DNA of 63,261 nt. It comes from an uncultured bacterium (GTDB lineage: Bacteria > Auribacterota > Erginobacteria > Erginobacterales > Erginobacteraceae). The notes below the pieces were generated by a model. The model was given only the letters and a program-made list of their open reading frames with translations. It did no database searches and was not told the origin of the DNA. Positions within the stretch are counted from its first letter, which is position 1. Each line of letters opens with the position of its first letter. Shown one piece after another: positions 1-63,261 of this stretch. The translations under genes were made by a program, and so were the position numbers. The stretch lies in NCBI GenBank assembly GCA_937885075.1, contig CAKZYZ010000333.1, forward strand, positions 1 to 63,261. The letters are read 5' to 3'.

Positions 1-49
1 CTCCCGGAACCCCGGTGTCCATTGCGAGGCTACCCCACACGCGGGTTTT

Positions 50-192
50 GGTGGGGGGATGGATCTTTGTCCCCGGGTTGAAACTCGGGGCTGAGATGTA
101 GGACCCCTTTGGGGTCCGGGGTGGTGGGGGGGACGGTCCTTGTTCCCGGGTTGAAACCCGGGGCTGATATGTGGGACCCCTTTGGGGTCCGG
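50..192. repeat. Family K: two tandem ~72-74-nt units of GC-rich 7-bp hairpins (REP-like)
   Basis: Each unit holds CCCCGGG-TTGAAA-CYCGGGG and GGACCCC-TTT-GGGGTCC. A compensatory change in the first stem between copies preserves pairing. Confidence 0.8.
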
Positions 193-198
193 CCAAAT

Positions 199-342
199 GA
201 ACCCCAACGGGGTTCAACATGTAAGCCCGGGGAGAATCCCTGGGTTCAAGGGGTGAAACCCTGGAAATATACCCGAGCATCGCACAGAAAAAAAAAGAAC
301 CCCAACGGGGTTCCACATATAAGCCCGGGGCGAATCCCCGGG
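199..342. repeat. Family K: two copies of a 46-nt double hairpin
   Basis: 199-244 and 297-342: GAACCCC-AAC-GGGGTTC .. CCCGGGG-NGAAT-CCCYGGG. The second copy ends 11 nt before the udg ATG. Confidence 0.8.
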
Positions 343-353
343 ATCCCTGAATT

Positions 354-1175
354 ATGGAAAATAACGAAGCAAAGATGAAGGAGCTGCTCTACGACTTCCG
401 TCGTTACTTCGAGCAGCTCAAAGATGATGGAGTGGAGTGGGTAGAGACATCCCACCTCCTCCCCCCGGGTGATACTGAGGTTGCTCCCGCCCGGAAGCCG
501 GAACCGGCGCGGGCTTACCCCCGGCCTGAGAAATCATCTCGGCCCCGGAAAACTACTCCGGCTTATCCGGAAGAAAAAGCCGCCCCGGCGGTTCAGAAGC
601 CGGATCTATCCTCCCCGGCCGAGAAGTTCCGGGTCCTGATAGAGAGGATCAATAACTGCCGGAACTGCGGCCTGGCCTCGACCAGAAACCGGGCTGTCCC
701 GGGAGAGGGAGGGAACGCTCTCAGGATTCTCTTTGTCGGGGAAGGGCCGGGTGCGGAAGAGGACCGCACGGGGCGCCCATTTGTCGGACGTTCCGGACAA
801 CTGCTCGACAAGATTCTGGCCGCGGTATCCTTGACCCGGAATGATATTTTTATCACCAATATCGTCAAATGCCGTCCGCCCGGCAACCGCGACCCCCACT
901 CTGAAGAAGTCATTGCCTGCTGGCCTTACCTCGATGAACAGATCAAGATCCTCCGGCCCCGGGTTATCGTAACCCTGGGTGCCCCGGCGGCGAAGACACT
1001 GCTTGATACCACTGAGGGGATCGGGAGACTCCGGGGGCGATTCCATGACTACCACGGAATTCCACTTCTTCCGACCTATCATCCGGCCTATCTGCTTCGG
1101 TCTTATACTCTGGAGAATAGGAAGAAGGTGTGGGAGGATATGAAGTTGTTACGGGAATTTATTGATAAATTATGA
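354..1175 (+). CDS. Uracil-DNA glycosylase, family 4
   Basis: ORF 354-1175. The C-terminal ~190 aa carry GEGPGAEEDRTGRPFVGRSGQLL and HPAYLLR motifs plus NNCRNC cysteines. A Pro/Lys-rich N-terminal extension precedes the domain. Confidence 0.9.
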   Translation: MENNEAKMKELLYDFRRYFEQLKDDGVEWVETSHLLPPGDTEVAPARKPEPARAYPRPEKSSRPRKTTPAYPEEKAAPAVQKPDLSSPAEKFRVLIERINNCRNCGLASTRNRAVPGEGGNALRILFVGEGPGAEEDRTGRPFVGRSGQLLDKILAAVSLTRNDIFITNIVKCRPPGNRDPHSEEVIACWPYLDEQIKILRPRVIVTLGAPAAKTLLDTTEGIGRLRGRFHDYHGIPLLPTYHPAYLLRSYTLENRKKVWEDMKLLREFIDKL

Positions 1176-1217
1176 ATGTTGGGAGAAGGAATTCGGGTTT
1201 ATTTATAAAAAAGAGTT

Positions 1218-1407
1218 AACATCGAACGTCGAACGCCGAACTTCGAACGTCGAACGACGCATTGGCTTTGAGCGGGGGCAGACAGAGGGATAAAGGCTGA
1301 ACTTCGAATGTCGAACGACGCATTGGCATAGAGCATCGGCAGACAGCGAATTAAAGGCTGAACGTCGAACGTCCAACTTCGAACTTCGAACTTCGAACGT
1401 TGAAAGG
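1218..1407 (+). repeat. Family A (TCGAAC heptamer words) with tandem M2 modules
   Basis: Arm L1 at 1218-1259, then two ~62-nt units AAAGGCTGAAC..GTCGAACGACGCATTGGC(A/T)..GAGC..GGCAGACAG, then a further word run up to the 4HB gene. Confidence 0.85.
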
Positions 1408-1420
1408 AAAAGAAGCTAAG

Positions 1421-1789
1421 ATGAATGATGATAGGAAGTATGATTTAGAAGAGAGACTTTTGGAATATGCCGCGATGATTATCCGTCTGGTCGACCGGCT
1501 GCCGAAAACCCGGGCCGGGAATCATGTCGCTGGTCAGTTGCTGCGATCGGGGACCTCGCCTCTTCCTAATCATGGAGAGGCACAGGCTGCGGAGTCAGCT
1601 CGAGATTTTGTGCATAAATTCAAAGTATGTTTGAAAGAGTTGCGCGAGTCAAAGAGATGGCTTAGATTGATAAAAAGAGTTCCCTTAATAGAGCCAGTAT
1701 CTTCTATAGATTCGCCGATCCATGAGACAGAAGAATTAATAAAAATCTTTGTGAGCAGTATCAAGACGGTACAGCGAAGGGAAGAATGA
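1421..1789 (+). CDS. Four-helix-bundle protein (23S rRNA intervening-sequence protein family)
   Basis: The ORF track gives 1400-1789 (TTG). An in-frame ATG at 1421 gives MNDDRKYDLEERLLEYA... The pattern AGNHVAGQLLRSGTS..NHGEAQAAESARDFVHKFKVCLKELRESKRWL resembles the four-helix-bundle/S23-IVS family. This is recognised from memory, not searched. Confidence 0.75.
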   Translation: MNDDRKYDLEERLLEYAAMIIRLVDRLPKTRAGNHVAGQLLRSGTSPLPNHGEAQAAESARDFVHKFKVCLKELRESKRWLRLIKRVPLIEPVSSIDSPIHETEELIKIFVSSIKTVQRREE

Positions 1790-2078
1790 ACATCGAACAT
1801 CGAACGCTCAACTTCGAACTTCGAACGAGCGGTCCCTGGCCGCCGGCTGAATCTTCGGTTTTTTTCGCCTTCAAAACTCTCCTGCCTGAGTCCATTCGCT
1901 GTTCAGTCGTTGAGCAGTTGCCAGGTTAAATACCCGCGCCACCGAGCCAGCCGAAGTTCGACGTTCGAAGTTGAGCGTTCGACGTTCGATGTTCATTTTT
2001 TAGTTTTTAGCCGCTCGGAGCCTAAAGCCAATGCGATCGTTCGACGTTCGAAGTTGAGCGTTCGATGTTCGATGTTCA
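1787..2078. repeat. Family A inverted repeats downstream of the 4HB gene
   Basis: L2 (1787-1827, starting in the TGA stop) versus R2 (2038-2078) matches 40/41 as a reverse complement. R1 (1951-1994) is the reverse complement of L1 (1218-1259) at about 38/42. Confidence 0.9.
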
Positions 2079-2090
2079 ATCTTTTAAAAC

Positions 2091-4334
2091 ATGATCCTTC
2101 CTTCTCCCCAAAACAACAGCACTCACGCCGAGGTGATCCTGAACCTCAAGGCCGATCTCTGCCTCACCTACACAGTCCCGGAAGAATTAATCCGCCGCCT
2201 GCGGGTTGGACACATGGTCCTGGTCCCTCTGGGCTCCCGCCGGGTGAATGGCTTTGTTACGCTCTTCCCCGCTCCTCCTCCCCGGCGCCCGGGCAGGTCG
2301 ATTATCCGCTTGCTTGACCCGGAACCATTCTTTGGAGATAACCTTATCTCATTGGTACGCTGGATCTCCCAGTATTACTTCTGTTCATTTTCCCGGGCGT
2401 TCAAGACCGCGCTTCCCTCTCCGATCAGGAATACCAGTAATCCATCCCCGGTTCTCCATGTCGCCCTTAATATCTCGGTGGAGGAATCCGGAGAAGAGAT
2501 AGAGAAGTTGGCCGGAAAGGCCCCGCGCCAGGCCGATATACTGAAGGTTCTCCAGGGGAGGACCGGGACCAGCCCGCTCGCGGCCGTTCTGAAGGAATCC
2601 GGGGCGTCCCGGAGTTCATTGACCGCGCTGGAGAAGAAAGGACTGGTAGTCATAAGCCAGGAGGATAGATATACCTCCGGAAGACCGGGCGAAGAGATAC
2701 TGCCTACCGGTCCTCTTGTTCTCAATGATGAACAGAAAGTCGCCTTCAAAGAGATCGTTGACGCAATCGATAATGAGGAGTTCAGGGTATTCCTCCTCCA
2801 CGGGATTACCGGGAGCGGAAAGACCGAGATATATCTCCAGGCGGTCGCCCGGGTGCTGGAGCGGGGGGAGGGAGCGATTATCATGGTCCCGGAGATATCC
2901 CTCACTCCGCAGACCGGGGAACGGTTCCGGTCCCGGTTTGGAGACCAGGTAGTTGTTATCCACAGCGCCCAGGCGGCGGGTGAGCGTTATTCCGCCTGGC
3001 GCCGGTTGGCTGATGGTCGGGCCCGGATTGTCCTCGGGCCCCGTTCCGCTGTCTTCGCTCCGGTAAAAAATCTGGGGTTGATAGTTGTCGATGAAGAGCA
3101 TGAGACTTCATATAAGCAGTCCGCGATCCATCCGTTTTATCATGGCCGCGATGTGGCGGTGATGCGGGGGAAACTGGAGAATTGCCCGGTAATTTTAGGG
3201 TCGGCCACGCCGTCAGTGGAGAGTTATAACAATCAGCGGGAGGGGAAGTATTCTCTCCTGACTCTCTCCCATCGTCCCGATGAGGCGGAACTCCCGAAGG
3301 TCAGGATTATTGATATGCGTCTCGAGCGGGAGAAGTTCCGCGGCGGGAGTTCCTTCTCTTCTATTCTTCTTCGAGAGATGAAGCTGAACCTGGAGGAGGG
3401 AAGGCAGACAATCCTCTTTTTAAACCGGAGAGGTTTCTTTACCGTCCTGGTCTGCCGGGAATGCGGATATGTCGCCCGGTGCCCGCATTGCAGTGTCTCT
3501 CTCACCTACCATAAAGGCAAACGTTTGCAGATATGCCATCTCTGCGGTTATACCGCTGCCCCGGACCGGAGCTGCCCGCTCTGCAAGTCGAAAGATATCA
3601 CCTTCTCCGGGAGGGGAACCCAGAGGATAGAAGAGCAGATAAAGAAGATATTTCCCCAGGCCCGGGTTCGGAGGATGGATACCGACTCGGTCGGCGCCAG
3701 GGATTCTCATCGGATTATACTTGATGAATTCAAAGCGGGCCGGATTGATATTCTGGTCGGTACCCAGATGATCGCTAAGGGACTGGATTTTCCCAATGTG
3801 ACCCTGGTCGGTGTGATCATGGCCGATACCGCGCTCTCCCTCGCGGATTTTCGGGCCACCGAGTACACCTTCCAGATCCTTTCCCAGGTCGGCGGTCGGG
3901 CGGGGAGGGGGGAACTGAAAGGGACGGTTATTATCCAGACCAATTCCCCCCGCCATCCCGCCCTTCTCTCCGCGGTCCGGCACGATTACGCTGCTTTCTT
4001 CGATCAGGAGATCGCTCTCCGGGCCGAACTGGGATATCCCCCTCTCAATCACTTCATCAGCCTGACGGTTCTCTCCCGCAACGAAGATAAGAGTCTCCGG
4101 ATCTGCGAGCATCTTGCCCGCCTCTTAAGGCCCGTGATGGCCCCGGAAGATGAGATCATGGGCCCGGCTCCACCCCCGATCAACCGGATCAGGGGAAGAT
4201 ACCGCTGGCAGCTCCTCTTAAAGACTCACGGGGTGGTATCCACTCTCAGGGCTCTGGGTCAGGTGCTGCCCGGACTGGGAAAAGACCGGGACGTTAAAAT
4301 TGAAGTGGATGTCGATCCCATTTCCATGCTCTGA
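2091..4334 (+). CDS. priA: Primosomal protein N' (replication restart helicase PriA)
   Basis: 747 aa. Walker A GITGSGKT, DEEH box (VVDEEHE), and the Cys-rich zinc region CRECGYVARCPHCSVSLTYH..CHLCGY..CPLC. Confidence 0.95.
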   Translation: MILPSPQNNSTHAEVILNLKADLCLTYTVPEELIRRLRVGHMVLVPLGSRRVNGFVTLFPAPPPRRPGRSIIRLLDPEPFFGDNLISLVRWISQYYFCSFSRAFKTALPSPIRNTSNPSPVLHVALNISVEESGEEIEKLAGKAPRQADILKVLQGRTGTSPLAAVLKESGASRSSLTALEKKGLVVISQEDRYTSGRPGEEILPTGPLVLNDEQKVAFKEIVDAIDNEEFRVFLLHGITGSGKTEIYLQAVARVLERGEGAIIMVPEISLTPQTGERFRSRFGDQVVVIHSAQAAGERYSAWRRLADGRARIVLGPRSAVFAPVKNLGLIVVDEEHETSYKQSAIHPFYHGRDVAVMRGKLENCPVILGSATPSVESYNNQREGKYSLLTLSHRPDEAELPKVRIIDMRLEREKFRGGSSFSSILLREMKLNLEEGRQTILFLNRRGFFTVLVCRECGYVARCPHCSVSLTYHKGKRLQICHLCGYTAAPDRSCPLCKSKDITFSGRGTQRIEEQIKKIFPQARVRRMDTDSVGARDSHRIILDEFKAGRIDILVGTQMIAKGLDFPNVTLVGVIMADTALSLADFRATEYTFQILSQVGGRAGRGELKGTVIIQTNSPRHPALLSAVRHDYAAFFDQEIALRAELGYPPLNHFISLTVLSRNEDKSLRICEHLARLLRPVMAPEDEIMGPAPPPINRIRGRYRWQLLLKTHGVVSTLRALGQVLPGLGKDRDVKIEVDVDPISML

Positions 4335-4380
4335 AGTATTCTCTGCCGGTCCGGCAGAGAATATTTCAGAGCATGGAAAT
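4320..4380 (+). terminator. ~30-bp near-perfect palindrome spanning the priA stop codon
   Basis: ATTTCCATGCTCTGAAGTATTCTCTGCCGG / CCGGCAGAGAATATTTCAGAGCATGGAAAT. The left arm includes the last 5 priA codons. There is no clean T-tract. Confidence 0.55.
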
Positions 4381-4505
4381 GATATGATTTATGGATCTAA
4401 AATCCCACTGATTCAGTTAGCAGTTGGATATCCCACAAGATAGCCTCCGTCTCTTATGTGGCCTACTTGATAAAATATTAATTGATGAAATTAATGAAAT
4501 TCGCA

Positions 4506-4535
4506 TTGACATTTATGCGTTATCTAAATTAGGAT
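4506..4535 (+). promoter_or_regulatory. Candidate sigma-70 promoter of the repeat-protein gene
   Basis: TTGACA (4506-4511), 18-nt spacer, TAGGAT (4530-4535, followed by AAT). About 45 nt upstream of ATG 4579. Confidence 0.4.
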
Positions 4536-4578
4536 AATATCATTGATATAGATATACTGGCACTGAAAAGGAGAAAGC

Positions 4579-5049
4579 ATGACTGATAGCGAGAAAGAAA
4601 GAGACGGGATCCTCCTGGAGCAAATGAACATTAAATTTGATATACTCGTAGAAGGTCACCAAGCTGGCAGAAAAGAGACAAAAAAATTTGCGGATGAAGC
4701 CCGAGAAAGACATGATAAACTAGAGAAACAATTGTCGATGGTTGCTAAGAACTTAAGTGAACAGATTACTGGCAACCGGGAAGAGATAGGAAAGAACCGG
4801 GAAGCCATCACATCGGTGGATAAGAAGGTGGACCGGAACCGGGAAGCCATCGAACAGAACCGGGAAGCCATCACATCGGTGGATAAGAAGGTGGACCGGA
4901 ACCGGGATGCCATCGAACAGAACCGGGAAGCCATCACATCGGTGGATAAGAAAGTTGACAGGAACTGGGAACGGATTGATGAGCATGACCGGAAGATGGG
5001 CTGGTTTGTCGAAAAGTCAGAAGACCACGAGCAGAGAATTCCTGTCTAA
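4579..5049 (+). CDS. Hypothetical coiled-coil protein with 21-aa tandem repeats
   Basis: AAGGAG SD 6 nt upstream of the ATG. Contains three copies of NREAITSVDKKVDRNR(E/D)AIEQ. No family recognised. Confidence 0.6.
   Translation: MTDSEKERDGILLEQMNIKFDILVEGHQAGRKETKKFADEARERHDKLEKQLSMVAKNLSEQITGNREEIGKNREAITSVDKKVDRNREAIEQNREAITSVDKKVDRNRDAIEQNREAITSVDKKVDRNWERIDEHDRKMGWFVEKSEDHEQRIPV
4795..4980 (+). repeat. 63-nt tandem repeat (~2.9 copies) inside CDS 4579-5049
   Basis: AACCGGGAAGCCATCACATCGGTGGATAAGAAGGTGGACCGG.. restarts at 4795, 4858 and 4921. Confidence 0.9.
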
Positions 5050-5250
5050 AATCAAAAATCCCCCTTATCGGTAATTGTAGACCAAAGATCTCTTCGGCTA
5101 ACTAAAGCCGGTCAACAACGGTAAGGCGCACAATTATTTATTCCGTCGTTTCATGATGGAAGGATGCTAGCACCGTTTCGGTGTTATCCGCTGTCGATTT
5201 GCAGACTCGGTTCTAATCTGTTAATCATCTGGTTGTCAAGAGAGAATGAA

Positions 5251-5400
5251 TTATAAGAGCTTATGCGGCCCGAAGATCTCCGGGTAGAGATCTGAGAGAT
5301 GGGTCTCCCGGAACTCTCCCTTAGTGTTGGCGGCCAGGATCAGCATCTCCCCCCGATCGAACTCGGCCAGACTCTGCCGGCAGATGGCGCAGGGGAAGGG
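5251..5400 (-). pseudogene. cdd: Cytidine deaminase (cdd) C-terminal remnant, 5'-truncated
   Basis: The minus-strand frame reads PFPCAICRQSLAEFDRGEMLILAANTKGEFRETHLSDLYPEIFGPHKLL*. This contains the PCxxCRQ zinc motif and a Cdd-like tail. An in-frame TAA lies 3 codons upstream, and similarity stops exactly at the family-F element boundary (5401). Confidence 0.55.
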
Positions 5401-5652
5401 AGAAAGAAGTTAAAAGTGCCTAAAGTGCGCTTCCGCCGTCACCAAGGCTATGGCGGATAAAAAAGTGCCTTCCTCCGTCGCTAAAGCTTCCGCCTTCGTC
5501 AAGACTATGGCGCACAGGATGGCGGATAGGAAAAGTTGTTCGCCTTCGCCTGGCTTTTTCAGCTCCTCGTTTGCTTCACTTTACCCCTAATGCCGCCATG
5601 TCGGGTTAGGTGATAACTTTCAACTTTAGGCACTTTAGCGCACTTAAGGCAC
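5401..5652. repeat. Family F palindromic element (CTTTAGGCA/CTTTAGCGCA words) abutting the cdd remnant
   Basis: Left end AGAAAGAAGTTAAAAGTGCCTAAAGTGCGC (5401-5430). Right arm GATAACTTTCAACTTTAGGCACTTTAGCGCACTTAAGGCAC (5612-5652). The interior holds M1-like CTATGGCGG motifs. Confidence 0.85.
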
Positions 5653-5847
5653 TACAGAACATTGCCAGAGCGAAGCGATGGCTATGTTCATATGCTTGCC
5701 ATAATGGCACATCAGGGTAATATCCCCCGGAACTGTGCCATAATTACACGGTCAGTTCAGCATTCCAGGGCATAGGTTAATTTAAGAGATCTATATTACT
5801 CCCTAACTTATAGGCAGTTGTAAATAATAATTTATTTTTCCTGATGT

Positions 5848-5856
5848 TGATATAAT
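5848..5856 (+). promoter_or_regulatory. Extended -10 element (TGATATAAT) upstream of dnaK
   Basis: Exact TGnTATAAT at 5848-5856, 88 nt upstream of the dnaK ATG. Confidence 0.45.
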
Positions 5857-5857
5857 T

Positions 5858-5873
5858 TGGCACGCTGATTGCT
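5858..5873 (+). promoter_or_regulatory. Sigma-54-type -24/-12 element upstream of dnaK
   Basis: TGGCACGCTGATTGCT matches TGGCAC-N5-TTGCW exactly. It is the only such match I found in the window and ends 71 nt before the dnaK ATG. Confidence 0.45.
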
Positions 5874-5943
5874 TTACATTTAGTGATCTACACATAATTT
5901 AAAAAACTTTTTCAGGAAAAATAAATTAGGAGGAAAAAATATA

Positions 5944-7884
5944 ATGGCTAAAGTAATCGGAATAGATTTAGGAACTACTAATTCATGTATGGCTGTAATG
6001 GAGGGGAATGACCCCAAGGTCATCCCGAATGCCGAAGGCAGTCGGGTAACCCCTTCCGTTGTCGCCTTCACCAAGACCGGGGAGCGGCTGGTCGGTCAGC
6101 CCGCCAAGCGCCAGGCGATCACCAACTCGGCCAATACCATCTTCTCCATCAAGCGTTTTATGGGAAGGAGATTCGAGGAGGTTCAGTCCGAGATTAAACT
6201 GGTCCCCTACAAAGTAATCAAAGCCGACAACGGCGACGCCCGGGTAGAGGTCGAGGGAAAGATATATTCCCCGCCTGAGATCTCCGCGATGATTCTGCGG
6301 AAGATGAAGCAAGACGCAGAATCCCACCTCGGCGATAAGGTGACTGGAGCGGTCATCACCGTACCGGCTTACTTCAATGACAGTCAGCGCCAGGCCACCA
6401 AGGACGCCGGGAAGATCGCCGGCCTCGAGGTCCCCCGTATCATCAATGAGCCGACCGCTGCCGCTCTGGCCTATGGGCTGGATAAGAAGAAAGACGAGAT
6501 GATCGCTGTCTTCGACCTCGGTGGAGGTACCTTTGACATCTCGATCCTGGAGATAGGAGAAGGCGTTTTCGAGGTCAAGTCCACCAATGGAGATACTCAC
6601 CTGGGTGGCGACGACTTCGACCAGAGGATCATCGACTGGATCGCCGAGGAGTTCAAGAAAGATCAGGGGATCGACCTGAAGCAGGATCCGATGGCGATCC
6701 AGCGGCTGAAAGAAACCGCCGAGAAGGCCAAGTGTGAGCTCTCCAGTACCATGGAGACGGAGATCAACCTCCCGTTTATCACCGCGGACGCGGCCGGACC
6801 AAAACACCTTTCGATGAAGTTGACCCGGGCCAAGCTGGACCAGCTTTGCGATGACCTGATCGAGCGGACCAAGAGCCCCTGTGAGAAAGCCCTGAAGGAT
6901 GCCGGGTTGAAGAAGGACCAGATCGATGAGGTGATTCTGGTCGGCGGGATGACCCGGATGCCCGCGGTTCAGGAGATGGTCAAGAATCTCTTCGGAAAAG
7001 ATCCCCACAAGGGGGTCAACCCGGACGAGGTAGTCGCGATCGGCGCCGCCGTCCAGGCCGGTGTGCTGGCGGGGGATGTTAAGGATGTTCTGCTTCTGGA
7101 CGTAACGCCACTCTCTCTCGGTATTGAGACATTAGGTGGAGTAATGACCCGCCTGATCGATCGTAACACTACCATCCCCACCAAGAAGAGCGAGATATTC
7201 TCCACCGCCGCCGACAGTCAGACCCAGGTAGAGATCCATGTCCTCCAGGGAGAACGGGAGATGGCCTCCGCCAATCGCACGATCGGAAAGTTTCATCTGA
7301 CCGGCCTTCCGCCCGCGCCCCGCGGTGTTCCTCAGATTGAGGTATCATTCGATATCGATGCCAACGGCATATTGAATGTCACCGCCAAGGATCTCGGCAC
7401 CGGGAAGGAGCAGAATATCACCATCACCGCTTCCAGCGGTCTCTCGGATAACGAGGTAGAGAAGATGGTGAAAGACTCCGAGCAGCATGCCGATGAAGAT
7501 AAGAAACTCCGGGAAGCGGTTGATGCCAAGAACCAGGGTGACGCGGCGGTATATCAGACCGAGAAACTTTTGAAGGAGAATGAAGAGAAGATCAGCGCGG
7601 ACTCCAAAGCTAAGATTGAAGCCGCGATCGAGCGCCTGAAAGAGGCTCTGAAGAAAGAAGACGGGGCTGAGATCAAGTCCGCCACCGATGACCTCAATCA
7701 GGCCTGGCATTCCGTCAGCGAGGAGATGTATAAGCAGGCAACCGCCGCCTCCGCTGATCCCCAGGGAGCGCCCGGAGCTGATGCCGGCCCTCAGACCCCC
7801 TCCCCGGGGACCGAAGCAGGCTCCGCTCCGGAAGGCGAAGTAATCGACGCCGAGTTCGAGGTAGAAGACGAGGAGAAGAAATAA
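5944..7884 (+). CDS. dnaK: Molecular chaperone DnaK (Hsp70)
   Basis: 646 aa. [17 protein letters not shown] and [11 protein letters not shown] motifs. AGGAGG SD. Confidence 0.98.
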
Positions 7885-7995
7885 ATCAGGATATCAGGGA
7901 ATCAGGATACCAGAATATCAGGATATCAGGGGATCAGGCCAGGCTTGGCTAACCTGATATCCTGATCCCCTGATATCCTGATTATCTGATATTCT
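7885..7995. repeat. Family C word-palindrome (RNATCAGG octamers)
   Basis: The left arm (7885-7937) starts at the base after the dnaK stop. Centre CCAGGCTTGGCTAA. Right arm of CCTGAT words at 7953-7995. Confidence 0.9.
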
Positions 7996-8076
7996 TCCTA
8001 ACAAGGAGGGAGAAGAGTTATTGGGATAACAAGAAACTTCAGCAGGGAAAAAAGAACAGTTGTAAAAAAACAAAAC

Positions 8077-8101
8077 TATTATTTTGCACAGCAAAATAAT
8101 A
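8077..8101. repeat. AT-hairpin family copy upstream of groES
   Basis: TATTATTTTGC-ACA-GCAAAATAATA, 16 nt before the groES ATG. Preceded by CAAAAC, as in the tRNA copy. Confidence 0.8.
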
Positions 8102-8117
8102 AAAGGAGAGAAAAAGT

Positions 8118-8405
8118 ATGAATATTCAACCGTTAGGCGACCGGGTTCTGGTTCAGAGACTGGAAGCGGCAGAGATCAAGAAGGGCGGAATCATTATCCC
8201 CGAGACTGCCCAGGAAAAACCGATGGAGGCGAAAGTAATCGCGATCGGTACCGGTAAGGTTCTGGAAGATGGGACCAAGGGCGGTTTCGAGGTAAAGAAG
8301 GGCGATCGGATCCTGATCGGGAAGTACTCCGGGACGGATATTAAGCTCGATGATGAAGAGTATCTGATCCTCAGTCAGGACGATATTCTGGCAATAGTAA
8401 AGTAA
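8118..8405 (+). CDS. groES: Co-chaperonin GroES
   Basis: 95 aa. [33 protein letters not shown]. Confidence 0.97.
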
Positions 8406-8417
8406 AAAAGGAGATAA

Positions 8418-10061
<1,644 letters not shown>

Positions 10062-10093
10062 TCTGAATTCCATCCAGGAAATTCCAATTTCCG

Positions 10094-10134
10094 AAAAAAA
10101 GGCGGTCCCGCCGTATGGCGGGGCCGCCTTTTTT
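10094..10134 (+). terminator. Rho-independent terminator after groEL (bidirectional A/T tracts)
   Basis: AAAAAAA-GGCGGTCCCGCC-GTAT-GGCGGGGCCGCC-TTTTTT. Confidence 0.85.
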
Positions 10135-10263
10135 ATGATATTGTCAAAACTGTTATGGAAGATTGAAATAGGGAAAGGAGAACTGAATATCCAACAAGGA
10201 ATATCCAATGAAAGGCAAGCTGATTTAAGGTTGTCACTTTTTGCTTGTTAAAACTTCTTCTTT

Positions 10264-10451
10264 CCCCTACCTCACCCCCGTTTATGGCAGGACAATTACA
10301 GGAAGGACTATTACCCCCTCCCTCATCCCCCTTTTTATGACAGGACCATTGCAGTCAGGACTATTAGCCTCGACTCGGCTTTTTTTGCTGTGCTTGTGCT
10401 TGCATCCCGATTATTTCGGAGCAATAGTCCTGTCTGTAATCGTCCTGTCTA
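10264..10451 (-). repeat. Family H composite element (CAGGACGATT words + G-rich GGGTGAGGTGGGG module), reverse copy, with an M3 hairpin in the centre
   Basis: Its reverse complement aligns with 43697-43808 (TTTAGACAGGACGATT..AATAGTCYTG.CTG.AATGGTYCTGTCATAAAAA.GGG.TGAGG). The centre carries GCTTGCATCCCGATTATTTCGGAGCAA. Confidence 0.8.
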
Positions 10452-10696
10452 AATTTCTTTTATTTTTTAATTCTTTTTTGTACTTGGATATTCAAAAAAA
10501 GAGAGTAGTACCAGGAAATGGTTCTAACCCGATTTAAAGAAAACGATAAGAGATAAAAGAAACAGAGAGTTTTGGTAGAACATTTTTTATGTTAGAGTGT
10601 GTTATAGAATAATAAAGTGATTCTCTGTTATTTTGCGATGGGTAAGTACAGGTAATAACAACATTAACATTATTGGATAACCATTAAGATGTAGAA

Positions 10697-11437
10697 ATGA
10701 ACATCCAAAGAGCATCACAGAACAGTCTCCTCGGGTCCCTCCATTTCTTCTTCCCGAAGGAGTGTGTTCATTGCGGGCGGCTTCTTGACTACCGGAACCG
10801 GGAGTATCTCTGTCCGGCCTGTGAGAAGTTAATAACCCAGGTCTGCCAACCACTCTGCGATCGCTGCGGTCGTCCTCTCTCAGGGGAGATAGAGTATTCG
10901 TTTGATTGCCCCGCCTGCCGGGAGAACCCGCCCCGTTTTCGCCGGGCCCGGTCGGCATTTCTTCTGATCGGTCCGGGTAAGAGCCTGGTATTGAAATATA
11001 AATACAGCAGTAATCCCTATCTCTCAGCCCCGGCAATCAACCGGATCTTCAAGACCGGGGGAGAGGAATATTGGTGGTCGGACTATGACCTTATCATCCC
11101 GGTCCCGCTTCATCCCCGCAAGGCCCGGGAGCGGGGCTTTAATCAGTCCGGTGTGCTGGCTCATGGTTTAAGCCGGAGGACAGGGATTAAACTCTCAAGA
11201 AAGGGATTGGTCCGTACTCGCTATACCGGGACTCAGACCCGCCTGAGCCGGAAGGATAGACGGAAGAATGTAAAAGGCGCCTTCCGGGTATCCGAAGGCG
11301 CCGACTTGAACGGGAAGTCAGTACTCCTGGTAGATGATGTTTATACTACCGGGGCAACGGTGAATGAGTGCGCTAATGTGCTTATGGAGGCGGGGGTGGT
11401 GAGGGTGGACGTGCTGACATTGGCGAGGGCGGGATAG
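10697..11437 (+). CDS. comF: ComF family protein (double zinc-ribbon + phosphoribosyltransferase domain)
   Basis: N-terminal CxxC pairs (CVHCGR..CPAC; CDRCG..CPAC) and the PRTase motif VLLVDDVYTTGATV. Confidence 0.85.
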   Translation: MNIQRASQNSLLGSLHFFFPKECVHCGRLLDYRNREYLCPACEKLITQVCQPLCDRCGRPLSGEIEYSFDCPACRENPPRFRRARSAFLLIGPGKSLVLKYKYSSNPYLSAPAINRIFKTGGEEYWWSDYDLIIPVPLHPRKARERGFNQSGVLAHGLSRRTGIKLSRKGLVRTRYTGTQTRLSRKDRRKNVKGAFRVSEGADLNGKSVLLVDDVYTTGATVNECANVLMEAGVVRVDVLTLARAG

Positions 11438-11444
11438 GAGAAAG

Positions 11445-11525
11445 AACAGTAATCTGTAATCGGTTATCAGTAATCGGTAAAACACACTGGCTCACCGTTT
11501 ACTGATCACTGCTTACCGATTACCT
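11445..11525. repeat. Hybrid B/D word-palindrome between convergent comF and the sugar transferase gene
   Basis: Left arm ACAGTAATCTGTAATCGGTTATCAGTAATCGGTAAA. Right arm CCGTTTACTGATCACTGCTTACCGATTACC, which mixes GCTTAC (B) and GATTAC (D) words. Confidence 0.85.
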
Positions 11526-11526
11526 T

Positions 11527-12927
11527 CTATTTTACTCCCTTCCCGCTAATGACCGTCCCCAGGGTTTTGATGACGATCAGGGAATCGAGGGCCAGGCACA
11601 TGTTCTCGATATAGAAGATGTCATAGAGCAGTTTCTCCCGGTGTTCTATGACATTGCTTGAATAACCGTAAGTGACCTGAGCCCACCCGGTTATTCCCGG
11701 TTTTACCTCCATCCTTTCCGCGTAAAATGGTATCTTTTTAATAAGCTGATTGACAAAATACGGGCGTTCCGGGCGCGGGCCGATGATACTCATATCATTG
11801 ATGATAACATTATAGAGCTGGGGAATTTCATCCAGCCGGAATCGGCGAAGAAACTTACCGATTCCGGTGACCCGGGGGTCATCCTCCTCTGCGAATACCG
11901 GACCATCAATTTCACTTTCGGCATACATGGTCCGGAATTTATAAAGAATGAATGAGTTCCCATGCAGCCCTGATCGTATCTGACTATATAGAATCGGTCC
12001 CCGGGAGTTTAACTTTATCGCCGCGGCTATCAGCAGTAATAGCGGACTTAGAACAATCAGCCCTATCAGGGAAGCTCCGGTATCGAGCAATCTCTTCAGA
12101 TCTTTATACCAGATCACCCGGTGTGATATCGGGCTGATTAGAGGAACCCGTTCGGCGGGACTGGTGGCCATCGTCCCGATGGTAGCTTCATAGAGGCTGG
12201 GAACTATCCGGAATACCACATCCTCCTGATTGAAGAGTGTGAAGATGGAGAGTATCATTTCTTTCGGCATCTGGCAGGCGATTACCACTTCATCGATCAC
12301 ATATCGGTCGATGATATCGGGTATGTCAATGACACTTCCGAGGGAAGGAGGCCCTATATCTTCAGAATCGGTCTTTGGAGCGATACTGATAAATCCAACC
12401 AGATGCCGGGCGATATTCGCTTCCCGCAGCAACCGTGTCGCCAACCGTTGGGATTCATGATCCGTCCCCACAATGAGCGTATTCGAAATGAAATAATCCT
12501 TCCCCAGGAACAGATTGATCAATCGTTTGGTAATCAAGCGCCAGGTGATGATCAGGGGGATAGTGATTAGCCAGGAGTAGAAGATAACCATCCGGGGGTA
12601 GGCAAAGGCCCGGAAGAGAAAGGCGACCACAATAATTATCAGCGTACTGGCAGTAGTGGCCTTGATTACATTGAGGACAATATCATAGGTGGTCTTGTAC
12701 TTGGGTTTGTTGTACAGGCCATAGATATAAAAGCAGAGCAGCCGGAGCGCGATGATCGGCAGGAGAAGTTGCAGATAAGCGGTAAAATTAGGACGAGGGA
12801 ATGGCCCGGTGGTCTTCCCGAAACGAATCAGGAATGAGATGATATCGGCTCCCAGGACCAGAAGAGCGTCCATCCCAATGGAACAGATAACAAGAAATAT
12901 CTTTGAGGGAAAAGCGCGTTTATTCAT
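11527..12927 (-). CDS. Polyprenyl-phosphate sugar phosphotransferase (WbaP/EPS priming transferase family)
   Basis: 466 aa with N-terminal TM helices. C-terminal bacterial sugar transferase motifs: KFRTM, DPRVTGIGKFLRRFRLDEIPQL, IGPRPERP, KPGITGWAQV. Confidence 0.9.
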   Translation of the reverse strand: MNKRAFPSKIFLVICSIGMDALLVLGADIISFLIRFGKTTGPFPRPNFTAYLQLLLPIIALRLLCFYIYGLYNKPKYKTTYDIVLNVIKATTASTLIIIVVAFLFRAFAYPRMVIFYSWLITIPLIITWRLITKRLINLFLGKDYFISNTLIVGTDHESQRLATRLLREANIARHLVGFISIAPKTDSEDIGPPSLGSVIDIPDIIDRYVIDEVVIACQMPKEMILSIFTLFNQEDVVFRIVPSLYEATIGTMATSPAERVPLISPISHRVIWYKDLKRLLDTGASLIGLIVLSPLLLLIAAAIKLNSRGPILYSQIRSGLHGNSFILYKFRTMYAESEIDGPVFAEEDDPRVTGIGKFLRRFRLDEIPQLYNVIINDMSIIGPRPERPYFVNQLIKKIPFYAERMEVKPGITGWAQVTYGYSSNVIEHREKLLYDIFYIENMCLALDSLIVIKTLGTVISGKGVK

Positions 12928-13894
12928 TGAGGAAGACGGAAAAGCCCTTCTTTAGCCGTCGGTGTGTCTGGCGGCGATCGATATCGGCTACCGTCATGTC
13001 CGGAAGGACTCTGGTGGCTACCACTTCTCCTATCTCTCTGTTCCGGTCCATTACCCGGAAGCGGTCCCCCTGCCTGACTCCATCGCTCTCCCCCCGGTTA
13101 AAGACTACAAAATCATACTGCTGGTTTACCTTGAGGACAGTACCGCGGAGAGATGGAATAGATGACCGGCTGTCTTTTACAACCAGTCCCGGCATATCGA
13201 CCGTACTGGCCGACGTTCCGGATTTAGCCTGGAATAGTTCGTCCTGGAGGGTCTTTTTCTCATCGAGGAGTGATTCTAACTTCTTATAAAGCTGTTTCTC
13301 ATTTTGCCGGGATTCCTTTGCTGTTGCCTGTAGTTCGGCGATGGTATCCTTCTCAGCTTTCAGCCTTTCTTCCAGGGTCTTTGAGAAGGCCAGGGAACTA
13401 TCCAGTTGTCTCTTCAGTTGAATCTGACCGGATTTGAGTGTGGCGGCTTCTGTCTGGAACTGGTCGCGCTCGGTTTGGACTGTCTTCAGGCCGTTTGCCA
13501 GTTCATTTGTCTCTTTGATCTGGGAGGATAATTGATTTTCCAGATCGTCTATCTGCGCTTCAATAGTCTGCCGGGTCTCAACCTCAGTCACCAGTTGCTG
13601 TGATTGGGAGCGGGTACGGGCGAAGAGGGCTATTAGCGCGACTACCAGCAGCCCGATGATGACCGGAGCGATAATCCGTCGGAGCGTAAAACTTTTCTGA
13701 GCGATGATGGTACCCGCGGATGCATCCGTGCCACCGGTTCCCCGCGCTTCGGGGGTATCGTTTCCGGTCGGCGCCGGGGGGGGGTGAGCTTCCGGAGTTA
13801 CCGCGGGCTCCGGTTTCGCCTCAGGGGGAGAGGTCTTCGGGGAATCTTCCGCCGCGGCGCCTTGCTCTTTTTTTATATCCTCTTCGTTGACCAT
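12920..13894 (-). CDS. Hypothetical membrane-anchored coiled-coil protein
   Basis: AAGGAG SD. Pro/Ala-rich N-terminus, one TM helix (IIAPVIIGLLVVALIALF), a long coiled coil and a small C-terminal beta-rich domain. Overlaps the downstream sugar transferase by 8 nt. No family recognised. Confidence 0.65.
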   Translation of the reverse strand: MVNEEDIKKEQGAAAEDSPKTSPPEAKPEPAVTPEAHPPPAPTGNDTPEARGTGGTDASAGTIIAQKSFTLRRIIAPVIIGLLVVALIALFARTRSQSQQLVTEVETRQTIEAQIDDLENQLSSQIKETNELANGLKTVQTERDQFQTEAATLKSGQIQLKRQLDSSLAFSKTLEERLKAEKDTIAELQATAKESRQNEKQLYKKLESLLDEKKTLQDELFQAKSGTSASTVDMPGLVVKDSRSSIPSLRGTVLKVNQQYDFVVFNRGESDGVRQGDRFRVMDRNREIGEVVATRVLPDMTVADIDRRQTHRRLKKGFSVFLNE

Positions 13895-13994
13895 AATGTA
13901 AACTCCTTTTAACTCAAATTAGTAAATCTAAGGATAGATAATTTAATTAGAAGAGTATATATATAGATATTTCAGGAGCTATCGTCAAGTGCTA

Positions 13995-14021
13995 TATTAT
14001 TTTTCCTTCGGAAAAATAATA
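13995..14021. repeat. AT-hairpin family copy in a divergent intergenic region
   Basis: TATTATTTTTCC-TTC-GGAAAAATAATA (12-bp stem). Confidence 0.85.
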
Positions 14022-14133
14022 GTTTGTAAACATTGAATCAGCATCAATGACTCTGCTCCATATTTTACTAGGCGGCTAACGGCCTTCAACGATCTTTAAC
14101 GACTTTATTTTTCAACGTTTTTATTTTTTAACG

Positions 14134-14152
14134 TTAGCGCCGGAGGCGCTAA
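14134..14152 (+). promoter_or_regulatory. Leader palindrome TTAGCGCC-GGA-GGCGCTAA, 5 nt before the GT2 ATG
   Basis: Perfect 8-bp stem. No SD between it and ATG 14158. Confidence 0.8.
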
Positions 14153-14157
14153 GTTCT

Positions 14158-15282
14158 ATGTCGTTATTTATTATATTTTCTATCTTTATCTTCTATACCT
14201 ATCTCGGTTATCCCCTGATACTGCTTTTTCTGGGGATGATGAAAAAGAGAAGAGACGCCCCATCTCCGGAAAGAGAATACCCCTCTATCAGTATCTTGAT
14301 TCCGGCATATAACGAAGAATCCGTTATAGTTAAGAAACTGGAAAATACCCTTAATCTCGATTATCCCCGGGAGAAATTAGAGATCGCGGTTGTCTCCGAC
14401 GGATCTACTGATAGTACGGTTGAGCTGGTCCGTCCCTATCTGGATAGAGGGGTTCTCCTCTTCGACTATCCGGAGAACCGGGGGAAGATGAGTGTTATTA
14501 ATAGGACGATCCCTGAACTTTCCGGTGAGCTGGTGGTTTTTACCGATGCCAGCGCGATCTTTCGTAACGACGCTCTGCGTTTCCTGACCTCCGGATTCAG
14601 CAGTGAGACAGTCGGGGCGGTTAGCGGCGCGCTGATCTTGAAAGAAGAGAAAGAGGCCAAGGGAGAGCTCTCGGTCGATCTGTACTGGCGATTGGAAAAA
14701 TTTGTTCGGGAGCAGGAGAGCCGGCTGTATTCATGTGTCAGCGCTACCGGAGCAATCTACGGACTGCGAAGGAGACTATTTTCAGCCCTGCCGGAAGATA
14801 CTATATTAGATGATATGCTTATTCCTCTGGATCCGGTCCGATCCGGATACCGGATTCTCTTTGAGAGCCGGGCCCTGGCTTTTGAAGAAGGGTATACCAA
14901 CCTGGAACTGGAATTCCGGCGGAAAGTCAGGACCCTGGTCGGCAATTACCAGGTATTCTTTCGAGCTCCCTGGGCGATACTGCCCTGGAAGTCCAGGATA
15001 TCCTATCTGATGATTTCACATAAGCTCTTCCGTCTCCTGGTTCCGTTCGCTCTCTTTGGGGTCTTCTTCTCCTGTGTATTCGGACCAGCTATCCTCCTCC
15101 CCATCCTTGTTCTTCAGATAATCTTTTATGCTCTGGCAGGATGTGGTTTCTTCGCGAATAAACGGGGTAATCGGCCGGGGAGACTGTTTGCCGTACCGAT
15201 GACATTCTGCCTTCTTAATGCCGCCGCTCTCCGGGCATTCGTGGTTTACTTTTTTCAGAAGAAGAGTCCGGTCTGGAAGTGA
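14158..15282 (+). CDS. Glycosyltransferase family 2 (membrane-integrated)
   Basis: ISILIPAYNEE..VVSDGSTDST..VFTDASAIF, with C-terminal TM helices. Confidence 0.9.
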   Translation: MSLFIIFSIFIFYTYLGYPLILLFLGMMKKRRDAPSPEREYPSISILIPAYNEESVIVKKLENTLNLDYPREKLEIAVVSDGSTDSTVELVRPYLDRGVLLFDYPENRGKMSVINRTIPELSGELVVFTDASAIFRNDALRFLTSGFSSETVGAVSGALILKEEKEAKGELSVDLYWRLEKFVREQESRLYSCVSATGAIYGLRRRLFSALPEDTILDDMLIPLDPVRSGYRILFESRALAFEEGYTNLELEFRRKVRTLVGNYQVFFRAPWAILPWKSRISYLMISHKLFRLLVPFALFGVFFSCVFGPAILLPILVLQIIFYALAGCGFFANKRGNRPGRLFAVPMTFCLLNAAALRAFVVYFFQKKSPVWK

Positions 15283-15345
15283 CCCGCCTTTTTGCCTTTA
15301 CTTTGCAAGCTAATATTAGTATCTCTTAACCCGATTTATCTTGGG

Positions 15346-15395
15346 GCGTTAGTTTTAGTGCACTTTCACTAAGTTAGCGCCGAAGGCGATAACTT
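15346..15395 (+). promoter_or_regulatory. Full ~50-nt leader cassette ending at the ATG of 15396
   Basis: GCGTTAGTTTTAGTGCACTTTCACT + AAGTTAGCGCC-GAA-GGCGATAACTT, followed directly by ATG. No SD. Confidence 0.8.
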
Positions 15396-16445
15396 ATGAA
15401 TGACGCAATTAAAAAGAAGTTATTTTTATTTATCCGGCTGGTGGTCAGCTTCGGGTTAATCGGATATATATTTTATTCCCTTTATGCCGCAGGAAAATTG
15501 AGCGAGCTGCCGGATTATTTTGCCTCGGCCAATTACTGGTGGCTGCTGGCGGCGGCATTTCTTCTGCTCGGACTTCTGGCGGCTGGTTCTTTGCGATGGG
15601 GGATGATTCTGGGAGCCCAGGGAATTCATCTGAGTCGTATCAGCGTATTTATGTACTATATGATCGGGATGTTCTTAAATAATTTTCTCCCCAGCACCGT
15701 GGGAGGGGATTTCGTCAAGGCGTACTATCTCTCCAAGGCTACTGGAAAAACCGCGGGTTCATTTATCTCCGTTCTGGTGGATAGATTGATGGGGATGGGG
15801 GGCCTCTGCGTGGTGGCGGTGGCGGCCTGCCTCCTGGGGGGAGTAAATCTCTGGCAAAATCCTGATACCCATTCCTACGCGCTCCCCATCTTTTTAATTG
15901 TGGGGGGAGTTACCTGCGGCCTCGGGCTATTTTTCCTGGTGGTATTCAATGATCGGGTCATGAATTTATTCCTGAAGCTGGCCCGCCGGGGAAAGATCGG
16001 AGAGAAGATAAAAGAGTTTCATCAGTCGATGTATATATATAAAGGGCACGGGAAAGTCCTCCTCCTGACGTTACTGATTTCGACATTGATCTGGGTGGTG
16101 ATAGTCCTGGTCTCCTGGATGGCCTATATGGCGTTTCATACCGGGGGAGAACCCGGTCTGCCCGGGCATATAGCGGCAATACCGATCCGATACTTCTATA
16201 TTTTCCTGCCGGTAATATCGGTTATTATGTCACTCCCTATCTCATTCGCCGGTCTCGGGATCCGGGAAGGGGTTTTTATCAAGTTGTTTGACACTCTCCC
16301 CGGAATAAGTGATGTCGATGCCTTGATTATATCGCTGACATTTTATTTTGTATTTTTATTCGTCTCCCTGATTGGAGGAGTAATATATATTTTCAAAGAT
16401 AAACTACGCGTGCACCGTGATATTATTTTTCCTGTGGAAAAATAA
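15396..16445 (+). CDS. Flippase-like / lysylphosphatidylglycerol-synthase TM-domain protein (UPF0104)
   Basis: Polytopic membrane protein with LRWGMIL..FLNNFLPSTVGGDFVKAYYL, typical of this family. Confidence 0.8.
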   Translation: MNDAIKKKLFLFIRLVVSFGLIGYIFYSLYAAGKLSELPDYFASANYWWLLAAAFLLLGLLAAGSLRWGMILGAQGIHLSRISVFMYYMIGMFLNNFLPSTVGGDFVKAYYLSKATGKTAGSFISVLVDRLMGMGGLCVVAVAACLLGGVNLWQNPDTHSYALPIFLIVGGVTCGLGLFFLVVFNDRVMNLFLKLARRGKIGEKIKEFHQSMYIYKGHGKVLLLTLLISTLIWVVIVLVSWMAYMAFHTGGEPGLPGHIAAIPIRYFYIFLPVISVIMSLPISFAGLGIREGVFIKLFDTLPGISDVDALIISLTFYFVFLFVSLIGGVIYIFKDKLRVHRDIIFPVEK

Positions 16446-16448
16446 TAT
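16420..16448. repeat. AT-hairpin family copy overlapping the stop codon of 15396-16445
   Basis: ATATTATTTTTCC-TGT-GGAAAAATAATAT (13-bp stem). The last 8 codons and the TAA lie inside the hairpin. Confidence 0.85.
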
Positions 16449-16522
16449 TGTGCAAGCATTGATTCAACACTACAGGCAGATTATAACTTAAATTAGTTTT
16501 TCTAAACTACAGGAGAAAAAGC

Positions 16523-17254
16523 ATGAAAGGAGTTATTTTAGCGGGTGGATTGGGGACCAGACTGGCTCCCCTTACCAATATTACCAACAAGCATCTCTTG
16601 CCGATCTATGACAAACCTATGATCTACTATCCCATGGAGACCCTGGTCAATGCCGGGATCGAGGATATCATGGTGGTAACCGGAGGGAATAACGCCGGTG
16701 ACTTTCTCCGTCTCCTGGGTAACGGCAAAGAGTTCGGCCTTAAATGGCTTAGGTACGCGTATCAGGATGGAGAAGGGGGGATTGCCGATGCCCTTGCCCT
16801 GGCGGAACACTTTGCCGAGGGAGATAAGATTCTGGTAATGCTCGGGGATAATGTAATCGAGAAGAATATCATTGAATCGGTAAGAAGATTTAAAGATCAG
16901 GAAAGCGGCGCCAGGATTCTCCTGAAAGAAGTAGATAACCCCCAGGATTATGGCGTCGCCGTGCTGGAGGGGGATCGGGTGGTAAATATTATCGAGAAGC
17001 CGAAAGATCCCCCGACCAACTTAGCGGTGATAGGTATTTATATGTATGATGCGCGGGTCTTTGATATGATCGGCAACATTTCTCCCAGCGCCCGGGGAGA
17101 GCTGGAGATCACCGATGTTAATAACATGTATATCGAAGCCGGGGATATGGCTTATGATGTCCTTGATGGTTGGTGGGCTGACTCCGGATCGTCGATCGAC
17201 GGCTGGTTCCGGGTTAATAAGATGGTAGCGGCGGGAGGAGCTAATAAGATTTAG
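16523..17254 (+). CDS. Sugar-1-phosphate nucleotidylyltransferase (short RmlA-like glucose-1-P thymidylyltransferase)
   Basis: MKGVILAGGLGTRLAPLT..KHLLPIYDKPMIYYP. Lies next to rfbB/rfbD. Confidence 0.85.
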   Translation: MKGVILAGGLGTRLAPLTNITNKHLLPIYDKPMIYYPMETLVNAGIEDIMVVTGGNNAGDFLRLLGNGKEFGLKWLRYAYQDGEGGIADALALAEHFAEGDKILVMLGDNVIEKNIIESVRRFKDQESGARILLKEVDNPQDYGVAVLEGDRVVNIIEKPKDPPTNLAVIGIYMYDARVFDMIGNISPSARGELEITDVNNMYIEAGDMAYDVLDGWWADSGSSIDGWFRVNKMVAAGGANKI

Positions 17255-17257
17255 GGA

Positions 17258-17502
17258 ATGGGGGATGAAAAAGTTAAAAGTGCCTAAAGTGCACTAAAGT
17301 GCCTAAAGTTGTTCGCCTGCGTAGTTAACATAGGCAGTGAGCAGAAATCAGAGGCAACAATTAACATAAATCCGTGGACTTAAAAGGGGGCGAGGCAGGG
17401 GGGCGGAAATACTGAACATCGAACGAGAAAGGCCGAGGTCGGGGGAATATTCAGTGAAAATCCGTGAAATCCGTGGACTTAAAAAGGGGCCGAGGTCGGG
17501 GG
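17258..17502 (+). repeat. Mosaic: family F left arm + two I/G-rich modules
   Basis: GTGCCTAAAGTGCACTAAAGTGCCTAAAGTTGTTCGCC (17279-17316). AATCCGTGGACTTAAAAGGGGGCGAGGCAGGGGGG (17369-17402). AATCCGTGAAATCCGTGGACTTAAAAAGGGGCCGAGGTCGGGGG (17459-17502). Confidence 0.8.
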
Positions 17503-17522
17503 ATCAAAGGAGAGATTTACTT

Positions 17523-18530
17523 ATGGGTAGAAAAATATTAGTTACCGGCGGAGCCGGGTTTATCGGGTCCAACTTTATTCATTATTGGATGAAGAAGTAT
17601 CCGGAAGACAGGGTTGTTAACCTGGATAAATTGACCTATGCCGGCAATCTCGATAACCTGAAAGATGTCGCGGATAATCCAGGATATAAGTTTGTTAAAG
17701 GTGATATCTCCGATCCGGAGGTGGTGGGGGAACTCTTCCGGGATAGACCGGATGTGGTGGTGCATTTTGCCGCGGAAACCCATGTAGATCGGTCGATCGG
17801 AAATCCGGATGATTTTATCCGGACCGATATTTATGGGACCTATGTGTTGCTGGAGGCGGCCCGGAATAGCGAGGTGGGTTGTTTTATCCAGATATCAACC
17901 GATGAAGTTTATGGCTCGGTGGAAGAAGGCTTCAGCCGGGAGACCGATACCCTCCTGCCCCGCAATCCATATGCCGCCAGTAAGACCGGTGCCGAGAGGT
18001 TGGCTTACTCCTATTTTGCCACCTATGGCCTTCCGGTCATTATTACCCGCGCTTCGAATAACTTTGGTCCATATCAATATCCGGAGAAGGTGATTCCGCT
18101 CTTCGTGACCAACGCCCTGGATGATATTCCTCTGCCTCTCTACGGGGACGGACTCAATATTCGTGACTGGCTTTTCGTGGATGATCACTGCAGCGGGATT
18201 GATCTTCTGATCCACCGGGGAGAGAAGGGAGAAGTCTATAATGTTGGGGGCGGCAATCTGCTCAATAACCGGGAATTAACCGGTCGGATCCTTGATTATC
18301 TCGGTCTTCCCGAAACCCTGATCCGTCGAGTGAAGGACCGGGAAGGGCACGATCGGCGCTACGCGCTTGATTCTTCCAAGCTGAAAGAGTTGGGCTGGAG
18401 TCCGGCGGCTGACTTTGAAAGTGAGATGAACGCTACCATTGATTGGTATCGTAATAACCGGTGGTGGTGGGAGAAGATCAAGAGCGGCGACTTTAAAAAA
18501 TACTACCGGGAGCAGTATGAGAATCGGTAG
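17523..18530 (+). CDS. rfbB: dTDP-glucose 4,6-dehydratase
   Basis: The ORF track starts at 17454, inside repeats. ATG 17523 follows an AAGGAG SD and gives MGRKILVTGGAGFIGSNF. YAASK catalytic motif present. Confidence 0.95.
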   Translation: MGRKILVTGGAGFIGSNFIHYWMKKYPEDRVVNLDKLTYAGNLDNLKDVADNPGYKFVKGDISDPEVVGELFRDRPDVVVHFAAETHVDRSIGNPDDFIRTDIYGTYVLLEAARNSEVGCFIQISTDEVYGSVEEGFSRETDTLLPRNPYAASKTGAERLAYSYFATYGLPVIITRASNNFGPYQYPEKVIPLFVTNALDDIPLPLYGDGLNIRDWLFVDDHCSGIDLLIHRGEKGEVYNVGGGNLLNNRELTGRILDYLGLPETLIRRVKDREGHDRRYALDSSKLKELGWSPAADFESEMNATIDWYRNNRWWWEKIKSGDFKKYYREQYENR

Positions 18531-18534
18531 GTAG

Positions 18535-18698
18535 ACAGTGAGCAGTGAATAAACGGTAAGCAGTAAGCAGTTAGCGGTGAGCAGTGAATAAACGGTAAGC
18601 AGTTAGCAGTGAGCAGTAGGCCGCCGACGGCGACCTGGCGGCCACAGCTTACTGCTTACTGCTCACTGCTTACCGTTTATTCACTGCTCACTGCTTAC
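18535..18698. repeat. Family B word-palindrome (GTAAGCR/GTGAGCR heptamers)
   Basis: Left arm 18535-18617 with an internal ~42-nt duplication. Centre AGGCCGCCGACGGCGACCTGGCGGCCACA. Right arm 18648-18698, ending 9 nt before the rfbD ATG. Confidence 0.9.
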
Positions 18699-18707
18699 TA
18701 TATCTTC

Positions 18708-19583
18708 ATGCGAAGTAGAGATATATTGAATACAGAAAGAAAAATCTTGGTAATAGGAAATAATGGATTACTCGGGCAGGAGTTGATGGTCCGATTAGGC
18801 CCTCCGGGGCAGGTTACCGGGGCGGATCTCGATACCTGTGATATTACCAGGCCGGAGCAGATTGCGGCGGTGCTTAATTCTACCCGGCCGGATTGGGTAA
18901 TTAATTCCGCGGCCTATACCGATGTAGATGGGTGTGAGTCCAATTATGAGACAGCGAGGGCGATAAATGTTGTCGGAGCGGGGAATCTGGCCCGGGCCTG
19001 TCGGGATCGTGATATTGGACTCGTCCAGCTCAGCACGGACTTCATCTTCGATGGTAAGAAGGGGCGGGAATATAATGAGGATGATCAGCCCGCGCCACTC
19101 AGTGTTTACGGTGAGACTAAGTTAGAGGGGGAGCGGGAGGTGATAAAGGTAGGGGGAAGATATATTATTGTTCGGACATCCTGGCTTTTTGGAAAGGGCG
19201 GCAGAAATTTTCCGGATACTATTCTAAAAGCAGCCCGATCAAGCGATTCATTGCGGGTGGTCTCGGATCAGACCGGATCCCCGACTTACGCGGTCGATCT
19301 GGCGGACGCGATAGGAGAGTTAATTCGAAAAGACGCCAGCGGAGTTGTTCATGTAACCAATCGGGGAAGCTGCTCCTGGGCGGAATACGCGGATTTTGTT
19401 ATCAAGCTATCAGGGTTGGAGACAAAAATTATTCCGGTATCTTCGGAGGAGATGAAACGTCCCGCTGTCCGGCCGGGCTTCTCAGTTCTTTCTCTGAAAA
19501 AGTATGAAATGATAACCGGCAGGAAGACACGCCCCTGGCAGGACGCGGTCAAATCTTATTTTTCCTCCGGAAAAATAAAATAA
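18708..19583 (+). CDS. rfbD: dTDP-4-dehydrorhamnose reductase
   Basis: The ORF track starts at 18609, inside the right arm of a family-B palindrome. ATG 18708 gives MRSRDILNTERKILVIGNNGLLG. YGETK motif present. Confidence 0.9.
   Translation: MRSRDILNTERKILVIGNNGLLGQELMVRLGPPGQVTGADLDTCDITRPEQIAAVLNSTRPDWVINSAAYTDVDGCESNYETARAINVVGAGNLARACRDRDIGLVQLSTDFIFDGKKGREYNEDDQPAPLSVYGETKLEGEREVIKVGGRYIIVRTSWLFGKGGRNFPDTILKAARSSDSLRVVSDQTGSPTYAVDLADAIGELIRKDASGVVHVTNRGSCSWAEYADFVIKLSGLETKIIPVSSEEMKRPAVRPGFSVLSLKKYEMITGRKTRPWQDAVKSYFSSGKIK
19556..19578. repeat. AT-hairpin family copy inside the rfbD 3' end
   Basis: TTATTTTTCC-TCC-GGAAAAATAA. It encodes the last residues (YFSSGKI). Followed by TTGTGCAAGCA, as in the 16449 copy. 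Confidence 0.8.
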
Positions 19584-19658
19584 AGAAATTGTGCAAGCAC
19601 TGGAATAACGCCCGGGATACACTTTGAAGTAAGGCTATTGTTCAAAACAGTTAGCGCC

Positions 19659-19680
19659 ACAGGGCTAACTTATAGGAGGA
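19659..19680 (+). promoter_or_regulatory. Degenerate leader palindrome upstream of trm112
   Basis: AGTTAGCGCC-ACA-GGGCTAACT. Here it is followed by an AGGAGG SD. Confidence 0.6.
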
Positions 19681-19685
19681 ATACA

Positions 19686-19901
19686 ATGATTGATAAGGAA
19701 CTGTTGGAGATACTGGCCTGCCCGGCCTGCAAGTCAAGCCTGAAGTACGATGAAGAGAATCAGAAACTGATCTGTCTCGATGAGAATCGGGATAGCCGTG
19801 AGTTCAAGAGGGGTGAGGTCTGCGGCCTTATCTATTCCATTAAAGACGATATCCCGATAATGCTGATCGAAGAGGCTGAGGTACCATCGGCTGTGGAGTA
19901 A
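19686..19901 (+). CDS. Trm112 family protein
   Basis: AGGAGG SD then ATG 19686: MIDKELLEILACPACKSSLKYDEE.. The ORF-track start at 19638 lies in the leader palindrome. Confidence 0.75.
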   Translation: MIDKELLEILACPACKSSLKYDEENQKLICLDENRDSREFKRGEVCGLIYSIKDDIPIMLIEEAEVPSAVE

Positions 19902-19918
19902 TATCTTTGAAAAAATAT

Positions 19919-20042
19919 GCCACAAAGGCACGAAGACACTAAGAAAACTCAGGAAATAAGAAGATACGTAGTCATTGAACCTTCAATTCTTTTCTTTGTG
20001 TCTTAGTGTCTTCGTGGCAAAAAAAAGTTGCGAAGCTAAGTT
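19919..20042 (-). mobile_element. Family G MITE-like element, copy 1
   Basis: GCCACAAAGGCACGAAGACACTAAG .. CTTTGTGTCTTAGTGTCTTCGTGGC + AAAAAAAAGTTGCGAAGCTAAGTT. Ends 2 nt before the aroQ ATG. Confidence 0.75.
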
Positions 20043-20044
20043 CT

Positions 20045-20500
20045 ATGAAGAAGGAAGTAAAACATATTCTCGTCATCCACGGTCCGAACCTGCAGTTGCT
20101 GGGGGAGAGGGAGCCGGATATCTACGGTGCGGTTACACTGGAAGAGATCAATCTGAGGCTGAGAAAAGAAGCCGAAATCCTTGGAGTTGAACTCAGGATA
20201 GTCCAGTCAAACCATGAAGGGGAGATCGTTGACCTGATCGGTGATACCGGATCGTCTATCGACGCGATTCTGATTAATCCGGCCGCGTACACTCATACCA
20301 GTGTCGCCATCCGTGACGCGCTCTCCGCGGTGGCTGTTCCATCGGTAGAAGTTCATCTCTCCAATATTTACTCTCGGGAGGAGTTCCGTCGGAGTTCCCT
20401 GATCGCCCCTGTTGTCACCGGACAGGTTTCAGGTTTCGGACCGGAGAGTTACCTCCTCGGACTGAGGGCAGTCGTCGGGTTAGTCAGTGCCGATATATAG
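20045..20500 (+). CDS. aroQ: Type II 3-dehydroquinate dehydratase
   Basis: [37 protein letters not shown]. The ORF-track start at 20006 lies inside family-G element copy 1. Confidence 0.95.
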
Positions 20501-20596
20501 CCCCGATAAAGACTTCGGGGGGGGCCAGGACGATTATGGGCAGGAATATTTTTGACAGGACGATTCTGGGACAGGACGATTTAAGGCGGGACCATT
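20501..20596 (+). repeat. Family H direct word array preceded by a CCCCGA..TCGGGG hairpin
   Basis: CCCCGATAAAGACTTCGGGG, then CAGGACGATTATGGG / CAGGAATATTTTTGA / CAGGACGATTCTGGGA / CAGGACGATTTAAGG (period 15-16). Confidence 0.8.
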
Positions 20597-20620
20597 TTGA
20601 CGGATGATCCTATTATAATT

Positions 20621-21721
20621 ATGGAATTTGATCATCAGTCTCGTTTAAGAAAAGTTCGGAAGCGTCTGTCCCGACGCGGGCTTGATGGATTTCTGGTTGC
20701 CGGCAAGAAGAATATTTATTATTTATGCGGTTTCTCCGGTGAGGATAGTTGGCTCCTGGTAACCGCCGAGAGAGCTATATTAATCACCGATTTTCGTTTC
20801 CAGGAGCAGGCGGCCGCGAGTCTGCCTCCGGAATGTGAGGTATCTTTACGAACCCGGAAATCATTAAACGCTAAAGCGGCGGAACTCTGCCGGGAGCATT
20901 CTTTAAAGAAGATCGGATTTGAAGAGCGCCATTTGAGCTATGGTGAGTTTTATCGTCTGAAAAAATCTCTTCGGTCCAGAGAATTGATGCCGGTCGGAGA
21001 GTTGGTCGAAGAACTCCGTATGATTAAATATCCGGAAGAGATCGATCTCCTGCGCCGTTCCGCCCGAATGACTACCCGGGTGTTGTCTCTGGTTATGAAG
21101 GGGTTAACTCCGTCGCTGACCGAGCTTGATGTAGCCGGAAGAATAAATATTGCTTTATTGAGAGATGGAGGCAGATCGGCTTTTTCCCCGATTGTAGCGA
21201 CCGGTCTCCGCAGTTCTCAGCCGCACGCGGTTGCTTCGCATCATTCTATTGGAGGGGGAAATGTTCTATTAATAGATATGGGGGCGGAATCGGAGGCTTA
21301 TAACTCCGATATGACCAGGACATTTATTCTGGGAGATTTTCCCCGGAAATTCAAGACGATCTACCGGGCAGTTCTGGGAGCCCAGAAAAAGGCGATCCGG
21401 TTGATTCGGCCTGGAGTTACGGCATCCTCTATCGACGGAGTAGCAAGGAGATATCTGGAGGAGAGAGGTTATGGTAGCTATTTCGGGCATAGCCTGGGAC
21501 ATGGAGTTGGGCTTGAGGTTCATGAGAGACCGGTTATAAGTTCCCGTTCCCGGGACGTTATAAAGAAGGGGATGGTCTTTACTGTTGAACCCGGGGTCTA
21601 TATCCCGGGGTGGGGAGGGATCAGGATTGAGGATACGGTTATGGTGACCGAGGATGAATGTGAGATCCTGACCGAATATCCGAAGGATCTGGAGTCAATG
21701 GTTCAAAAAATGAAAGGCTGA
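20621..21721 (+). CDS. Xaa-Pro aminopeptidase (M24 family)
   Basis: Creatinase-like N-domain plus M24 metal ligands (DMGAE..YNSDMTRT, HSLGHGVGLEVHE, EPGVY, RIED). A TTG start at 20597 is also possible. Confidence 0.88.
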   Translation: MEFDHQSRLRKVRKRLSRRGLDGFLVAGKKNIYYLCGFSGEDSWLLVTAERAILITDFRFQEQAAASLPPECEVSLRTRKSLNAKAAELCREHSLKKIGFEERHLSYGEFYRLKKSLRSRELMPVGELVEELRMIKYPEEIDLLRRSARMTTRVLSLVMKGLTPSLTELDVAGRINIALLRDGGRSAFSPIVATGLRSSQPHAVASHHSIGGGNVLLIDMGAESEAYNSDMTRTFILGDFPRKFKTIYRAVLGAQKKAIRLIRPGVTASSIDGVARRYLEERGYGSYFGHSLGHGVGLEVHERPVISSRSRDVIKKGMVFTVEPGVYIPGWGGIRIEDTVMVTEDECEILTEYPKDLESMVQKMKG

Positions 21722-22245
21722 ACGTTCAACCAGCCTCCGCCAAGGCCCCGAAACAAGTTCGGGATGCAAGCACTATGGCGGGCAGTGCGTTCAACTTTCA
21801 ACCAGCCTTCGCTAAAGCTATGGCGGGCAAGGCGTTCAACATTCAACGACAGACAGATGATACAGATGAACATCCAACGTCGAACGCCGAACTTCGAACA
21901 TCGAACGTCGCAAGACAAAGCATTCCCCGGTATAAGAAGCTTAACTTTCAAACGTCTAAAGTCCAGCTTCACGAGATATTAATAATAAAAAGCGAATAAC
22001 GAACCGCAGAACATCGAATATCGAATGTCGAAGTAAAAGAAGCCTAGGCGAGGCAACTTCGACATTCGGAGTTCGGAGTTCGATATTCGAAATTCGACTC
22101 TAATAGGGGCCGAGGTGGGGGGAGTTTCAACCAGAAAAAGTGATAACTTTAAATCAGGACTTGAGCAAGATGAAGGATGCCTGCCGGGTAAAAGCGAATA
22201 ACTTTAGGCACTTTAGCGCACTTTAGGCACTTTCAACTTTCTAAA
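21712..22245. repeat. 538-bp mosaic of modules (A words, M1 x2, M3, G-rich, F arm)
   Basis: AAAGGCTGAAC contains the pepP stop. One M1 is split by M3 (21729-21795) and one M1 is intact (21801-21835). A words at 21868-21910. A small A palindrome at 22009-22096. GGGGCCGAGGTGGGGGG at 22106-22122. F arm at 22185-22240. Confidence 0.85.
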
Positions 22246-22259
22246 AAGGAGATTAAGTA

Positions 22260-23615
22260 ATGGTAAAGAGAATAATAGTCGGAGAATCCGGGGGGCCGAC
22301 CCCGGTCATCGATTGGGAAGTTGCCGGTGTGGTTGATACCGCTCAAAAGGGCGGGATTGAGGTTTATGGAATGTTCAACGGCCTGGAGGGTCTGCTCAAT
22401 GCCAACATTGAGGGGAATATCGTAGATCTTTCTAAGATCAACGCCATGTCCTTTACTTTTACCGGCCCCGGAGCTGGTCTGAGAACAACCCGGATGAAGC
22501 CGACTGCAGATCAGTATCGAAAGATTGCCCGTAACCTGGATGTGCTGGGTATTGATGGAGTAGTTTATATCGGCGGCAATGACAGCGCCGACCAGCTTCT
22601 GGGCTTAACCTCCGAGTGCGATGTCAGGGTTATCCACGCGATTAAGACAGTCGATAATGATCTCCCGGTTACCCATCATTGTCCTGGTTATGGTTCCGCC
22701 GCCCTCTACAATGCCATAGCTTTGAAGAACGTCCATAGCGATTTCTCCTCCTATCGAGTCTGGGGTAACTTTAAGAAAGATGGTCACATAGTTCAGGCAC
22801 TGAGCATTGTCCCGATCATTATCTATCAGGTGATGGGAAGAAAAGCCGGTTGGCTTGCACAAGGAACCGCTTTTGCCAAGGTAGATCCAAAAGGCGACAT
22901 CCGCCCGAACTACCCGCCCCATATCATCCTCAGCAAGGAGATCCTCTTTGACAAAGATGAATTCCTGGCCGAACTTGAAAGAGTCATAATCAGTCAGGGG
23001 GAAGCGGTAATTGTAGTCCAGGAAGATCTAACCGATAAAAAAACGGGGAAGGCAATCGCCGAGATATATTCCGATGAGATCGTAACTGACGCACACGGAA
23101 ATATCCAGCATGGTCGGGCGGGATCGTTTTCGCCCTCCATCTTTTTAGCCCAGATAATCAAGGAGGAATTGAAGATTAATAGTCTGCTGGGCCAGATTAA
23201 GGAAGCCGTTCTTACGCCTCAGCACATACAGAGGAGCAATATGGTCTCCAAACAGGATGCTTCTGAAGCTTACCTGGTTGGTTCCTCCAGTGTACGGGCG
23301 ATACTGGATGGAGAGGACCGGAAATCGGTTATCCTGGAAAAGAAAAAAACTAAGGTCTCCACCGGCCTGACCGATCTCTCCAATATCGCGGCCCGGGAGA
23401 AGGTGGTGCCGGATTATTACATAAACGGGTTGAACGGCCCGACCCAGGATTTTATTGACGAGTATATTTATCTGATCGGCGGTGCCGGTGCCATTCCTCA
23501 TTATTCTTATCGGAAGTTTGTGAGTGTGCCCATCCCGGACGAGATCAAGAAAGATCCCTATTTAAAGGGGAGCGATGAATATAAATGGCCGTTGAAAAAT
23601 GACATTATTCAATAA
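22260..23615 (+). CDS. Phosphofructokinase family enzyme with PPi-type signature residues
   Basis: IGGNDSA (Asp where ATP-PFKs have Gly in GGDGS) and IKTVDNDL (Lys before TxDND). These are residues classically linked to PPi dependence. AAGGAG SD. Confidence 0.82.
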   Translation: MVKRIIVGESGGPTPVIDWEVAGVVDTAQKGGIEVYGMFNGLEGLLNANIEGNIVDLSKINAMSFTFTGPGAGLRTTRMKPTADQYRKIARNLDVLGIDGVVYIGGNDSADQLLGLTSECDVRVIHAIKTVDNDLPVTHHCPGYGSAALYNAIALKNVHSDFSSYRVWGNFKKDGHIVQALSIVPIIIYQVMGRKAGWLAQGTAFAKVDPKGDIRPNYPPHIILSKEILFDKDEFLAELERVIISQGEAVIVVQEDLTDKKTGKAIAEIYSDEIVTDAHGNIQHGRAGSFSPSIFLAQIIKEELKINSLLGQIKEAVLTPQHIQRSNMVSKQDASEAYLVGSSSVRAILDGEDRKSVILEKKKTKVSTGLTDLSNIAAREKVVPDYYINGLNGPTQDFIDEYIYLIGGAGAIPHYSYRKFVSVPIPDEIKKDPYLKGSDEYKWPLKNDIIQ

Positions 23616-24241
23616 TGGACCACTCCTCTTTACCGGGAGAATTAGATAGGGGAATGAAGATGGAAAAACAGATTATTTTAGCTCTGGAAGAAGGCGCGCG
23701 GCTCGGGGAAAAGTTGAAGGAGTTGGCCCCTGAGATTGCTAAAGCGTCCCGGATGATTATTGACTGTCTCAGTTCCGGGGGGAAGGTGATGATCTGCGGC
23801 AATGGCGGGTCCGCCGCTGACTCCCAGCACATCGCCGCCGAGCTGGTGGGGCGTTTCAAGAGAGAGAGAAGAGCTCTGGCGGCAATAGCGCTCACTACCG
23901 ACAGTTCGATACTGACCTCACTGGCGAATGATTACTCCTTTGATCGAGTATTCAGCCGTCAGGTGGAAGCGCTGGGATCTTCGGGTGATATGTTGATCCT
24001 GATCTCCACCAGCGGGAACTCGGTTAATCTGGTTGAAGCCGCCCGGGTAGCTAAAGGGAGAGGGATAGTGACAATGGCTCTCTTAGGAAGAGATGGAGGC
24101 AAAGTTGTCGGAGAGGTGGATTTCTCAATTGTTGTCCCTTCGTCCGATACCGCTCGGATTCAGGAAGGGCATATGCTTATATATCATATTATCTGTGATC
24201 TGGTGGAGGAAGAGATGGCGGGGAAAGATAGTAATCAGTAA
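23615..24241 (+). CDS. gmhA: D-sedoheptulose-7-phosphate isomerase (SIS domain)
   Basis: ICGNGGSAADSQHIAAEL..ISTSGNS. The ATG overlaps the pfk stop (TAATG). Internal ATGs at 23654/23660 are alternative starts. Confidence 0.9.
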   Translation: MDHSSLPGELDRGMKMEKQIILALEEGARLGEKLKELAPEIAKASRMIIDCLSSGGKVMICGNGGSAADSQHIAAELVGRFKRERRALAAIALTTDSSILTSLANDYSFDRVFSRQVEALGSSGDMLILISTSGNSVNLVEAARVAKGRGIVTMALLGRDGGKVVGEVDFSIVVPSSDTARIQEGHMLIYHIICDLVEEEMAGKDSNQ

Positions 24242-24301
24242 ACAGTGATCAGTAATCAGTATGGCTATGCCTGTCCAACCGATTACTGCTTACTGATTAC
24301 C
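24229..24301. repeat. Family D word-palindrome (GTAATCA/GTGATCA/GTAAACA heptamers)
   Basis: The left arm ATAGTAATCAGTAAACAGTGATCAGTAATCAGT contains the gmhA stop. Centre ATGGCTATGCCTGTCCAA. Right arm CCGATTACTGCTTACTGATTACC. Confidence 0.9.
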
Positions 24302-24324
24302 ATATTTATTAATCGGGATACGAC

Positions 24325-24822
24325 ATGATAAGTCAAAAAATAATTGATCATGAAAATCTGACACCTATCCTTGACGATTTAAGGAAGGAAGGGAAGAAGA
24401 TCGTATTCACTAACGGTTGTTTTGATCTTCTTCATGTCGGGCATCTTCGTTATCTCAAGCAAGCTCGGGAGGAGGGAGATCTTCTGGTCCTGGGATTGAA
24501 CAGCGATCGTTCGGTTCGGGAGTTGAAGGGCGAGACCCGTCCGCTCTTACCCCAGGAGGAACGGGCCGAGATGATGGCGGCGCTCTCAATGATTGATTAT
24601 ATTGTAATCTTTGACGAGCGGACACCGCTTAATCTTATTAAAGAACTTCGCCCGGATATCCTGGTCAAGGGCGGTGATTGGAAGAGAGAGGATATAGTGG
24701 GAGGGAAAGAAGTGGAAGCCTCCGGCGGCAGGGTAGTCGTGGTCCCGGAGATCCCCGGAAGATCCACCAGCAATCTGATCGATGAGATTGTCCGGAGGTC
24801 AAAGAGCAAGGTAGAGATATAA
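24325..24822 (+). CDS. D-glycero-beta-D-manno-heptose-1-phosphate adenylyltransferase (RfaE domain II type)
   Basis: Cytidylyltransferase fold motif FTNGCFDLLHVGHLRYLKQAR, then ..DILVKGGDW. Confidence 0.88.
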   Translation: MISQKIIDHENLTPILDDLRKEGKKIVFTNGCFDLLHVGHLRYLKQAREEGDLLVLGLNSDRSVRELKGETRPLLPQEERAEMMAALSMIDYIVIFDERTPLNLIKELRPDILVKGGDWKREDIVGGKEVEASGGRVVVVPEIPGRSTSNLIDEIVRRSKSKVEI

Positions 24823-24837
24823 TCAGCGCCAACAACC

Positions 24838-24873
24838 GTCCGACAAGTCTGACTCGTCCGACCTGTCCGACAA
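24838..24873 (+). repeat. Family E-like nonamer array GTCCGACNN x4
   Basis: GTCCGACAA GTCTGACTC GTCCGACCT GTCCGACAA, between the heptose adenylyltransferase gene and thiC. Confidence 0.8.
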
Positions 24874-24890
24874 CCAAAAAAACAAAACTT

Positions 24891-26183
24891 ATGACTATAA
24901 TATCAGAAGCAAAGAAAGGAAACGTACCGGAACCGGTAGCAATAGTAGCCCGTGAGGAGGGTGTTCCTCCGGAAGATATTCTCAAAGGTCTGGTGGATGG
25001 AACAATTGTGGTTCCTTCTAACCGCGTACGCCCTATCGATCAGCCCTGTGGAATCGGTCAGGGGCTCAGGGTCAAGATCAACGCTAATCTGGGAACTTCA
25101 CAGCAGGAGATCGATTATGACGGAGAGATAGAGAAGCTGAAAGTCGCTATCTCCGCCGGAGCGGATACCGTAATGGACCTCTCGACCGGCGGCGATATCA
25201 ATTTGCTCCGGGAAAAAGTCCTGCTTACCTCCAGCGTGCCGGTCGGAACTGTTCCGATCTATGAAGCCGCGGTGAAAGCCAGCGAGGAGAAGGGAAAGAT
25301 AGTGGCAATGACCGGAGACGATATGCTGGCGGCGGTAGAGAATCAAGCCCGACAGGGGGTTGATTACATGACCATTCACGCCGGAGTTACTCTCCGGACC
25401 ATGGAGGTTCTGAAAAATTCTCCCAGGTTGCTCGGGGCGGTCAGCCGGGGAGGTTCATTTCTGCTGGAATGGATGATTGTCAACGGGAAGGAGAATCCGT
25501 TCTTTGAACGTTTTGATGAACTGCTCGATATAGTCCGGCGTTACGAGATTACTCTCAGTCTCGGCGATGGGATGCGTCCGGGATGTCTGGCCGATGCCAC
25601 GGATCGTCCCCAGATTCAGGAACTTATTTTTCTGGGAGAACTGGCGGCCCGCTGCCGGGAAGCTGAGGTCCAGGTGATGATCGAGGGGCCGGGGCATATC
25701 CCCCTCAACCAGATCGCCGAGAATATTCGGCTGGAGAAATCTCTCTGCCAGGGCGCTCCCTTCTATGTCCTGGGACCGCTGGTAACCGATGTCGCCCCGG
25801 GATATGACCATATCACCTGCGCCATCGGGGGAACTCTGGCCGCCTACCTGGGCGCGGATTTTCTCTGCTATGTTACTCCGTCCGAGCACCTGGGCCTGCC
25901 GTCAGTAGATGACGTAAAAGCCGGCGTGATAGCCACGCGGATCGCGGCTCATGCCGCTGATGTCGCCCGAGGCTTACCCGGTGCCCGTGATTGGGATGAC
26001 AGGATGTCGCGATTCCGCCAGGCCAGGGATTGGAAGGGGCAGGTGGCGACCGCGATTGATCCGGAGAAGGCAAGGTCGTATCTGGGAGAACTGGAAGATA
26101 AGGAAGATTACTGTTCGATGTGCAGTGAGTACTGCGCGATTAAAATTTTGGATGAGTACCTGGGTGGGGGCGGGAAGCAGTGA
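24891..26183 (+). CDS. thiC: Phosphomethylpyrimidine synthase ThiC
   Basis: 430 aa. ..MDLSTGGD..TIHAGV..GIVSRGG-like..C-terminal CSMCSEYC cluster. The last codons and stop lie in a family-B arm. Confidence 0.95.
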   Translation: MTIISEAKKGNVPEPVAIVAREEGVPPEDILKGLVDGTIVVPSNRVRPIDQPCGIGQGLRVKINANLGTSQQEIDYDGEIEKLKVAISAGADTVMDLSTGGDINLLREKVLLTSSVPVGTVPIYEAAVKASEEKGKIVAMTGDDMLAAVENQARQGVDYMTIHAGVTLRTMEVLKNSPRLLGAVSRGGSFLLEWMIVNGKENPFFERFDELLDIVRRYEITLSLGDGMRPGCLADATDRPQIQELIFLGELAARCREAEVQVMIEGPGHIPLNQIAENIRLEKSLCQGAPFYVLGPLVTDVAPGYDHITCAIGGTLAAYLGADFLCYVTPSEHLGLPSVDDVKAGVIATRIAAHAADVARGLPGARDWDDRMSRFRQARDWKGQVATAIDPEKARSYLGELEDKEDYCSMCSEYCAIKILDEYLGGGGKQ

Positions 26184-26301
26184 GCAGTTAGCAGTGAGCA
26201 GTAAGCAGTAAGCTGTGCCCCGGTCGGCGACCGCTTACCGCTTACTGTTTACCGCTTACAGTTTTACAGCTTACAGCTTACCGCTCACTGCTTACCGTTA
26301 C
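26175..26301. repeat. Family B word-palindrome
   Basis: The left arm AAGCAGTGAGCAGTTAGCAGTGAGCAGTAAGCAGTAAGC begins in the last two thiC codons. Centre TGTGCCCCGGTCGGCGAC. The right arm (26232-26301) is longer than the left. Confidence 0.9.
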
Positions 26302-26352
26302 TCCCATGGATATAATTTTAGATCATTGGATAAATATAATAGTAAGGAGGGT

Positions 26353-27258
26353 ATGAACATGTCAGTCCTCGTAGTAGGCTCGGTAGCATTTGATACGGTT
26401 AGGACTCCGTTTGGACATAAAGAAAAAATCCTGGGCGGTTCTGCCACATATTTTTCTTATTCGTGCAGTTTCTTCTCTCGGGTAAATCTGGTGGCGGTGG
26501 TGGGGGAGGACTTCCCCTCCGAGTACCGGGAACTCCTGATGGAGAGAGATATAAATCTTGATGGACTCCAGGTACGGGATGGAAAAACTTTTCACTGGGG
26601 AGGATCCTATCATTACGATATGAATGAGGCGGAGACTGAGTTTACTGATCTCAATGTTTTTGAAGATTTTCATCCCGAACTTCCGTACCACTATCGTTCC
26701 AGCGAATATGTCCTTCTGGCCAATATCGATCCTGATCTCCAATTGGAAGTATTGGATCAGATTGATAATCCCCGGCTGGTGGTAGGTGATACGATGAATC
26801 TCTGGATTGAGCTGAAGAAAGATGTGGTAGAGGATGTTATCAGAAAGCTGGATATTCTGATTGTCAATGATGCCGAGGCTCGGCAATTGACCTCTGAGGT
26901 CAGCCTGAAGAAAGCCGCCGACCAGCTCCTGGGACTGGGGTGTAAGTATGTGGTTATTAAAAAGGGTGAGCATGGGGCGCTCTTGTTTTCCCGGGATTAT
27001 ATATTCTCCGCCCCCGGCCTTCCCCTGGAGACGGTGGTTGATCCGACCGGAGCCGGAGACACATTCGCCGGAGGATTTATGGGCTATCTGGCTCGATCCG
27101 GGGATCTCACTCCGGAAGTATTACGGAGAGCCATGATCTACGGCAGTGTCATGGCATCGTTCAACGTAGAAGATTTTAGTTTAGAACGCTTGAAGAAATT
27201 ACAGAAAGATGATATAAAGACTCGTTTCCAAGAGTTTAAGGCACTTACTAATTTTTAA
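26353..27258 (+). CDS. PfkB family carbohydrate kinase
   Basis: AAGGAGG SD then ATG 26353 (MNMSVLVVGSVAFD). C-terminal DPTGAGDTFAGGF motif. The ORF-track start at 26215 lies in a palindrome arm. Confidence 0.85.
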   Translation: MNMSVLVVGSVAFDTVRTPFGHKEKILGGSATYFSYSCSFFSRVNLVAVVGEDFPSEYRELLMERDINLDGLQVRDGKTFHWGGSYHYDMNEAETEFTDLNVFEDFHPELPYHYRSSEYVLLANIDPDLQLEVLDQIDNPRLVVGDTMNLWIELKKDVVEDVIRKLDILIVNDAEARQLTSEVSLKKAADQLLGLGCKYVVIKKGEHGALLFSRDYIFSAPGLPLETVVDPTGAGDTFAGGFMGYLARSGDLTPEVLRRAMIYGSVMASFNVEDFSLERLKKLQKDDIKTRFQEFKALTNF

Positions 27259-27357
27259 AATTCCAGTAGATTCACTGAATGAAAATGATCAATAGTTGAC
27301 TTATGCATTGCAAGTTATAGTGCATATTGGTAATAATCACTGAAATATTTTCAAAAC

Positions 27358-27384
27358 TATTATTTTTTCGCAGAAAAAATAATA
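27358..27384. repeat. AT-hairpin family copy ending 1 nt before tRNA-Gly
   Basis: TATTATTTTTTC-GCA-GAAAAAATAATA. Confidence 0.85.
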
Positions 27385-27385
27385 T

Positions 27386-27456
27386 GCGGGTGTTGCTCAA
27401 TGGTAGAGCTCCAGCTTCCCAAGCTGGCCACGAGGGTTCGATTCCCTTCACCCGCT
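27386..27456 (+). tRNA. tRNA-Gly (anticodon CCC)
   Basis: 71-nt cloverleaf: acceptor GCGGGTG/CACCCGC, D stem GCTC/GAGC, anticodon arm CCAGC-TTCCCAA-GCTGG, T arm GAGGG-TTCGATT-CCCTT. No encoded CCA. Confidence 0.9.
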
Positions 27457-27580
27457 CTAAGAGAGCAAAAGGGTTTGAAAATTCTTTAGCCTTTACCATG
27501 GAGGGTTCTCAGTCACCCCGTGAACCGGGGTGCCTGATCCGGCACCCTCCGGGTGACGGAGATTCCCTTCACCCGCTCTA
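27440..27580 (+). repeat. 20-bp direct repeat of the tRNA-Gly 3' end (att-like)
   Basis: GATTCCCTTCACCCGCTCTA occurs at 27440-27459 (tRNA 3' end + 3 nt) and again at 27561-27580. The 101 nt between them contain GC hairpins (CACCCCG-TGAAC-CGGGGTG, or alternatively GGGTGCC-TGATCC-GGCACCC). Confidence 0.8.
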
Positions 27581-27715
27581 TATTTTCCTTCGGAAAATCT
27601 AGAGGTTTAAATTTTGGTTCTCAGGTTTTAGAATAAGGCTTCAGCTGTAGGTTGTTCCGAATCTAGAGGAGATGCATTTCTGGCGCACAATGAAAGTTTG
27701 TGGTCAGAGAAGCTC

Positions 27716-27850
27716 GGTGAAAGCGAACAACTTTAGGCACTTTAGCGCACTTTAGGCACTTATAACTTCTTTCTACTTTAGGCACTTTTCCGCCAGAGGC
27801 GGATCAGCCTCTGGCTGAAGCGCATTTCAAACTTTAGGCACTTATAACTT
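27716..27850. repeat. Family F array (right-arm orientation only) with an internal 9-bp perfect hairpin
   Basis: GGTGAAAGCGAACAACTTTAGGCACTTTAGCGCACTTTAGGCACTTATAACTTCTTTCT.. GCCAGAGGC-GGATCA-GCCTCTGGC .. AACTTTAGGCACTTATAACTT. Confidence 0.85.
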
Positions 27851-27866
27851 ATTTCTCCCCCCCCTC

Positions 27867-28379
27867 GTGACTAAGAATCAGAAAACATCGCGAAACAAAA
27901 TTCTCTGGGCGCCGTGGCGGATTAGATACATCCTTGATGAGAAGGAAGACGGATGTCTATTCTGTAATAAAGCCCAGAGTGATGATGATCTGAATAACCA
28001 TGTCATCGCCCGTAGTGAACATAGCTACGCTCTCCTCAATATATATCCGTATAATAGCGGCCATATGATGGTTGCCCCATATCGCCATACGGCGGAACTG
28101 GAGAATTTGCCGGCGGAGGAAGTTTCCGACCTGATGCTGCTGGTGCAACGCTCGATCAAAGCCCTGAAAGAGACAATGGAGCCGGAGGGGTTCAATGTCG
28201 GGCTTAATCTGGGACGTTCCGCCGGGGCGGGGGTGGTGGATCATCTGCATATTCATATTGTACCGCGCTGGCAGGGGGATACGAACTTCATGCCGGTTAT
28301 TTCTGATACAGATGTTGTGCCTCAATCCCTTGATGCTGCCTGTAGCCTCCTGCGGGAAGCTATGGATAAAAGAACTTAG
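27867..28379 (+). CDS. HIT family protein
   Basis: GTG start. Histidine triad HLHIHIVPRW. N-terminal WAPWRIRYI. The TAG stop lies inside family-G element copy 2. Confidence 0.85.
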   Translation: MTKNQKTSRNKILWAPWRIRYILDEKEDGCLFCNKAQSDDDLNNHVIARSEHSYALLNIYPYNSGHMMVAPYRHTAELENLPAEEVSDLMLLVQRSIKALKETMEPEGFNVGLNLGRSAGAGVVDHLHIHIVPRWQGDTNFMPVISDTDVVPQSLDAACSLLREAMDKRT

Positions 28380-28523
28380 CTTCGCAAGTTTTTTTGCCAC
28401 TAAGACACAAAGACACAAAGAAAATATTTCAAGATGCAATAACAACGTTTTTTATTCTTTCCTAAGGTTTTCTTAGTGTCTTTGTGCCTTTGTGGCAGAT
28501 TTATTGGAATTTCGGAGCAGGGA
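28373..28523 (+). mobile_element. Family G MITE-like element, copy 2
   Basis: AACTTAGCTTCGCAAGTTTTTTT + GCCACTAAGACACAAAGACACAAAG .. CTTAGTGTCTTTGTGCCTTTGTGGC + AGATTTATTGGAATTTCGGAGCAG. The interior is about 80% identical to copy 5. Confidence 0.8.
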
Positions 28524-28571
28524 GTTAGCTTAGCAATATTGTAGTTTGATCGCGGGAAAATCCATCAAACA

Positions 28572-28620
28572 GCGATAATTTCAGTGTACTTCCAATAAGT
28601 TAGCGCAAAGCGCTAACTTA
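28572..28620 (+). promoter_or_regulatory. Leader cassette copy upstream of the LysM promoter
   Basis: GCGATAATTTCAGTGTACTTCCAA + TAAGTTAGCGC-AAA-GCGCTAACTTA (perfect 11-bp stem). This is the only copy not adjacent to a start codon. Confidence 0.75.
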
Positions 28621-28624
28621 CAGC

Positions 28625-28653
28625 TTGACAGCGATTGTTTAGAACAATATCAT
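28625..28653 (+). promoter_or_regulatory. Candidate sigma-70 promoter of the LysM gene
   Basis: TTGACA (28625-28630), 17-nt spacer, TATCAT (28648-28653). Confidence 0.5.
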
Positions 28654-28697
28654 AACCACAAAATATGGAATTTGGATGTTTGATGAGGAGATTATTG

Positions 28698-29270
28698 ATG
28701 AAAGCTAATAAAAATAAATCATATTTTCAGGTTTTATTGTCTCTGGTTATGCTGAGTGCAATAATGCTTTGTTCGGTCTCTCCCGATCTGTACGCGAGAG
28801 ACCATTCAGCACCGGCGGTTGACCCGATCGTAAAAACTCGCGCGGTTGGAGAGGGGGGGAATGTCGATATGTTTCTTAACGATGTGGTTCCCGGTTGGCC
28901 CGGTTGGAGTCGTCGTTATTGGACGGATAAGGAGCTCTGGGGGAATCAGGGATATATTATCGGCGGACCTATGTCTCGTCTGACTGGCGAAGGGGCTATG
29001 GAAGCCGGCATCTCGGAGGAGATTACCGCTATCATCGAGACTCCGGAACTTCCGGAAGCCCCCCTGGAGAAGGTAGATCTGGATATCTCCGGGGAGAAGC
29101 CATCCACTCACCGGGTGGTTAAAGGAGAATGCCTCTGGTTCATAGCCGGATATGATGATGTCTATGCTAATCCCCTTCAATGGCCGTTGATATATAAAGC
29201 CAATAGAGAAAGAATAAAAAACCCGGATCTGATCTATCCCGGTCAGGTCTTTATCATTCCCCGTGACTGA
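28698..29270 (+). CDS. LysM domain-containing secreted protein
   Basis: GAGGAG SD 7 nt before ATG 28698. Signal-like MKANKNKSYFQVLLSLVMLSAIMLCS. C-terminal LysM (HRVVKGECLWFIAG..IYPGQVFIIP). The ORF-track start is 28665. Confidence 0.75.
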   Translation: MKANKNKSYFQVLLSLVMLSAIMLCSVSPDLYARDHSAPAVDPIVKTRAVGEGGNVDMFLNDVVPGWPGWSRRYWTDKELWGNQGYIIGGPMSRLTGEGAMEAGISEEITAIIETPELPEAPLEKVDLDISGEKPSTHRVVKGECLWFIAGYDDVYANPLQWPLIYKANRERIKNPDLIYPGQVFIIPRD

Positions 29271-29283
29271 GGCTCTGTTAAAA

Positions 29284-29580
29284 AGGAAAGTAATCAGTAA
29301 ACAGTGATCAGTAATCAGTAGAAAAGCAAATAAACAGTAATCAGTACCGAAGGAAAGTAATCAGTAAACAGTGGTCAGTAATCAGTACCGAAGGAAAGTG
29401 ATCAGTAATCAGTACAGCTACGCTTGGCCAACTGATCACCGATTACCGATTACCGATCACCGATTACCGATCACCGATCACCGATCACCAATCACCGAGT
29501 ACTGATTACTGATCACCGATTACTGATCACCAGTTACAGGTTACCTTTCAAATCGTCCTGTCCCAAAATCGTCTTGTCAG
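29284..29580. repeat. Largest family D word-palindrome (arms ~130 and ~115 nt) followed by reverse H words
   Basis: Left arm 29284-29414 (units GGAAAGTAATCAGTAAACAGTGRTCAGTAATCAGTACCGAA). Centre AGCTACGCTTGGCCAA. Right arm 29432-29546 (CCGATCACCGATTACC..). Then AAATCGTCCTGTCCCAAAATCGTCTTGTCAG. Confidence 0.9.
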
Positions 29581-29598
29581 AAATAACAAGCCCTCCAC

Positions 29599-30546
29599 GT
29601 GAAGACTACACTCAATTTTCGAAATCCCCAGCTGGTACGATCTCTCTTTGTCCGGGAAGAGAAAAACCTTCTCTTTCTGGGCGAGTCCCTCGGAGTTCAG
29701 GTCGTAGCAAGAGATAACTTTATCCGACTATCCGGTCCGGATGATGCCGTGGAACGGGCCGGGAGACTGCTCCGAGAACTGGGCGGGATCGTGGAATCCG
29801 GCCATACCCTGACCGGCCCCGAATATCACAGGATTATCAAAACTTACGCCGCGGATGAAAATTATTCAGTCGGCGAGGTCTATAGTGATAGGATTGAGGT
29901 TGCTTCGGAACGGGGGTATGTTCGTCCCCAGACCGTTAACCAGAAAAGATATGTGGATGCCCTCTGGAAGCATGAGTTGGTATTCTCTATCGGCCCGGCC
30001 GGAACCGGGAAGACCTATCTGGCAATGGCAATGGCGGTATCACATCTTCTGCAGGGTAAAGTGAAGCGACTGATTCTTACCCGTCCCGCTCTGGAGGCAG
30101 GGGAGAAATTGGGATTCTTACCGGGAGATCTCTATCAGAAGATATTTCCATACCTCCGTCCGCTCTATGACGCTCTCTATGATCTGATTGAAGGGGAACG
30201 GGTCAGGAGGTATGAGGAGGAGGGGATTATTGAAGTGGCGCCACTTGCCTTTATGAGAGGTCGAACTCTCAATAACGCGTTTATTATCCTGGATGAGGCT
30301 CAAAACACTACCCCGGAACAGATGAAGATGTTCCTGACCCGGATCGGGTTTAATTCCCGGGTTGTCATTACCGGGGATATTACCCAGGCCGACCTGCCTT
30401 CGAATCAGCGTTCGGGTTTGAATACGGCCCGTGAAGTTCTGAAGGATATTCCCGAGATACAATTTATATATCTTACCCGGGAAGACGTGCTTCGCCACCC
30501 CCTGGTGCAGAAAATTGTAACAGCTTATGAGAAGGCGGAGCAATAG
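29599..30546 (+). CDS. phoH: PhoH family ATPase
   Basis: GTG start. Walker A GPAGTGKTYLA, then ILDEAQN. Confidence 0.93.
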   Translation: MKTTLNFRNPQLVRSLFVREEKNLLFLGESLGVQVVARDNFIRLSGPDDAVERAGRLLRELGGIVESGHTLTGPEYHRIIKTYAADENYSVGEVYSDRIEVASERGYVRPQTVNQKRYVDALWKHELVFSIGPAGTGKTYLAMAMAVSHLLQGKVKRLILTRPALEAGEKLGFLPGDLYQKIFPYLRPLYDALYDLIEGERVRRYEEEGIIEVAPLAFMRGRTLNNAFIILDEAQNTTPEQMKMFLTRIGFNSRVVITGDITQADLPSNQRSGLNTAREVLKDIPEIQFIYLTREDVLRHPLVQKIVTAYEKAEQ

Positions 30547-30554
30547 TAAGAAAT

Positions 30555-30700
30555 ATCTGCATCAAAATGTGAATAAAATTGCCACAAAGGCACTAAGACA
30601 CTAAGGAATAAACAGGAAATAAGAAAAACGTAGTTATTACATCGGTAATTCTTTTATTTGTGTCTTTGTGACTTAGTGGCAAAAAATTGCGAAGCTAAAT
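30555..30700 (-). mobile_element. Family G MITE-like element, copy 3
   Basis: GCCACAAAGGCACTAAGACACTAAGG .. TTTGTGTCTTTGTGACTTAGTGGC + AAAAAATTGCGAAGCTAAAT. Ends 5 nt before the pgpH ATG. Confidence 0.75.
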
Positions 30701-30705
30701 GCAGA

Positions 30706-32958
30706 ATGATCAAGATATCATTTAAAAAGAAAGGGGAAGATGGCCGCCCCCGGAGCAAGAAGAGGAAGGTAGCCGAGGGGGGGAAGATCGCCCGGGCATT
30801 GGAGAGCGGTATCTCCGGGAGATGGGCATTGGGGGCGGGTATCTTCATCGCAAGCGTTTTAATCATCTCCTGGCGGGGTATGCCACTGGATATTCCAATT
30901 ATCGGCCAAATCTCCGAGCGTGATGTTGCGGCAACCTGTTCCTTTTCATTCCCTGACCGGATTAAGACCGAGCAGGCCCGGGATATAGCCGAGGACCATC
31001 AGCCGGTTGCCTATCTGGTTGTTCAGACCGTTTTAGAGGAGAAGGGAAATGCCTTGCGGCATTTCTTCCGCCGGTTATCGGGAGAATCAATACCCGTTAA
31101 GGCTCCTCCGCTGGATCTGGTATTAATCCCCCCGGATCGGCTTCTGCGAGATTATTTAAATACTGTTATTCCCCGGCCGTGGGAAGAAAAATTCCTTCAC
31201 ATCCTGGAAGACGCGTATCGCAATGGCATCCTTACCTCTGATATTAAGCGGACGCTCTCTAATACTCGCCAGGATGAGATCATGCTGGTTAATCCAGGAA
31301 CGAACGAAGATCGGATAATCTCGATCTCCGAAATCCCCGAACTCTCATCCTGCCGGGCTGCCGTGGCAAAGCAGGTGGAAGATAATATTGTGATGGGAGG
31401 GAGTGCTGTAGACGGACTGGGAGAAGTTATCCGGTGGTTCATCGAGCCCGACCTTGAATTTGATCTGGAGAAGACGGAAGCACTGAGATCGTCCGCCCGG
31501 AGCGATATCCCGGTTATTATGACTGAGGTAAGGAAAGGCGAGAAGATTATCCGCCAGGGGGAGGAGGTCCGGTCGATTCATATCCAGAAATTTCGTTCCT
31601 ATCAGGAGCAGCTCTTCCGGCTTGAACCGCCGATCTCATTACTGTATTATGCGCTTGGAAATGGTCTTCTGGTCGCTCTTTTATTTATAATTGCTATCTA
31701 CTATCTGGATCATTATCATCGGGAGATCAGCCGGAGTAATTCCCGGTTGCTTCTTATCTCAACAGTGATAGTTCTGGTTCTTCTCCTGACCCGTCTGCTC
31801 CGCCAGGCCTTCTGGCATCTTCCCCCCGGGATGATGGAGTTTACCCGCTATATATCGCCGGTGACAATTGGAACGATGCTGCTCTGCTTGCTGGTCAGTG
31901 TGCGGGTAGCGATATTTTTTACGCTGATTCTCTCTCTTCTCATCGGCCTTATTCTTGGGGGCGGACCAGGGTACATAGTTGTGGTGATTATCGGGTCAAT
32001 TGCCGGGATCTTCGGGCTGAGCGGTGCCCGGAGGAGGATTGACCTCTTTCGGGCCGGACTGATCTCGGCCGCGGCTGGTTTTCTGGCGGTGGCCGGACTG
32101 GGAGTTGCCGGAGGGTTAGGACTGACCGTATTTATTGTTCAGGGGATTGGTGCTGCTTCCGCCGGAATCCTCTCGGCATTTTTTACGCTGATTGCTCTGG
32201 GATTATTTGAGTCTCTCTTCCGGATCTCTTCGGATATTGGTCTTCTGGAACTCTCCGATCTCAATCATCCGCTTCTGCGCCGGTTGATGATCCGGGCGCC
32301 CGGGACATATCATCACGGCCTGATGGTGGCAACTCTGGCGGAAGGTGCCGCCGAAGAGATCGGTGCCAACGCGTTGCTGGCCAGGATCGGGGCATATTTT
32401 CATGATATCGGCAAGATCACGAAGCCGGAATATTTCTCTGAGAACGAGACCTCAGGATTTAGCCGGCATGATGCCCTGATCCCGAGCATGAGTAGTCTGA
32501 TTCTGATCGCCCATGTGAAGGAAGGGGTGGATCTGGCCCGCCAGTACAAACTGGATCGCCGGATTGTCGCTATTATCCAGCAGCATCACGGGACCAGTCT
32601 GATTTCCTGTTTTTATGACCGGGCCGGGAGGAATCACCAGCTGAAGTTTGATGTTATGGAAAAAGATTACCGGTATCCCGGTCCCCGGCCGAAGAGCCGG
32701 GAAGCGGCAATTGTCATGATGGCCGATGCCGTGGAAGCAGCCTCGACCTCCCTGGATCGGCGTACTCCCAGCCGGTTGGAATCTCTGGTTGAAAATATTA
32801 TTCGGGAGCGTTTTTCCGATGGACAGTTGGATGAATGCAGATTGACCATGGTGGATCTGAGAAAGATCGGAGAGAGCTTTGTCCGACTGCTATCGGCGAG
32901 ATATCATACCAGGGTTAAGTATCCGGAGGTGGGGAATGGGGGGGGGGGTAAGCAGTGA
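30706..32958 (+). CDS. pgpH: 7TM-HD membrane phosphohydrolase (PgpH/YqfF family)
   Basis: Extracellular N-domain, 7 TM helices, and a C-terminal HD domain (HHGLMVA..FHDIGK..HH). The ORF-track start at 30658 lies inside family-G copy 3. The last codons and stop lie in a family-B arm. Confidence 0.9.
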   Translation: MIKISFKKKGEDGRPRSKKRKVAEGGKIARALESGISGRWALGAGIFIASVLIISWRGMPLDIPIIGQISERDVAATCSFSFPDRIKTEQARDIAEDHQPVAYLVVQTVLEEKGNALRHFFRRLSGESIPVKAPPLDLVLIPPDRLLRDYLNTVIPRPWEEKFLHILEDAYRNGILTSDIKRTLSNTRQDEIMLVNPGTNEDRIISISEIPELSSCRAAVAKQVEDNIVMGGSAVDGLGEVIRWFIEPDLEFDLEKTEALRSSARSDIPVIMTEVRKGEKIIRQGEEVRSIHIQKFRSYQEQLFRLEPPISLLYYALGNGLLVALLFIIAIYYLDHYHREISRSNSRLLLISTVIVLVLLLTRLLRQAFWHLPPGMMEFTRYISPVTIGTMLLCLLVSVRVAIFFTLILSLLIGLILGGGPGYIVVVIIGSIAGIFGLSGARRRIDLFRAGLISAAAGFLAVAGLGVAGGLGLTVFIVQGIGAASAGILSAFFTLIALGLFESLFRISSDIGLLELSDLNHPLLRRLMIRAPGTYHHGLMVATLAEGAAEEIGANALLARIGAYFHDIGKITKPEYFSENETSGFSRHDALIPSMSSLILIAHVKEGVDLARQYKLDRRIVAIIQQHHGTSLISCFYDRAGRNHQLKFDVMEKDYRYPGPRPKSREAAIVMMADAVEAASTSLDRRTPSRLESLVENIIRERFSDGQLDECRLTMVDLRKIGESFVRLLSARYHTRVKYPEVGNGGGGKQ

Positions 32959-33085
32959 GCGGTGAGCAGTAAGCGGTAAGCAGTGAGCAGTAAGCGGTAA
33001 GCAGTTAGCGGGGAGCATTCGGCGTAGCCTCGCCAGCGACACCGCTTACCGCTTACTGTTTACTGCTTACCACTTACCACTTACT
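32947..33085. repeat. Family B word-palindrome
   Basis: The left arm GGTAAGCAGTGAGCGGTGAGCAGTAAGCGG.. starts in the last pgpH codons. Centre GGGGAGCATTCGGCGTAGCCTCGCCAGCGACA. Right arm 33042-33085. Confidence 0.9.
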
Positions 33086-33117
33086 CCCTGTCCATACTTT
33101 CAACTATATACTATCCA

Positions 33118-33585
33118 ATGTCATATAAGGTAATAATCACAAACCGCCAGCGCCGTCTCCGTTTCAATCGGGGGGGGATAGAAAAACTGGTGGGGTATGT
33201 TCTGGGCAGTGAGGGGGTCAGGGAAGGGGAGGTAAGTCTTCTTCTTCTCAATAACGCTCAAATCCGTCTTCTTAACCAGCAGTATCTGGCTCGGGATTAT
33301 CCCACGGATGTCCTTTCTTTCCCCCAGAATGAGGGGCCGGAAAGGAATCTCCAGACCTGGTTTCTTGGTGATGTCGTACTATCAACCGAACAGATTGTTC
33401 GGCAGGCCCCCGAGCATGGTCAGAATGTGGAGGATGAGTTCACGCTCTGTCTGATCCATGGGGTTCTTCATCTCCTTGGATATAGCGATCATCCGGATGA
33501 ATATCGGGAGATAATGCGAAAGAGAGAGGAAGCCATCCTGAGGTTTTGGAAGGAGAAGAAGAGATGCTCCCTCATAAAGTCATAG
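33118..33585 (+). CDS. ybeY: rRNA maturation endoribonuclease YbeY
   Basis: HGVLHLLGYSDH zinc motif. 155 aa. Confidence 0.93.
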   Translation: MSYKVIITNRQRRLRFNRGGIEKLVGYVLGSEGVREGEVSLLLLNNAQIRLLNQQYLARDYPTDVLSFPQNEGPERNLQTWFLGDVVLSTEQIVRQAPEHGQNVEDEFTLCLIHGVLHLLGYSDHPDEYREIMRKREEAILRFWKEKKRCSLIKS

Positions 33586-33620
33586 ATAGTTTTAATGCCG
33601 CCGTCGCGGGTATTGTCTAA
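33564..33620 (+). pseudogene. Possible 18-codon stub of a diacylglycerol/undecaprenol kinase gene (dgkA)
   Basis: AAGGAG SD and an ATG overlapping the ybeY 3' end give MLPHKVIDSFNAAVAGIV*. This resembles DgkA N-termini (..SF.YA..GI) and sits where dgkA follows ybeY in Firmicutes-type clusters. It could instead be a chance mini-ORF. Confidence 0.3.
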
Positions 33621-33629
33621 ATTATTTAT

Positions 33630-33666
33630 TTGTATTTTGGGATTTGTGATTTGGAATTTTGGAATG
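33630..33666 (+). repeat. Family L: short ATTTKGR word array
   Basis: TTGTATTTTGGGATTTGTGATTTGGAATTTTGGAATG, between the dgkA stub and recO. Confidence 0.6.
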
Positions 33667-33736
33667 TAAATACGTTAGCATTAATAATTATAGTAAAACC
33701 ACATAGTAAGACTGAGAACCGATAAAGGTAAAATAA

Positions 33737-34495
33737 TTGGCTCCGCAAAAAACCACAGGAATTATTATCCAGGTTCGTGATTATTCGGAGACCAGCATGC
33801 TGGTCAATATTCTCACATCAGACTCCGGGCTCCTGAAGACCATAGCCAAAGGATCTCGCCGGTTGAAGAGTCCGCTTCGCGGGAAACTGGAACTCCTTAA
33901 CTATGGCGCGCTGGTCTATTACCCGAGCCGGACGAGTGACCTTCATATCCTCTCTCAATTTGATATTATCAATTCTTTTCCGGAGGCATTAAACACATTG
34001 GAGAGATCGGCCTTCTTTCATTATCTGGCGGAACTCTCGTCTTTAGCCGCCTATGGGGAGGAAGGTAGCGGAGCATTATTTAATCTCTTGCTGCAAATGC
34101 TTGGAGACGCCCCCGATATAGATGCTATTATTCCGGCTCGATTATGGTTTGAAATCCGCTATCTCCATCTGCTGGGAGTATTCCCATCGTTTGACCGCTG
34201 TAGCCATTGCGGCGGGCCGTTGGGGGATGGTGTTAAATTCGCGCTTAAGAAACCGGGCTGGATCTGCGCGCGCTGCCGTGGTCAGGTGAGTGATACAATA
34301 GATATCGAACCGGGAGTAATGGCTATTATCAGTTATATTCTTAGAAATAGTCTGAATCAGGTAATGAAACTCAAGCTCTCCCGCCGGCAATCGGCTCTTC
34401 TGGATCGTTTATTATCTTATCTCGTTGACACCGCCGCGCATAAAAAGATAAAGTCGAAACGCTTCTTAAACCATATTTTAGGAGGGGGAATTTAA
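33737..34495 (+). CDS. recO: DNA repair protein RecO
   Basis: TTG start. OB-fold N-domain and Cys4 zinc motif CSHCG..CARC. The TAA stop lies inside family-G copy 4. Confidence 0.88.
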   Translation: MAPQKTTGIIIQVRDYSETSMLVNILTSDSGLLKTIAKGSRRLKSPLRGKLELLNYGALVYYPSRTSDLHILSQFDIINSFPEALNTLERSAFFHYLAELSSLAAYGEEGSGALFNLLLQMLGDAPDIDAIIPARLWFEIRYLHLLGVFPSFDRCSHCGGPLGDGVKFALKKPGWICARCRGQVSDTIDIEPGVMAIISYILRNSLNQVMKLKLSRRQSALLDRLLSYLVDTAAHKKIKSKRFLNHILGGGI

Positions 34496-34630
34496 CTTCG
34501 CAACTTTTTTGCCACTAAGACACTAAGACACAAAGAAAATAAGAGATGTAATATCTCCATTATTCTTTTTATTATTATTTCTTAGTGCCTTTGTGTCTTT
34601 GTGGCAGAGTTATTAAAATTCCGAAGACGA
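34493..34630 (+). mobile_element. Family G MITE-like element, copy 4
   Basis: TTTAACTTCGCAACTTTTTT (contains the recO TAA) + GCCACTAAGACACTAAGACACAAAG .. CTTAGTGCCTTTGTGTCTTTGTGGC + AGAGTTATTAAAATTCCGAAGACG. Ends 5 nt before the glyQ ATG. Confidence 0.8.
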
Positions 34631-34635
34631 CGGTT

Positions 34636-35487
34636 ATGATTGATTTTCAGACTTTAATATTAACTTTGCAGGAATATTGGAAAGATCAGGGCTGTGTTCT
34701 GGTTCAGCCGTATGATCTTGAAGTAGGCGCCGGTACTTTCGCACCGCCGACTTTTTTCGGTGTTCTGGGTCCGGATCCCTGGAAGGTAGGGTATGTCCAA
34801 CCTTCCCGCCGCCCTTCGGACGGACGTTATGGGGAAAATCCCAATCGCCTCTACCAGCACCATCAATATCAGGTTATCCTGAAGCCTGCCCCGGAGAAGA
34901 TTCAGGATATCTATCTAGACAGTCTGAAAATACTGGGGATTAATTTTCAGAGGCATGACATCCGTTTTGTTGAGGATGATTGGGAGTCGCCTACTCTGGG
35001 AGCTTCCGGCCTGGGCTGGGAGGTGTGGTGTGACGGACTGGAGATAACCCAGTTTACCTACTTTCAGCAGATGGGCGGTTTTGAATTGGACCCGGTTCCG
35101 GTTGAGCTGACTTACGGGTTAGAGCGAATCGCTATCTTCCTGCAGGGAGTTGATAACGTCTTCGATCTTGAGTGGGCTCCCGGCGTAAGCTATAGACAGA
35201 TGCGGAAGAGGCAGGAATACGAATTCTCCCGTTACAGTTTTGAGGAAGTACCGGTTGAGGAGTACCGCGATCTCTTTACCCGATTTGAAAAGGAGTCCAC
35301 TGATATTCTCCAGTCCGGCCTGGTATATCCCGCCTATGAGTTGGTTCTTAAGTGTTCCCATATATTCAATCTCCTCGACGCCCGCGGGGCGATCAGTGTA
35401 AGTGAGAGAGCGAATTATATCGGTCGGATCCGGAAGCTGGCCAAGGGATGCGCTGAACTGTATACTCAAAAAAGACAGGACGATTAG
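34636..35487 (+). CDS. glyQ: Glycine--tRNA ligase alpha subunit
   Basis: [38 protein letters not shown]. The ORF-track start at 34585 lies in family-G copy 4. Confidence 0.96.
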
Positions 35488-35800
35488 GGGCAGGATTATT
35501 TGGGCAGGACTATTACAGGCAGGACGATTACAGACTGAACGTCGAACCAGCCTTCGCTAAAGCTATGGCAGGCAGGCTGTCCAACATCGAATGACGGAGA
35601 ACACAGATAAAGACTGAACATTTGCTTGCATCCCGAATATTTCGGGGCAACGTTCAACGTTCAACGCTCAACTTTCAACATTCAACCACACGAAACAATC
35701 AGTGTAAATTAGTGTAATTAGTGGACAGAAAAGCCGCCAATCCGAGGCGAAATAATCAGAGTAATCTGTGTAATCCGTGGACAAAAAAGGGGGGGAGGCA
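35475..35800 (+). repeat. Mosaic separating glyQ from glyS (H words, A words, M1, M3, module I, G-rich module)
   Basis: CAGGACGATTAGGGGCAGGATTATTTGGGCAGGACTATTACAGGCAGGACGATT starts inside glyQ. M1 at 35546-35575. M3 GCTTGCATCCCGAATATTTCGGGGCAA at 35615-35649. TTCAAC words follow. Module I at 35688-35790. GGGGGGGAGGCAGGGGG follows. Confidence 0.85.
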
Positions 35801-35825
35801 GGGGGAAATCGTCTGGTGAAAAGTT

Positions 35826-37922
35826 ATGAATCAAGAGAAAGAAAATATATTGCTGGAGATCGGGACGGAAGAGATCCCCGCGTCGTATATCCAGCCGGCT
35901 ATTAACCAGATGTTAATATGGGGGGAGAAGTGGGCCTCCCGATCACAGCTGACCGCCTGGGGTAATCCTCGTCGACTGGTACTTTTTATCCGGGGAGTTG
36001 AAAGGTATAAGACCGAGACGGTCTGGGGGCCTCCTCTGGAACGGGCAAAAGATAAAGATGGCAACTGGAATAAGAGTGCTGTCGGTTTTGCCCGGAGTAA
36101 GGAGATGACGGTTGATGATCTCCGTCTGGGTGAGAAGAATAAAAAGAAGTACATCAATCTGGATGTCAGGACTGATCTGACCCAGGAGATGAGCGACCAA
36201 CTTATTGTTCTTCTTCGCTCTTTTAGCTTCCCCAAATCGATGCGCTGGATATCAGGGGACCCATTCAAATTTGCTCGCCCGATCCGCTGGTTGGTCTTCC
36301 TCCGGGGAGAATCGGTTATTAAAGTTCAGATTGCCGGAATTACGGCGGATCGATATACCCGGGGTCATCGTTTTTTTGGGGTAGATCGAATCATACTGAA
36401 CTCGGCGGACCGGAAAGAGTATGAACAGGTTTTGCTGGATCAACATGTGATAGTCGATCAGAGCCGGAGGAGAAAGAAACTGCTGGGAGATATCCTTTCT
36501 GAGCAGAAAAAATATCGACCCGATATCTCGGAAGTAGATCTCGATAGTGCTCTATTGGATGAGGTCTGCAACCTGGTGGAATATCCCCGGATAATTGTTG
36601 GCGATTTTGACACGTCCTATCTCGAGATCCCCTCTCCGGTATTAATTACCGTGATGAAATCCCATCAACGTTATTTCCCGGTCTTTGATCCGTCCGGGCA
36701 ATTATTATCAAAATTCATTGTTGTTGCCAATGGCCCGTACCAGGATTCAGAGGAGATAAAAACCAATAATGAAAGAGTACTTCGGGCTCGGCTGGATGAC
36801 GCGAAATTTTTCTGGGAGGACGACATTCGCCGGACACTGGAAGATAGGGTATCCGATCTTAAAGGGATTATATTTCATAGACGTCTTGGAACTTATCGGG
36901 AGAAGGTTCAGAGATTGGAGAGACTGGCTCCGTTTATTGCTGAGCAGTTGGGATTGTCTGAGAGTCAAATAGATAAGACAAAGAGGGCGGCACTCCTCTG
37001 CAAAAGTGATCTGACCACATCCCTGGTAAAAGAATTCACCGAACTCCAGGGGGTGATGGGGAGAGAGTACGCCCTAAAAGCTGGTGAAGATCCGGAGGTC
37101 GCCGGGGCAATTTATGAACACTATCTTCCGGTTTCGGCTGGAGGTTCTCTTCCGGAGACAGTGGTGGGGCAGGTTTTGGCGTTGGCCGACAAGTTGGATT
37201 CCGTTGCCGGATTTCTCAGCGCCGGGATTAAACCTTCCGGCTCTCAAGACCCCTATGCGCTGAGGAGGCAGACCCAGGGAATTATCAGATTGGTAGCGGA
37301 GAAGAAGCTTCCGTTTCGTTTCGATTTATTGGTGGAAGAGGCGATTGCCGGACTTGGCCTGGATGATTCACTGATTCAGGATGTGACCCGGCAGGTTCTG
37401 GACTTCTTTCGCCTTCGGTTGGAGGCATATCTGGTGGCACGCGATGTTTCTCCACCGGTTGTTGATTCGGTCTTATCGGCTGGATGGCAGGATTTTCAGG
37501 ATGTTTCATCCCGGATAGAGGTTCTCCAGTCTCTGGAAGGTTCAGATATATTATTGGCGGCTGCTACAATCGTGGAGCGGACCCATAATATTGTACGTTC
37601 AGAGAATCTGACCGGGGAAGATGAAGTGAGGGATGATCTCCTGGTAGAAAAGGCGGAGCAGGGTCTATTCCAGGCGCTGAAATCGTCGGGAATAGTCGGA
37701 AAACTGATTGATGGGAAGGACTATCGAAAGGCGACCGAAGAGTATGCCCGGATCTTTTCCCGGCCACTGAGCGTATTTTTCGACGAGGTAATGGTCAATG
37801 TCGATGATAAAGATCAGCGAAAAAACCGGATGGTTCTTTTAAACCTGATCAATCGGGTATATAGTGAAAAAGTAGCTGATCTTTCATTGCTGCAGTTTGA
37901 GAGAGGGGAACATGTTGTATAG
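35826..37922 (+). CDS. glyS: Glycine--tRNA ligase beta subunit
   Basis: 698 aa. LLEIGTEEIPA N-terminus and ..DPYALRR.. motif. Confidence 0.95.
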   Translation: MNQEKENILLEIGTEEIPASYIQPAINQMLIWGEKWASRSQLTAWGNPRRLVLFIRGVERYKTETVWGPPLERAKDKDGNWNKSAVGFARSKEMTVDDLRLGEKNKKKYINLDVRTDLTQEMSDQLIVLLRSFSFPKSMRWISGDPFKFARPIRWLVFLRGESVIKVQIAGITADRYTRGHRFFGVDRIILNSADRKEYEQVLLDQHVIVDQSRRRKKLLGDILSEQKKYRPDISEVDLDSALLDEVCNLVEYPRIIVGDFDTSYLEIPSPVLITVMKSHQRYFPVFDPSGQLLSKFIVVANGPYQDSEEIKTNNERVLRARLDDAKFFWEDDIRRTLEDRVSDLKGIIFHRRLGTYREKVQRLERLAPFIAEQLGLSESQIDKTKRAALLCKSDLTTSLVKEFTELQGVMGREYALKAGEDPEVAGAIYEHYLPVSAGGSLPETVVGQVLALADKLDSVAGFLSAGIKPSGSQDPYALRRQTQGIIRLVAEKKLPFRFDLLVEEAIAGLGLDDSLIQDVTRQVLDFFRLRLEAYLVARDVSPPVVDSVLSAGWQDFQDVSSRIEVLQSLEGSDILLAAATIVERTHNIVRSENLTGEDEVRDDLLVEKAEQGLFQALKSSGIVGKLIDGKDYRKATEEYARIFSRPLSVFFDEVMVNVDDKDQRKNRMVLLNLINRVYSEKVADLSLLQFERGEHVV

Positions 37923-37982
37923 TTACCCAATCTTGATACCGATATTAAGATAAAATTGAAAAATATACGGGGATAGAGGGGA

Positions 37983-38119
37983 GGTAAGCAGTAAGCGGTG
38001 AGCGGTAAGCAGTAGGCTGCGCATTGGCAGTGACTGCTTACTGCTTACCGCTTACCGCTTACTGTTTACTGCTTACCGCTTACCGCTCACTGTTCACCGC
38101 TTACCGCTTACTGCTTACC
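37983..38119. repeat. Family B word-palindrome, strongly asymmetric
   Basis: Left arm 37983-38013 (31 nt). Centre AGGCTGCGCATTGGCAGTGA. Right arm 38034-38119 (86 nt). Confidence 0.9.
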
Positions 38120-38191
38120 ATTTTCCACTTATCGGGGAAATACGAATTATTAGAATTTTAGTAAACAATCACCATTCATAGGAGGAAAACC

Positions 38192-40924
38192 ATGACCAAG
38201 TATGTTTATTTTTTCGGCGGGGGGAAAGCGGAAGGGAAGACCGAGATGAAGGAGCTGCTGGGCGGGAAGGGAGCCAATCTGGCTGAGATGGCGAATATCG
38301 GGATCCCGGTTCCTCCCGGTTTTACCGTAAGTACCGATGCCTGTGCCTATTATTCTGAACATGGACATAAATATCCGAGCGGAATGAACTCCCAGGTTAA
38401 GAAGAACCTGGCCCGCCTGGAAAAACTAATCGGCAAGAAATTGGGAGCGGCTCACGATCCTCTGCTGGTTTCGGTCCGCTCCGGCGCGGCGGTCTCAATG
38501 CCGGGGATGATGGATACTGTCCTGAATCTCGGGATGAATGATAGGTCGGTCCTGGGATTTATCGAGAAGACCGGCAATGAGCGGGCGGGATGGGACTCTT
38601 ACCGGAGATTTGTCGATATGTTTGGTGATGTTGTGATGGGGCCGTCCACCGGGCTGACCCATCACGATTTCGAGATCGAACTCACCCGGATCAAGAAGAA
38701 GTATAAGGCGGCAGATGATACCGATCTTACTGCCGATCAGCTCAAGGAATTGGTCGAGAAATATAAAGAGGTCTACAAAAAACATGTTAAGAAGCCCTTC
38801 CCCCAGAATCCGATGGAACAGCTCAGACTGTCGATCAACGCGGTCTTCGGTTCCTGGGATTCCGATCGCGCGGTTAAATACCGGAAGATCAACCAGATCA
38901 CGGGCCTGAAGGGGACCGCGGTCAATGTTCAGGCGATGGTCTTCGGCAATATGGGTGAGTCTTCCGGGACCGGGGTCGGATTTACCCGTAACCCGGCCAA
39001 CGGGGACCGTCAGCCGATGGGTGAATATCTGATCAATGCCCAGGGGGAGGATGTGGTGGCCGGTATCCGCACCCCCGCGCCGATCTCCGAGATGCCGCGG
39101 GAGAAGAGTCCGGTCTGGAAGCGGGTTTACCGTGAACTTCGGGCGATCATGAAGAAACTGGAAGAGCATTACCGGGATATGCAGGATGTTGAGTTTACCA
39201 TCCAGGAGGGAAAGCTATTCATGCTTCAGACCCGGACCGGGAAACGGACCGGATTGGCCGCGGTCAAGATAGCCTGTGATATGGTGAGGGAGAAATTGAT
39301 CACTCCCCGTCAGGCTATCTCCCGGATCGAGGGGGATCATCTTGCCCAGTTGCTCTTCCCGATCTTCGACCCGAAAGAGGAAGCTGCGGCTGCCAGGAAG
39401 GGATTGAATAAGGCATATGGCCTTCCGGCCGGCCCCGGAGCGGCCTGCGGACGGGTGGTCTTTACCGCCGAAGAGGCCGAGCGCGTCTTGGAGAAGGACA
39501 AGTCCGCCCGTTTGATCCTGGTTCGCCGGGAGACCAGTCCGGAGGATGTCGGAGGAATGTGGGCCGCCCAGGGAGTTCTCACCAGTACCGGCGGGATGAC
39601 CAGTCACGCGGCGGTCGTTGCCCGCGGCTGGGGAAAATGCTGTGTGGCCGGCGCGGGAGTGGTTAATATCGATTATACAAAGAATCAGTTTACTATCGGC
39701 AAAACGGTGGTCAAGGCGGGGCAGTTCATAAGTCTGAACGGATCCACCGGCGCCATCTACTGCGATAATCGAAAGGGCGTTGATATCCCCACAACTTCGT
39801 CACCGGTGGTCGCGGCGGTGGTGGATGGAGCGGCCTGGGCCAGGAAACACCCGATCTACAAGTTATATCGGAAGGTCAGTGCCTGGGCGGATGAGTTCCG
39901 TAAGATGGGGGTCAGGACCAACGCCGATACTCCCGCCGATGCCGCGGCGGCCCGGGCATTCGGGGCCGAGGGAATCGGTCTCTGCCGGACCGAGCATATG
40001 TTCTTCGCGCCTGAACGGATCCTGGCGGTACGGGAGTTTATCCTGGCCGATGACGAGAAGAGCCGTAAGAAGGCGATCAAAAAACTTCTGCCCTATCAGC
40101 GCAAAGATTTTGAGGGGATCTTCAAGGCAATGCGTGGCCTTCCGGTTACCATACGTCTCCTCGATCCCCCGCTCCATGAATTCGTCCCTCATGAGGCAAA
40201 GGAGCAGAAGGAACTGGCCAGGGTTCTGGGGATCTCTCCCCGGAAAGTCGCGGATCGTGTCAAGGCTCTCCATGAGATGAACCCGATGCTGGGGCATCGC
40301 GGCTGTCGGCTCTCAATCTCTTACCCGGAACTCTGCGTGATGCAGACCCGGGCGATCATTGAGGCCGCCTGCCGGGTGGCTAAAAAGAAGATCAAGGTTC
40401 TCCCTGAGATTATGGTCCCCTTGATCGGGACCAGCGCCGAGTTTGACTACCTGGAGGAGATTATCCGGACAACCGCCGATGAGATAATCGAGCAAAAAGG
40501 CGTAAAGATTAAGTATCTGGTCGGAACGATGATCGAGATCCCGCGGGCCTGTCTGGTCGCGGATAAGGTTGCCCGTCTGGCTGAGTTCTTTAGCTTCGGG
40601 ACCAACGATCTGACCCAGATGACCTTCGGATACAGCCGGGATGACGCCGGAGTCTTCCTGCCGGATTATCTGGAGAAGAAGATTCTTCCCGGTGACCCTT
40701 TCGAGGCGCTGGACCAGGAAGGGGTGGGCGTGCTGGTCGAGATCGCTATCGAGCGGGGTCGGTCTGTCCGTCCCGATCTTAAAGTCGGGATATGCGGCGA
40801 GCATGGCGGTGAGCCTAGTTCGGTGAAGTTCTGTTACCGGGTGGGGATGAACTATGTCAGCTGCTCTCCCTTCCGGGTCCCGATAGCGAGATTGGCCGCG
40901 GCACAGGCAGCGATTGAGGAATAG
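38192..40924 (+). CDS. ppdK: Pyruvate, phosphate dikinase
   Basis: 910 aa. GGKGANLAEM, phospho-His region GGMTSHAAVVARG, C-terminal CGEHGG. Confidence 0.97.
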   Translation: MTKYVYFFGGGKAEGKTEMKELLGGKGANLAEMANIGIPVPPGFTVSTDACAYYSEHGHKYPSGMNSQVKKNLARLEKLIGKKLGAAHDPLLVSVRSGAAVSMPGMMDTVLNLGMNDRSVLGFIEKTGNERAGWDSYRRFVDMFGDVVMGPSTGLTHHDFEIELTRIKKKYKAADDTDLTADQLKELVEKYKEVYKKHVKKPFPQNPMEQLRLSINAVFGSWDSDRAVKYRKINQITGLKGTAVNVQAMVFGNMGESSGTGVGFTRNPANGDRQPMGEYLINAQGEDVVAGIRTPAPISEMPREKSPVWKRVYRELRAIMKKLEEHYRDMQDVEFTIQEGKLFMLQTRTGKRTGLAAVKIACDMVREKLITPRQAISRIEGDHLAQLLFPIFDPKEEAAAARKGLNKAYGLPAGPGAACGRVVFTAEEAERVLEKDKSARLILVRRETSPEDVGGMWAAQGVLTSTGGMTSHAAVVARGWGKCCVAGAGVVNIDYTKNQFTIGKTVVKAGQFISLNGSTGAIYCDNRKGVDIPTTSSPVVAAVVDGAAWARKHPIYKLYRKVSAWADEFRKMGVRTNADTPADAAAARAFGAEGIGLCRTEHMFFAPERILAVREFILADDEKSRKKAIKKLLPYQRKDFEGIFKAMRGLPVTIRLLDPPLHEFVPHEAKEQKELARVLGISPRKVADRVKALHEMNPMLGHRGCRLSISYPELCVMQTRAIIEAACRVAKKKIKVLPEIMVPLIGTSAEFDYLEEIIRTTADEIIEQKGVKIKYLVGTMIEIPRACLVADKVARLAEFFSFGTNDLTQMTFGYSRDDAGVFLPDYLEKKILPGDPFEALDQEGVGVLVEIAIERGRSVRPDLKVGICGEHGGEPSSVKFCYRVGMNYVSCSPFRVPIARLAAAQAAIEE

Positions 40925-41005
40925 CCTGGGATAATCTATTTTGGTTCTAAGTTATTCTGCGTGGGTATATGCTGGTAATATTATTTATGAAGAAACTATT
41001 GATTA

Positions 41006-41205
41006 AATGACGAAACCAGAATGAGGAATGACGAAAGAATGATGAAACCAGAATGTCGAAGAGTCTTCGCTAAGCATCTTTTGCCATTCGCGTCCATCCG
41101 CCGCCAGCAAGCGATAGAATACCAGGTAGGCCCATTTGGACATTGGGATTTGGAGATTCTTTCGTCATTCCTCATTCGGATTTCGTCATTCTTGCGTCAT
41201 CATTT
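41006..41205. repeat. Family J palindromic element (AATGACGAAA words) upstream of the sigma factor gene
   Basis: Left arm AATGACGAAACCAGAATGAGGAATGACGAAAGAATGATGAAACCAGAATGTCGAAG. About 93-nt centre. Right arm AGATTCTTTCGTCATTCCTCATTCGGATTTCGTCATTCTTGCGTCATCATTT. Confidence 0.85.
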
Positions 41206-41263
41206 ATTATCACCATCTGCCTCCGCAAAATGACAGCGAACCATAATAATTAATTATTATATT

Positions 41264-42136
41264 ATGCCTTCCCCTCCCTCCAACGGAAGTTCTAATTTGA
41301 CTCCGGACCGGAAAGTCCGGGCTATCAGGATCTACCTTCGGGAGATCGGGGCGATCCCTCTCTTAAGCAGAGAAGAAGAGATTAAGCTGGCTGAGAAGTT
41401 CGCCCGGGGTGATGAAGAGGCCCGCCGTCAGCTGATCCGTGCCAATCTTCGGCTGGTAGTCAAGATATCCAAGAAGTATGAGCATCTGGGACTCCCCTTA
41501 CTGGATCTGATTGAAGAGGGGAATCTTGGCCTGGTCAAGGGAGTGGAGAGGTATGATTTAAGTAGGGGGACCAAGGTGAGTACTTATGCCGCCTGGTGGA
41601 TAAAACAGTCGATAATGCGGGCCCTGGCCAACAAAGGCAAGATAATCCGCATCCCTGTCTATATGCAGGAGAGGGTCAACTCATTCAGGCGGAAAGTTGG
41701 TGAGTTGAGTCAGAAACTGGGGCGCCAACCATCCCACCAGCAGATCTCAAAAGAGTTGGATATGACCCTTGAAGAAATAGATTATCTGAATGAAGTTGCC
41801 CGTGTCCCCAGTTCATTGGATGCCGCCATTGACCATGATGGGTTCAGCAAGCTGGCTGATATGATTCAGGATACCAACTCTCCCGCCCCGGATGAGATAG
41901 TGGATACAGCCGACCTTCACCGGGATCTGCTTGGATTGATCCAGTTACTCCCTCCGCGGGAGATTAAAATTCTTCAGATGAGATTCGGGTTGGATGGGGA
42001 GGAATCCCGGACGCTCTCCTACATAGGCAATGAGTTCGGTATCAGCCGGGAACGGGTGCGGCAGATCATCAATAAGTCCAACCGCAGACTCAGGAATACT
42101 CTCCGGGAACGGGATGAGGGGGACGGAAGGAAGTAA
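41264..42136 (+). CDS. RNA polymerase sigma-70 family factor (regions 1.2-4)
   Basis: IYLREIG..LLSREEE, NLRLVVKISKKY, DLIEEGNLGLVKGVERYD, STYAAWWIKQSI, C-terminal HTH GISRERVRQI. Confidence 0.9.
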   Translation: MPSPPSNGSSNLTPDRKVRAIRIYLREIGAIPLLSREEEIKLAEKFARGDEEARRQLIRANLRLVVKISKKYEHLGLPLLDLIEEGNLGLVKGVERYDLSRGTKVSTYAAWWIKQSIMRALANKGKIIRIPVYMQERVNSFRRKVGELSQKLGRQPSHQQISKELDMTLEEIDYLNEVARVPSSLDAAIDHDGFSKLADMIQDTNSPAPDEIVDTADLHRDLLGLIQLLPPREIKILQMRFGLDGEESRTLSYIGNEFGISRERVRQIINKSNRRLRNTLRERDEGDGRK

Positions 42137-42217
42137 TCAGTAATCGGTTATCGGTAATCAGTACGCCTCACTTTGGTAACCAGGCCAACTGATTACCGAT
42201 TACCGTTTACTGATTAC
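42131..42217. repeat. Family D word-palindrome
   Basis: The left arm AAGTAATCAGTAATCGGTTATCGGTAATCAGT contains the sigma-factor stop. Centre ACGCCTCACTTTGGTAACCAGGCCAA. Right arm CTGATTACCGATTACCGTTTACTGATTAC. Confidence 0.9.
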
Positions 42218-42274
42218 TTTCTCCTTTAAATTGTCTTGTCAAATAAGTTATAAAGTTAAGCTAAGGAGGCCAGA

Positions 42275-42796
42275 GTGAGTATAGAAGAATTATCGCGATC
42301 AATCCGTGATGTTCCGGATTTTCCGGAAGAAGGTGTTGTCTTTAAGGATATCACTACCTTAATCAGTAATCCCCAGCTATTTAAGGAGGCGATTGACCTG
42401 ATGGCGGGAGAATTCATCAATAGCAATATTGATCTTGTGGTTGGTGTGGATGCTCGTGGTTTTATCTTCAGCTCGGTCCTGGCCTATATACTGGACGCCG
42501 GTTTGATTCTGGTCCGGAAGGAAGGAAAATTACCTTCTAAGACGAAAAAAGTCAGTTACGATCTGGAATATGGAAATGCCACGGTAGAGGTTCATGAGGA
42601 TGCTGTCAAGCCCGGTAGCCGGGTTCTGATAGTTGATGACCTGCTGGCGACCGGCGGGACCCTGGGGGCTACAGTTGATCTGGTCAAGCAGCAGGGTGGG
42701 GATATTGTCGCGGTCGCGGTCTTGATCGAGTTGGATTTCTTAAAAGGCCGGGAGAAACTGAAAGGTACGCAGATCTTTTCGCTGATTCATTATTAA
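42275..42796 (+). CDS. apt: Adenine phosphoribosyltransferase
   Basis: GTG start after an AAGGAGG SD. FKDITTL, VLIVDDLLATGGT. Confidence 0.94.
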   Translation: MSIEELSRSIRDVPDFPEEGVVFKDITTLISNPQLFKEAIDLMAGEFINSNIDLVVGVDARGFIFSSVLAYILDAGLILVRKEGKLPSKTKKVSYDLEYGNATVEVHEDAVKPGSRVLIVDDLLATGGTLGATVDLVKQQGGDIVAVAVLIELDFLKGREKLKGTQIFSLIHY

Positions 42797-42800
42797 CTAT

Positions 42801-43610
42801 ATGAATATTATAGAAGCCATTATATTGGGTATCGTCCAGGGATTGACCGAGTTTCTTCCGGTCTCCAGTTCGGGACATCTGGTTTTGACTGAAAAACTCC
42901 TGGGTCTGACCACGCATAATATCCGCTTTGTGGTGGTGGTCCATCTTGGCTCTCTTCTGGCGGTATTGGCGATCTATCGGGTACAGCTCGGAAAAATTAT
43001 CCTGGGATTATACAAGGGTAGGGTCCGCTATCGGAAGGGGAAATGGAAATTTAATGATCCCAATACCCGCCTCTCCTGGCTTTTGGTTCTGGCTACTATC
43101 CCGGCCGGTCTGGTTGGGTTTTTCTTTGGAGGAATGATCGAGAGAGTATTCTTCCAGCCGTTCTGGGTTGGGATTTTCCTGGCGGTAACCGGTCTGATTC
43201 TCTTCTGTATCCGTTTTGTTAAAACCGATGACGGTGGGTTGAACTGGCGGCGCGCGGGTATCATCGGTCTGGCTCAGGCGGTCGCGATTCTGCCCGGGAT
43301 GTCGCGCTCCGGATCCACGATCGCGGCCGGGATCTATTCCGGCGTGGAGAAGAGCCGGGCAGCCGAGTTCTCTTTTCTCCTTTCGGTTCCGGTTATTCTG
43401 GGAGCCGGGGTGATGGAGTTAGGGAAGATGATGGATACGGTGCCTTCCGCGATGGAGATTGTTACTCTTCTGGCGGGAGCCGCCGCTTCGGCGATCTCCG
43501 GTTATCTGGCGATCCGGTTCCTGCTCAATGTGATCAATAAAGGAAAACTGCATTACTTCGCCTACTACTGCTGGCTGGTTGCTCTGATTGTAATCATCAT
43601 TAGTGCTTAA
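42801..43610 (+). CDS. uppP: Undecaprenyl-diphosphate phosphatase
   Basis: QGLTEFLPVSSSGHL and PGMSRSGSTI motifs. Polytopic membrane protein. Confidence 0.94.
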   Translation: MNIIEAIILGIVQGLTEFLPVSSSGHLVLTEKLLGLTTHNIRFVVVVHLGSLLAVLAIYRVQLGKIILGLYKGRVRYRKGKWKFNDPNTRLSWLLVLATIPAGLVGFFFGGMIERVFFQPFWVGIFLAVTGLILFCIRFVKTDDGGLNWRRAGIIGLAQAVAILPGMSRSGSTIAAGIYSGVEKSRAAEFSFLLSVPVILGAGVMELGKMMDTVPSAMEIVTLLAGAAASAISGYLAIRFLLNVINKGKLHYFAYYCWLVALIVIIISA

Positions 43611-43657
43611 AGTTTGCTTCTCCTAATAGGAGTTAACCGGCTATTTCAGAATATTTG

Positions 43658-43856
43658 CAGGACGATTGCAGATAGGACGATTAAAAGCAAAAGAATTTAG
43701 ACAGGACGATTGCAGTCAGGACGATTAAAGGAAAAATGCTTCGAGGTGAGGCAAATAGTCTTGTCTGTAATGGTTCTGTCATAAAAAAGAGGGTGAGGTG
43801 GGGGGGGAATTGTTTTATCCCAAAATCGTCTTGTCAAAAAAGTTGCAAAGCTAAAT
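43658..43856 (+). repeat. Family H composite element, forward copy
   Basis: CAGGACGATT words at 43658-43728. Reverse words AATAGTCTTGTCTGTAATGGTTCTGTCAT. Then AAAAAAGAGGGTGAGGTGGGGGGG, then CCCAAAATCGTCTTGTCAAAAAAGTTGCAAAGCTAAATT. Confidence 0.85.
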
Positions 43857-43878
43857 TCATAAAATCTATTATCTAATA

Positions 43879-44754
43879 ATGAAGCAAGAACCATTACTGG
43901 AAGTTACTATTTCCGGAATATCCCGACGCAATCGGGGTAAGATCCGGGATGTCTTTAAAGTCGGCGACAATATCCTGGTGGTAACCACCGACCGGGTCTA
44001 TCTCTTTGATCAGGTCTATCCGGAGGGATTGGTGGGGAAGGGGAGGACACTGACCGCTCTTACCCTCCGTACCTTCGAGCTGACCGGCGATATACTCCCT
44101 AACTTTCTCATATCTTCCCGGGTGGAAGAATTCCCGTCGCCGTTTAATGATTACCCGGAGATGCTTGCCGGACGGAGCCTTCTCACCGAGGAGATCACCC
44201 CGATCCGACTGGAGTGTGTGGCGAGGGGATACCTCTACGGTCAAGCCGAGCAGGCTTATCGTGACGGGGACCGGTCCTGGATGCCTTCTCTTCCGGCTGG
44301 TCTAGAATTAGCCGGAGAGCTCCCCCATCCCATATTTACCCCCGCCCGAAAGGATCTGGGTAATAATGATGAAAATCTGAGCTGGGATGATCTGATTGAG
44401 CTGGTAGGGGAGAGGAGAGCGGAAGAGGTCCGGGATCTGACTCTGAAGATATATGAAAGAATGCGCCCAATTTTTGCCAGTGCCGGCTTCATCCTGGCCG
44501 ATACCAAGTTCGAGTTCGGCGAGAAGGACGGGCGGATCATGTTGATAAATGAGGCCTGTACCCCCGATTGCTCCCGGATCTGGAAAGAGTCCGAGTACCA
44601 CCCCGGTCAATTACAGGATACCTGGGACAAAGAGATTATGGAGGACTATCTGAAAGCCGCCGGCTGGTCCCCCGGCGATCCCCCGATTCCCCTCCCTGCC
44701 GAGGTGCTGGAGAAGACCCGAGAGCGGTTTGCGGAACTTGTCACCATGATTTAG
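43879..44754 (+). CDS. purC: Phosphoribosylaminoimidazole-succinocarboxamide synthase
   Basis: GKIRDVF..LVVTTDRV..LADTKFEFG SAICAR synthase pattern (long form). Confidence 0.9.
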   Translation: MKQEPLLEVTISGISRRNRGKIRDVFKVGDNILVVTTDRVYLFDQVYPEGLVGKGRTLTALTLRTFELTGDILPNFLISSRVEEFPSPFNDYPEMLAGRSLLTEEITPIRLECVARGYLYGQAEQAYRDGDRSWMPSLPAGLELAGELPHPIFTPARKDLGNNDENLSWDDLIELVGERRAEEVRDLTLKIYERMRPIFASAGFILADTKFEFGEKDGRIMLINEACTPDCSRIWKESEYHPGQLQDTWDKEIMEDYLKAAGWSPGDPPIPLPAEVLEKTRERFAELVTMI

Positions 44755-44775
44755 CCGCGAACCAGTCGTCACTCT

Positions 44776-44798
44776 TTAAAATTCCATCGGAATTTTAA
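44776..44798. terminator. Small AT hairpin between convergent purC and the GNAT gene
   Basis: TTAAAATTCC-ATC-GGAATTTTAA. It overlaps the stop of the minus-strand gene. Confidence 0.45.
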
Positions 44799-45916
44799 AT
44801 AGATTTTTGATAAATACGATATTTCTTGGAAAGCGTCCCCCCCATCATCTCGGTGGCCCGGATGACCAGGAGGTTATCCTCTAAAAGCCAGGAGATCTCA
44901 GAGTCTTTATAGCCCAGATCCCGGGCGGCCCGGGCCGACTCCAGATAGAGAAGACCATCCAGACCTTTCTTCCGGTACTCCTCCTCGATCCCGGCCATCA
45001 TCAGACGGATATCGGTAATCTTTCTCCTCCCTAAAAGAAATGTAATAATCTGGAGTGGCCCCATCTTCCCGTTCATCTTCTTTATCACCTGATTGTAGTC
45101 GGGGAGGACCAGATAAAACCCCACCGGTTTCCCCTTATACTCGGCGAAGAAGACCAGTTCGGGGACAACGATTGGTTTAAGTTCTTTTGCCATATGCTCG
45201 ATCTCCGCCTCGGTAATCGGGACAAACCCCCAATTCTTGCTCCAGGCGGAATTGTATATCTCCCGGACCAATTTTAGTTCCTGATGGAACTCCTTCATCC
45301 GGATATTCCGGACATTCAAGCCCCGTTTCTTGAGAACTACCGCGATCTTCTCCAACCGTGGATTCATCTTCTCGGGTACCGGTATCCGGAAGGCCAGGAG
45401 GTCTTTGGCCTTGGTCAGGCCGCACCCTTCCAGAAGGGGATGGTAGTAGGGGAGGGTATAGGGCATCATGAGCTTGGGGGAAGAGTCGTAGCCTTCCAGG
45501 AGCAGTCCGCAGGTGGCGTTGGTCGAGGGGTTGAGCGGCCCGATCATCTTTTTTATACCACGGTTCTTCAGCCATGCTTCGGCCGATAAGAAGAGAGCCC
45601 GGGCGGCTTCCCTATCATCGAGACACTCGAAGAATCCGAAGTAACCGGTCTGATCGTTGTGGTAGGAGATGAAGTCCCGGTCCACGATCGCCGCTATCCT
45701 CCCCACCGCCTGGTCACCCCGAAAAGCTATGAAGAGTTCCCGTCCGGCATGATCCCAGAAAGGATTACGGCCGGGAGAGAGCAGCTTCTTCTCTTCCGAG
45801 ATTAAAGGCGGGACCCAATAAGGATTCCCCCGGTAGATACTCCAGGGAAGAGTAATGAACTGCTTCAGTTCACTCTTAGAAGAGACTTTCTTTATCCTGA
45901 TTGTGGGAGCTTCCAT
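44795..45916 (-). CDS. GNAT-like N-acyltransferase of unknown specificity (candidate bacterial ceramide synthase)
   Basis: 373 aa. C-terminal acyl-CoA N-acyltransferase-like segment (VFFAEYKGKPVGFYLVLPD..MMAGIEEEYRKKGLDGLLYLES). The call rests on resemblance and on context next to an Spt-like gene. Confidence 0.65.
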   Translation of the reverse strand: MEAPTIRIKKVSSKSELKQFITLPWSIYRGNPYWVPPLISEEKKLLSPGRNPFWDHAGRELFIAFRGDQAVGRIAAIVDRDFISYHNDQTGYFGFFECLDDREAARALFLSAEAWLKNRGIKKMIGPLNPSTNATCGLLLEGYDSSPKLMMPYTLPYYHPLLEGCGLTKAKDLLAFRIPVPEKMNPRLEKIAVVLKKRGLNVRNIRMKEFHQELKLVREIYNSAWSKNWGFVPITEAEIEHMAKELKPIVVPELVFFAEYKGKPVGFYLVLPDYNQVIKKMNGKMGPLQIITFLLGRRKITDIRLMMAGIEEEYRKKGLDGLLYLESARAARDLGYKDSEISWLLEDNLLVIRATEMMGGTLSKKYRIYQKSI

Positions 45917-45974
45917 TTTTTAGCCGCCAAAATGCGCAAAATAATTCAAAAATTTACCTCAGCTCGGGCTTTTA

Positions 45975-46125
45975 TTGATCGGTCGGATCCGACCGATCCG
46001 ACTGATGCTCAGCTCTTAACGCCGGTCCACTCCCCACCGCCTGTTGCTCTTTGCCAATGCGTCGTTCGACGCCGTGCCCGCCATAGCTTTAGCGACGGCT
46101 GGTTCGAAGTTCGACGTTGAAAGTT
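45975..46125 (-). repeat. Mosaic between the Spt-like and GNAT genes (E, M2, M1, A modules)
   Basis: Perfect 22-bp palindrome GATCGGTCGGATCCGACCGATC (45977-45998). GCCAATGCGTCGTTCGACG is the reverse complement of M2. CCCGCCATAGCTTTAGCG is the reverse complement of M1. TTCGAAGTTCGACGTTGAAAG are A words. Confidence 0.85.
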
Positions 46126-46131
46126 CAGATT

Positions 46132-47313
46132 TTAAATCACTCCCAGTTCTTTCCCCGCCTTCTCAAAGATCTCCAGAGCGAAATCAAGCTGAGAGTCGGT
46201 ATGGGTGGCCATGAAACTGGTCCGGATCAGGGTCTGGTCCGGGGGGACAGCCGGGGGGACAACCGGATTGACGAAGATCCCGGCGTCATAAAGGATCTTC
46301 CTCATCATGAAAGCTTTCTCCATGTCTCCGATAATCAGGGGGATAATCGGAGTTTCGCTGGTACAGGTGTCATACCCCATCGCCTGGAAACCATCCCGCA
46401 TCTTCTGGGTTATCTCCCAGAGCCGTTCCCGACGTTCCGGCTCATCCTCAATAATATCCAGACAAGCCATTACCGTTGCTACTGCCGAGGGAGGGAGACT
46501 GGCGCTGAAGATCAGGGGACGGGCATGATGTTTCAGATAATGAATTACCGATTCATCTCCCGCGATGCATCCCCCGATTGAGGCAAGAGATTTGCTGAAT
46601 GTGATCATAGTAAGATCGGTCTCATCCTCCAGGCCGAAGTGCTCGGCAGTTCCCCGTCCGTTCTTTCCCAGTACTCCCACCGAATGAGCGTCATCAACCA
46701 TGACGCGGGCGCCGTATTTATGAGCCAGTTTGATGATCTCAGGAAGTTGGGCTATATCACCTTCCATGCTGAAGACCCCGTCGATCACGATCAACTTCCC
46801 ATTGTCATTACAGAGACCGAGTACCCTCTCCAGGTCAGCCATGTCATTATGGAGAAACTTTTTAATCTTGCCGAAAGCCAGCCTGGTTCCATCTATAATA
46901 CTGGCATGGTCGAGGCGGTCGATCAGGACGGAGTCACCTTTTCCGACCAGGGCGGCTATGGTCCCCAGGTTGGTCTGAAATCCGGTTGAGAAGACCAGAG
47001 CATCTTCCTTGCGATAGAAGGCCGCCAGTCGTTCTTCAAGTTCGCGGTGGATATCCAGAGTGCCGTTTAAAAATCGTGATCCGGCACAGCCGGTCCCGTA
47101 TTTCTCAAGAGCTGCCGCCGCCGCGGCTTTTACCTTTGGATGGCAGGTCAGACCCAGGTAACTGTTGGAGCCAAGCATCAATATCTTACGCCCATCGATA
47201 GTAACCTCAGTCTCTTGGGCGGAAGATATCTCGGTGAAGTATGGGTAGATACCCATATCCATAATCTCTCTGGCCTTGGTAAAATTTTTGCATTTGTCAA
47301 ATAGATCAGCCAT
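46132..47313 (-). CDS. Alpha-oxoamine synthase family PLP enzyme (serine palmitoyltransferase-like; KBL/BioF are alternatives)
   Basis: 393 aa. [28 protein letters not shown], DxxxHASIIDG, VDDAHSVG, and FSKSL with the PLP lysine. Confidence 0.88.
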
Positions 47314-47339
47314 ATATTTTTACTCCGTAAAAATATTAA

Positions 47340-48329
47340 TTACAACCATCCTTCAGTTTGATACCAGCGGATAGTATCGTGTAATCCTTGTTTTAGGTCA
47401 TAGTGAGGTTTGAATCCCAGCTCATCCTGAGCCCGATTAATGTTACAGACCCAATAGTTATGGTTCATTTCATTGATTTTGTCCAGATAAAATCCTGCCT
47501 TTGACCTGGGAAATATCCGGGCCAGCATCTTAATCGTTGCCAGGGCCGGTCCCCAGGGGAGAGTTATCGTGAAAGAACTTTTCTCCAGAATCTTCCTGAT
47601 AATAGAGAATGCCTCCATCCAGTTGTACTCTCTTCCGTCGCCGATGAAGTAAACCCGTAATCCGGGGTCTCTCCTCCGACTGGCCAGCAGAAGCGCGTCA
47701 ACCATGTCCGCGACATGAAGCGCGCTGAAGATATTTTTATCCCCACCGGGGATACAGCGCAGTCTGGAACCTGCCAGTTTGATCAGTCGTAGAGTCTCGG
47801 CATCTCTGGGGCCGTAGACTGCCGGCGGTCGGAGAATAGAGATAGGGATATCATCACTGAAATGTTCCGCCTCCCGCTCCGCCGCCAGTTTGCTTTCTCC
47901 ATAAAAGCTCACCGGCCGGGGTGATTCCTCCTCATTTAAGAGATGGCCGTCCGGACTGGGCCCGGCCGCGGCGAGGCTGCTGACCAGGATAAACTGATCC
48001 AGCTTGACCTTGCTCTCCCGCACGGCTTCCAGGAGATTCCTGGTCCCCTCCTGATTGGTTTTGAAGAAATCTTTCCGGGTTTTCCCTTTGATTCTTCCCG
48101 CCAGGTGGAAGACGGTTTTTACTCCTTTAAGCGGTTTTATCAGGGAGTCTTTGTCGTCAAGTGTACCGATGGAGAATTCGATTCCATCATGATCGAGAAA
48201 CCGGCGGGAACTGGTCTCTCTGATCAGACATCGAACTCTCCAACCATCTTGAAGCAGTGATTCTACCAGGTGACTACCTATAAATCCGGTTCCACCGGTT
48301 ACCAGGGCTGTTCTAGAATTATTTTTCAT
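47340..48329 (-). CDS. NAD-dependent epimerase/dehydratase family SDR (candidate ceramide reductase-like)
   Basis: N-terminal Rossmann VTGGTGFIGSHL. YGESK catalytic motif. Confidence 0.85.
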   Translation of the reverse strand: MKNNSRTALVTGGTGFIGSHLVESLLQDGWRVRCLIRETSSRRFLDHDGIEFSIGTLDDKDSLIKPLKGVKTVFHLAGRIKGKTRKDFFKTNQEGTRNLLEAVRESKVKLDQFILVSSLAAAGPSPDGHLLNEEESPRPVSFYGESKLAAEREAEHFSDDIPISILRPPAVYGPRDAETLRLIKLAGSRLRCIPGGDKNIFSALHVADMVDALLLASRRRDPGLRVYFIGDGREYNWMEAFSIIRKILEKSSFTITLPWGPALATIKMLARIFPRSKAGFYLDKINEMNHNYWVCNINRAQDELGFKPHYDLKQGLHDTIRWYQTEGWL

Positions 48330-48461
48330 AGAAATATGGAAAGAAATTAATATAATGGTCCCATATATTCAAGTGATATATATTGTTATTGCTGTAGGTC
48401 TGAAAATATAGTAGTAAGATAGATAATTATTATAGATCAATAGGATATATTTTTGTAAAAT

Positions 48462-48512
48462 GCGTTAACTTCAATGTACTTCCAATTAGTTAGCGCCGAA
48501 GGCGATAACTAA
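48462..48512 (+). promoter_or_regulatory. Leader cassette ending in the ATG of 48512
   Basis: GCGTTAACTTCAATGTACTTCCAA + TTAGTTAGCGCC-GAA-GGCGATAACTAA. The last A of the stem is the A of the ATG. No SD. Confidence 0.8.
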
Positions 48513-49147
48513 TGAAGATAATTTTCATCTGCTTATTTCTCTCCCTAATCGGACAGACGGATTATATCACCGTCTCCCCGGAACGTCTGGGGTCAGAACC
48601 GGAGGAATATATCGGGGTCCCGATAAAACTCAAATGCCGGTTCCTTAAGGAGGATTCCACCTGGCTCAATGATGCCGATGTTCCTCGTTCGGATAAGAAA
48701 TGGGTCAGCTTTGTGGTAGAGGCAAAAGGCCGCATCTTTGCCCAGCTGTTTTATCCCCGTGAGAAGGCGGAGTATCTGGATCGTTTCGAGAATAAGGATC
48801 GTCTTATTGTCTACGGCAAGGTATTCAGTGCCCGGTTTAACTTTCCCTGGATCGATGTAGATAAAATCTCCGAGGGCTGGGTTGTGGGAGAGGAGCCGAC
48901 AGCCTTAAAGGATGAGAGGATCAAGATGGCCCGGGAGTATGAGGATTTTTTAAAAGCCCGGAGCCGGATCCTGGAGGAGCTCAAACTGGATGATGTCCAG
49001 GATATTTATATCCAGCAGAAAGCCTTGATTAAACTCCTGATCGACAGAAAAATCATCACCCGGAAGGAGTTTGACCGAGAATTATCTCATCAGAAAGTCA
49101 AGCCCACCCCGGTGCCGGATTGGGAGTTGATCCTTCAGCGAAAATAA
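48512..49147 (+). CDS. Hypothetical exported protein
   Basis: 211-aa ORF with a hydrophobic N-terminus MKIIFICLFLSLIG. Preceded by the conserved leader palindrome and followed by a terminator hairpin. No family recognised. Confidence 0.6.
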   Translation: MKIIFICLFLSLIGQTDYITVSPERLGSEPEEYIGVPIKLKCRFLKEDSTWLNDADVPRSDKKWVSFVVEAKGRIFAQLFYPREKAEYLDRFENKDRLIVYGKVFSARFNFPWIDVDKISEGWVVGEEPTALKDERIKMAREYEDFLKARSRILEELKLDDVQDIYIQQKALIKLLIDRKIITRKEFDRELSHQKVKPTPVPDWELILQRK

Positions 49148-49179
49148 ACGTTGCGGCTTCGCCACAACGTTTATGTTTT
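49146..49179 (+). terminator. Terminator hairpin after the hypothetical gene 48512-49147
   Basis: AAACGTTGCGGC-TTC-GCCACAACGTTT followed by ATGTTTT. Confidence 0.65.
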
Positions 49180-49254
49180 GAATAATGACCATAATAGCAG
49201 ACAAGTATTTGATAGAAAATTTAGGCATGTTATAGGCATCTGGCATAATTGAGA

Positions 49255-49330
49255 TTACAACTCCCGGAAAGCCGGGTGAAAGCGAATAACTTTAGGCACT
49301 TCAAACTTCAGGCATTTTAGGCACTTCAGA
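49255..49330 (+). repeat. Family F-like array upstream of the molybdoenzyme genes
   Basis: CCCGG-AAAG-CCGGG hairpin, then GTGAAAGCGAATAACTTTAGGCACTTCAAACTTCAGGCATTTTAGGCACTTCAG. This shares the GGGTRAAAGCGAAYAACTTTAGGCAC lead-in with 22180 and 27716. Confidence 0.8.
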
Positions 49331-49362
49331 AGTTGCCCGAACGAAGTGAAGGGTAAGTTCTT

Positions 49363-51636
49363 ATGAAATATAAGTATGTCGAAAAAAGGATCCCCAGGAT
49401 TGACGCGAGGGATAAGGTGACCGGGAAGACTCTCTATTCCACCGATCGTTATCCGGAGGGGATGCTTCGGGCCCGGGTACTGAGGAGCGCGCTTCCTCAC
49501 GCGAAGATAATTAAGCTTGATGTCTCTAAAGCCCGGGAACTGGCGGGAGTGGAAGCGGTGCTTACCCATGAAGATGTTCCCGGCCATAATGGATTTGGAA
49601 TAGTAACCCCCAACTGGCCGGTTCTCTGCGTCGACCGGGTTAAATACCGGGGCGACGCGATCGCCCTGGTGGCGGCGGTGGATGAAGAGACGGCGGAGGA
49701 GGCCCTCTCCCTGATCGAAGTGGAGTATGAACCACTTCCGATTATTGACAGCCCGGAAGAGTCTCTCAGTCCGGATGCTCCCCTGATCCACGAAGATGGT
49801 AATATCCTCCATACAATGGATATTCCTCCCAAGGGGGACGTGGAGAAGGGATTGGCGGAGTCGGAGATTGTTCTCGAGCAGACCTATAAGACCCAGTTCA
49901 TGGAGCATGCCTATATAGAGACAGAAGGCGGCGTGGGCGTCTACAATGAAGATGATGGTGTGGTCACGATCTGGTGCGGAAGTCAGTACGCCTTCCGCGA
50001 TCAGCTCCAGATCGCCCGTTCGCTGGACTGGGAACCGGAGAAGATCAGGGTGATCGGATCTCCGACCGGCGGAGCTTTTGGAGGGAAAGACGAGATCAGT
50101 GTTCAGATTCATCTGGCAATGTTGGCGATATACACGAAAAAACCGGTCCGTCTTCACTGGAGTCGGGAAGAGTCTATTGTGGCCGGTCCCAAGCGGCATG
50201 CCATGACCGCCAGCTTCCGGATCGGAGCTGGCCATGACGGGGTATTCCGGGCGATCGATGTAAAAGTTGTCGCCAATGGAGGCGCCTACGATACCATCTC
50301 CGGCCCGGTTCTCAACCTGGCCCTGGAATCATCCCCTGGTCCCTATAAATACGCTGATTCCCGTTTTAAAGGTATCACTGCCTATACAAATAACGCGATG
50401 GGGGGTGAGTTCCGTGGTTTTGGCGCCCCCCAGGTTGTCTTCGGGGTGGAACAGGAACTTGACAAGCTGGCCCGGAAGCTTCAAATGGACCCGATTGAAC
50501 TCCGCCTCTTAAATGCCGTGGAAGAAGGCGATATCTCCGCCATCGGGCACAGACTTAATACCAGTGCCGGGATTAAGGAGACCCTCGTCGCCGCGGCCGC
50601 TACTTCTCTCTGGAAGGACCGTGATGAAATTAAACATAAGCTCTCCGGCGAAAATAGATACCGGGAGTACGGGATAGGAGTTGCCTCCGAATGGCATGCT
50701 GTTGGAATGGGGGTGGGTATTCCCGACTTCTCCAATATTATCATTGAGATCGGAGAAGGGGGGGCGATAACCCTCCGGACCGGCGCGATTGAGATGGGGC
50801 AGGGGAACCTGACAGCCTATGCCCAGATGCTGGCCGAGGTACTGGAATGCGATATCTCGGCGATCGATGTTATCCACGGAGATACCACGGCCTGTCCTGA
50901 CTCCGGATCAGTTACCGCTTCCCGATCTATCCTGGTTAACGGCAACGCGATCATTGATGGCGTGAGTATCCTGAAACCCATACTGATAAAGATAGCGTCG
51001 GAGAAGCTTGGCATCCCGGAAGATGAACTTGAATATGGCGACGGACGGGTATTCTCCCGGAATGATTCAGGTATCGCGCTGACCCTGGCGGATATCGCGG
51101 ATCAGGCAATTTCCTCATCCCGGTCGCTCAAGGTTACAGGGCACGCGGTTATTGCTATTTCGGATAAGGACTTCGGGGACGGACTGCCTCACAATTATTA
51201 TACCTATATCACCCAGATAGCATTGGTCGGAGTAGATACCGGGACCGGGGAAGTGGAAGTTATCAAGGTGATATCAATCCCCGAGATGGGAAGGGCCATT
51301 AACATAGACGGGGTGGAAGGCCAGTGCGAAGGTTCGGTGGTTATGGGTCAGGGCTACACTCTATATGAAAATATAATAGTGGAAAAGGGTGAGTTCAAGA
51401 CCACCAGTTTTTCTACTTATATTCTGCCCACCGCTCTTGATGTCCCGGAACATGAGACGATCATAGTGGAGAAACCGGAGAAGACCGGTCCTTTTGGAGC
51501 CAAAGGAGTAGGTGAAGCTCCCACGGTCCCGATTATCCCGGCGATCGCCAACGCTATCTATGACGCCGTAGGTATCCGTCTGGAAAAACTCCCCATCACC
51601 CCGGAGTATGTGATGGAGAAGCTAAGGGAGGGATAA
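49363..51636 (+). CDS. Molybdopterin-dependent oxidoreductase, large subunit (xanthine dehydrogenase/aldehyde oxidoreductase family)
   Basis: 757 aa. a/b-hammerhead N-domain (VTGKTLYSTD), GGAFGGK, and a C-terminal GVGE..P motif. Confidence 0.9.
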   Translation: MKYKYVEKRIPRIDARDKVTGKTLYSTDRYPEGMLRARVLRSALPHAKIIKLDVSKARELAGVEAVLTHEDVPGHNGFGIVTPNWPVLCVDRVKYRGDAIALVAAVDEETAEEALSLIEVEYEPLPIIDSPEESLSPDAPLIHEDGNILHTMDIPPKGDVEKGLAESEIVLEQTYKTQFMEHAYIETEGGVGVYNEDDGVVTIWCGSQYAFRDQLQIARSLDWEPEKIRVIGSPTGGAFGGKDEISVQIHLAMLAIYTKKPVRLHWSREESIVAGPKRHAMTASFRIGAGHDGVFRAIDVKVVANGGAYDTISGPVLNLALESSPGPYKYADSRFKGITAYTNNAMGGEFRGFGAPQVVFGVEQELDKLARKLQMDPIELRLLNAVEEGDISAIGHRLNTSAGIKETLVAAAATSLWKDRDEIKHKLSGENRYREYGIGVASEWHAVGMGVGIPDFSNIIIEIGEGGAITLRTGAIEMGQGNLTAYAQMLAEVLECDISAIDVIHGDTTACPDSGSVTASRSILVNGNAIIDGVSILKPILIKIASEKLGIPEDELEYGDGRVFSRNDSGIALTLADIADQAISSSRSLKVTGHAVIAISDKDFGDGLPHNYYTYITQIALVGVDTGTGEVEVIKVISIPEMGRAINIDGVEGQCEGSVVMGQGYTLYENIIVEKGEFKTTSFSTYILPTALDVPEHETIIVEKPEKTGPFGAKGVGEAPTVPIIPAIANAIYDAVGIRLEKLPITPEYVMEKLREG

Positions 51637-51637
51637 A

Positions 51638-51787
51638 GGGGATCAGGTTATCAGGAGATCAGGTTATCAGGAGATCAGGTTATCAGGAGATCAGGGGATC
51701 AGGTTATCAGGAGATCAGGGGATCAGGGTATCAGGAGATCAGGCGAGGCATTCTACCTGATAACCTGATCCCCTGATATCCTGATTA
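51638..51787. repeat. Family C word-palindrome between the molybdoenzyme L and S genes; 13 versus 4 octamers
   Basis: Left arm 51638-51743 = 13 tandem (G/T/A)(G/T/A)ATCAGG octamers. Centre CGAGGCATTCTA. Right arm 51756-51787 = 4 CCTGAT words. Confidence 0.9.
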
Positions 51788-51867
51788 ATCTATCTTTTAA
51801 AAGTTCTTCGAACGAAAAGACAGCTGATATATTTACAAAAGATATCAATTTTTACGGAGTAAAAATT

Positions 51868-52350
51868 ATGAATGAGATAACAGTAAAATTTACCTTAAAC
51901 GGGGAAGAGGTAAGTATTTCAGCTCCTCCCTATTTTACCCTGCTCCGGCTTTTACGGGAACGGCTTGGACTGACAGGGGCCAAACCCGGATGCGAGCGGG
52001 GAGAGTGCGGCGCCTGTACGGTGCTGTTGGATGGGGAACCGGTGACCTCCTGCCTGGTTCTGGTCCCCCAGGTGGAAGGGCGCAGGGTAGATACCATTGA
52101 AGGGTTGTCTGATGGAGATCACCTCCACCCGCTGCAGCAGGCTTTCATAGATGAGAGCGCGGTCCAGTGCGGGTACTGTATCCCGGGGATGATCATATCG
52201 GCCAAATCACTTCTGGATAATAATGATTCACCAACCCGCGATGAGATCAAGCGGGCCATCTCCGGGAATATCTGCCGTTGTACCGGATACGTCAAGATTA
52301 TTCGCGCGGTAGAAGTGGCCGCGGAAAGGATGAGAGAAGATGAAATTTAA
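51868..52350 (+). CDS. (2Fe-2S)-binding small subunit of the molybdo-oxidoreductase
   Basis: CERGECGACTV and QCGYCIPG..CRCTGY cysteine clusters. Confidence 0.94.
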   Translation: MNEITVKFTLNGEEVSISAPPYFTLLRLLRERLGLTGAKPGCERGECGACTVLLDGEPVTSCLVLVPQVEGRRVDTIEGLSDGDHLHPLQQAFIDESAVQCGYCIPGMIISAKSLLDNNDSPTRDEIKRAISGNICRCTGYVKIIRAVEVAAERMREDEI

Positions 52351-53194
52351 TTATCAGAGAGTTAATACCGTATCCGAGGCACTGGAAGCACTGAGCGGGA
52401 ATAATGAGACCCGAAAGATACTGGCCGGCGGAACCGATCTTCTGGTTATGATTCAGGAGCATCTCATATCTCCCGGTGAGCTGCTGGATATCAGCGGGAT
52501 TGAAGAATTAAAAGAGATCGGAGAAGATGATGGGATGATCCGTCTGGGGGCTCTGGTGACCCACGGCCGGATTGCCGATAGTCCCCTCTTGCGGGAGAAG
52601 GCACTGCCCCTGGTGGAGAGCTGCGGTGAAGTTGGTTCTCCCCAGATCCGTAATCTGGGGACAATCGGGGGTAATCTGGTAATGGCCTCCCCCTCCGGTG
52701 ATTCGATTCCGGCGCTCTATGTACTGGGCGCGGAAGTGATTCTGGCAAGCAATGAGGGGGAGCGCTCGATCCCGATTGAGGAATTTTTAATCGGGGTAAA
52801 GAAGAGTGCTATCCGCTCCGATGAACTTCTGGTCGCGGTTATCTTTCCCGGGATGGGCGCCGATGACCGGGGATTCTTCAGGAAACTGGGGCAGCGCAAG
52901 GCCCTGGCTATCTCCAAGGTCTCAACCGCCGCGATTGTCTCTCTCCGGGATGGAGTTATAGCATCAGCCCGGATTGCCCTGGGAGCGGTCGCGACCACGG
53001 TTATCAGGACCCCCCGCACCGAATCTTTTCTGGTTGGTCAACCGCTTACTCCCGAAGTAATCTCTGAGGCGGCCCGTCTCTGTTCGGAAGAGTCCCGGGC
53101 CATCACCGATATCCGCTCCAATGCCGCTTACCGGGACGAGATGGCGGGGTTGCTGCTCTCCCGGGGCCTGGCAGAGATCGCGGAAGAGAACTAA
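52340..53194 (+). CDS. FAD-binding medium subunit of the molybdo-oxidoreductase
   Basis: ILAGGTDLLV and TIGGNL motifs. Overlaps the small-subunit gene by 11 nt. Confidence 0.9.
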   Translation: MKFNYQRVNTVSEALEALSGNNETRKILAGGTDLLVMIQEHLISPGELLDISGIEELKEIGEDDGMIRLGALVTHGRIADSPLLREKALPLVESCGEVGSPQIRNLGTIGGNLVMASPSGDSIPALYVLGAEVILASNEGERSIPIEEFLIGVKKSAIRSDELLVAVIFPGMGADDRGFFRKLGQRKALAISKVSTAAIVSLRDGVIASARIALGAVATTVIRTPRTESFLVGQPLTPEVISEAARLCSEESRAITDIRSNAAYRDEMAGLLLSRGLAEIAEEN

Positions 53195-53203
53195 ACCGGG
53201 GAT

Positions 53204-53269
53204 TGATCCGACCGATCCGACCGATCATAGATCCGACCGATCAGTCCGATCCGACTGATCCGTCCGATT
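53204..53269 (+). repeat. Family E nonamer array (TCCGACCGA variants), direct only
   Basis: GATCCGACC GATCCGACC GATCATAGA TCCGACCGA TCAGTCCGA TCCGACTGA TCCGTCCGA. Ends 10 nt before the mocA ATG. Confidence 0.85.
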
Positions 53270-53279
53270 AAATACCGCA

Positions 53280-53897
53280 ATGACAAACCCCAGAGCAGAG
53301 CGCCCTGTCTACGCCATCATCCTGGCCGCCGGCGAGTCCCGCCGGTTTGGCCGGAAAAATAAACTCTTCCTCCGCTATGGCAGTGAAACAATCCTGGAAG
53401 CATCAGTTAAGCACATCCTCGATTCCCGGGTGGACGGAACCGTCGTGGTGGTGGGGCATCAGGCGGATCGGGTAAAGGACATCCTGAAAAAATATTCCTG
53501 CCCCACGGTCATCAACCCAAACTATCGGGAGGGGATGGGAAGCTCGGTTGTCGTAGGAATTGATTATTGGCTGGAAAGGATCGGGCGGAGCCCTACGGCG
53601 GGGTTCCTCTTCACGCTCAGCGATCAGCCCTCCATCCCGACAGCGGTAATAGATAAACTGATCGATAAATACCGTGATACCGGGGCGGGTATCGTGGTCC
53701 CGGTCTTCAATGGCCGCCGGGGCCATCCCTCGATTCTTAACCAAAAGTACGCTGATGAGATCCGGCAAGCCGCCGGCCGGTGGGGCGCCCGGGAGGTCAT
53801 CCTTAGTCATCCTGATAAGATCTTAAGCGTCCCGGTTGATGAGGAAGGGGTCATCCGGGATATTGATACTCCGGAGGATTATAAGAATTCGGAGTAA
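53280..53897 (+). CDS. mocA: Molybdenum cofactor cytidylyltransferase-like nucleotidyltransferase (MocA family)
   Basis: AIILAAGESRRFG N-terminal motif. Lies next to the molybdoenzyme subunits. Confidence 0.82.
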   Translation: MTNPRAERPVYAIILAAGESRRFGRKNKLFLRYGSETILEASVKHILDSRVDGTVVVVGHQADRVKDILKKYSCPTVINPNYREGMGSSVVVGIDYWLERIGRSPTAGFLFTLSDQPSIPTAVIDKLIDKYRDTGAGIVVPVFNGRRGHPSILNQKYADEIRQAAGRWGAREVILSHPDKILSVPVDEEGVIRDIDTPEDYKNSE

Positions 53898-54088
53898 TCT
53901 TCCGAACAAACTATATTATTTTGTCATCTTTTCTGGTTGACGCGGCAATCCGATGATGATAGCTTCCCCCCTTCATAGATCAAAAAACAAAAAAAATTAC
54001 CAGCGGTGTTAATTTTAGTGCATCAAGCGATTGTTAGTAGTTTTAATGGCATTGCCACAATAAACTCACGATAATCGTTTTTCAAAAC

Positions 54089-54117
54089 TAAATTAGCGAC
54101 CAAAGGGAGCTAATTTA
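54089..54117 (+). promoter_or_regulatory. Variant leader palindrome immediately 5' of rplM
   Basis: TAAATTAGC-GACCAAAGGGA-GCTAATTTA, followed directly by ATG 54118. The loop holds a weak AAGGGA SD-like sequence. Confidence 0.65.
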
Positions 54118-54540
54118 ATGAAGACATATTCAGCAAAACCAAAAGATATCGAGAGGAAGTGGTATCTGATCGACGCGAAAGATCAGGTACTGGGGCGGAT
54201 GTCGACCCGGATCGCCGATCTGTTACGGGGAAAGAATAAACCTATATATACCCCCCACATGGATACCGGTGATTTCGTGGTAGTGATCAATGCCGAGAAA
54301 GTAATAGTTACGGGCAAGAAGGCGGAGCAGAAGGAGTATCAGAGATATAGTGGATATCCCGGGGGCTTGAAAAAAATTCCATATAAACGGATGATGGAGA
54401 CTCATCCGGAGAGGATAATCGAGCACGCCGTCCGGGGGATGATCCCGCATAACCGTCTGGGGCGGGCCATGATTAAAAAATTAAAGGTATATGCCGGAAC
54501 CAATCACCCGCACGAGGCTCAGCAACCGGAAGTATTGTAA
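54118..54540 (+). CDS. rplM: 50S ribosomal protein L13
   Basis: [35 protein letters not shown]. Confidence 0.97.
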
Positions 54541-54575
54541 ATAGATATTATAGATAGAGAAAAAATTAACAGAAG

Positions 54576-54628
54576 GCGTCAATCTTAGTGTATCTCCACT
54601 AAGTTAGCGCCGGAGGCGCTAACTTAAG
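54576..54628 (+). promoter_or_regulatory. Leader cassette immediately 5' of rpsI
   Basis: GCGTCAATCTTAGTGTATCTCCACT + AAGTTAGCGCC-GGA-GGCGCTAACTT, then AAG-ATG. No SD. Confidence 0.8.
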
Positions 54629-55027
54629 ATGAGTGACAAGATAAAATATTACGCGACCGGGAGACGGAAGACAGCTGTAGCTAAGGTCTGGATCCGTCCC
54701 GGGGTAGGAAAATTCAGTATCAATCATCGGCATGACCTGGAGGACTATTTCCATCGGGAACTGCTGGTAAAGATAATAAAGGCGCCCTTGCAGGTGACAG
54801 ATAACATGGGACAGTTTGATGTCATTGCCCAGGTCTCCGGCGGTGGCAAAGCGGGCCAGGCCGGCGCTCTTTCGCATGGGATCGCCCGGGCTCTGGTTGA
54901 GTCTAACGCTGATCTCCGTTCCCCCCTTAAATCAGCCGGTCTTCTGACCCGTGATCCTCGGAAGAAAGAGAGAAAAAAATACGGCCAGGCCGGCGCCCGA
55001 AAGAAATTCCAGTTCTCGAAGAGATAA
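54629..55027 (+). CDS. rpsI: 30S ribosomal protein S9
   Basis: [45 protein letters not shown]. Confidence 0.97.
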
Positions 55028-55058
55028 AATCGGATTATCCGATTCTGTCTTTTTGATG

Positions 55059-55089
55059 AAAAAGTCCCGCAGTTTGCGGGGCTTTTTTT
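55059..55089 (+). terminator. Rho-independent terminator after rpsI
   Basis: AGTCCCGCA-GTT-TGCGGGGCT followed by a T7 run. Confidence 0.85.
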
Positions 55090-55128
55090 ATGTTAAAACC
55101 AGATTGTTTTTGATATAAATAGTACAAG

Positions 55129-55283
55129 AACTTAGCTTCGCAACTTTTTTGCCACTAAGACACTAAGACACAAAGAAAAGATTTAAAGATGCAATAACAA
55201 CGTTTTTTTATATTTCTTGAGTTTTTCTTAGTGTCTTTGTGCCTTTGTGGCGGATTTATTTATATTCCGAAGCAGTAAAGTAT
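55129..55283 (+). mobile_element. Family G MITE-like element, copy 5
   Basis: GAACTTAGCTTCGCAACTTTTTT + GCCACTAAGACACTAAGACACAAAGAAAAG .. TTTTTCTTAGTGTCTTTGTGCCTTTGTGGC + GGATTTATTTATATTCCGAAGCAG. Confidence 0.8.
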
Positions 55284-55311
55284 GACTAACGTATTATAAA
55301 GGAGTACGATC

Positions 55312-56334
55312 ATGTTGAAGGTAGCGGTAGTCGGAGCGACCGGATATACCGGGTTGGAGTTGCTGAAAAGATTGATATCTCATCCCCGGGTTGAAATTAC
55401 ATCCCTCACGGCTAAAGTCGATAGTACAATCGGGATTCATGAGGTCTTTCCGGAATTGACCGGTCGGCTGGAGATGGACTGTACCAACCTCGATGTGGAG
55501 GAGGTATGCGCTAAAGCCGATTTTATCTTTCTGGCGCTTCCCCATACCGTCTCATTGATCTTCGCTCCGATCTTTATCAAAGCCGGCAAGAAGGTGGTGG
55601 ATCTCAGCGCGGATTACCGGTTTTCCGACACGAAAGTCTATGAAGAGTGGTATGGAGGTAAACATAGCGATCCGGAGGGAGTAGCTCAAGCGGTCTACGG
55701 CCTCTGTGAACTCTTTCGGGATCAGATCAAGAAAGCTTCTCTTCTGGCCAATCCTGGCTGCTATCCCACCGGTACGATCCTGGGGAGCTGGCCGGCGCTG
55801 AAGGCCGGACTGAGTCCGCGGGGTGAGATAATCGTCGATGCCAAGACCGGAGTAACCGGCGCCGGGCGGAAAGCCAGTCTGGCTCTCCTCTTCCCGGAAG
55901 TGAACGAGAATTTCAAGGCCTACAGCCTGGTATCACACAAGCACACTCCTGAGATGGAGGAGGTTCTGACCCGTCTGACCGGCCGACCGATAGGGGTAGA
56001 GTTCGCCCCTCATCTTCTCCCGGTCAACCGCGGTATCCTCAGTACAATATATATCCCTTTAGCGGAAGAGACATCCGAGGATGAGATTCTCGATATTTAT
56101 CGCCGGGAGTATGCCGCGGAGCCGTTTATAACCGTCTATCCGAGAGGAACTCTTCCCCAGCTCCGGGAAGCGGTTGGCACCAATAACTGTCTGATCGGTA
56201 TCCGGGTTAACCCCCGGACCAGAAACCTGATTGTGGTGAGCGCGATCGACAATCTCTTGAAAGGCGCCGCCGGCCAGGCAGTTCAGAATATGAATATAAT
56301 GGAAGGTTTTGCGGAGACGGAAGGACTGATTTAG
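55312..56334 (+). CDS. argC: N-acetyl-gamma-glutamyl-phosphate reductase
   Basis: VGATGYTG, and ANPGCYPT with the active-site Cys. Confidence 0.95.
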   Translation: MLKVAVVGATGYTGLELLKRLISHPRVEITSLTAKVDSTIGIHEVFPELTGRLEMDCTNLDVEEVCAKADFIFLALPHTVSLIFAPIFIKAGKKVVDLSADYRFSDTKVYEEWYGGKHSDPEGVAQAVYGLCELFRDQIKKASLLANPGCYPTGTILGSWPALKAGLSPRGEIIVDAKTGVTGAGRKASLALLFPEVNENFKAYSLVSHKHTPEMEEVLTRLTGRPIGVEFAPHLLPVNRGILSTIYIPLAEETSEDEILDIYRREYAAEPFITVYPRGTLPQLREAVGTNNCLIGIRVNPRTRNLIVVSAIDNLLKGAAGQAVQNMNIMEGFAETEGLI

Positions 56335-56346
56335 ACAGAACGATCT

Positions 56347-56440
56347 GTGAAAAGGTAAGCAGTAAACAGTAAGCGGTAAGCGGTTGGCCAGTTGCTTTTA
56401 CCGCTTACTGCTAACCGCTTACCGCTCACTAGCTTTTCAC
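56347..56440. repeat. Family B word-palindrome between argC and argJ
   Basis: GTGAAAAG + GTAAGCAGTAAACAGTAAGCGGTAAGCGG, centre TTGGCCAGTTGCTT, then TTACCGCTTACTGCTAACCGCTTACCGCTCAC + CTTTTCAC. Confidence 0.9.
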
Positions 56441-56466
56441 TATCTTTACCAGGACGATTATTATTT

Positions 56467-57687
56467 ATGCGAAAAAACATAAGACAAATTAAGACGCCAG
56501 ATTTGCCATTAGGCTTCAGAGCGGCCGGGATTGCCTCGGGAATTAAGAAGGACGGCAAGCCGGATATGGCCCTGATCTTCTCCGAAGTAGAGGCGACGGC
56601 GGCCGGAGCATTTACCACCAACCGGGTCGCGGCGGCGCCGGTCTGGCTGGATAAGAAAGTTATGGCCGGCGGTAGCTGCCGGGCGGTTATCGTGAACAGC
56701 GGCTGCGCCAATGCCTGTACGGGGGTTCAGGGAGAGGCTGACGCTGAAAGAATGGCGCGGTTGACCGCCGAGGGACTGGAGATAGATCCGGGAGAGGTCG
56801 TGGTCTGCTCGACCGGGCGGATCGGGAAACTGCTGCCGATGGAAAAGATCGCGGCGGGGATTACCGGGCTGACCGGGATCATCAAGGCTGGCGGCAATGA
56901 TTCAGCCAGTGATGCTATTATGACCACTGATACTCATCCCAAGCGGTTGTCGGTTGAGTTTGAAATTGGAGGCGTAGTCTGCCGGATCTGGGGGATCGCT
57001 AAGGGAGCTGGAATGATCTATCCCCGGATGGAAGTCGCTGCTATGCCCCATGCCACGATGCTGGCTTTCCTGGCTACCGATCTTGGAGTTGGTGCCGAGC
57101 TGCTGAGGGGTATGCTCTCGATCAGTCTTTCCCAGTCTTTCAATCGGATCACGGTTGACGGTGATACCAGCACCAATGATTCTGTTATCCTGATGGCTAA
57201 CGGAGAGTCGAAAGCTGCAATTGAGCCTGGAAGTAACGGCATGGAAGTATTTCAGGCCGCGCTCGATATGGTTACCGGAGAACTGGCCCGAATGATTGCC
57301 CGTGACGGAGAAGGCGCGACCAGGCTGATCAGGATTGAAGTCCGGTCCGCCCGAACCGGGGATGATGCGCGGCGGGCCGCCGCCGCGGTTGCCAACTCAC
57401 TACTCTTCAAGTGCGCCCTATACGGCGCTTCCCCTAATTGGGGGCGTCTTCTCGCCGCCCTGGGTTACTCCGGCGTTTTGATCGAAGAAAAAAAGATCGA
57501 AGTTTCTCTAAATGGAATAGCAATTGTTGAAAATGGATTGTTGCTGCAAGTACAGGCTGATATTATTGGAGCAAAGTTACATGAAAAAGAATTGGATTTT
57601 GTTATCGAACTTGGATTAGGAGAAGAAAGTGATTTGTATTATACTTGTGACATTTCTCCGGAATACGTGGAGATCAATAAGGAATAA
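56467..57687 (+). CDS. argJ: Bifunctional ornithine acetyltransferase / N-acetylglutamate synthase
   Basis: ATG 56467 gives MRKNIRQIKTPDLPLGFRAAG. The autoprocessing site region ..HATMLAFLATD is present. The ORF-track start at 56392 lies in a palindrome arm. Confidence 0.94.
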   Translation: MRKNIRQIKTPDLPLGFRAAGIASGIKKDGKPDMALIFSEVEATAAGAFTTNRVAAAPVWLDKKVMAGGSCRAVIVNSGCANACTGVQGEADAERMARLTAEGLEIDPGEVVVCSTGRIGKLLPMEKIAAGITGLTGIIKAGGNDSASDAIMTTDTHPKRLSVEFEIGGVVCRIWGIAKGAGMIYPRMEVAAMPHATMLAFLATDLGVGAELLRGMLSISLSQSFNRITVDGDTSTNDSVILMANGESKAAIEPGSNGMEVFQAALDMVTGELARMIARDGEGATRLIRIEVRSARTGDDARRAAAAVANSLLFKCALYGASPNWGRLLAALGYSGVLIEEKKIEVSLNGIAIVENGLLLQVQADIIGAKLHEKELDFVIELGLGEESDLYYTCDISPEYVEINKE

Positions 57688-57688
57688 T

Positions 57689-57715
57689 TTATTTTTTTCC
57701 GGAGGAAAAAAATAA
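57689..57715. repeat. AT-hairpin family copy between argJ and argB
   Basis: TTATTTTTTTCC-GGA-GGAAAAAAATAA. A GGAGG SD sits at the loop/stem junction, and the last stem A is the A of the argB ATG. Confidence 0.85.
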
Positions 57716-58596
57716 TGAAAAAAGTGATTCAGAAAGCCGCGGTATTGGTTGAGGCGCTTCCATATATCCAGTCATTCCAGAAAAAGGTGGTGGTAGTAAA
57801 ACTGGGGGGGAGCGCGATGATCTCTCCGGAATGTATCGAGGGAGTTCTGCGGGATGTGGTCTTTATGGAGGCGGTTAAGATGAAGCCGGTATTGGTTCAC
57901 GGCGGGGGTAACGCGATCAGCCTCCGGATGAAGGAAGCCGGAATTCAGCCCCAATTTATTGATGGACTGCGGGTAACCGATTTGGATGCAATCGGTATTG
58001 TGCGGGAGGTGCTCTCCGAGATTAATGGTACTTTAAGCGCGCAGATCCGCGATATGGGCGGAAGGGCGGTGGGGTTAGTTGATAAGTCGGAGTTGGTTAT
58101 TGAGGCTGGGAAACTTCTTCCCATGTTAGCCGGCAAGTCGGGGGAATCAAAACCGACTGACATCGGGTTTGTCGGAGAAGTCAGACGGATTGATGTGGAG
58201 GCTATCCGGAAGATTATCCGACGCGACCGGGTTCCGGTGATTGCTCCTCTAGGTAAAGATGAGAAAGGAAATGTATATAATATCAATGGTGATATGGCCG
58301 CCGGGGCGCTCGCGGCGGAACTGAAGGCGGAGAAGCTGGTCTTCCTCACCGATGTGGAAGGGATTATGACCAAATCGGATCACAGACAGATTCTTTCATC
58401 ATTGAAGAGAGAAGATATTGTCCGCTTGATGGACGAAGGGACGATTGCCGGGGGGATGATCCCCAAGGTGATGGCTGGTCTTCATGCTCTGGAGAACGGG
58501 GTCAAAAAGATTCATATCATCGATGGAAGGATCAAGCACTCGCTTCTATTGGAGATATTTACCGACAAAGGAATCGGGACCGAGATTGTTAATTAG
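57715..58596 (+). CDS. argB: Acetylglutamate kinase
   Basis: VVVKLGGSA..VLVHGGG..NINGDMAAG. Confidence 0.95.
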   Translation: MKKVIQKAAVLVEALPYIQSFQKKVVVVKLGGSAMISPECIEGVLRDVVFMEAVKMKPVLVHGGGNAISLRMKEAGIQPQFIDGLRVTDLDAIGIVREVLSEINGTLSAQIRDMGGRAVGLVDKSELVIEAGKLLPMLAGKSGESKPTDIGFVGEVRRIDVEAIRKIIRRDRVPVIAPLGKDEKGNVYNINGDMAAGALAAELKAEKLVFLTDVEGIMTKSDHRQILSSLKREDIVRLMDEGTIAGGMIPKVMAGLHALENGVKKIHIIDGRIKHSLLLEIFTDKGIGTEIVN

Positions 58597-58860
58597 GGAA
58601 TGGGGAGTGGGGAGTAGGGAGTGGGAGGCAAAGCACCGTGCTCGGCAAAAAATGAAATATTCAACCAGTCGCTGCCAAGGTCATGGCGGCCCAGGCGTCG
58701 AACTTTCAACATCGAACTTCGAACATCGAATGTCGAATGAGAAAAGCGACTAAGTCTAGGCGAAACAATTAGTGTGAATTAGTGTAATTAGTGGACAGCA
58801 AAGCCGCCCCGCCGAGGCGAAGCAATCAGAGTAATCTGTGTAATCCGTGGACAAAAAAAG
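58596..58860 (+). repeat. Mosaic between argB and argD (AGTGGGG words, degenerate M1, A words, module I copy 2)
   Basis: AATGGGGAGTGGGGAGTAGGGAGTGGGAGG. ACCAGTCGCTGCCAAGGTCATGGCGGCCCAGGCG. TCGAAC words at 58697-58739. Module I at 58759-58860 is about 88% identical by eye to 35688-35790. Confidence 0.85.
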
Positions 58861-58875
58861 GTAAGGAATAAAACG

Positions 58876-60066
58876 ATGAGCAAGACGGCAGACTACATTA
58901 AAGAATATGATAAATATGTCTTGGGGACCTATACCCGCAATCCCATAGTGATTGAACGGGGAGAAGGGTCGTGGGTCTGGGACGCGGAAGGGAAGAAGTA
59001 CCTGGATTTCTTTCCCGGCTGGGGGGTAAGCAGTCTGGGGCATTGTCATCCGGCCGTGGTTAAGGCGGTAAAAGAACAGGTTGGCCGTATTCTTCACATG
59101 CCGAATAATTTCTATAATGAATGGCAGGGACGCCTCGCCCGTAAGATCGTGGAGAAGGCATTTTCCGGGAAAGTATTTTTTGGCAACTCCGGAGCGGAAG
59201 CCAATGAGGGAGCGCTCAAATTGGCCCGGAGATTCGGCGAACCCGAAGGCCGGTTCGAGATCATCACAATGAATGCCTCCTTTCACGGACGATCTCTGGC
59301 TACCATTACCGCCACCGGTCAGGAGAAATACCACTCCGGGTTTGGTCCTCTCATCCCCGGCTTTAAGTATGTTCCGTTCAACGATCTCTCCGGTTTGAAG
59401 AATGCGATCACCGACAAGACAACGGCAATTATGCTGGAGCTGGTCCAGGGGGAGGGCGGCGTAAATGTGGCCCGGCCGGATTATGTTCAGGCTATCCGGG
59501 AGATCTGCGATGAGAAACGGATCCTGATGATTGTCGATGAAGTGCAGACCGGTATGGGAAGAACCGGAGAGTACTTTGTTTTTCAGACCTATGGGATTGA
59601 ACCGGATGTTATGACCCTGGCCAAAGCGCTGGGAGGCGGCCTGCCGATCGGCGCGTTTGTAGTTAAAGATGAATTTGCCGGATATCTTCCTCCCGGAACT
59701 CATGCCTCGACCTTCGGGGGGAGTCCGATAGTCTGTGCGGCTTCTCTGGCGGTATTCCAGGTGATGGAAGAGGGAAAGATTCTGGATAATGTTGGAGAGA
59801 TGGGTGATTATCTTCTGGAAGAGCTTCTCCGCCTTAAAGCGGAGTTTCCGATAATAAAGGAAGTCCGCGGGATTGGTTTGATGCTGGGTATAGAACTGGA
59901 CCGGGAAGGAAAACCGATTGTGGATAGCTGCCTGGATAAAGGGCTGATGGTTAACTGTACCGCCGGAAACATCCTGAGAGTAATGCCGGCCTGTAATATT
60001 AATAGAGATGAAATAAAGCATGCTATTATGATTCTGCGCGGGGTTTTGCGTGAGAATGGAGACTGA
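58876..60066 (+). CDS. argD: Acetylornithine aminotransferase
   Basis: Class-III aminotransferase: NSGAEANEGALKLAR, DEVQTGMGRTG, TLAKALGGG. Confidence 0.93.
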   Translation: MSKTADYIKEYDKYVLGTYTRNPIVIERGEGSWVWDAEGKKYLDFFPGWGVSSLGHCHPAVVKAVKEQVGRILHMPNNFYNEWQGRLARKIVEKAFSGKVFFGNSGAEANEGALKLARRFGEPEGRFEIITMNASFHGRSLATITATGQEKYHSGFGPLIPGFKYVPFNDLSGLKNAITDKTTAIMLELVQGEGGVNVARPDYVQAIREICDEKRILMIVDEVQTGMGRTGEYFVFQTYGIEPDVMTLAKALGGGLPIGAFVVKDEFAGYLPPGTHASTFGGSPIVCAASLAVFQVMEEGKILDNVGEMGDYLLEELLRLKAEFPIIKEVRGIGLMLGIELDREGKPIVDSCLDKGLMVNCTAGNILRVMPACNINRDEIKHAIMILRGVLRENGD

Positions 60067-60070
60067 AGGG

Positions 60071-60183
60071 AAATCAGTAATCAGTGATCGGTAATCAGTT
60101 GGCCCGGTGCCCGGTTGCCTGGTTAGGTTACTGATAACTGATTACCGTTTACTGATTACTTTTTTTAAATTACCGATTACTGT
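60071..60183. repeat. Family D word-palindrome between argD and argG
   Basis: Left arm AAATCAGTAATCAGTGATCGGTAATCAGT. Centre TGGCCCGGTGCCCGGTTGCCTGGTTAGG. Right arm TTACTGATAACTGATTACCGTTTACTGATTAC, with an extra TTACCGATTACTG. Confidence 0.9.
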
Positions 60184-60201
60184 TCAAGAAGGAGTAAACT
60201 G

Positions 60202-61398
60202 ATGAGCAAAGTAGTACTGGCGTATTCCGGGGGTCTTGATACCTCCATCATTTTGAAATGGCTCCAGACCGAGAAAGGGCTGGATGTAGTGGCTTTCATT
60301 GCCGACGTGGGGCAGGCGGAAGAAGTTGAGGAAGCCGCCCTGAAAGCGGAGAAGACCGGAGCGGTCGCGGTTTATGTGGAGGATCTTCAGGAAGAATTTG
60401 TCCGTGATTTTGTCTTCCCGGCCATCCAGGCCAACGCGGTCTATGAGGGGACCTATCTGCTGGGGACCGCCCTGGCCCGGCCCCTGATCGCGAAAAAGAT
60501 GATTGAGATCGCGGCAAAAGAGGGGGCGGAATATGTCTCCCACGGCGCGACCGGGAAGGGGAATGACCAGGTGCGATTTGAGATCAGCGCGATCGCGCTC
60601 AATCCCGATATCAAGATCATCGCCCCCTGGCGGGAGTGGAGTTACAGATCACGGAGCGATCTGATGGCTTATGCCCGGGAACATGGGATTGAGATCCCGG
60701 TAACCAAAGAGAAGCCGTACAGCAGCGACCGCAATCTCCTCCATATCAGTTTTGAGGGCGGTATCCTGGAAGATCCCTGGACCGCGCCGCCCGACGATAT
60801 GTTTCTTCTCAGTCTATCTCCTCAGGCGGCTCCGGATCGGACCACCACTATCGAGATTGAATTTAAGGGGGGGATCCCGATCGCGGTGGATGGAGAAGAG
60901 CTTTCTCCCGCCGCTCTGCTGGCCCGTGTGAACAAGCTGGGTGGGGAGAATGGAATTGGACGCCTTGATATCGTTGAGAACCGATATGTGGGGATGAAGA
61001 GCCGGGGTGTCTATGAGACACCGGGCGGGACCATTCTCCATGTCGCTCACCGGGCACTGGAGACGATCACCCTTGACCGGGAAGTCCTTCACTTCAAGGA
61101 TTCATTGATTACCAAGTACTCGGAGCTGGTCTATAACGGTTTCTGGTTCTCCCCGGAGATGGATCTCCTGAAAAAGACCATCTCAGAGAGCCAGAAATAT
61201 GTGAACGGTACGGTTCGGTTGGAACTCTATAAAGGCAACTGCATGGTAACCGGAAGAAAGTCCCCGAACTCCCTCTACGATCCGGAGATGGTGACCTTCG
61301 AGGAAGACGATGTCTACCAGCAGAGCGATGCCACCGGATTTATCCGGTTGAATGCTCTACGATTAAAGATTGGAGCTAAACTAAGAAAGAAGTTATAA
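60202..61398 (+). CDS. argG: Argininosuccinate synthase
   Basis: [23 protein letters not shown]. The last 5 codons and the stop coincide with a family-F element terminus. Confidence 0.96.
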
Positions 61399-61618
61399 GT
61401 GCCTGATGGGGAAAAGTTGTAAGTGCCTAAAGTGCGCTAAAGTGCCTAAAGTTGTTGCCTTCGCATAGGTGCATTGGTGAGCTTTCAGTGAACCAGCTAC
61501 TCCGTGTTCATAGCGGGGTGCTGTAGCCGCGGTCGCTGACCGCGGGAGGCAATGCCGAGAGCACCGAGGCGAAGGCGACAACTTTAGGCACTTAAGCGCA
61601 CTTTAGGCACTTATTACA
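61384..61618. repeat. Family F palindromic element between argG and argH, with a ~100-nt structured centre
   Basis: The left end AGAAAGAAGTTATAAGTGCC equals the argG 3' end. Left arm GTGCCTAAAGTGCGCTAAAGTGCCTAAAGTTGTTGCCTTCGC. Right arm GCGAAGGCGACAACTTTAGGCACTTAAGCGCACTTTAGGCAC. The centre has nested stems (GGTGCATTGG../..GGCAATGCC..GCACC; GCGGTC-GCTG-ACCGC). Confidence 0.9.
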
Positions 61619-61628
61619 TAGGAGGAAT

Positions 61629-63011
61629 ATGATGGCTGGCAAGCTCTGGGGAGGAAGGTTCCGGAAGAAGACCGATGAACTGATGGAAGATTTCAGCTCT
61701 TCTCTACCTTTCGATTGGCGTCTCTACCGGGCGGATATTAAAGCCGGTATCGCCCATGCCAGGATCCTGCGTGAAGGAGGATATCTTACCGCCGGAGAGA
61801 GGGACCGGATCATCCGGGCGTTGCAAGAGATCGAGAAGGAGATCGCGGCGGGGAAGCTTGATCTCAACTCCGGATATGAGGATATCCATAGTCTAATCCT
61901 GGCGATGCTCTCAGAGAAGACCGGAGTTCTGGGTGAAAAACTCCATGCCGGGCGATCCCGCAACGATCTGGTGGTTCTGGATACCCGGATCTATCTCAAA
62001 GAAGAGATCAATGGTCTGATTGAGCTAATCCGGGGATTACAGTCCGCCCTGGTGGAGAAGGGGATAGAGTACCGGGATCTGATCATGCCGGGATATACTC
62101 ATCTCCAGCACGCCCAATCGGTTCTGGTGCCGCACCATCTCCTGGCTTATGTCGAGATGCTGGCTCGCGACCGGTCCAGATTGGAAGATGCCCGGAAGCG
62201 GATGGATATTCTCCCGGCCGGCTCCGCGGCGATGGGCGGGAGTAACTTGAAGCTCGACCAGAAGCTATTGGCGAAACTGCTCGAATTCAAGGGTCTTGCC
62301 TCCAATAGTCTGGACGCGGTAGGAGATCGGGATTTCATCGTGGAGACCATCTCCGCCCTGGCGCTGATCGGGATGCACATCTCCCGGTTGGCCGGGGAAC
62401 TGGTCCTCTGGTCTACTTTCGAGTTCAATTTTGTCGAGTTTGACGAGGCATATTCGACCGGGAGCAGCTTCCTCCCGCAGAAAAAGAACCCCGATCCGGC
62501 TGAACTGGTCCGGGGTAAGGCCGGCCGGCTCTATGGGAACCTGCTCTCCGTCCTGGTTGCTTTGAAAGGATTGCCTCTGGCCTACAACCGTGATCTCCAG
62601 GAAGATAAGGAACCGCTCTTTGATTCACTCGATACCGTCCGGGATTCTCTGGCAATTATGGCCGGAGTTATCGGAACAATAAAATTTAATGCCGGCCCTC
62701 TCCAAGCCTCCGCCGAGAAGGGTTTTTCCTCCGCCCCGGATCTGGCGGAATATCTAGTAGATAAGGGGGTTCCCTTCCATCAGGCTCATCGGCGGGTGGG
62801 AGAGCTGGTTGCCTGGGCGATAAAAAATGGAAAGAGCCCGGAGGATATTACTCTGGATGATCTGAGGAAGTTTTCGCCCGCCTTTGACGGGCCGGCCCTG
62901 AAGCTGATGACCCCTCTGGCGTCGATCAAAGCAAAAAAGACCATAGGAAGCACCGCCCCGGCTCTGGTGAGACACCAGTTGAACCGGTGGAGGAAGAAGC
63001 TGGGGGGATAA
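61629..63011 (+). CDS. argH: Argininosuccinate lyase
   Basis: LWGGRF, GYTHLQHAQ, GSSFLPQKKNPD signature. Confidence 0.96.
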   Translation: MMAGKLWGGRFRKKTDELMEDFSSSLPFDWRLYRADIKAGIAHARILREGGYLTAGERDRIIRALQEIEKEIAAGKLDLNSGYEDIHSLILAMLSEKTGVLGEKLHAGRSRNDLVVLDTRIYLKEEINGLIELIRGLQSALVEKGIEYRDLIMPGYTHLQHAQSVLVPHHLLAYVEMLARDRSRLEDARKRMDILPAGSAAMGGSNLKLDQKLLAKLLEFKGLASNSLDAVGDRDFIVETISALALIGMHISRLAGELVLWSTFEFNFVEFDEAYSTGSSFLPQKKNPDPAELVRGKAGRLYGNLLSVLVALKGLPLAYNRDLQEDKEPLFDSLDTVRDSLAIMAGVIGTIKFNAGPLQASAEKGFSSAPDLAEYLVDKGVPFHQAHRRVGELVAWAIKNGKSPEDITLDDLRKFSPAFDGPALKLMTPLASIKAKKTIGSTAPALVRHQLNRWRKKLGG

Positions 63012-63100
63012 AGACCGAACGTTCAACTCTCAACTTTCAACTTTCAAAGGCACAGGCTGGCATAGAGCAACAGTCCGATCAGTCGGGTCCGACCGATCCG
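63008..63100 (+). repeat. Mosaic after argH (A' TTCAAC words + M2-like centre + E words)
   Basis: GATAAAGACCGAACGTTCAACTCTCAACTTTCAACTTTCAA contains the argH stop. Then GGCTGGCATAGAGCAACAG, then TCCGATCAGTCGGGTCCGACCGATCCGTCCGAT. The two arms are not complementary. Confidence 0.8.
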
Positions 63101-63193
63101 TCCGATTAATTCTTAGCTCAAGCTGAGATAATATTTCATGACTATTCGGTTAACTCAGTAAATATCTTATGCTATAGTAAGGAGATATGAAAA

Positions 63194-63261
63194 ATGGATC
63201 TCCGTAATGCCTCAAAAACAACACTTACCATATATACAAATGGGTTTACTGGAATTCCACG
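63194..63261 (+). CDS. 5' end of an unidentified ORF running off the window
   Basis: AAGGAG (63179-63184) lies 9 nt before ATG 63194. The frame MDLRNASKTTLTIYTNGFTGIP.. is open to the window end. The earlier ATG at 63187 stops after 6 codons. Confidence 0.3.
   Translation, partial: MDLRNASKTTLTIYTNGFTGIP

Follow-up and report, generated by a model that had tools for sequence, protein, structure and literature searches.

Foldback repeats at gene 3' ends and element-derived C-termini in an uncultured PVC-group bacterium

The cyanobacterial STRR sequences are intergenic heptamer repeats. In TAACTGA repeats, stop codons within the unit limit overlap with coding ends to 18 nt or less, and insertion at protein ends may be tolerated (MacGregor, 2015, PMC4679880). 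The GGGNATC and GGGGA(C/T)T G4 repeats found downstream of ORFs lie mostly 50 bp or less from the stop codon and on the coding strand, in a class that includes stop-overlapping examples (Rehm et al., 2015, PMC4692102). REP and REPIN sequences are imperfect palindromes of 20–40 bp carrying GTAG or CGTC tags (Di Nocera et al., 2013, PMC3733652; Bertels and Rainey, 2011, PMC3116915). Among MITEs, copies of QMITE1 and QMITE2 in Coxiella extend 1–50 bp into functional genes at their 3' ends; in the Dugway strain, EnhC has 33 additional C-terminal residues from a MITE, and another strain has a stop codon created by an indel just before the element (PMC5896051).

The window analyzed here (the whole stretch of DNA, 63,261 nt) comes from an uncultured PVC-group (Auribacterota-like) bacterium and is an unusually dense case of the phenomenon known from REPs, MITEs, and heptamer repeats, with at least about 12 of 52 genes affected. 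Within 10.8 kb of spacer there are 69 intergenic arrays, with an enrichment at gene 3' ends. Periods of 7, 8, and 9 dominate among the repeats found by TRF, with tandem 7-nt units at many intergenic loci; hairpin arms consist of 35–80 nt of tandem 7–9-nt units, and several unrelated unit families coexist. Statistics are based on this one window and about 10 related loci. Relatives are given by L number, features are on the forward strand unless stated, and protein ends are written to the last residue before the stop.

The shared end of ThiC and PgpH

The initial annotation held that ThiC (24891–26183; Pfam PF01964 in homologs) and PgpH, a 7TM-HD phosphohydrolase-like protein (ORF 30658–32958, probable start and CDS 30706–32958, from Pfam and ortholog tails), both end in GGGGKQ, and so their translations do. 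The two gene ends have the 17-nt sequence GGSGGKAAGCAGTGAGC in common (26169–26185 and 32944–32960), for which 0.00 matches are expected in shuffles. The conserved core of ThiC stops at DEYL (Leu codon 26160–26162), and homology to ThiC in PDB at residue 422 of 430; the native end of PgpH is at about KYPExNG. Beyond these points the tails are element-derived. That of ThiC, GGT GGG GGC GGG AAG CAG TGA (26163–26183), is in heptamer phase (GGTGGGG GCGGGAA GCAGTGA); that of PgpH, GGG GGG GGG GGT AAG CAG TGA (32938–32958), includes an 11-nt poly-G run. The proteins end alike because the reading frame of each enters a hairpin with tandem GTAAGCA heptamer arms at the same 5' end; GGGGKQ is the 5' end of this family (family B) read in one frame, from a G-run leader into AAG CAG TGA.

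Both stops lie inside the 5' arm of a long hairpin, with the last codons forming part of the stem base. The thiC hairpin (folding energy −79.2 kcal/mol, z = −6.5) has a 5' arm of family B GCAGTRA heptamers (26163–26213; TRF, fold, and heptamer split), a loop TGTGCCCCGGTCGGCGAC (26214–26231, no strand assigned), and a 3' arm of GCTTACC-type heptamers ending in GTTACTCCC (26232–26305; TRF and fold). In the pgpH hairpin (−94.3 kcal/mol, z = −8.1), the family B 5' arm (32938–33016) is in phase from GGGAATG at 32932, and the 3' arm (33040–33088) ends in CTTACTCCC; both were assigned by TRF and fold.

The alignment with orthologs proposed in the initial annotation bore out the element origin of the tail: orthologs without an abutting repeat also lack GGGGKQ, an end found in none of the 120 ThiC homologs listed. 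Relatives with the thiC stop outside the array have the tails GK (L081, 95% identical), KR (L169), KG (L003), and KE or GQ. With the stop inside the hairpin, the tail is GGGGKQ in the window, DGGGE in L083, and NEEVSGKQ in L084. These three hairpins are orthologous, with the same loop and the same right flank CCCAYGGATAT; three lineages have joined the thiC ORF to the orthologous hairpin in three different ways. In L169 and L003, the same hairpin follows a retained native thiC stop at distances of 10 and 45 nt; the element is therefore older, and the ORF fusion secondary.

The same ThiC tail occurs in L172, a separately assembled sequence that matches the window at 99.8% identity across 5.96 kb, and is therefore no assembly artefact. 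The sole indel in this alignment is one 7-nt unit (26263–26270) of the hairpin 3' arm, absent in L172. Unit numbers also differ among orthologous thiC hairpins. The hairpin arms recombine: L083 and L169 have an orthologous loop, and in L003 the loop is inverted. Already at 95% and at 99.8% identity, entire spacers are different.

Elements at other gene ends

Overlaps listed in the initial annotation for gmhA, a sigma factor gene, glyQ, pepP, a four-helix-bundle (“4HB”) gene, argG, a HIT gene, and recO, and the abutting element at dnaK, are all present in the sequence. The first 12 nt of an AGTAATC-family hairpin (24230–24301), AGTAATCAGTAA at 24230–24241, are the last residues (SNQ) and stop of gmhA. 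Its product ends in AGK followed by DSNQ in the window and by IRI in L083 (IRT is also found), and in L001–L006 it ends in EEAFAx, overlapping the start of the next gene. At glyQ, the first unit of a CAGGACGATT-family array (35474–35533; TRF and orthologs) encodes the end QDD (CAGGACGATTAG, 35476–35487); in the orthologs the acidic tail is longer, and glyQ extends up to or into glyS (ATGA in L002 and L003). The glyQ end in L169, IFPEEK, comes from an AT hairpin of a type that in the window (ATTATTTTTCCTGTGGAAAAATAAT, 16422–16446) encodes the tail IIFPVEK of the gene at 15396–16445. Another AT hairpin, TTATTTTTCCTCCGGAAAAATAAAATAA (19556–19583), encodes the rmlD tail FSSGKIK.

The end of argG (RKKL) is encoded by AGAAAGAAGTTATAAGTGCC (61384–61403), a terminus of the 9-mer (AAGTGCCTA) family that is found on both strands: an identical copy of the 20-mer is on the other strand at 27755–27774, with near-copies at 5401 and 27837, against a chance expectation of 0.02. 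In the window and L165, LRKKL is read directly into the element. In L167, LRKDRK and a 24-nt spacer precede the AAGTTATAAGTGCC terminus of the same element; with a native stop upstream of it, fusion is secondary at argG as well. ArgG relatives from a metagenome scan (all at 68% identity or less, and uninformative as to synteny) generally have short, basic ends.

Two stops lie within the terminus CTTAGCTTCGCAAC of a MITE-like 8-mer (“G”) element: TAG of the HIT gene (28377–28379, in ACTTAGCTTCGCAA; left terminus 28371–28420) and TAA of recO (34493–34495, in TTTAACTTCGCAAC; left terminus 34488–34535). Left ends at 28375, 34491, and 55131 have this terminus and right ends at 20040, 30699, and 43855 have its complement, so that the G element has the terminal inverted repeats of a MITE. 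After REAM, the HIT protein ends in DKRT in the window and in ARMK in L081. The pepP end AAAGGCTGAACGTTCAACCAGCC (21713–21735) has its stop (TGA, 21719–21721) in AAAGGCTGAAC (from 21713), part of a TGAAC terminus belonging to the GAACGTC family; pepP also stops in TGAAC in L083, L169, and L170, but after different tails. In the 23S-IVP (4HB) gene, the TGA is in TGAACATCGAAC (from 1787), at the start of a GAACATC array (1785–1827; TRF, Pfam), and the stop of the sigma-70 gene (42134–42136) is in the leader GGAAGGAAGTAATCAG of an AGTAATC-family hairpin (42125–42224; TRF, Pfam). An 8-mer (ATCAGGAT) hairpin (7885–7992; TRF) has its first base directly after the dnaK stop, and another (GGNNATCA; 51630–51785; TRF, Pfam) holds the stop of a Mo-enzyme large subunit (TAA, 51634–51636) in its degenerate first unit, GGGATAAA.

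The argH end GGGGGGATAAAGACCGAACGTTCAAC leads through a G-rich leader into an array (63002–63047). After a shared RWRKKL, ArgH ends in GG in the window, GDRGKQV in L165, and DNKR in L167, with a different element after each. The 9-mer GGGATAAAG is present at both the argH and the Mo-enzyme ends; it was set aside as independent evidence, since by rough estimate a match this long could be chance, and the argH tail is better explained by a 1-nt change in the G-run relative to L165. At argB, the first unit of a G-rich heptamer array (TAGGGAA TGGGGAG and so on, 58593–58628; TRF) holds the stop TAG and the native tail EIVN is kept; argD follows at 58876–60066.

Scored by hand from the ortholog comparisons, tails had diverged in six of seven proteins overlapped by elements vs. 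three of 13 not overlapped (Fisher P = 0.017); C-termini without element overlap are mostly conserved. GmhA, ArgH, ArgG, GlyQ, HIT, PepP, and PgpH all depart from close relatives at the element boundary. The earlier proposal that elements donate C-terminal codons was overstated for RmlB, RmlA, and ArgB, which keep their native tails, for RecO and PepP, which gain essentially only a stop and 0–2 residues, and for ArgG, where only KL and the stop are demonstrably from the element.

With arrays defined by TRF, 10 of the 52 gene 3' ends in the window have an array start between −12 and 0 nt of the last stop base, vs. 3.6 expected (P about 0.002); between −12 and +25 nt there are 23 vs. 9.5 expected (P < 0.0002). 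Array starts are thus enriched at stop codons. The start of the next gene is crowded almost as closely: the gap from stop to array is zero or less in 10 of 32 spacers, and that from array to next start is about 11 nt or more (median 43.5 nt), one 5-nt overlap excepted. Distances of the elements from the stop extend from −12 nt to beyond +100 nt.

More than 10 relatives have conserved synteny across these junctions. In at least some, gmhA/rfaE2, phoH/pgpH, and pgpH/ybeY overlap, and aroQ/pepP overlap or are one base apart; in L004, thiC and pfkB are 14 nt apart. The ancestral junctions were overlapping or shorter than 15 nt, and any insertion into them must therefore land at a stop.

How the fusions may have arisen

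We consider it fairly probable that mobile, slippage-prone foldback repeats fill dispensable junction space and that indels fuse ORFs to stop-carrying element ends. Intergenic DNA would be saturated with several foldback families, with arms of tandem 7–9-nt units and in some cases MITE-like inverted termini, along with direct G-rich heptamer arrays. These would occupy all dispensable space in ancestrally compact junctions, either overlapping (ATGA or GTGA) or under 15 nt, limited on the 3' side by the 11 nt or so before the next start codon and on the 5' side by the last codon that the preceding gene requires for its function. Arrays would change by unit slippage and arms by recombination, and small indels at array edges, often at short purine- or G-rich microhomologies, may repeatedly delete the native stop and fuse ORF to element. 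Most 5' arms and termini would supply a TAA, TGA, or TAG, in GTAAGCA-like arrays within 21 nt whatever the frame; an ORF fused to one should therefore close after at most about seven codons, a change that could be tolerated and survive. While turnover, slippage, compact junctions, and the tails themselves can be read from the alignments, the order of events, deletion by microhomology, and selection acting as a filter are what we infer from them.

A less probable alternative is that RNA hairpins are kept at stops by selection, with tail changes as a side effect. They might stabilize 3' ends, be cut by RNase III, serve as non-canonical terminators, or modulate termination or translation in the manner reported for stop-proximal REPs. 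The thiC-pfkB spacer contains a hairpin of some family, although not the same one, in most relatives examined, a near-constancy suggestive of function more than of mere junk. The same unit families recur across genomes down to 75–79% ThiC identity, the thiC and pgpH stems are very stable as judged by their z scores, and for REPs, which are mostly downstream of ORFs, a role as RNA hairpins has been suggested (PMC3733652). Against this, element-poor relatives such as L004 have no hairpins at the same junctions, and distance from the stop is far from fixed. Intrinsic terminators were considered and rejected: no U-run follows the thiC (CTCCCATGG) or pgpH (CTCCCTGTCC) hairpins, and no tandem-arm hairpins were among 29 terminator-like sites in a scan of 17000–36900. 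Rfam at gathering threshold found only tRNA in the window.

The arrays might instead have grown in place, by slippage of stop-containing, heptamer-like gene-end sequence, with no mobile DNA involved. The PgpH array of L003, (GGGAATA)n, runs on from the codons GGG AAC GGG GAA TAG (the GNGE motif of L002 and L003), heptamer phase is unbroken where the ThiC and PgpH coding sequences pass into their arrays, the argJ-argB AT hairpin of the window resembles a duplication-inversion of GGAAAAAATA, which is single in L165, and one-unit slippage is directly observed. Local growth is nonetheless doubtful as a full account, since the same units, leaders, and non-repetitive termini of 14–20 nt are found at many unlinked loci, requiring copying between them, and slippage alone leaves the pairing of inverted arms unexplained.

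The initial annotation proposed that elements either target stop codons or remodel native 3' ends. Remodeling is upheld by the ortholog tails, which diverge at the element boundary. Targeting, by a mobilizing enzyme whose target coincides with stops (TA, TAA, or YTAR-type) or that recognizes gene 3' ends, the element bringing its own stop, is not needed to account for these and has no direct support; we think it unlikely and not the best explanation. It would fit the enrichment of array starts at stops, and TAG is over-represented at stops adjoining arrays (18 of 46 vs. 23 of 141; P = 0.002), with G-rich arrays whose first bases are the TAG itself, including at genes that have retained their native tail (ArgB and RmlA); this use of TAG could reflect real anchoring at stop codons. 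Further, the termini TGAAC, CTTAG, and GTTATAA each hold a stop used by several independent genes, and two of three intact G-element left termini are exactly on stops. However, the thiC and argG relatives L169, L003, and L167 have the same element 10–45 nt downstream of an intact native stop, many copies are distant from any stop (as in spacers 5050–5943 and 10062–10696, and the copy at 55131), and right ends crowd start codons likewise. No clean pair of empty and filled sites and no target-site duplication was found between the window and related loci; for the G element, the rpsI-argC spacer of the window was aligned with the element-free spacer of L165, and clean breakpoints were not seen. 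Among 20 window proteins scanned against Pfam, there was no transposase or RAYT.

A broader version, which seems quite improbable, is a system functionally maintained across the clade, in which a dedicated enzyme or RNA-binding protein anchors heptamer families at stops, splitting overlapping, translationally coupled genes, supplying new stops, and placing a long hairpin at the terminating ribosome. If true, intercistronic expression would be rewired operon-wide, and the C-termini of housekeeping proteins continuously diversified. An origin of the common tails in native sequence, chance, or assembly artefact can be dismissed: the C-termini of ThiC, ArgG, and PgpH are generally variable and hydrophilic, but this reading is refuted by the shuffles, the ThiC homologs, and L172, and runs against the conserved junction synteny.

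On the reading favored here, of foldback repeats filling junctions and fusing to ORFs by indels, the loci form a natural series from native stop, to element nearby, to fused ORF, documenting the prying apart of compact, overlapping junctions, which repeat-borne stops make survivable. The ortholog-by-ortholog evidence is that repeat elements can rewrite the last 2–8 residues of core enzymes (ThiC, ArgG, ArgH, GlyQ, GmhA, and PgpH). Relatives with no more than 5–10% divergence between orthologous proteins already have different tail changes, and array length differs by one 7-nt unit at 99.8% identity. Signatures to look for in annotations are the same unusual C-terminal peptide on unrelated proteins, contigs that break off where genes end, and miscalled starts inside arrays.

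Comparison with known repeat systems

The principle has been described: REP ends giving TAG stops, overlaps of Coxiella MITEs with gene ends, and stop-limited heptamer overlaps are all published. The advance here is in degree, architecture, and lineage. Like REPs and REPINs, which are high-copy intergenic palindromes located mostly 3' of ORFs between co-directional or convergent genes and forming larger hairpins as inverted pairs, the window arrays are high-copy, intergenic, and preferentially downstream of ORFs. They differ in their long arms of tandem units, in comprising several unrelated families, and in supplying up to 6–7 codons where REPs supply only a stop. CGTC (GAACGTC) or GTAG (GGGAGTAGGG) occurs in some units, never as a single terminal tag.

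With MITEs (Coxiella QMITE, and the enterobacterial RU and Correia elements; PMC2229807, PMC2759123) the resemblance is in short, non-autonomous elements with inverted termini. Here, however, the arms are internally tandem-repetitive and subject to unit slippage, and density is far higher.

The TAACTGA and GGGNATC repeats are similar in being tandem heptamers dispersed through intergenic DNA, with indels in 7-nt steps. Compared by eye with those published (PMC4679880, PMC4692102), the window units are 1–2 nt off (TCAGTAA vs. TCAGTTA; GGGGAGT or GGGAATA vs. GGGGACT or GGGAATC). There is also comparative evidence of tail replacement here, in contrast to both of those studies.

Repeat families and the common end of ThiC and PgpH

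Nearly all spacers in the window contain repeats of 7–9-nt tandem units. TRF detects 69 intergenic arrays across 10.8 kb of spacer, mostly in inverted pairs. The following families occur: GTAAGCA (family B), AGTAATC, GAACGTC, ATCAGGAT, CACTAAGA (the "G" element), AAGTGCCTA and CAGGACGATT, along with direct G-rich heptamers (GGGGAGT, GGGAATA) and small AT hairpins (TTTTTCC-N4-GGAAAAA). The "G" family is MITE-like, its left ends carrying CTTAGCTTCGCAAC and its right ends the complement, and a 20-nt terminus of AAGTGCCTA elements occurs on both strands. The hairpins in the window are not canonical terminators and match no Rfam family. The host is a PVC-group bacterium, with the closest named matches to its ThiC from Candidatus Auribacterota and Ca. 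Euphemobacter.

ThiC (24891–26183) and a PgpH-like 7TM-HD protein (ORF 30658–32958, probable start 30706) both end in GGGGKQ because their genes have the DNA sequence GGSGGKAAGCAGTGAGC in common, at 26169–26185 and 32944–32960, respectively (expected matches in shuffles, 0.00). In both cases a long inverted structure begins with this DNA; its left arm consists of tandem GCAGTRA/GCGGTRA heptamers, its right arm of their complement, and the base of each stem includes the gene's last codons. RNA folds of these regions have energies of −79.2 kcal/mol (z = −6.5) for thiC and −94.3 kcal/mol (z = −8.1) for pgpH. The same ThiC tail and hairpin are present in L172, which was assembled independently from a different sample and is 99.8% identical over 5.96 kb. 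The shared ending reported in the initial annotation is thus borne out by translation, by the common 17-nt DNA and, for the ThiC tail, by this second assembly. All the other junctions it listed are present too (gmhA, sigma factor, glyQ, pepP, 23S-IVP gene, argG, argH, molybdoenzyme large subunit, HIT, recO and dnaK), with gene names confirmed by Pfam. The PgpH tail also contains an 11-nt poly-G run (32938–32948) immediately before the hairpin, likely prone to slippage; all frames close within the array.

Array starts are enriched at stop codons. Of the 52 gene 3' ends of this one 63-kb window, 10 have a TRF-defined array starting between −12 and 0 nt from the last stop base, against 3.6 expected (P ~0.002), and 23 between −12 and +25 nt, against 9.5 expected. 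In the window and nine related loci together, TAG is commoner among array-adjacent stops (18/46 vs. 23/141, Fisher P = 0.002).

Orthologous gene ends with and without elements

Synteny with related loci holds over ~20 kb. The ThiC core ends ..EYL in the 120 homologues listed, none of which ends in GGGGKQ, and homology to PDB entries extends only to residue 422 of 430. What follows ..YL differs among relatives. Besides GGGGKQ in the window, the endings DGGGE in L083 and NEEVSGKQ in L084 (both 90% identical in ThiC) have their stops within the hairpin. L169 (85%) ends in KR, followed after 10 nt by the orthologous family B hairpin, and L003 (79%) in KG, with 45 nt before the same hairpin, its loop inverted. 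L081 (95%) ends in GK, followed by a different element, and L170 (89%) in GQ; in L004 (75%) the element is absent and the gap to pfkB is 14 nt. The hairpin is orthologous in the window, L083, L084, L169 and L003, which have the loop TGCCCCGGCAGCGACCGC and the right flank CCCAYGGATAT in common. It is found in relatives with and without the fusion and is therefore older than the fusions; from these alignments, the thiC ORF appears to have been joined to it on at least three separate occasions. Some ThiC homologues (P0063–P0109), including one that its source assigns to Thermodesulfobacteriota, bear long repeat-encoded GRTEGKTEGR.. tails of up to ~50 aa.

Other genes also differ at their ends (hyphens mark the point of divergence). 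PgpH natively ends ..KYPExNG and a variable hydrophilic tail: GNG-GGGKQ in the window and KNR in L169, whose B array has the TAA as its first unit; L002 has a pgpH stop that overlaps the ybeY start (ATGA). GmhA ends ..E(E/Q/G)A(F/L)(A/S)x in L001–L004 and L006, where gmhA overlaps the start of the following gene; the endings within the window's genus are AGK-DSNQ (window), -IRI (L083), -IRT (L170) and AVG-EFR (L169), with a different element after each. After a common RWRKKL, ArgH ends in GG in the window, GDRGKQV in L165 (stop inside the 9-mer-family terminus) and DNKR in L167 (stop inside GATGAACGTCGAAC). ArgG LRK-KL runs into AAGTTATAAGTGCC in the window and L165; L167 has LRKDRK, a 24-nt spacer, and then the AAGTTATAAGTGCC terminus of the same element. 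GlyQ has an acidic tail in orthologues, where its gene abuts or overlaps glyS (as ATGA in L002 and L003); the window's GlyQ ends QDD within a CAGGACGATT unit, and 338 nt of elements come next. HIT ends REAM-DKRT in the window vs. -ARMK in L081. In the window, L083, L169 and L170, pepP is closed by the TGA within a TGAAC terminus, and the tails differ. Non-overlapped C-termini in the same genomes are mostly conserved (e.g., Pfk, PfkB, LysM, RpsI, ArgC, ArgJ, RfaE2), and RmlB, RmlA and ArgB keep native tails though arrays begin at their stops. Overall, by hand scoring, tails have diverged in 6/7 overlapped vs. 3/13 non-overlapped cases (P = 0.017).

The hairpins themselves may carry a selected RNA function, since most relatives examined have a hairpin of one family or another between thiC and pfkB. 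The initial annotation proposed that elements either remodelled native 3' ends or targeted stop codons. Remodelling is supported by the orthologue alignments, in which the ThiC, PgpH, GmhA, ArgH, ArgG, GlyQ and HIT tails change at the element boundary. Targeting lacks such support and is not required, and relatives with the same element downstream of an intact stop speak against it as a general cause; a form limited to G-rich arrays starting at TAG, or to TGAAC or CTTAG termini, is still conceivable.

Several further observations concern gene ends and starts. In L002, a stop-free (GGTTCAG)n array at the rmlD orthologue end is translated into the last 22 or more residues (GSGFRVQ..) of an RmlD-like protein. 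An AT hairpin, TTATTTTTCC-N4-GGAAAAATAA, repeatedly followed by TTGTGCAAGCATTGA...ACAGGCAGATTATAA (13990–14050, 16422–16500, 19556–19640 and the L169 glyQ end), looks like a mobile terminator/promoter-like cassette, and encodes the tails IIFPVEK, ..SSGKIK and, in L169 GlyQ, IFPEEK. A conserved hairpin, AGTTAGCGCC-GNRA-GGCGCTAACTT, lies 0–6 nt upstream of several start codons without obvious Shine-Dalgarno sequences, including rplM and rpsI (14125–14157, 15360–15395, 48480–48511, 54085–54117, 54595–54628; also in L165, L083 and L170). It has no Rfam match at the gathering threshold, and may be a translation-initiation or 5'-end element. The longest-ORF starts (GTG/TTG) of six genes are inside the right arms of elements (18609, 20006, 26215, 30658, 34585, 56392) and their orthologue alignments begin 10–48 residues further in, so automatic annotation would over-extend these N-termini.

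Turnover and a possible mechanism

A single indel separates the window from L172 in 5.96 kb: exactly one 7-nt unit in the ThiC hairpin's right arm (26263–26270), which is direct evidence of unit slippage, and unit number per arm varies among orthologous ThiC hairpins. The 20-nt loop (window 26214–26231) is exactly reverse-complemented in L003 (~11380–11400) vs. L169 (~6150–6170) while the L003 flanks retain their orientation, showing that the inverted arms recombine. Spacer turnover is fast, with wholly different spacers between 95%-identical relatives. The argB-argD spacer (58597–58875) is completely different, with other element families, in L168 (1–191), a relative at strain level with 99.8% identity across argD–argH; this reflects either very quick replacement or a chimeric join. 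Between ybeY and recO, L001–L006 and L169 have a dgkA/PAP2 gene; of this the window retains only an 18-codon remnant (33564–33620, MLPHKVIDSFNAAVAGIV) that terminates at a ATTTGGAATTT-type array arm, which suggests gene loss tied to the elements.

Gaps between array and next gene are ~11 nt or more, save one 5-nt overlap (median 43.5 nt), and left gaps are zero or negative in 10 of 32 spacers. Junctions are often at short purine- or G-rich matches between native end and element leader (GGGAAA at gmhA, AGAAAG at argG, G-runs at thiC and pgpH). Slippage, arm recombination, turnover, and the gaps and compact ancestral junctions are consistent with a space-filling, selection-filtered model. Elements would fill each dispensable base from the last needed codon to the next ribosome-binding region, with native stops removed by insertions or small deletions; these would survive because element ends carry stops, and GTAAGCA-type arrays have a stop in all frames within 21 nt.

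Comparison with known systems

In Coxiella, MITEs overlap functional genes at their 3' ends by 1–50 bp, and one of these elements contributes 33 C-terminal residues of EnhC in one strain (PMC5896051). MacGregor noted that the stop codons within TAACTGA heptamers cap coding-end overlap at 18 nt, and that proteins may tolerate insertions at their ends (PMC4679880). The G-rich heptamer repeats 3' of ORFs described by Rehm et al. are mostly on the coding strand and ≤50 bp from the stop, a class that takes in stop-overlapping repeats (PMC4692102). The window elements do not fully match the definition of REP, MITE or any named heptamer family. They differ from these systems in that the hairpin arms are themselves tandem arrays and several families lie side by side, at a higher element density and in a different lineage.
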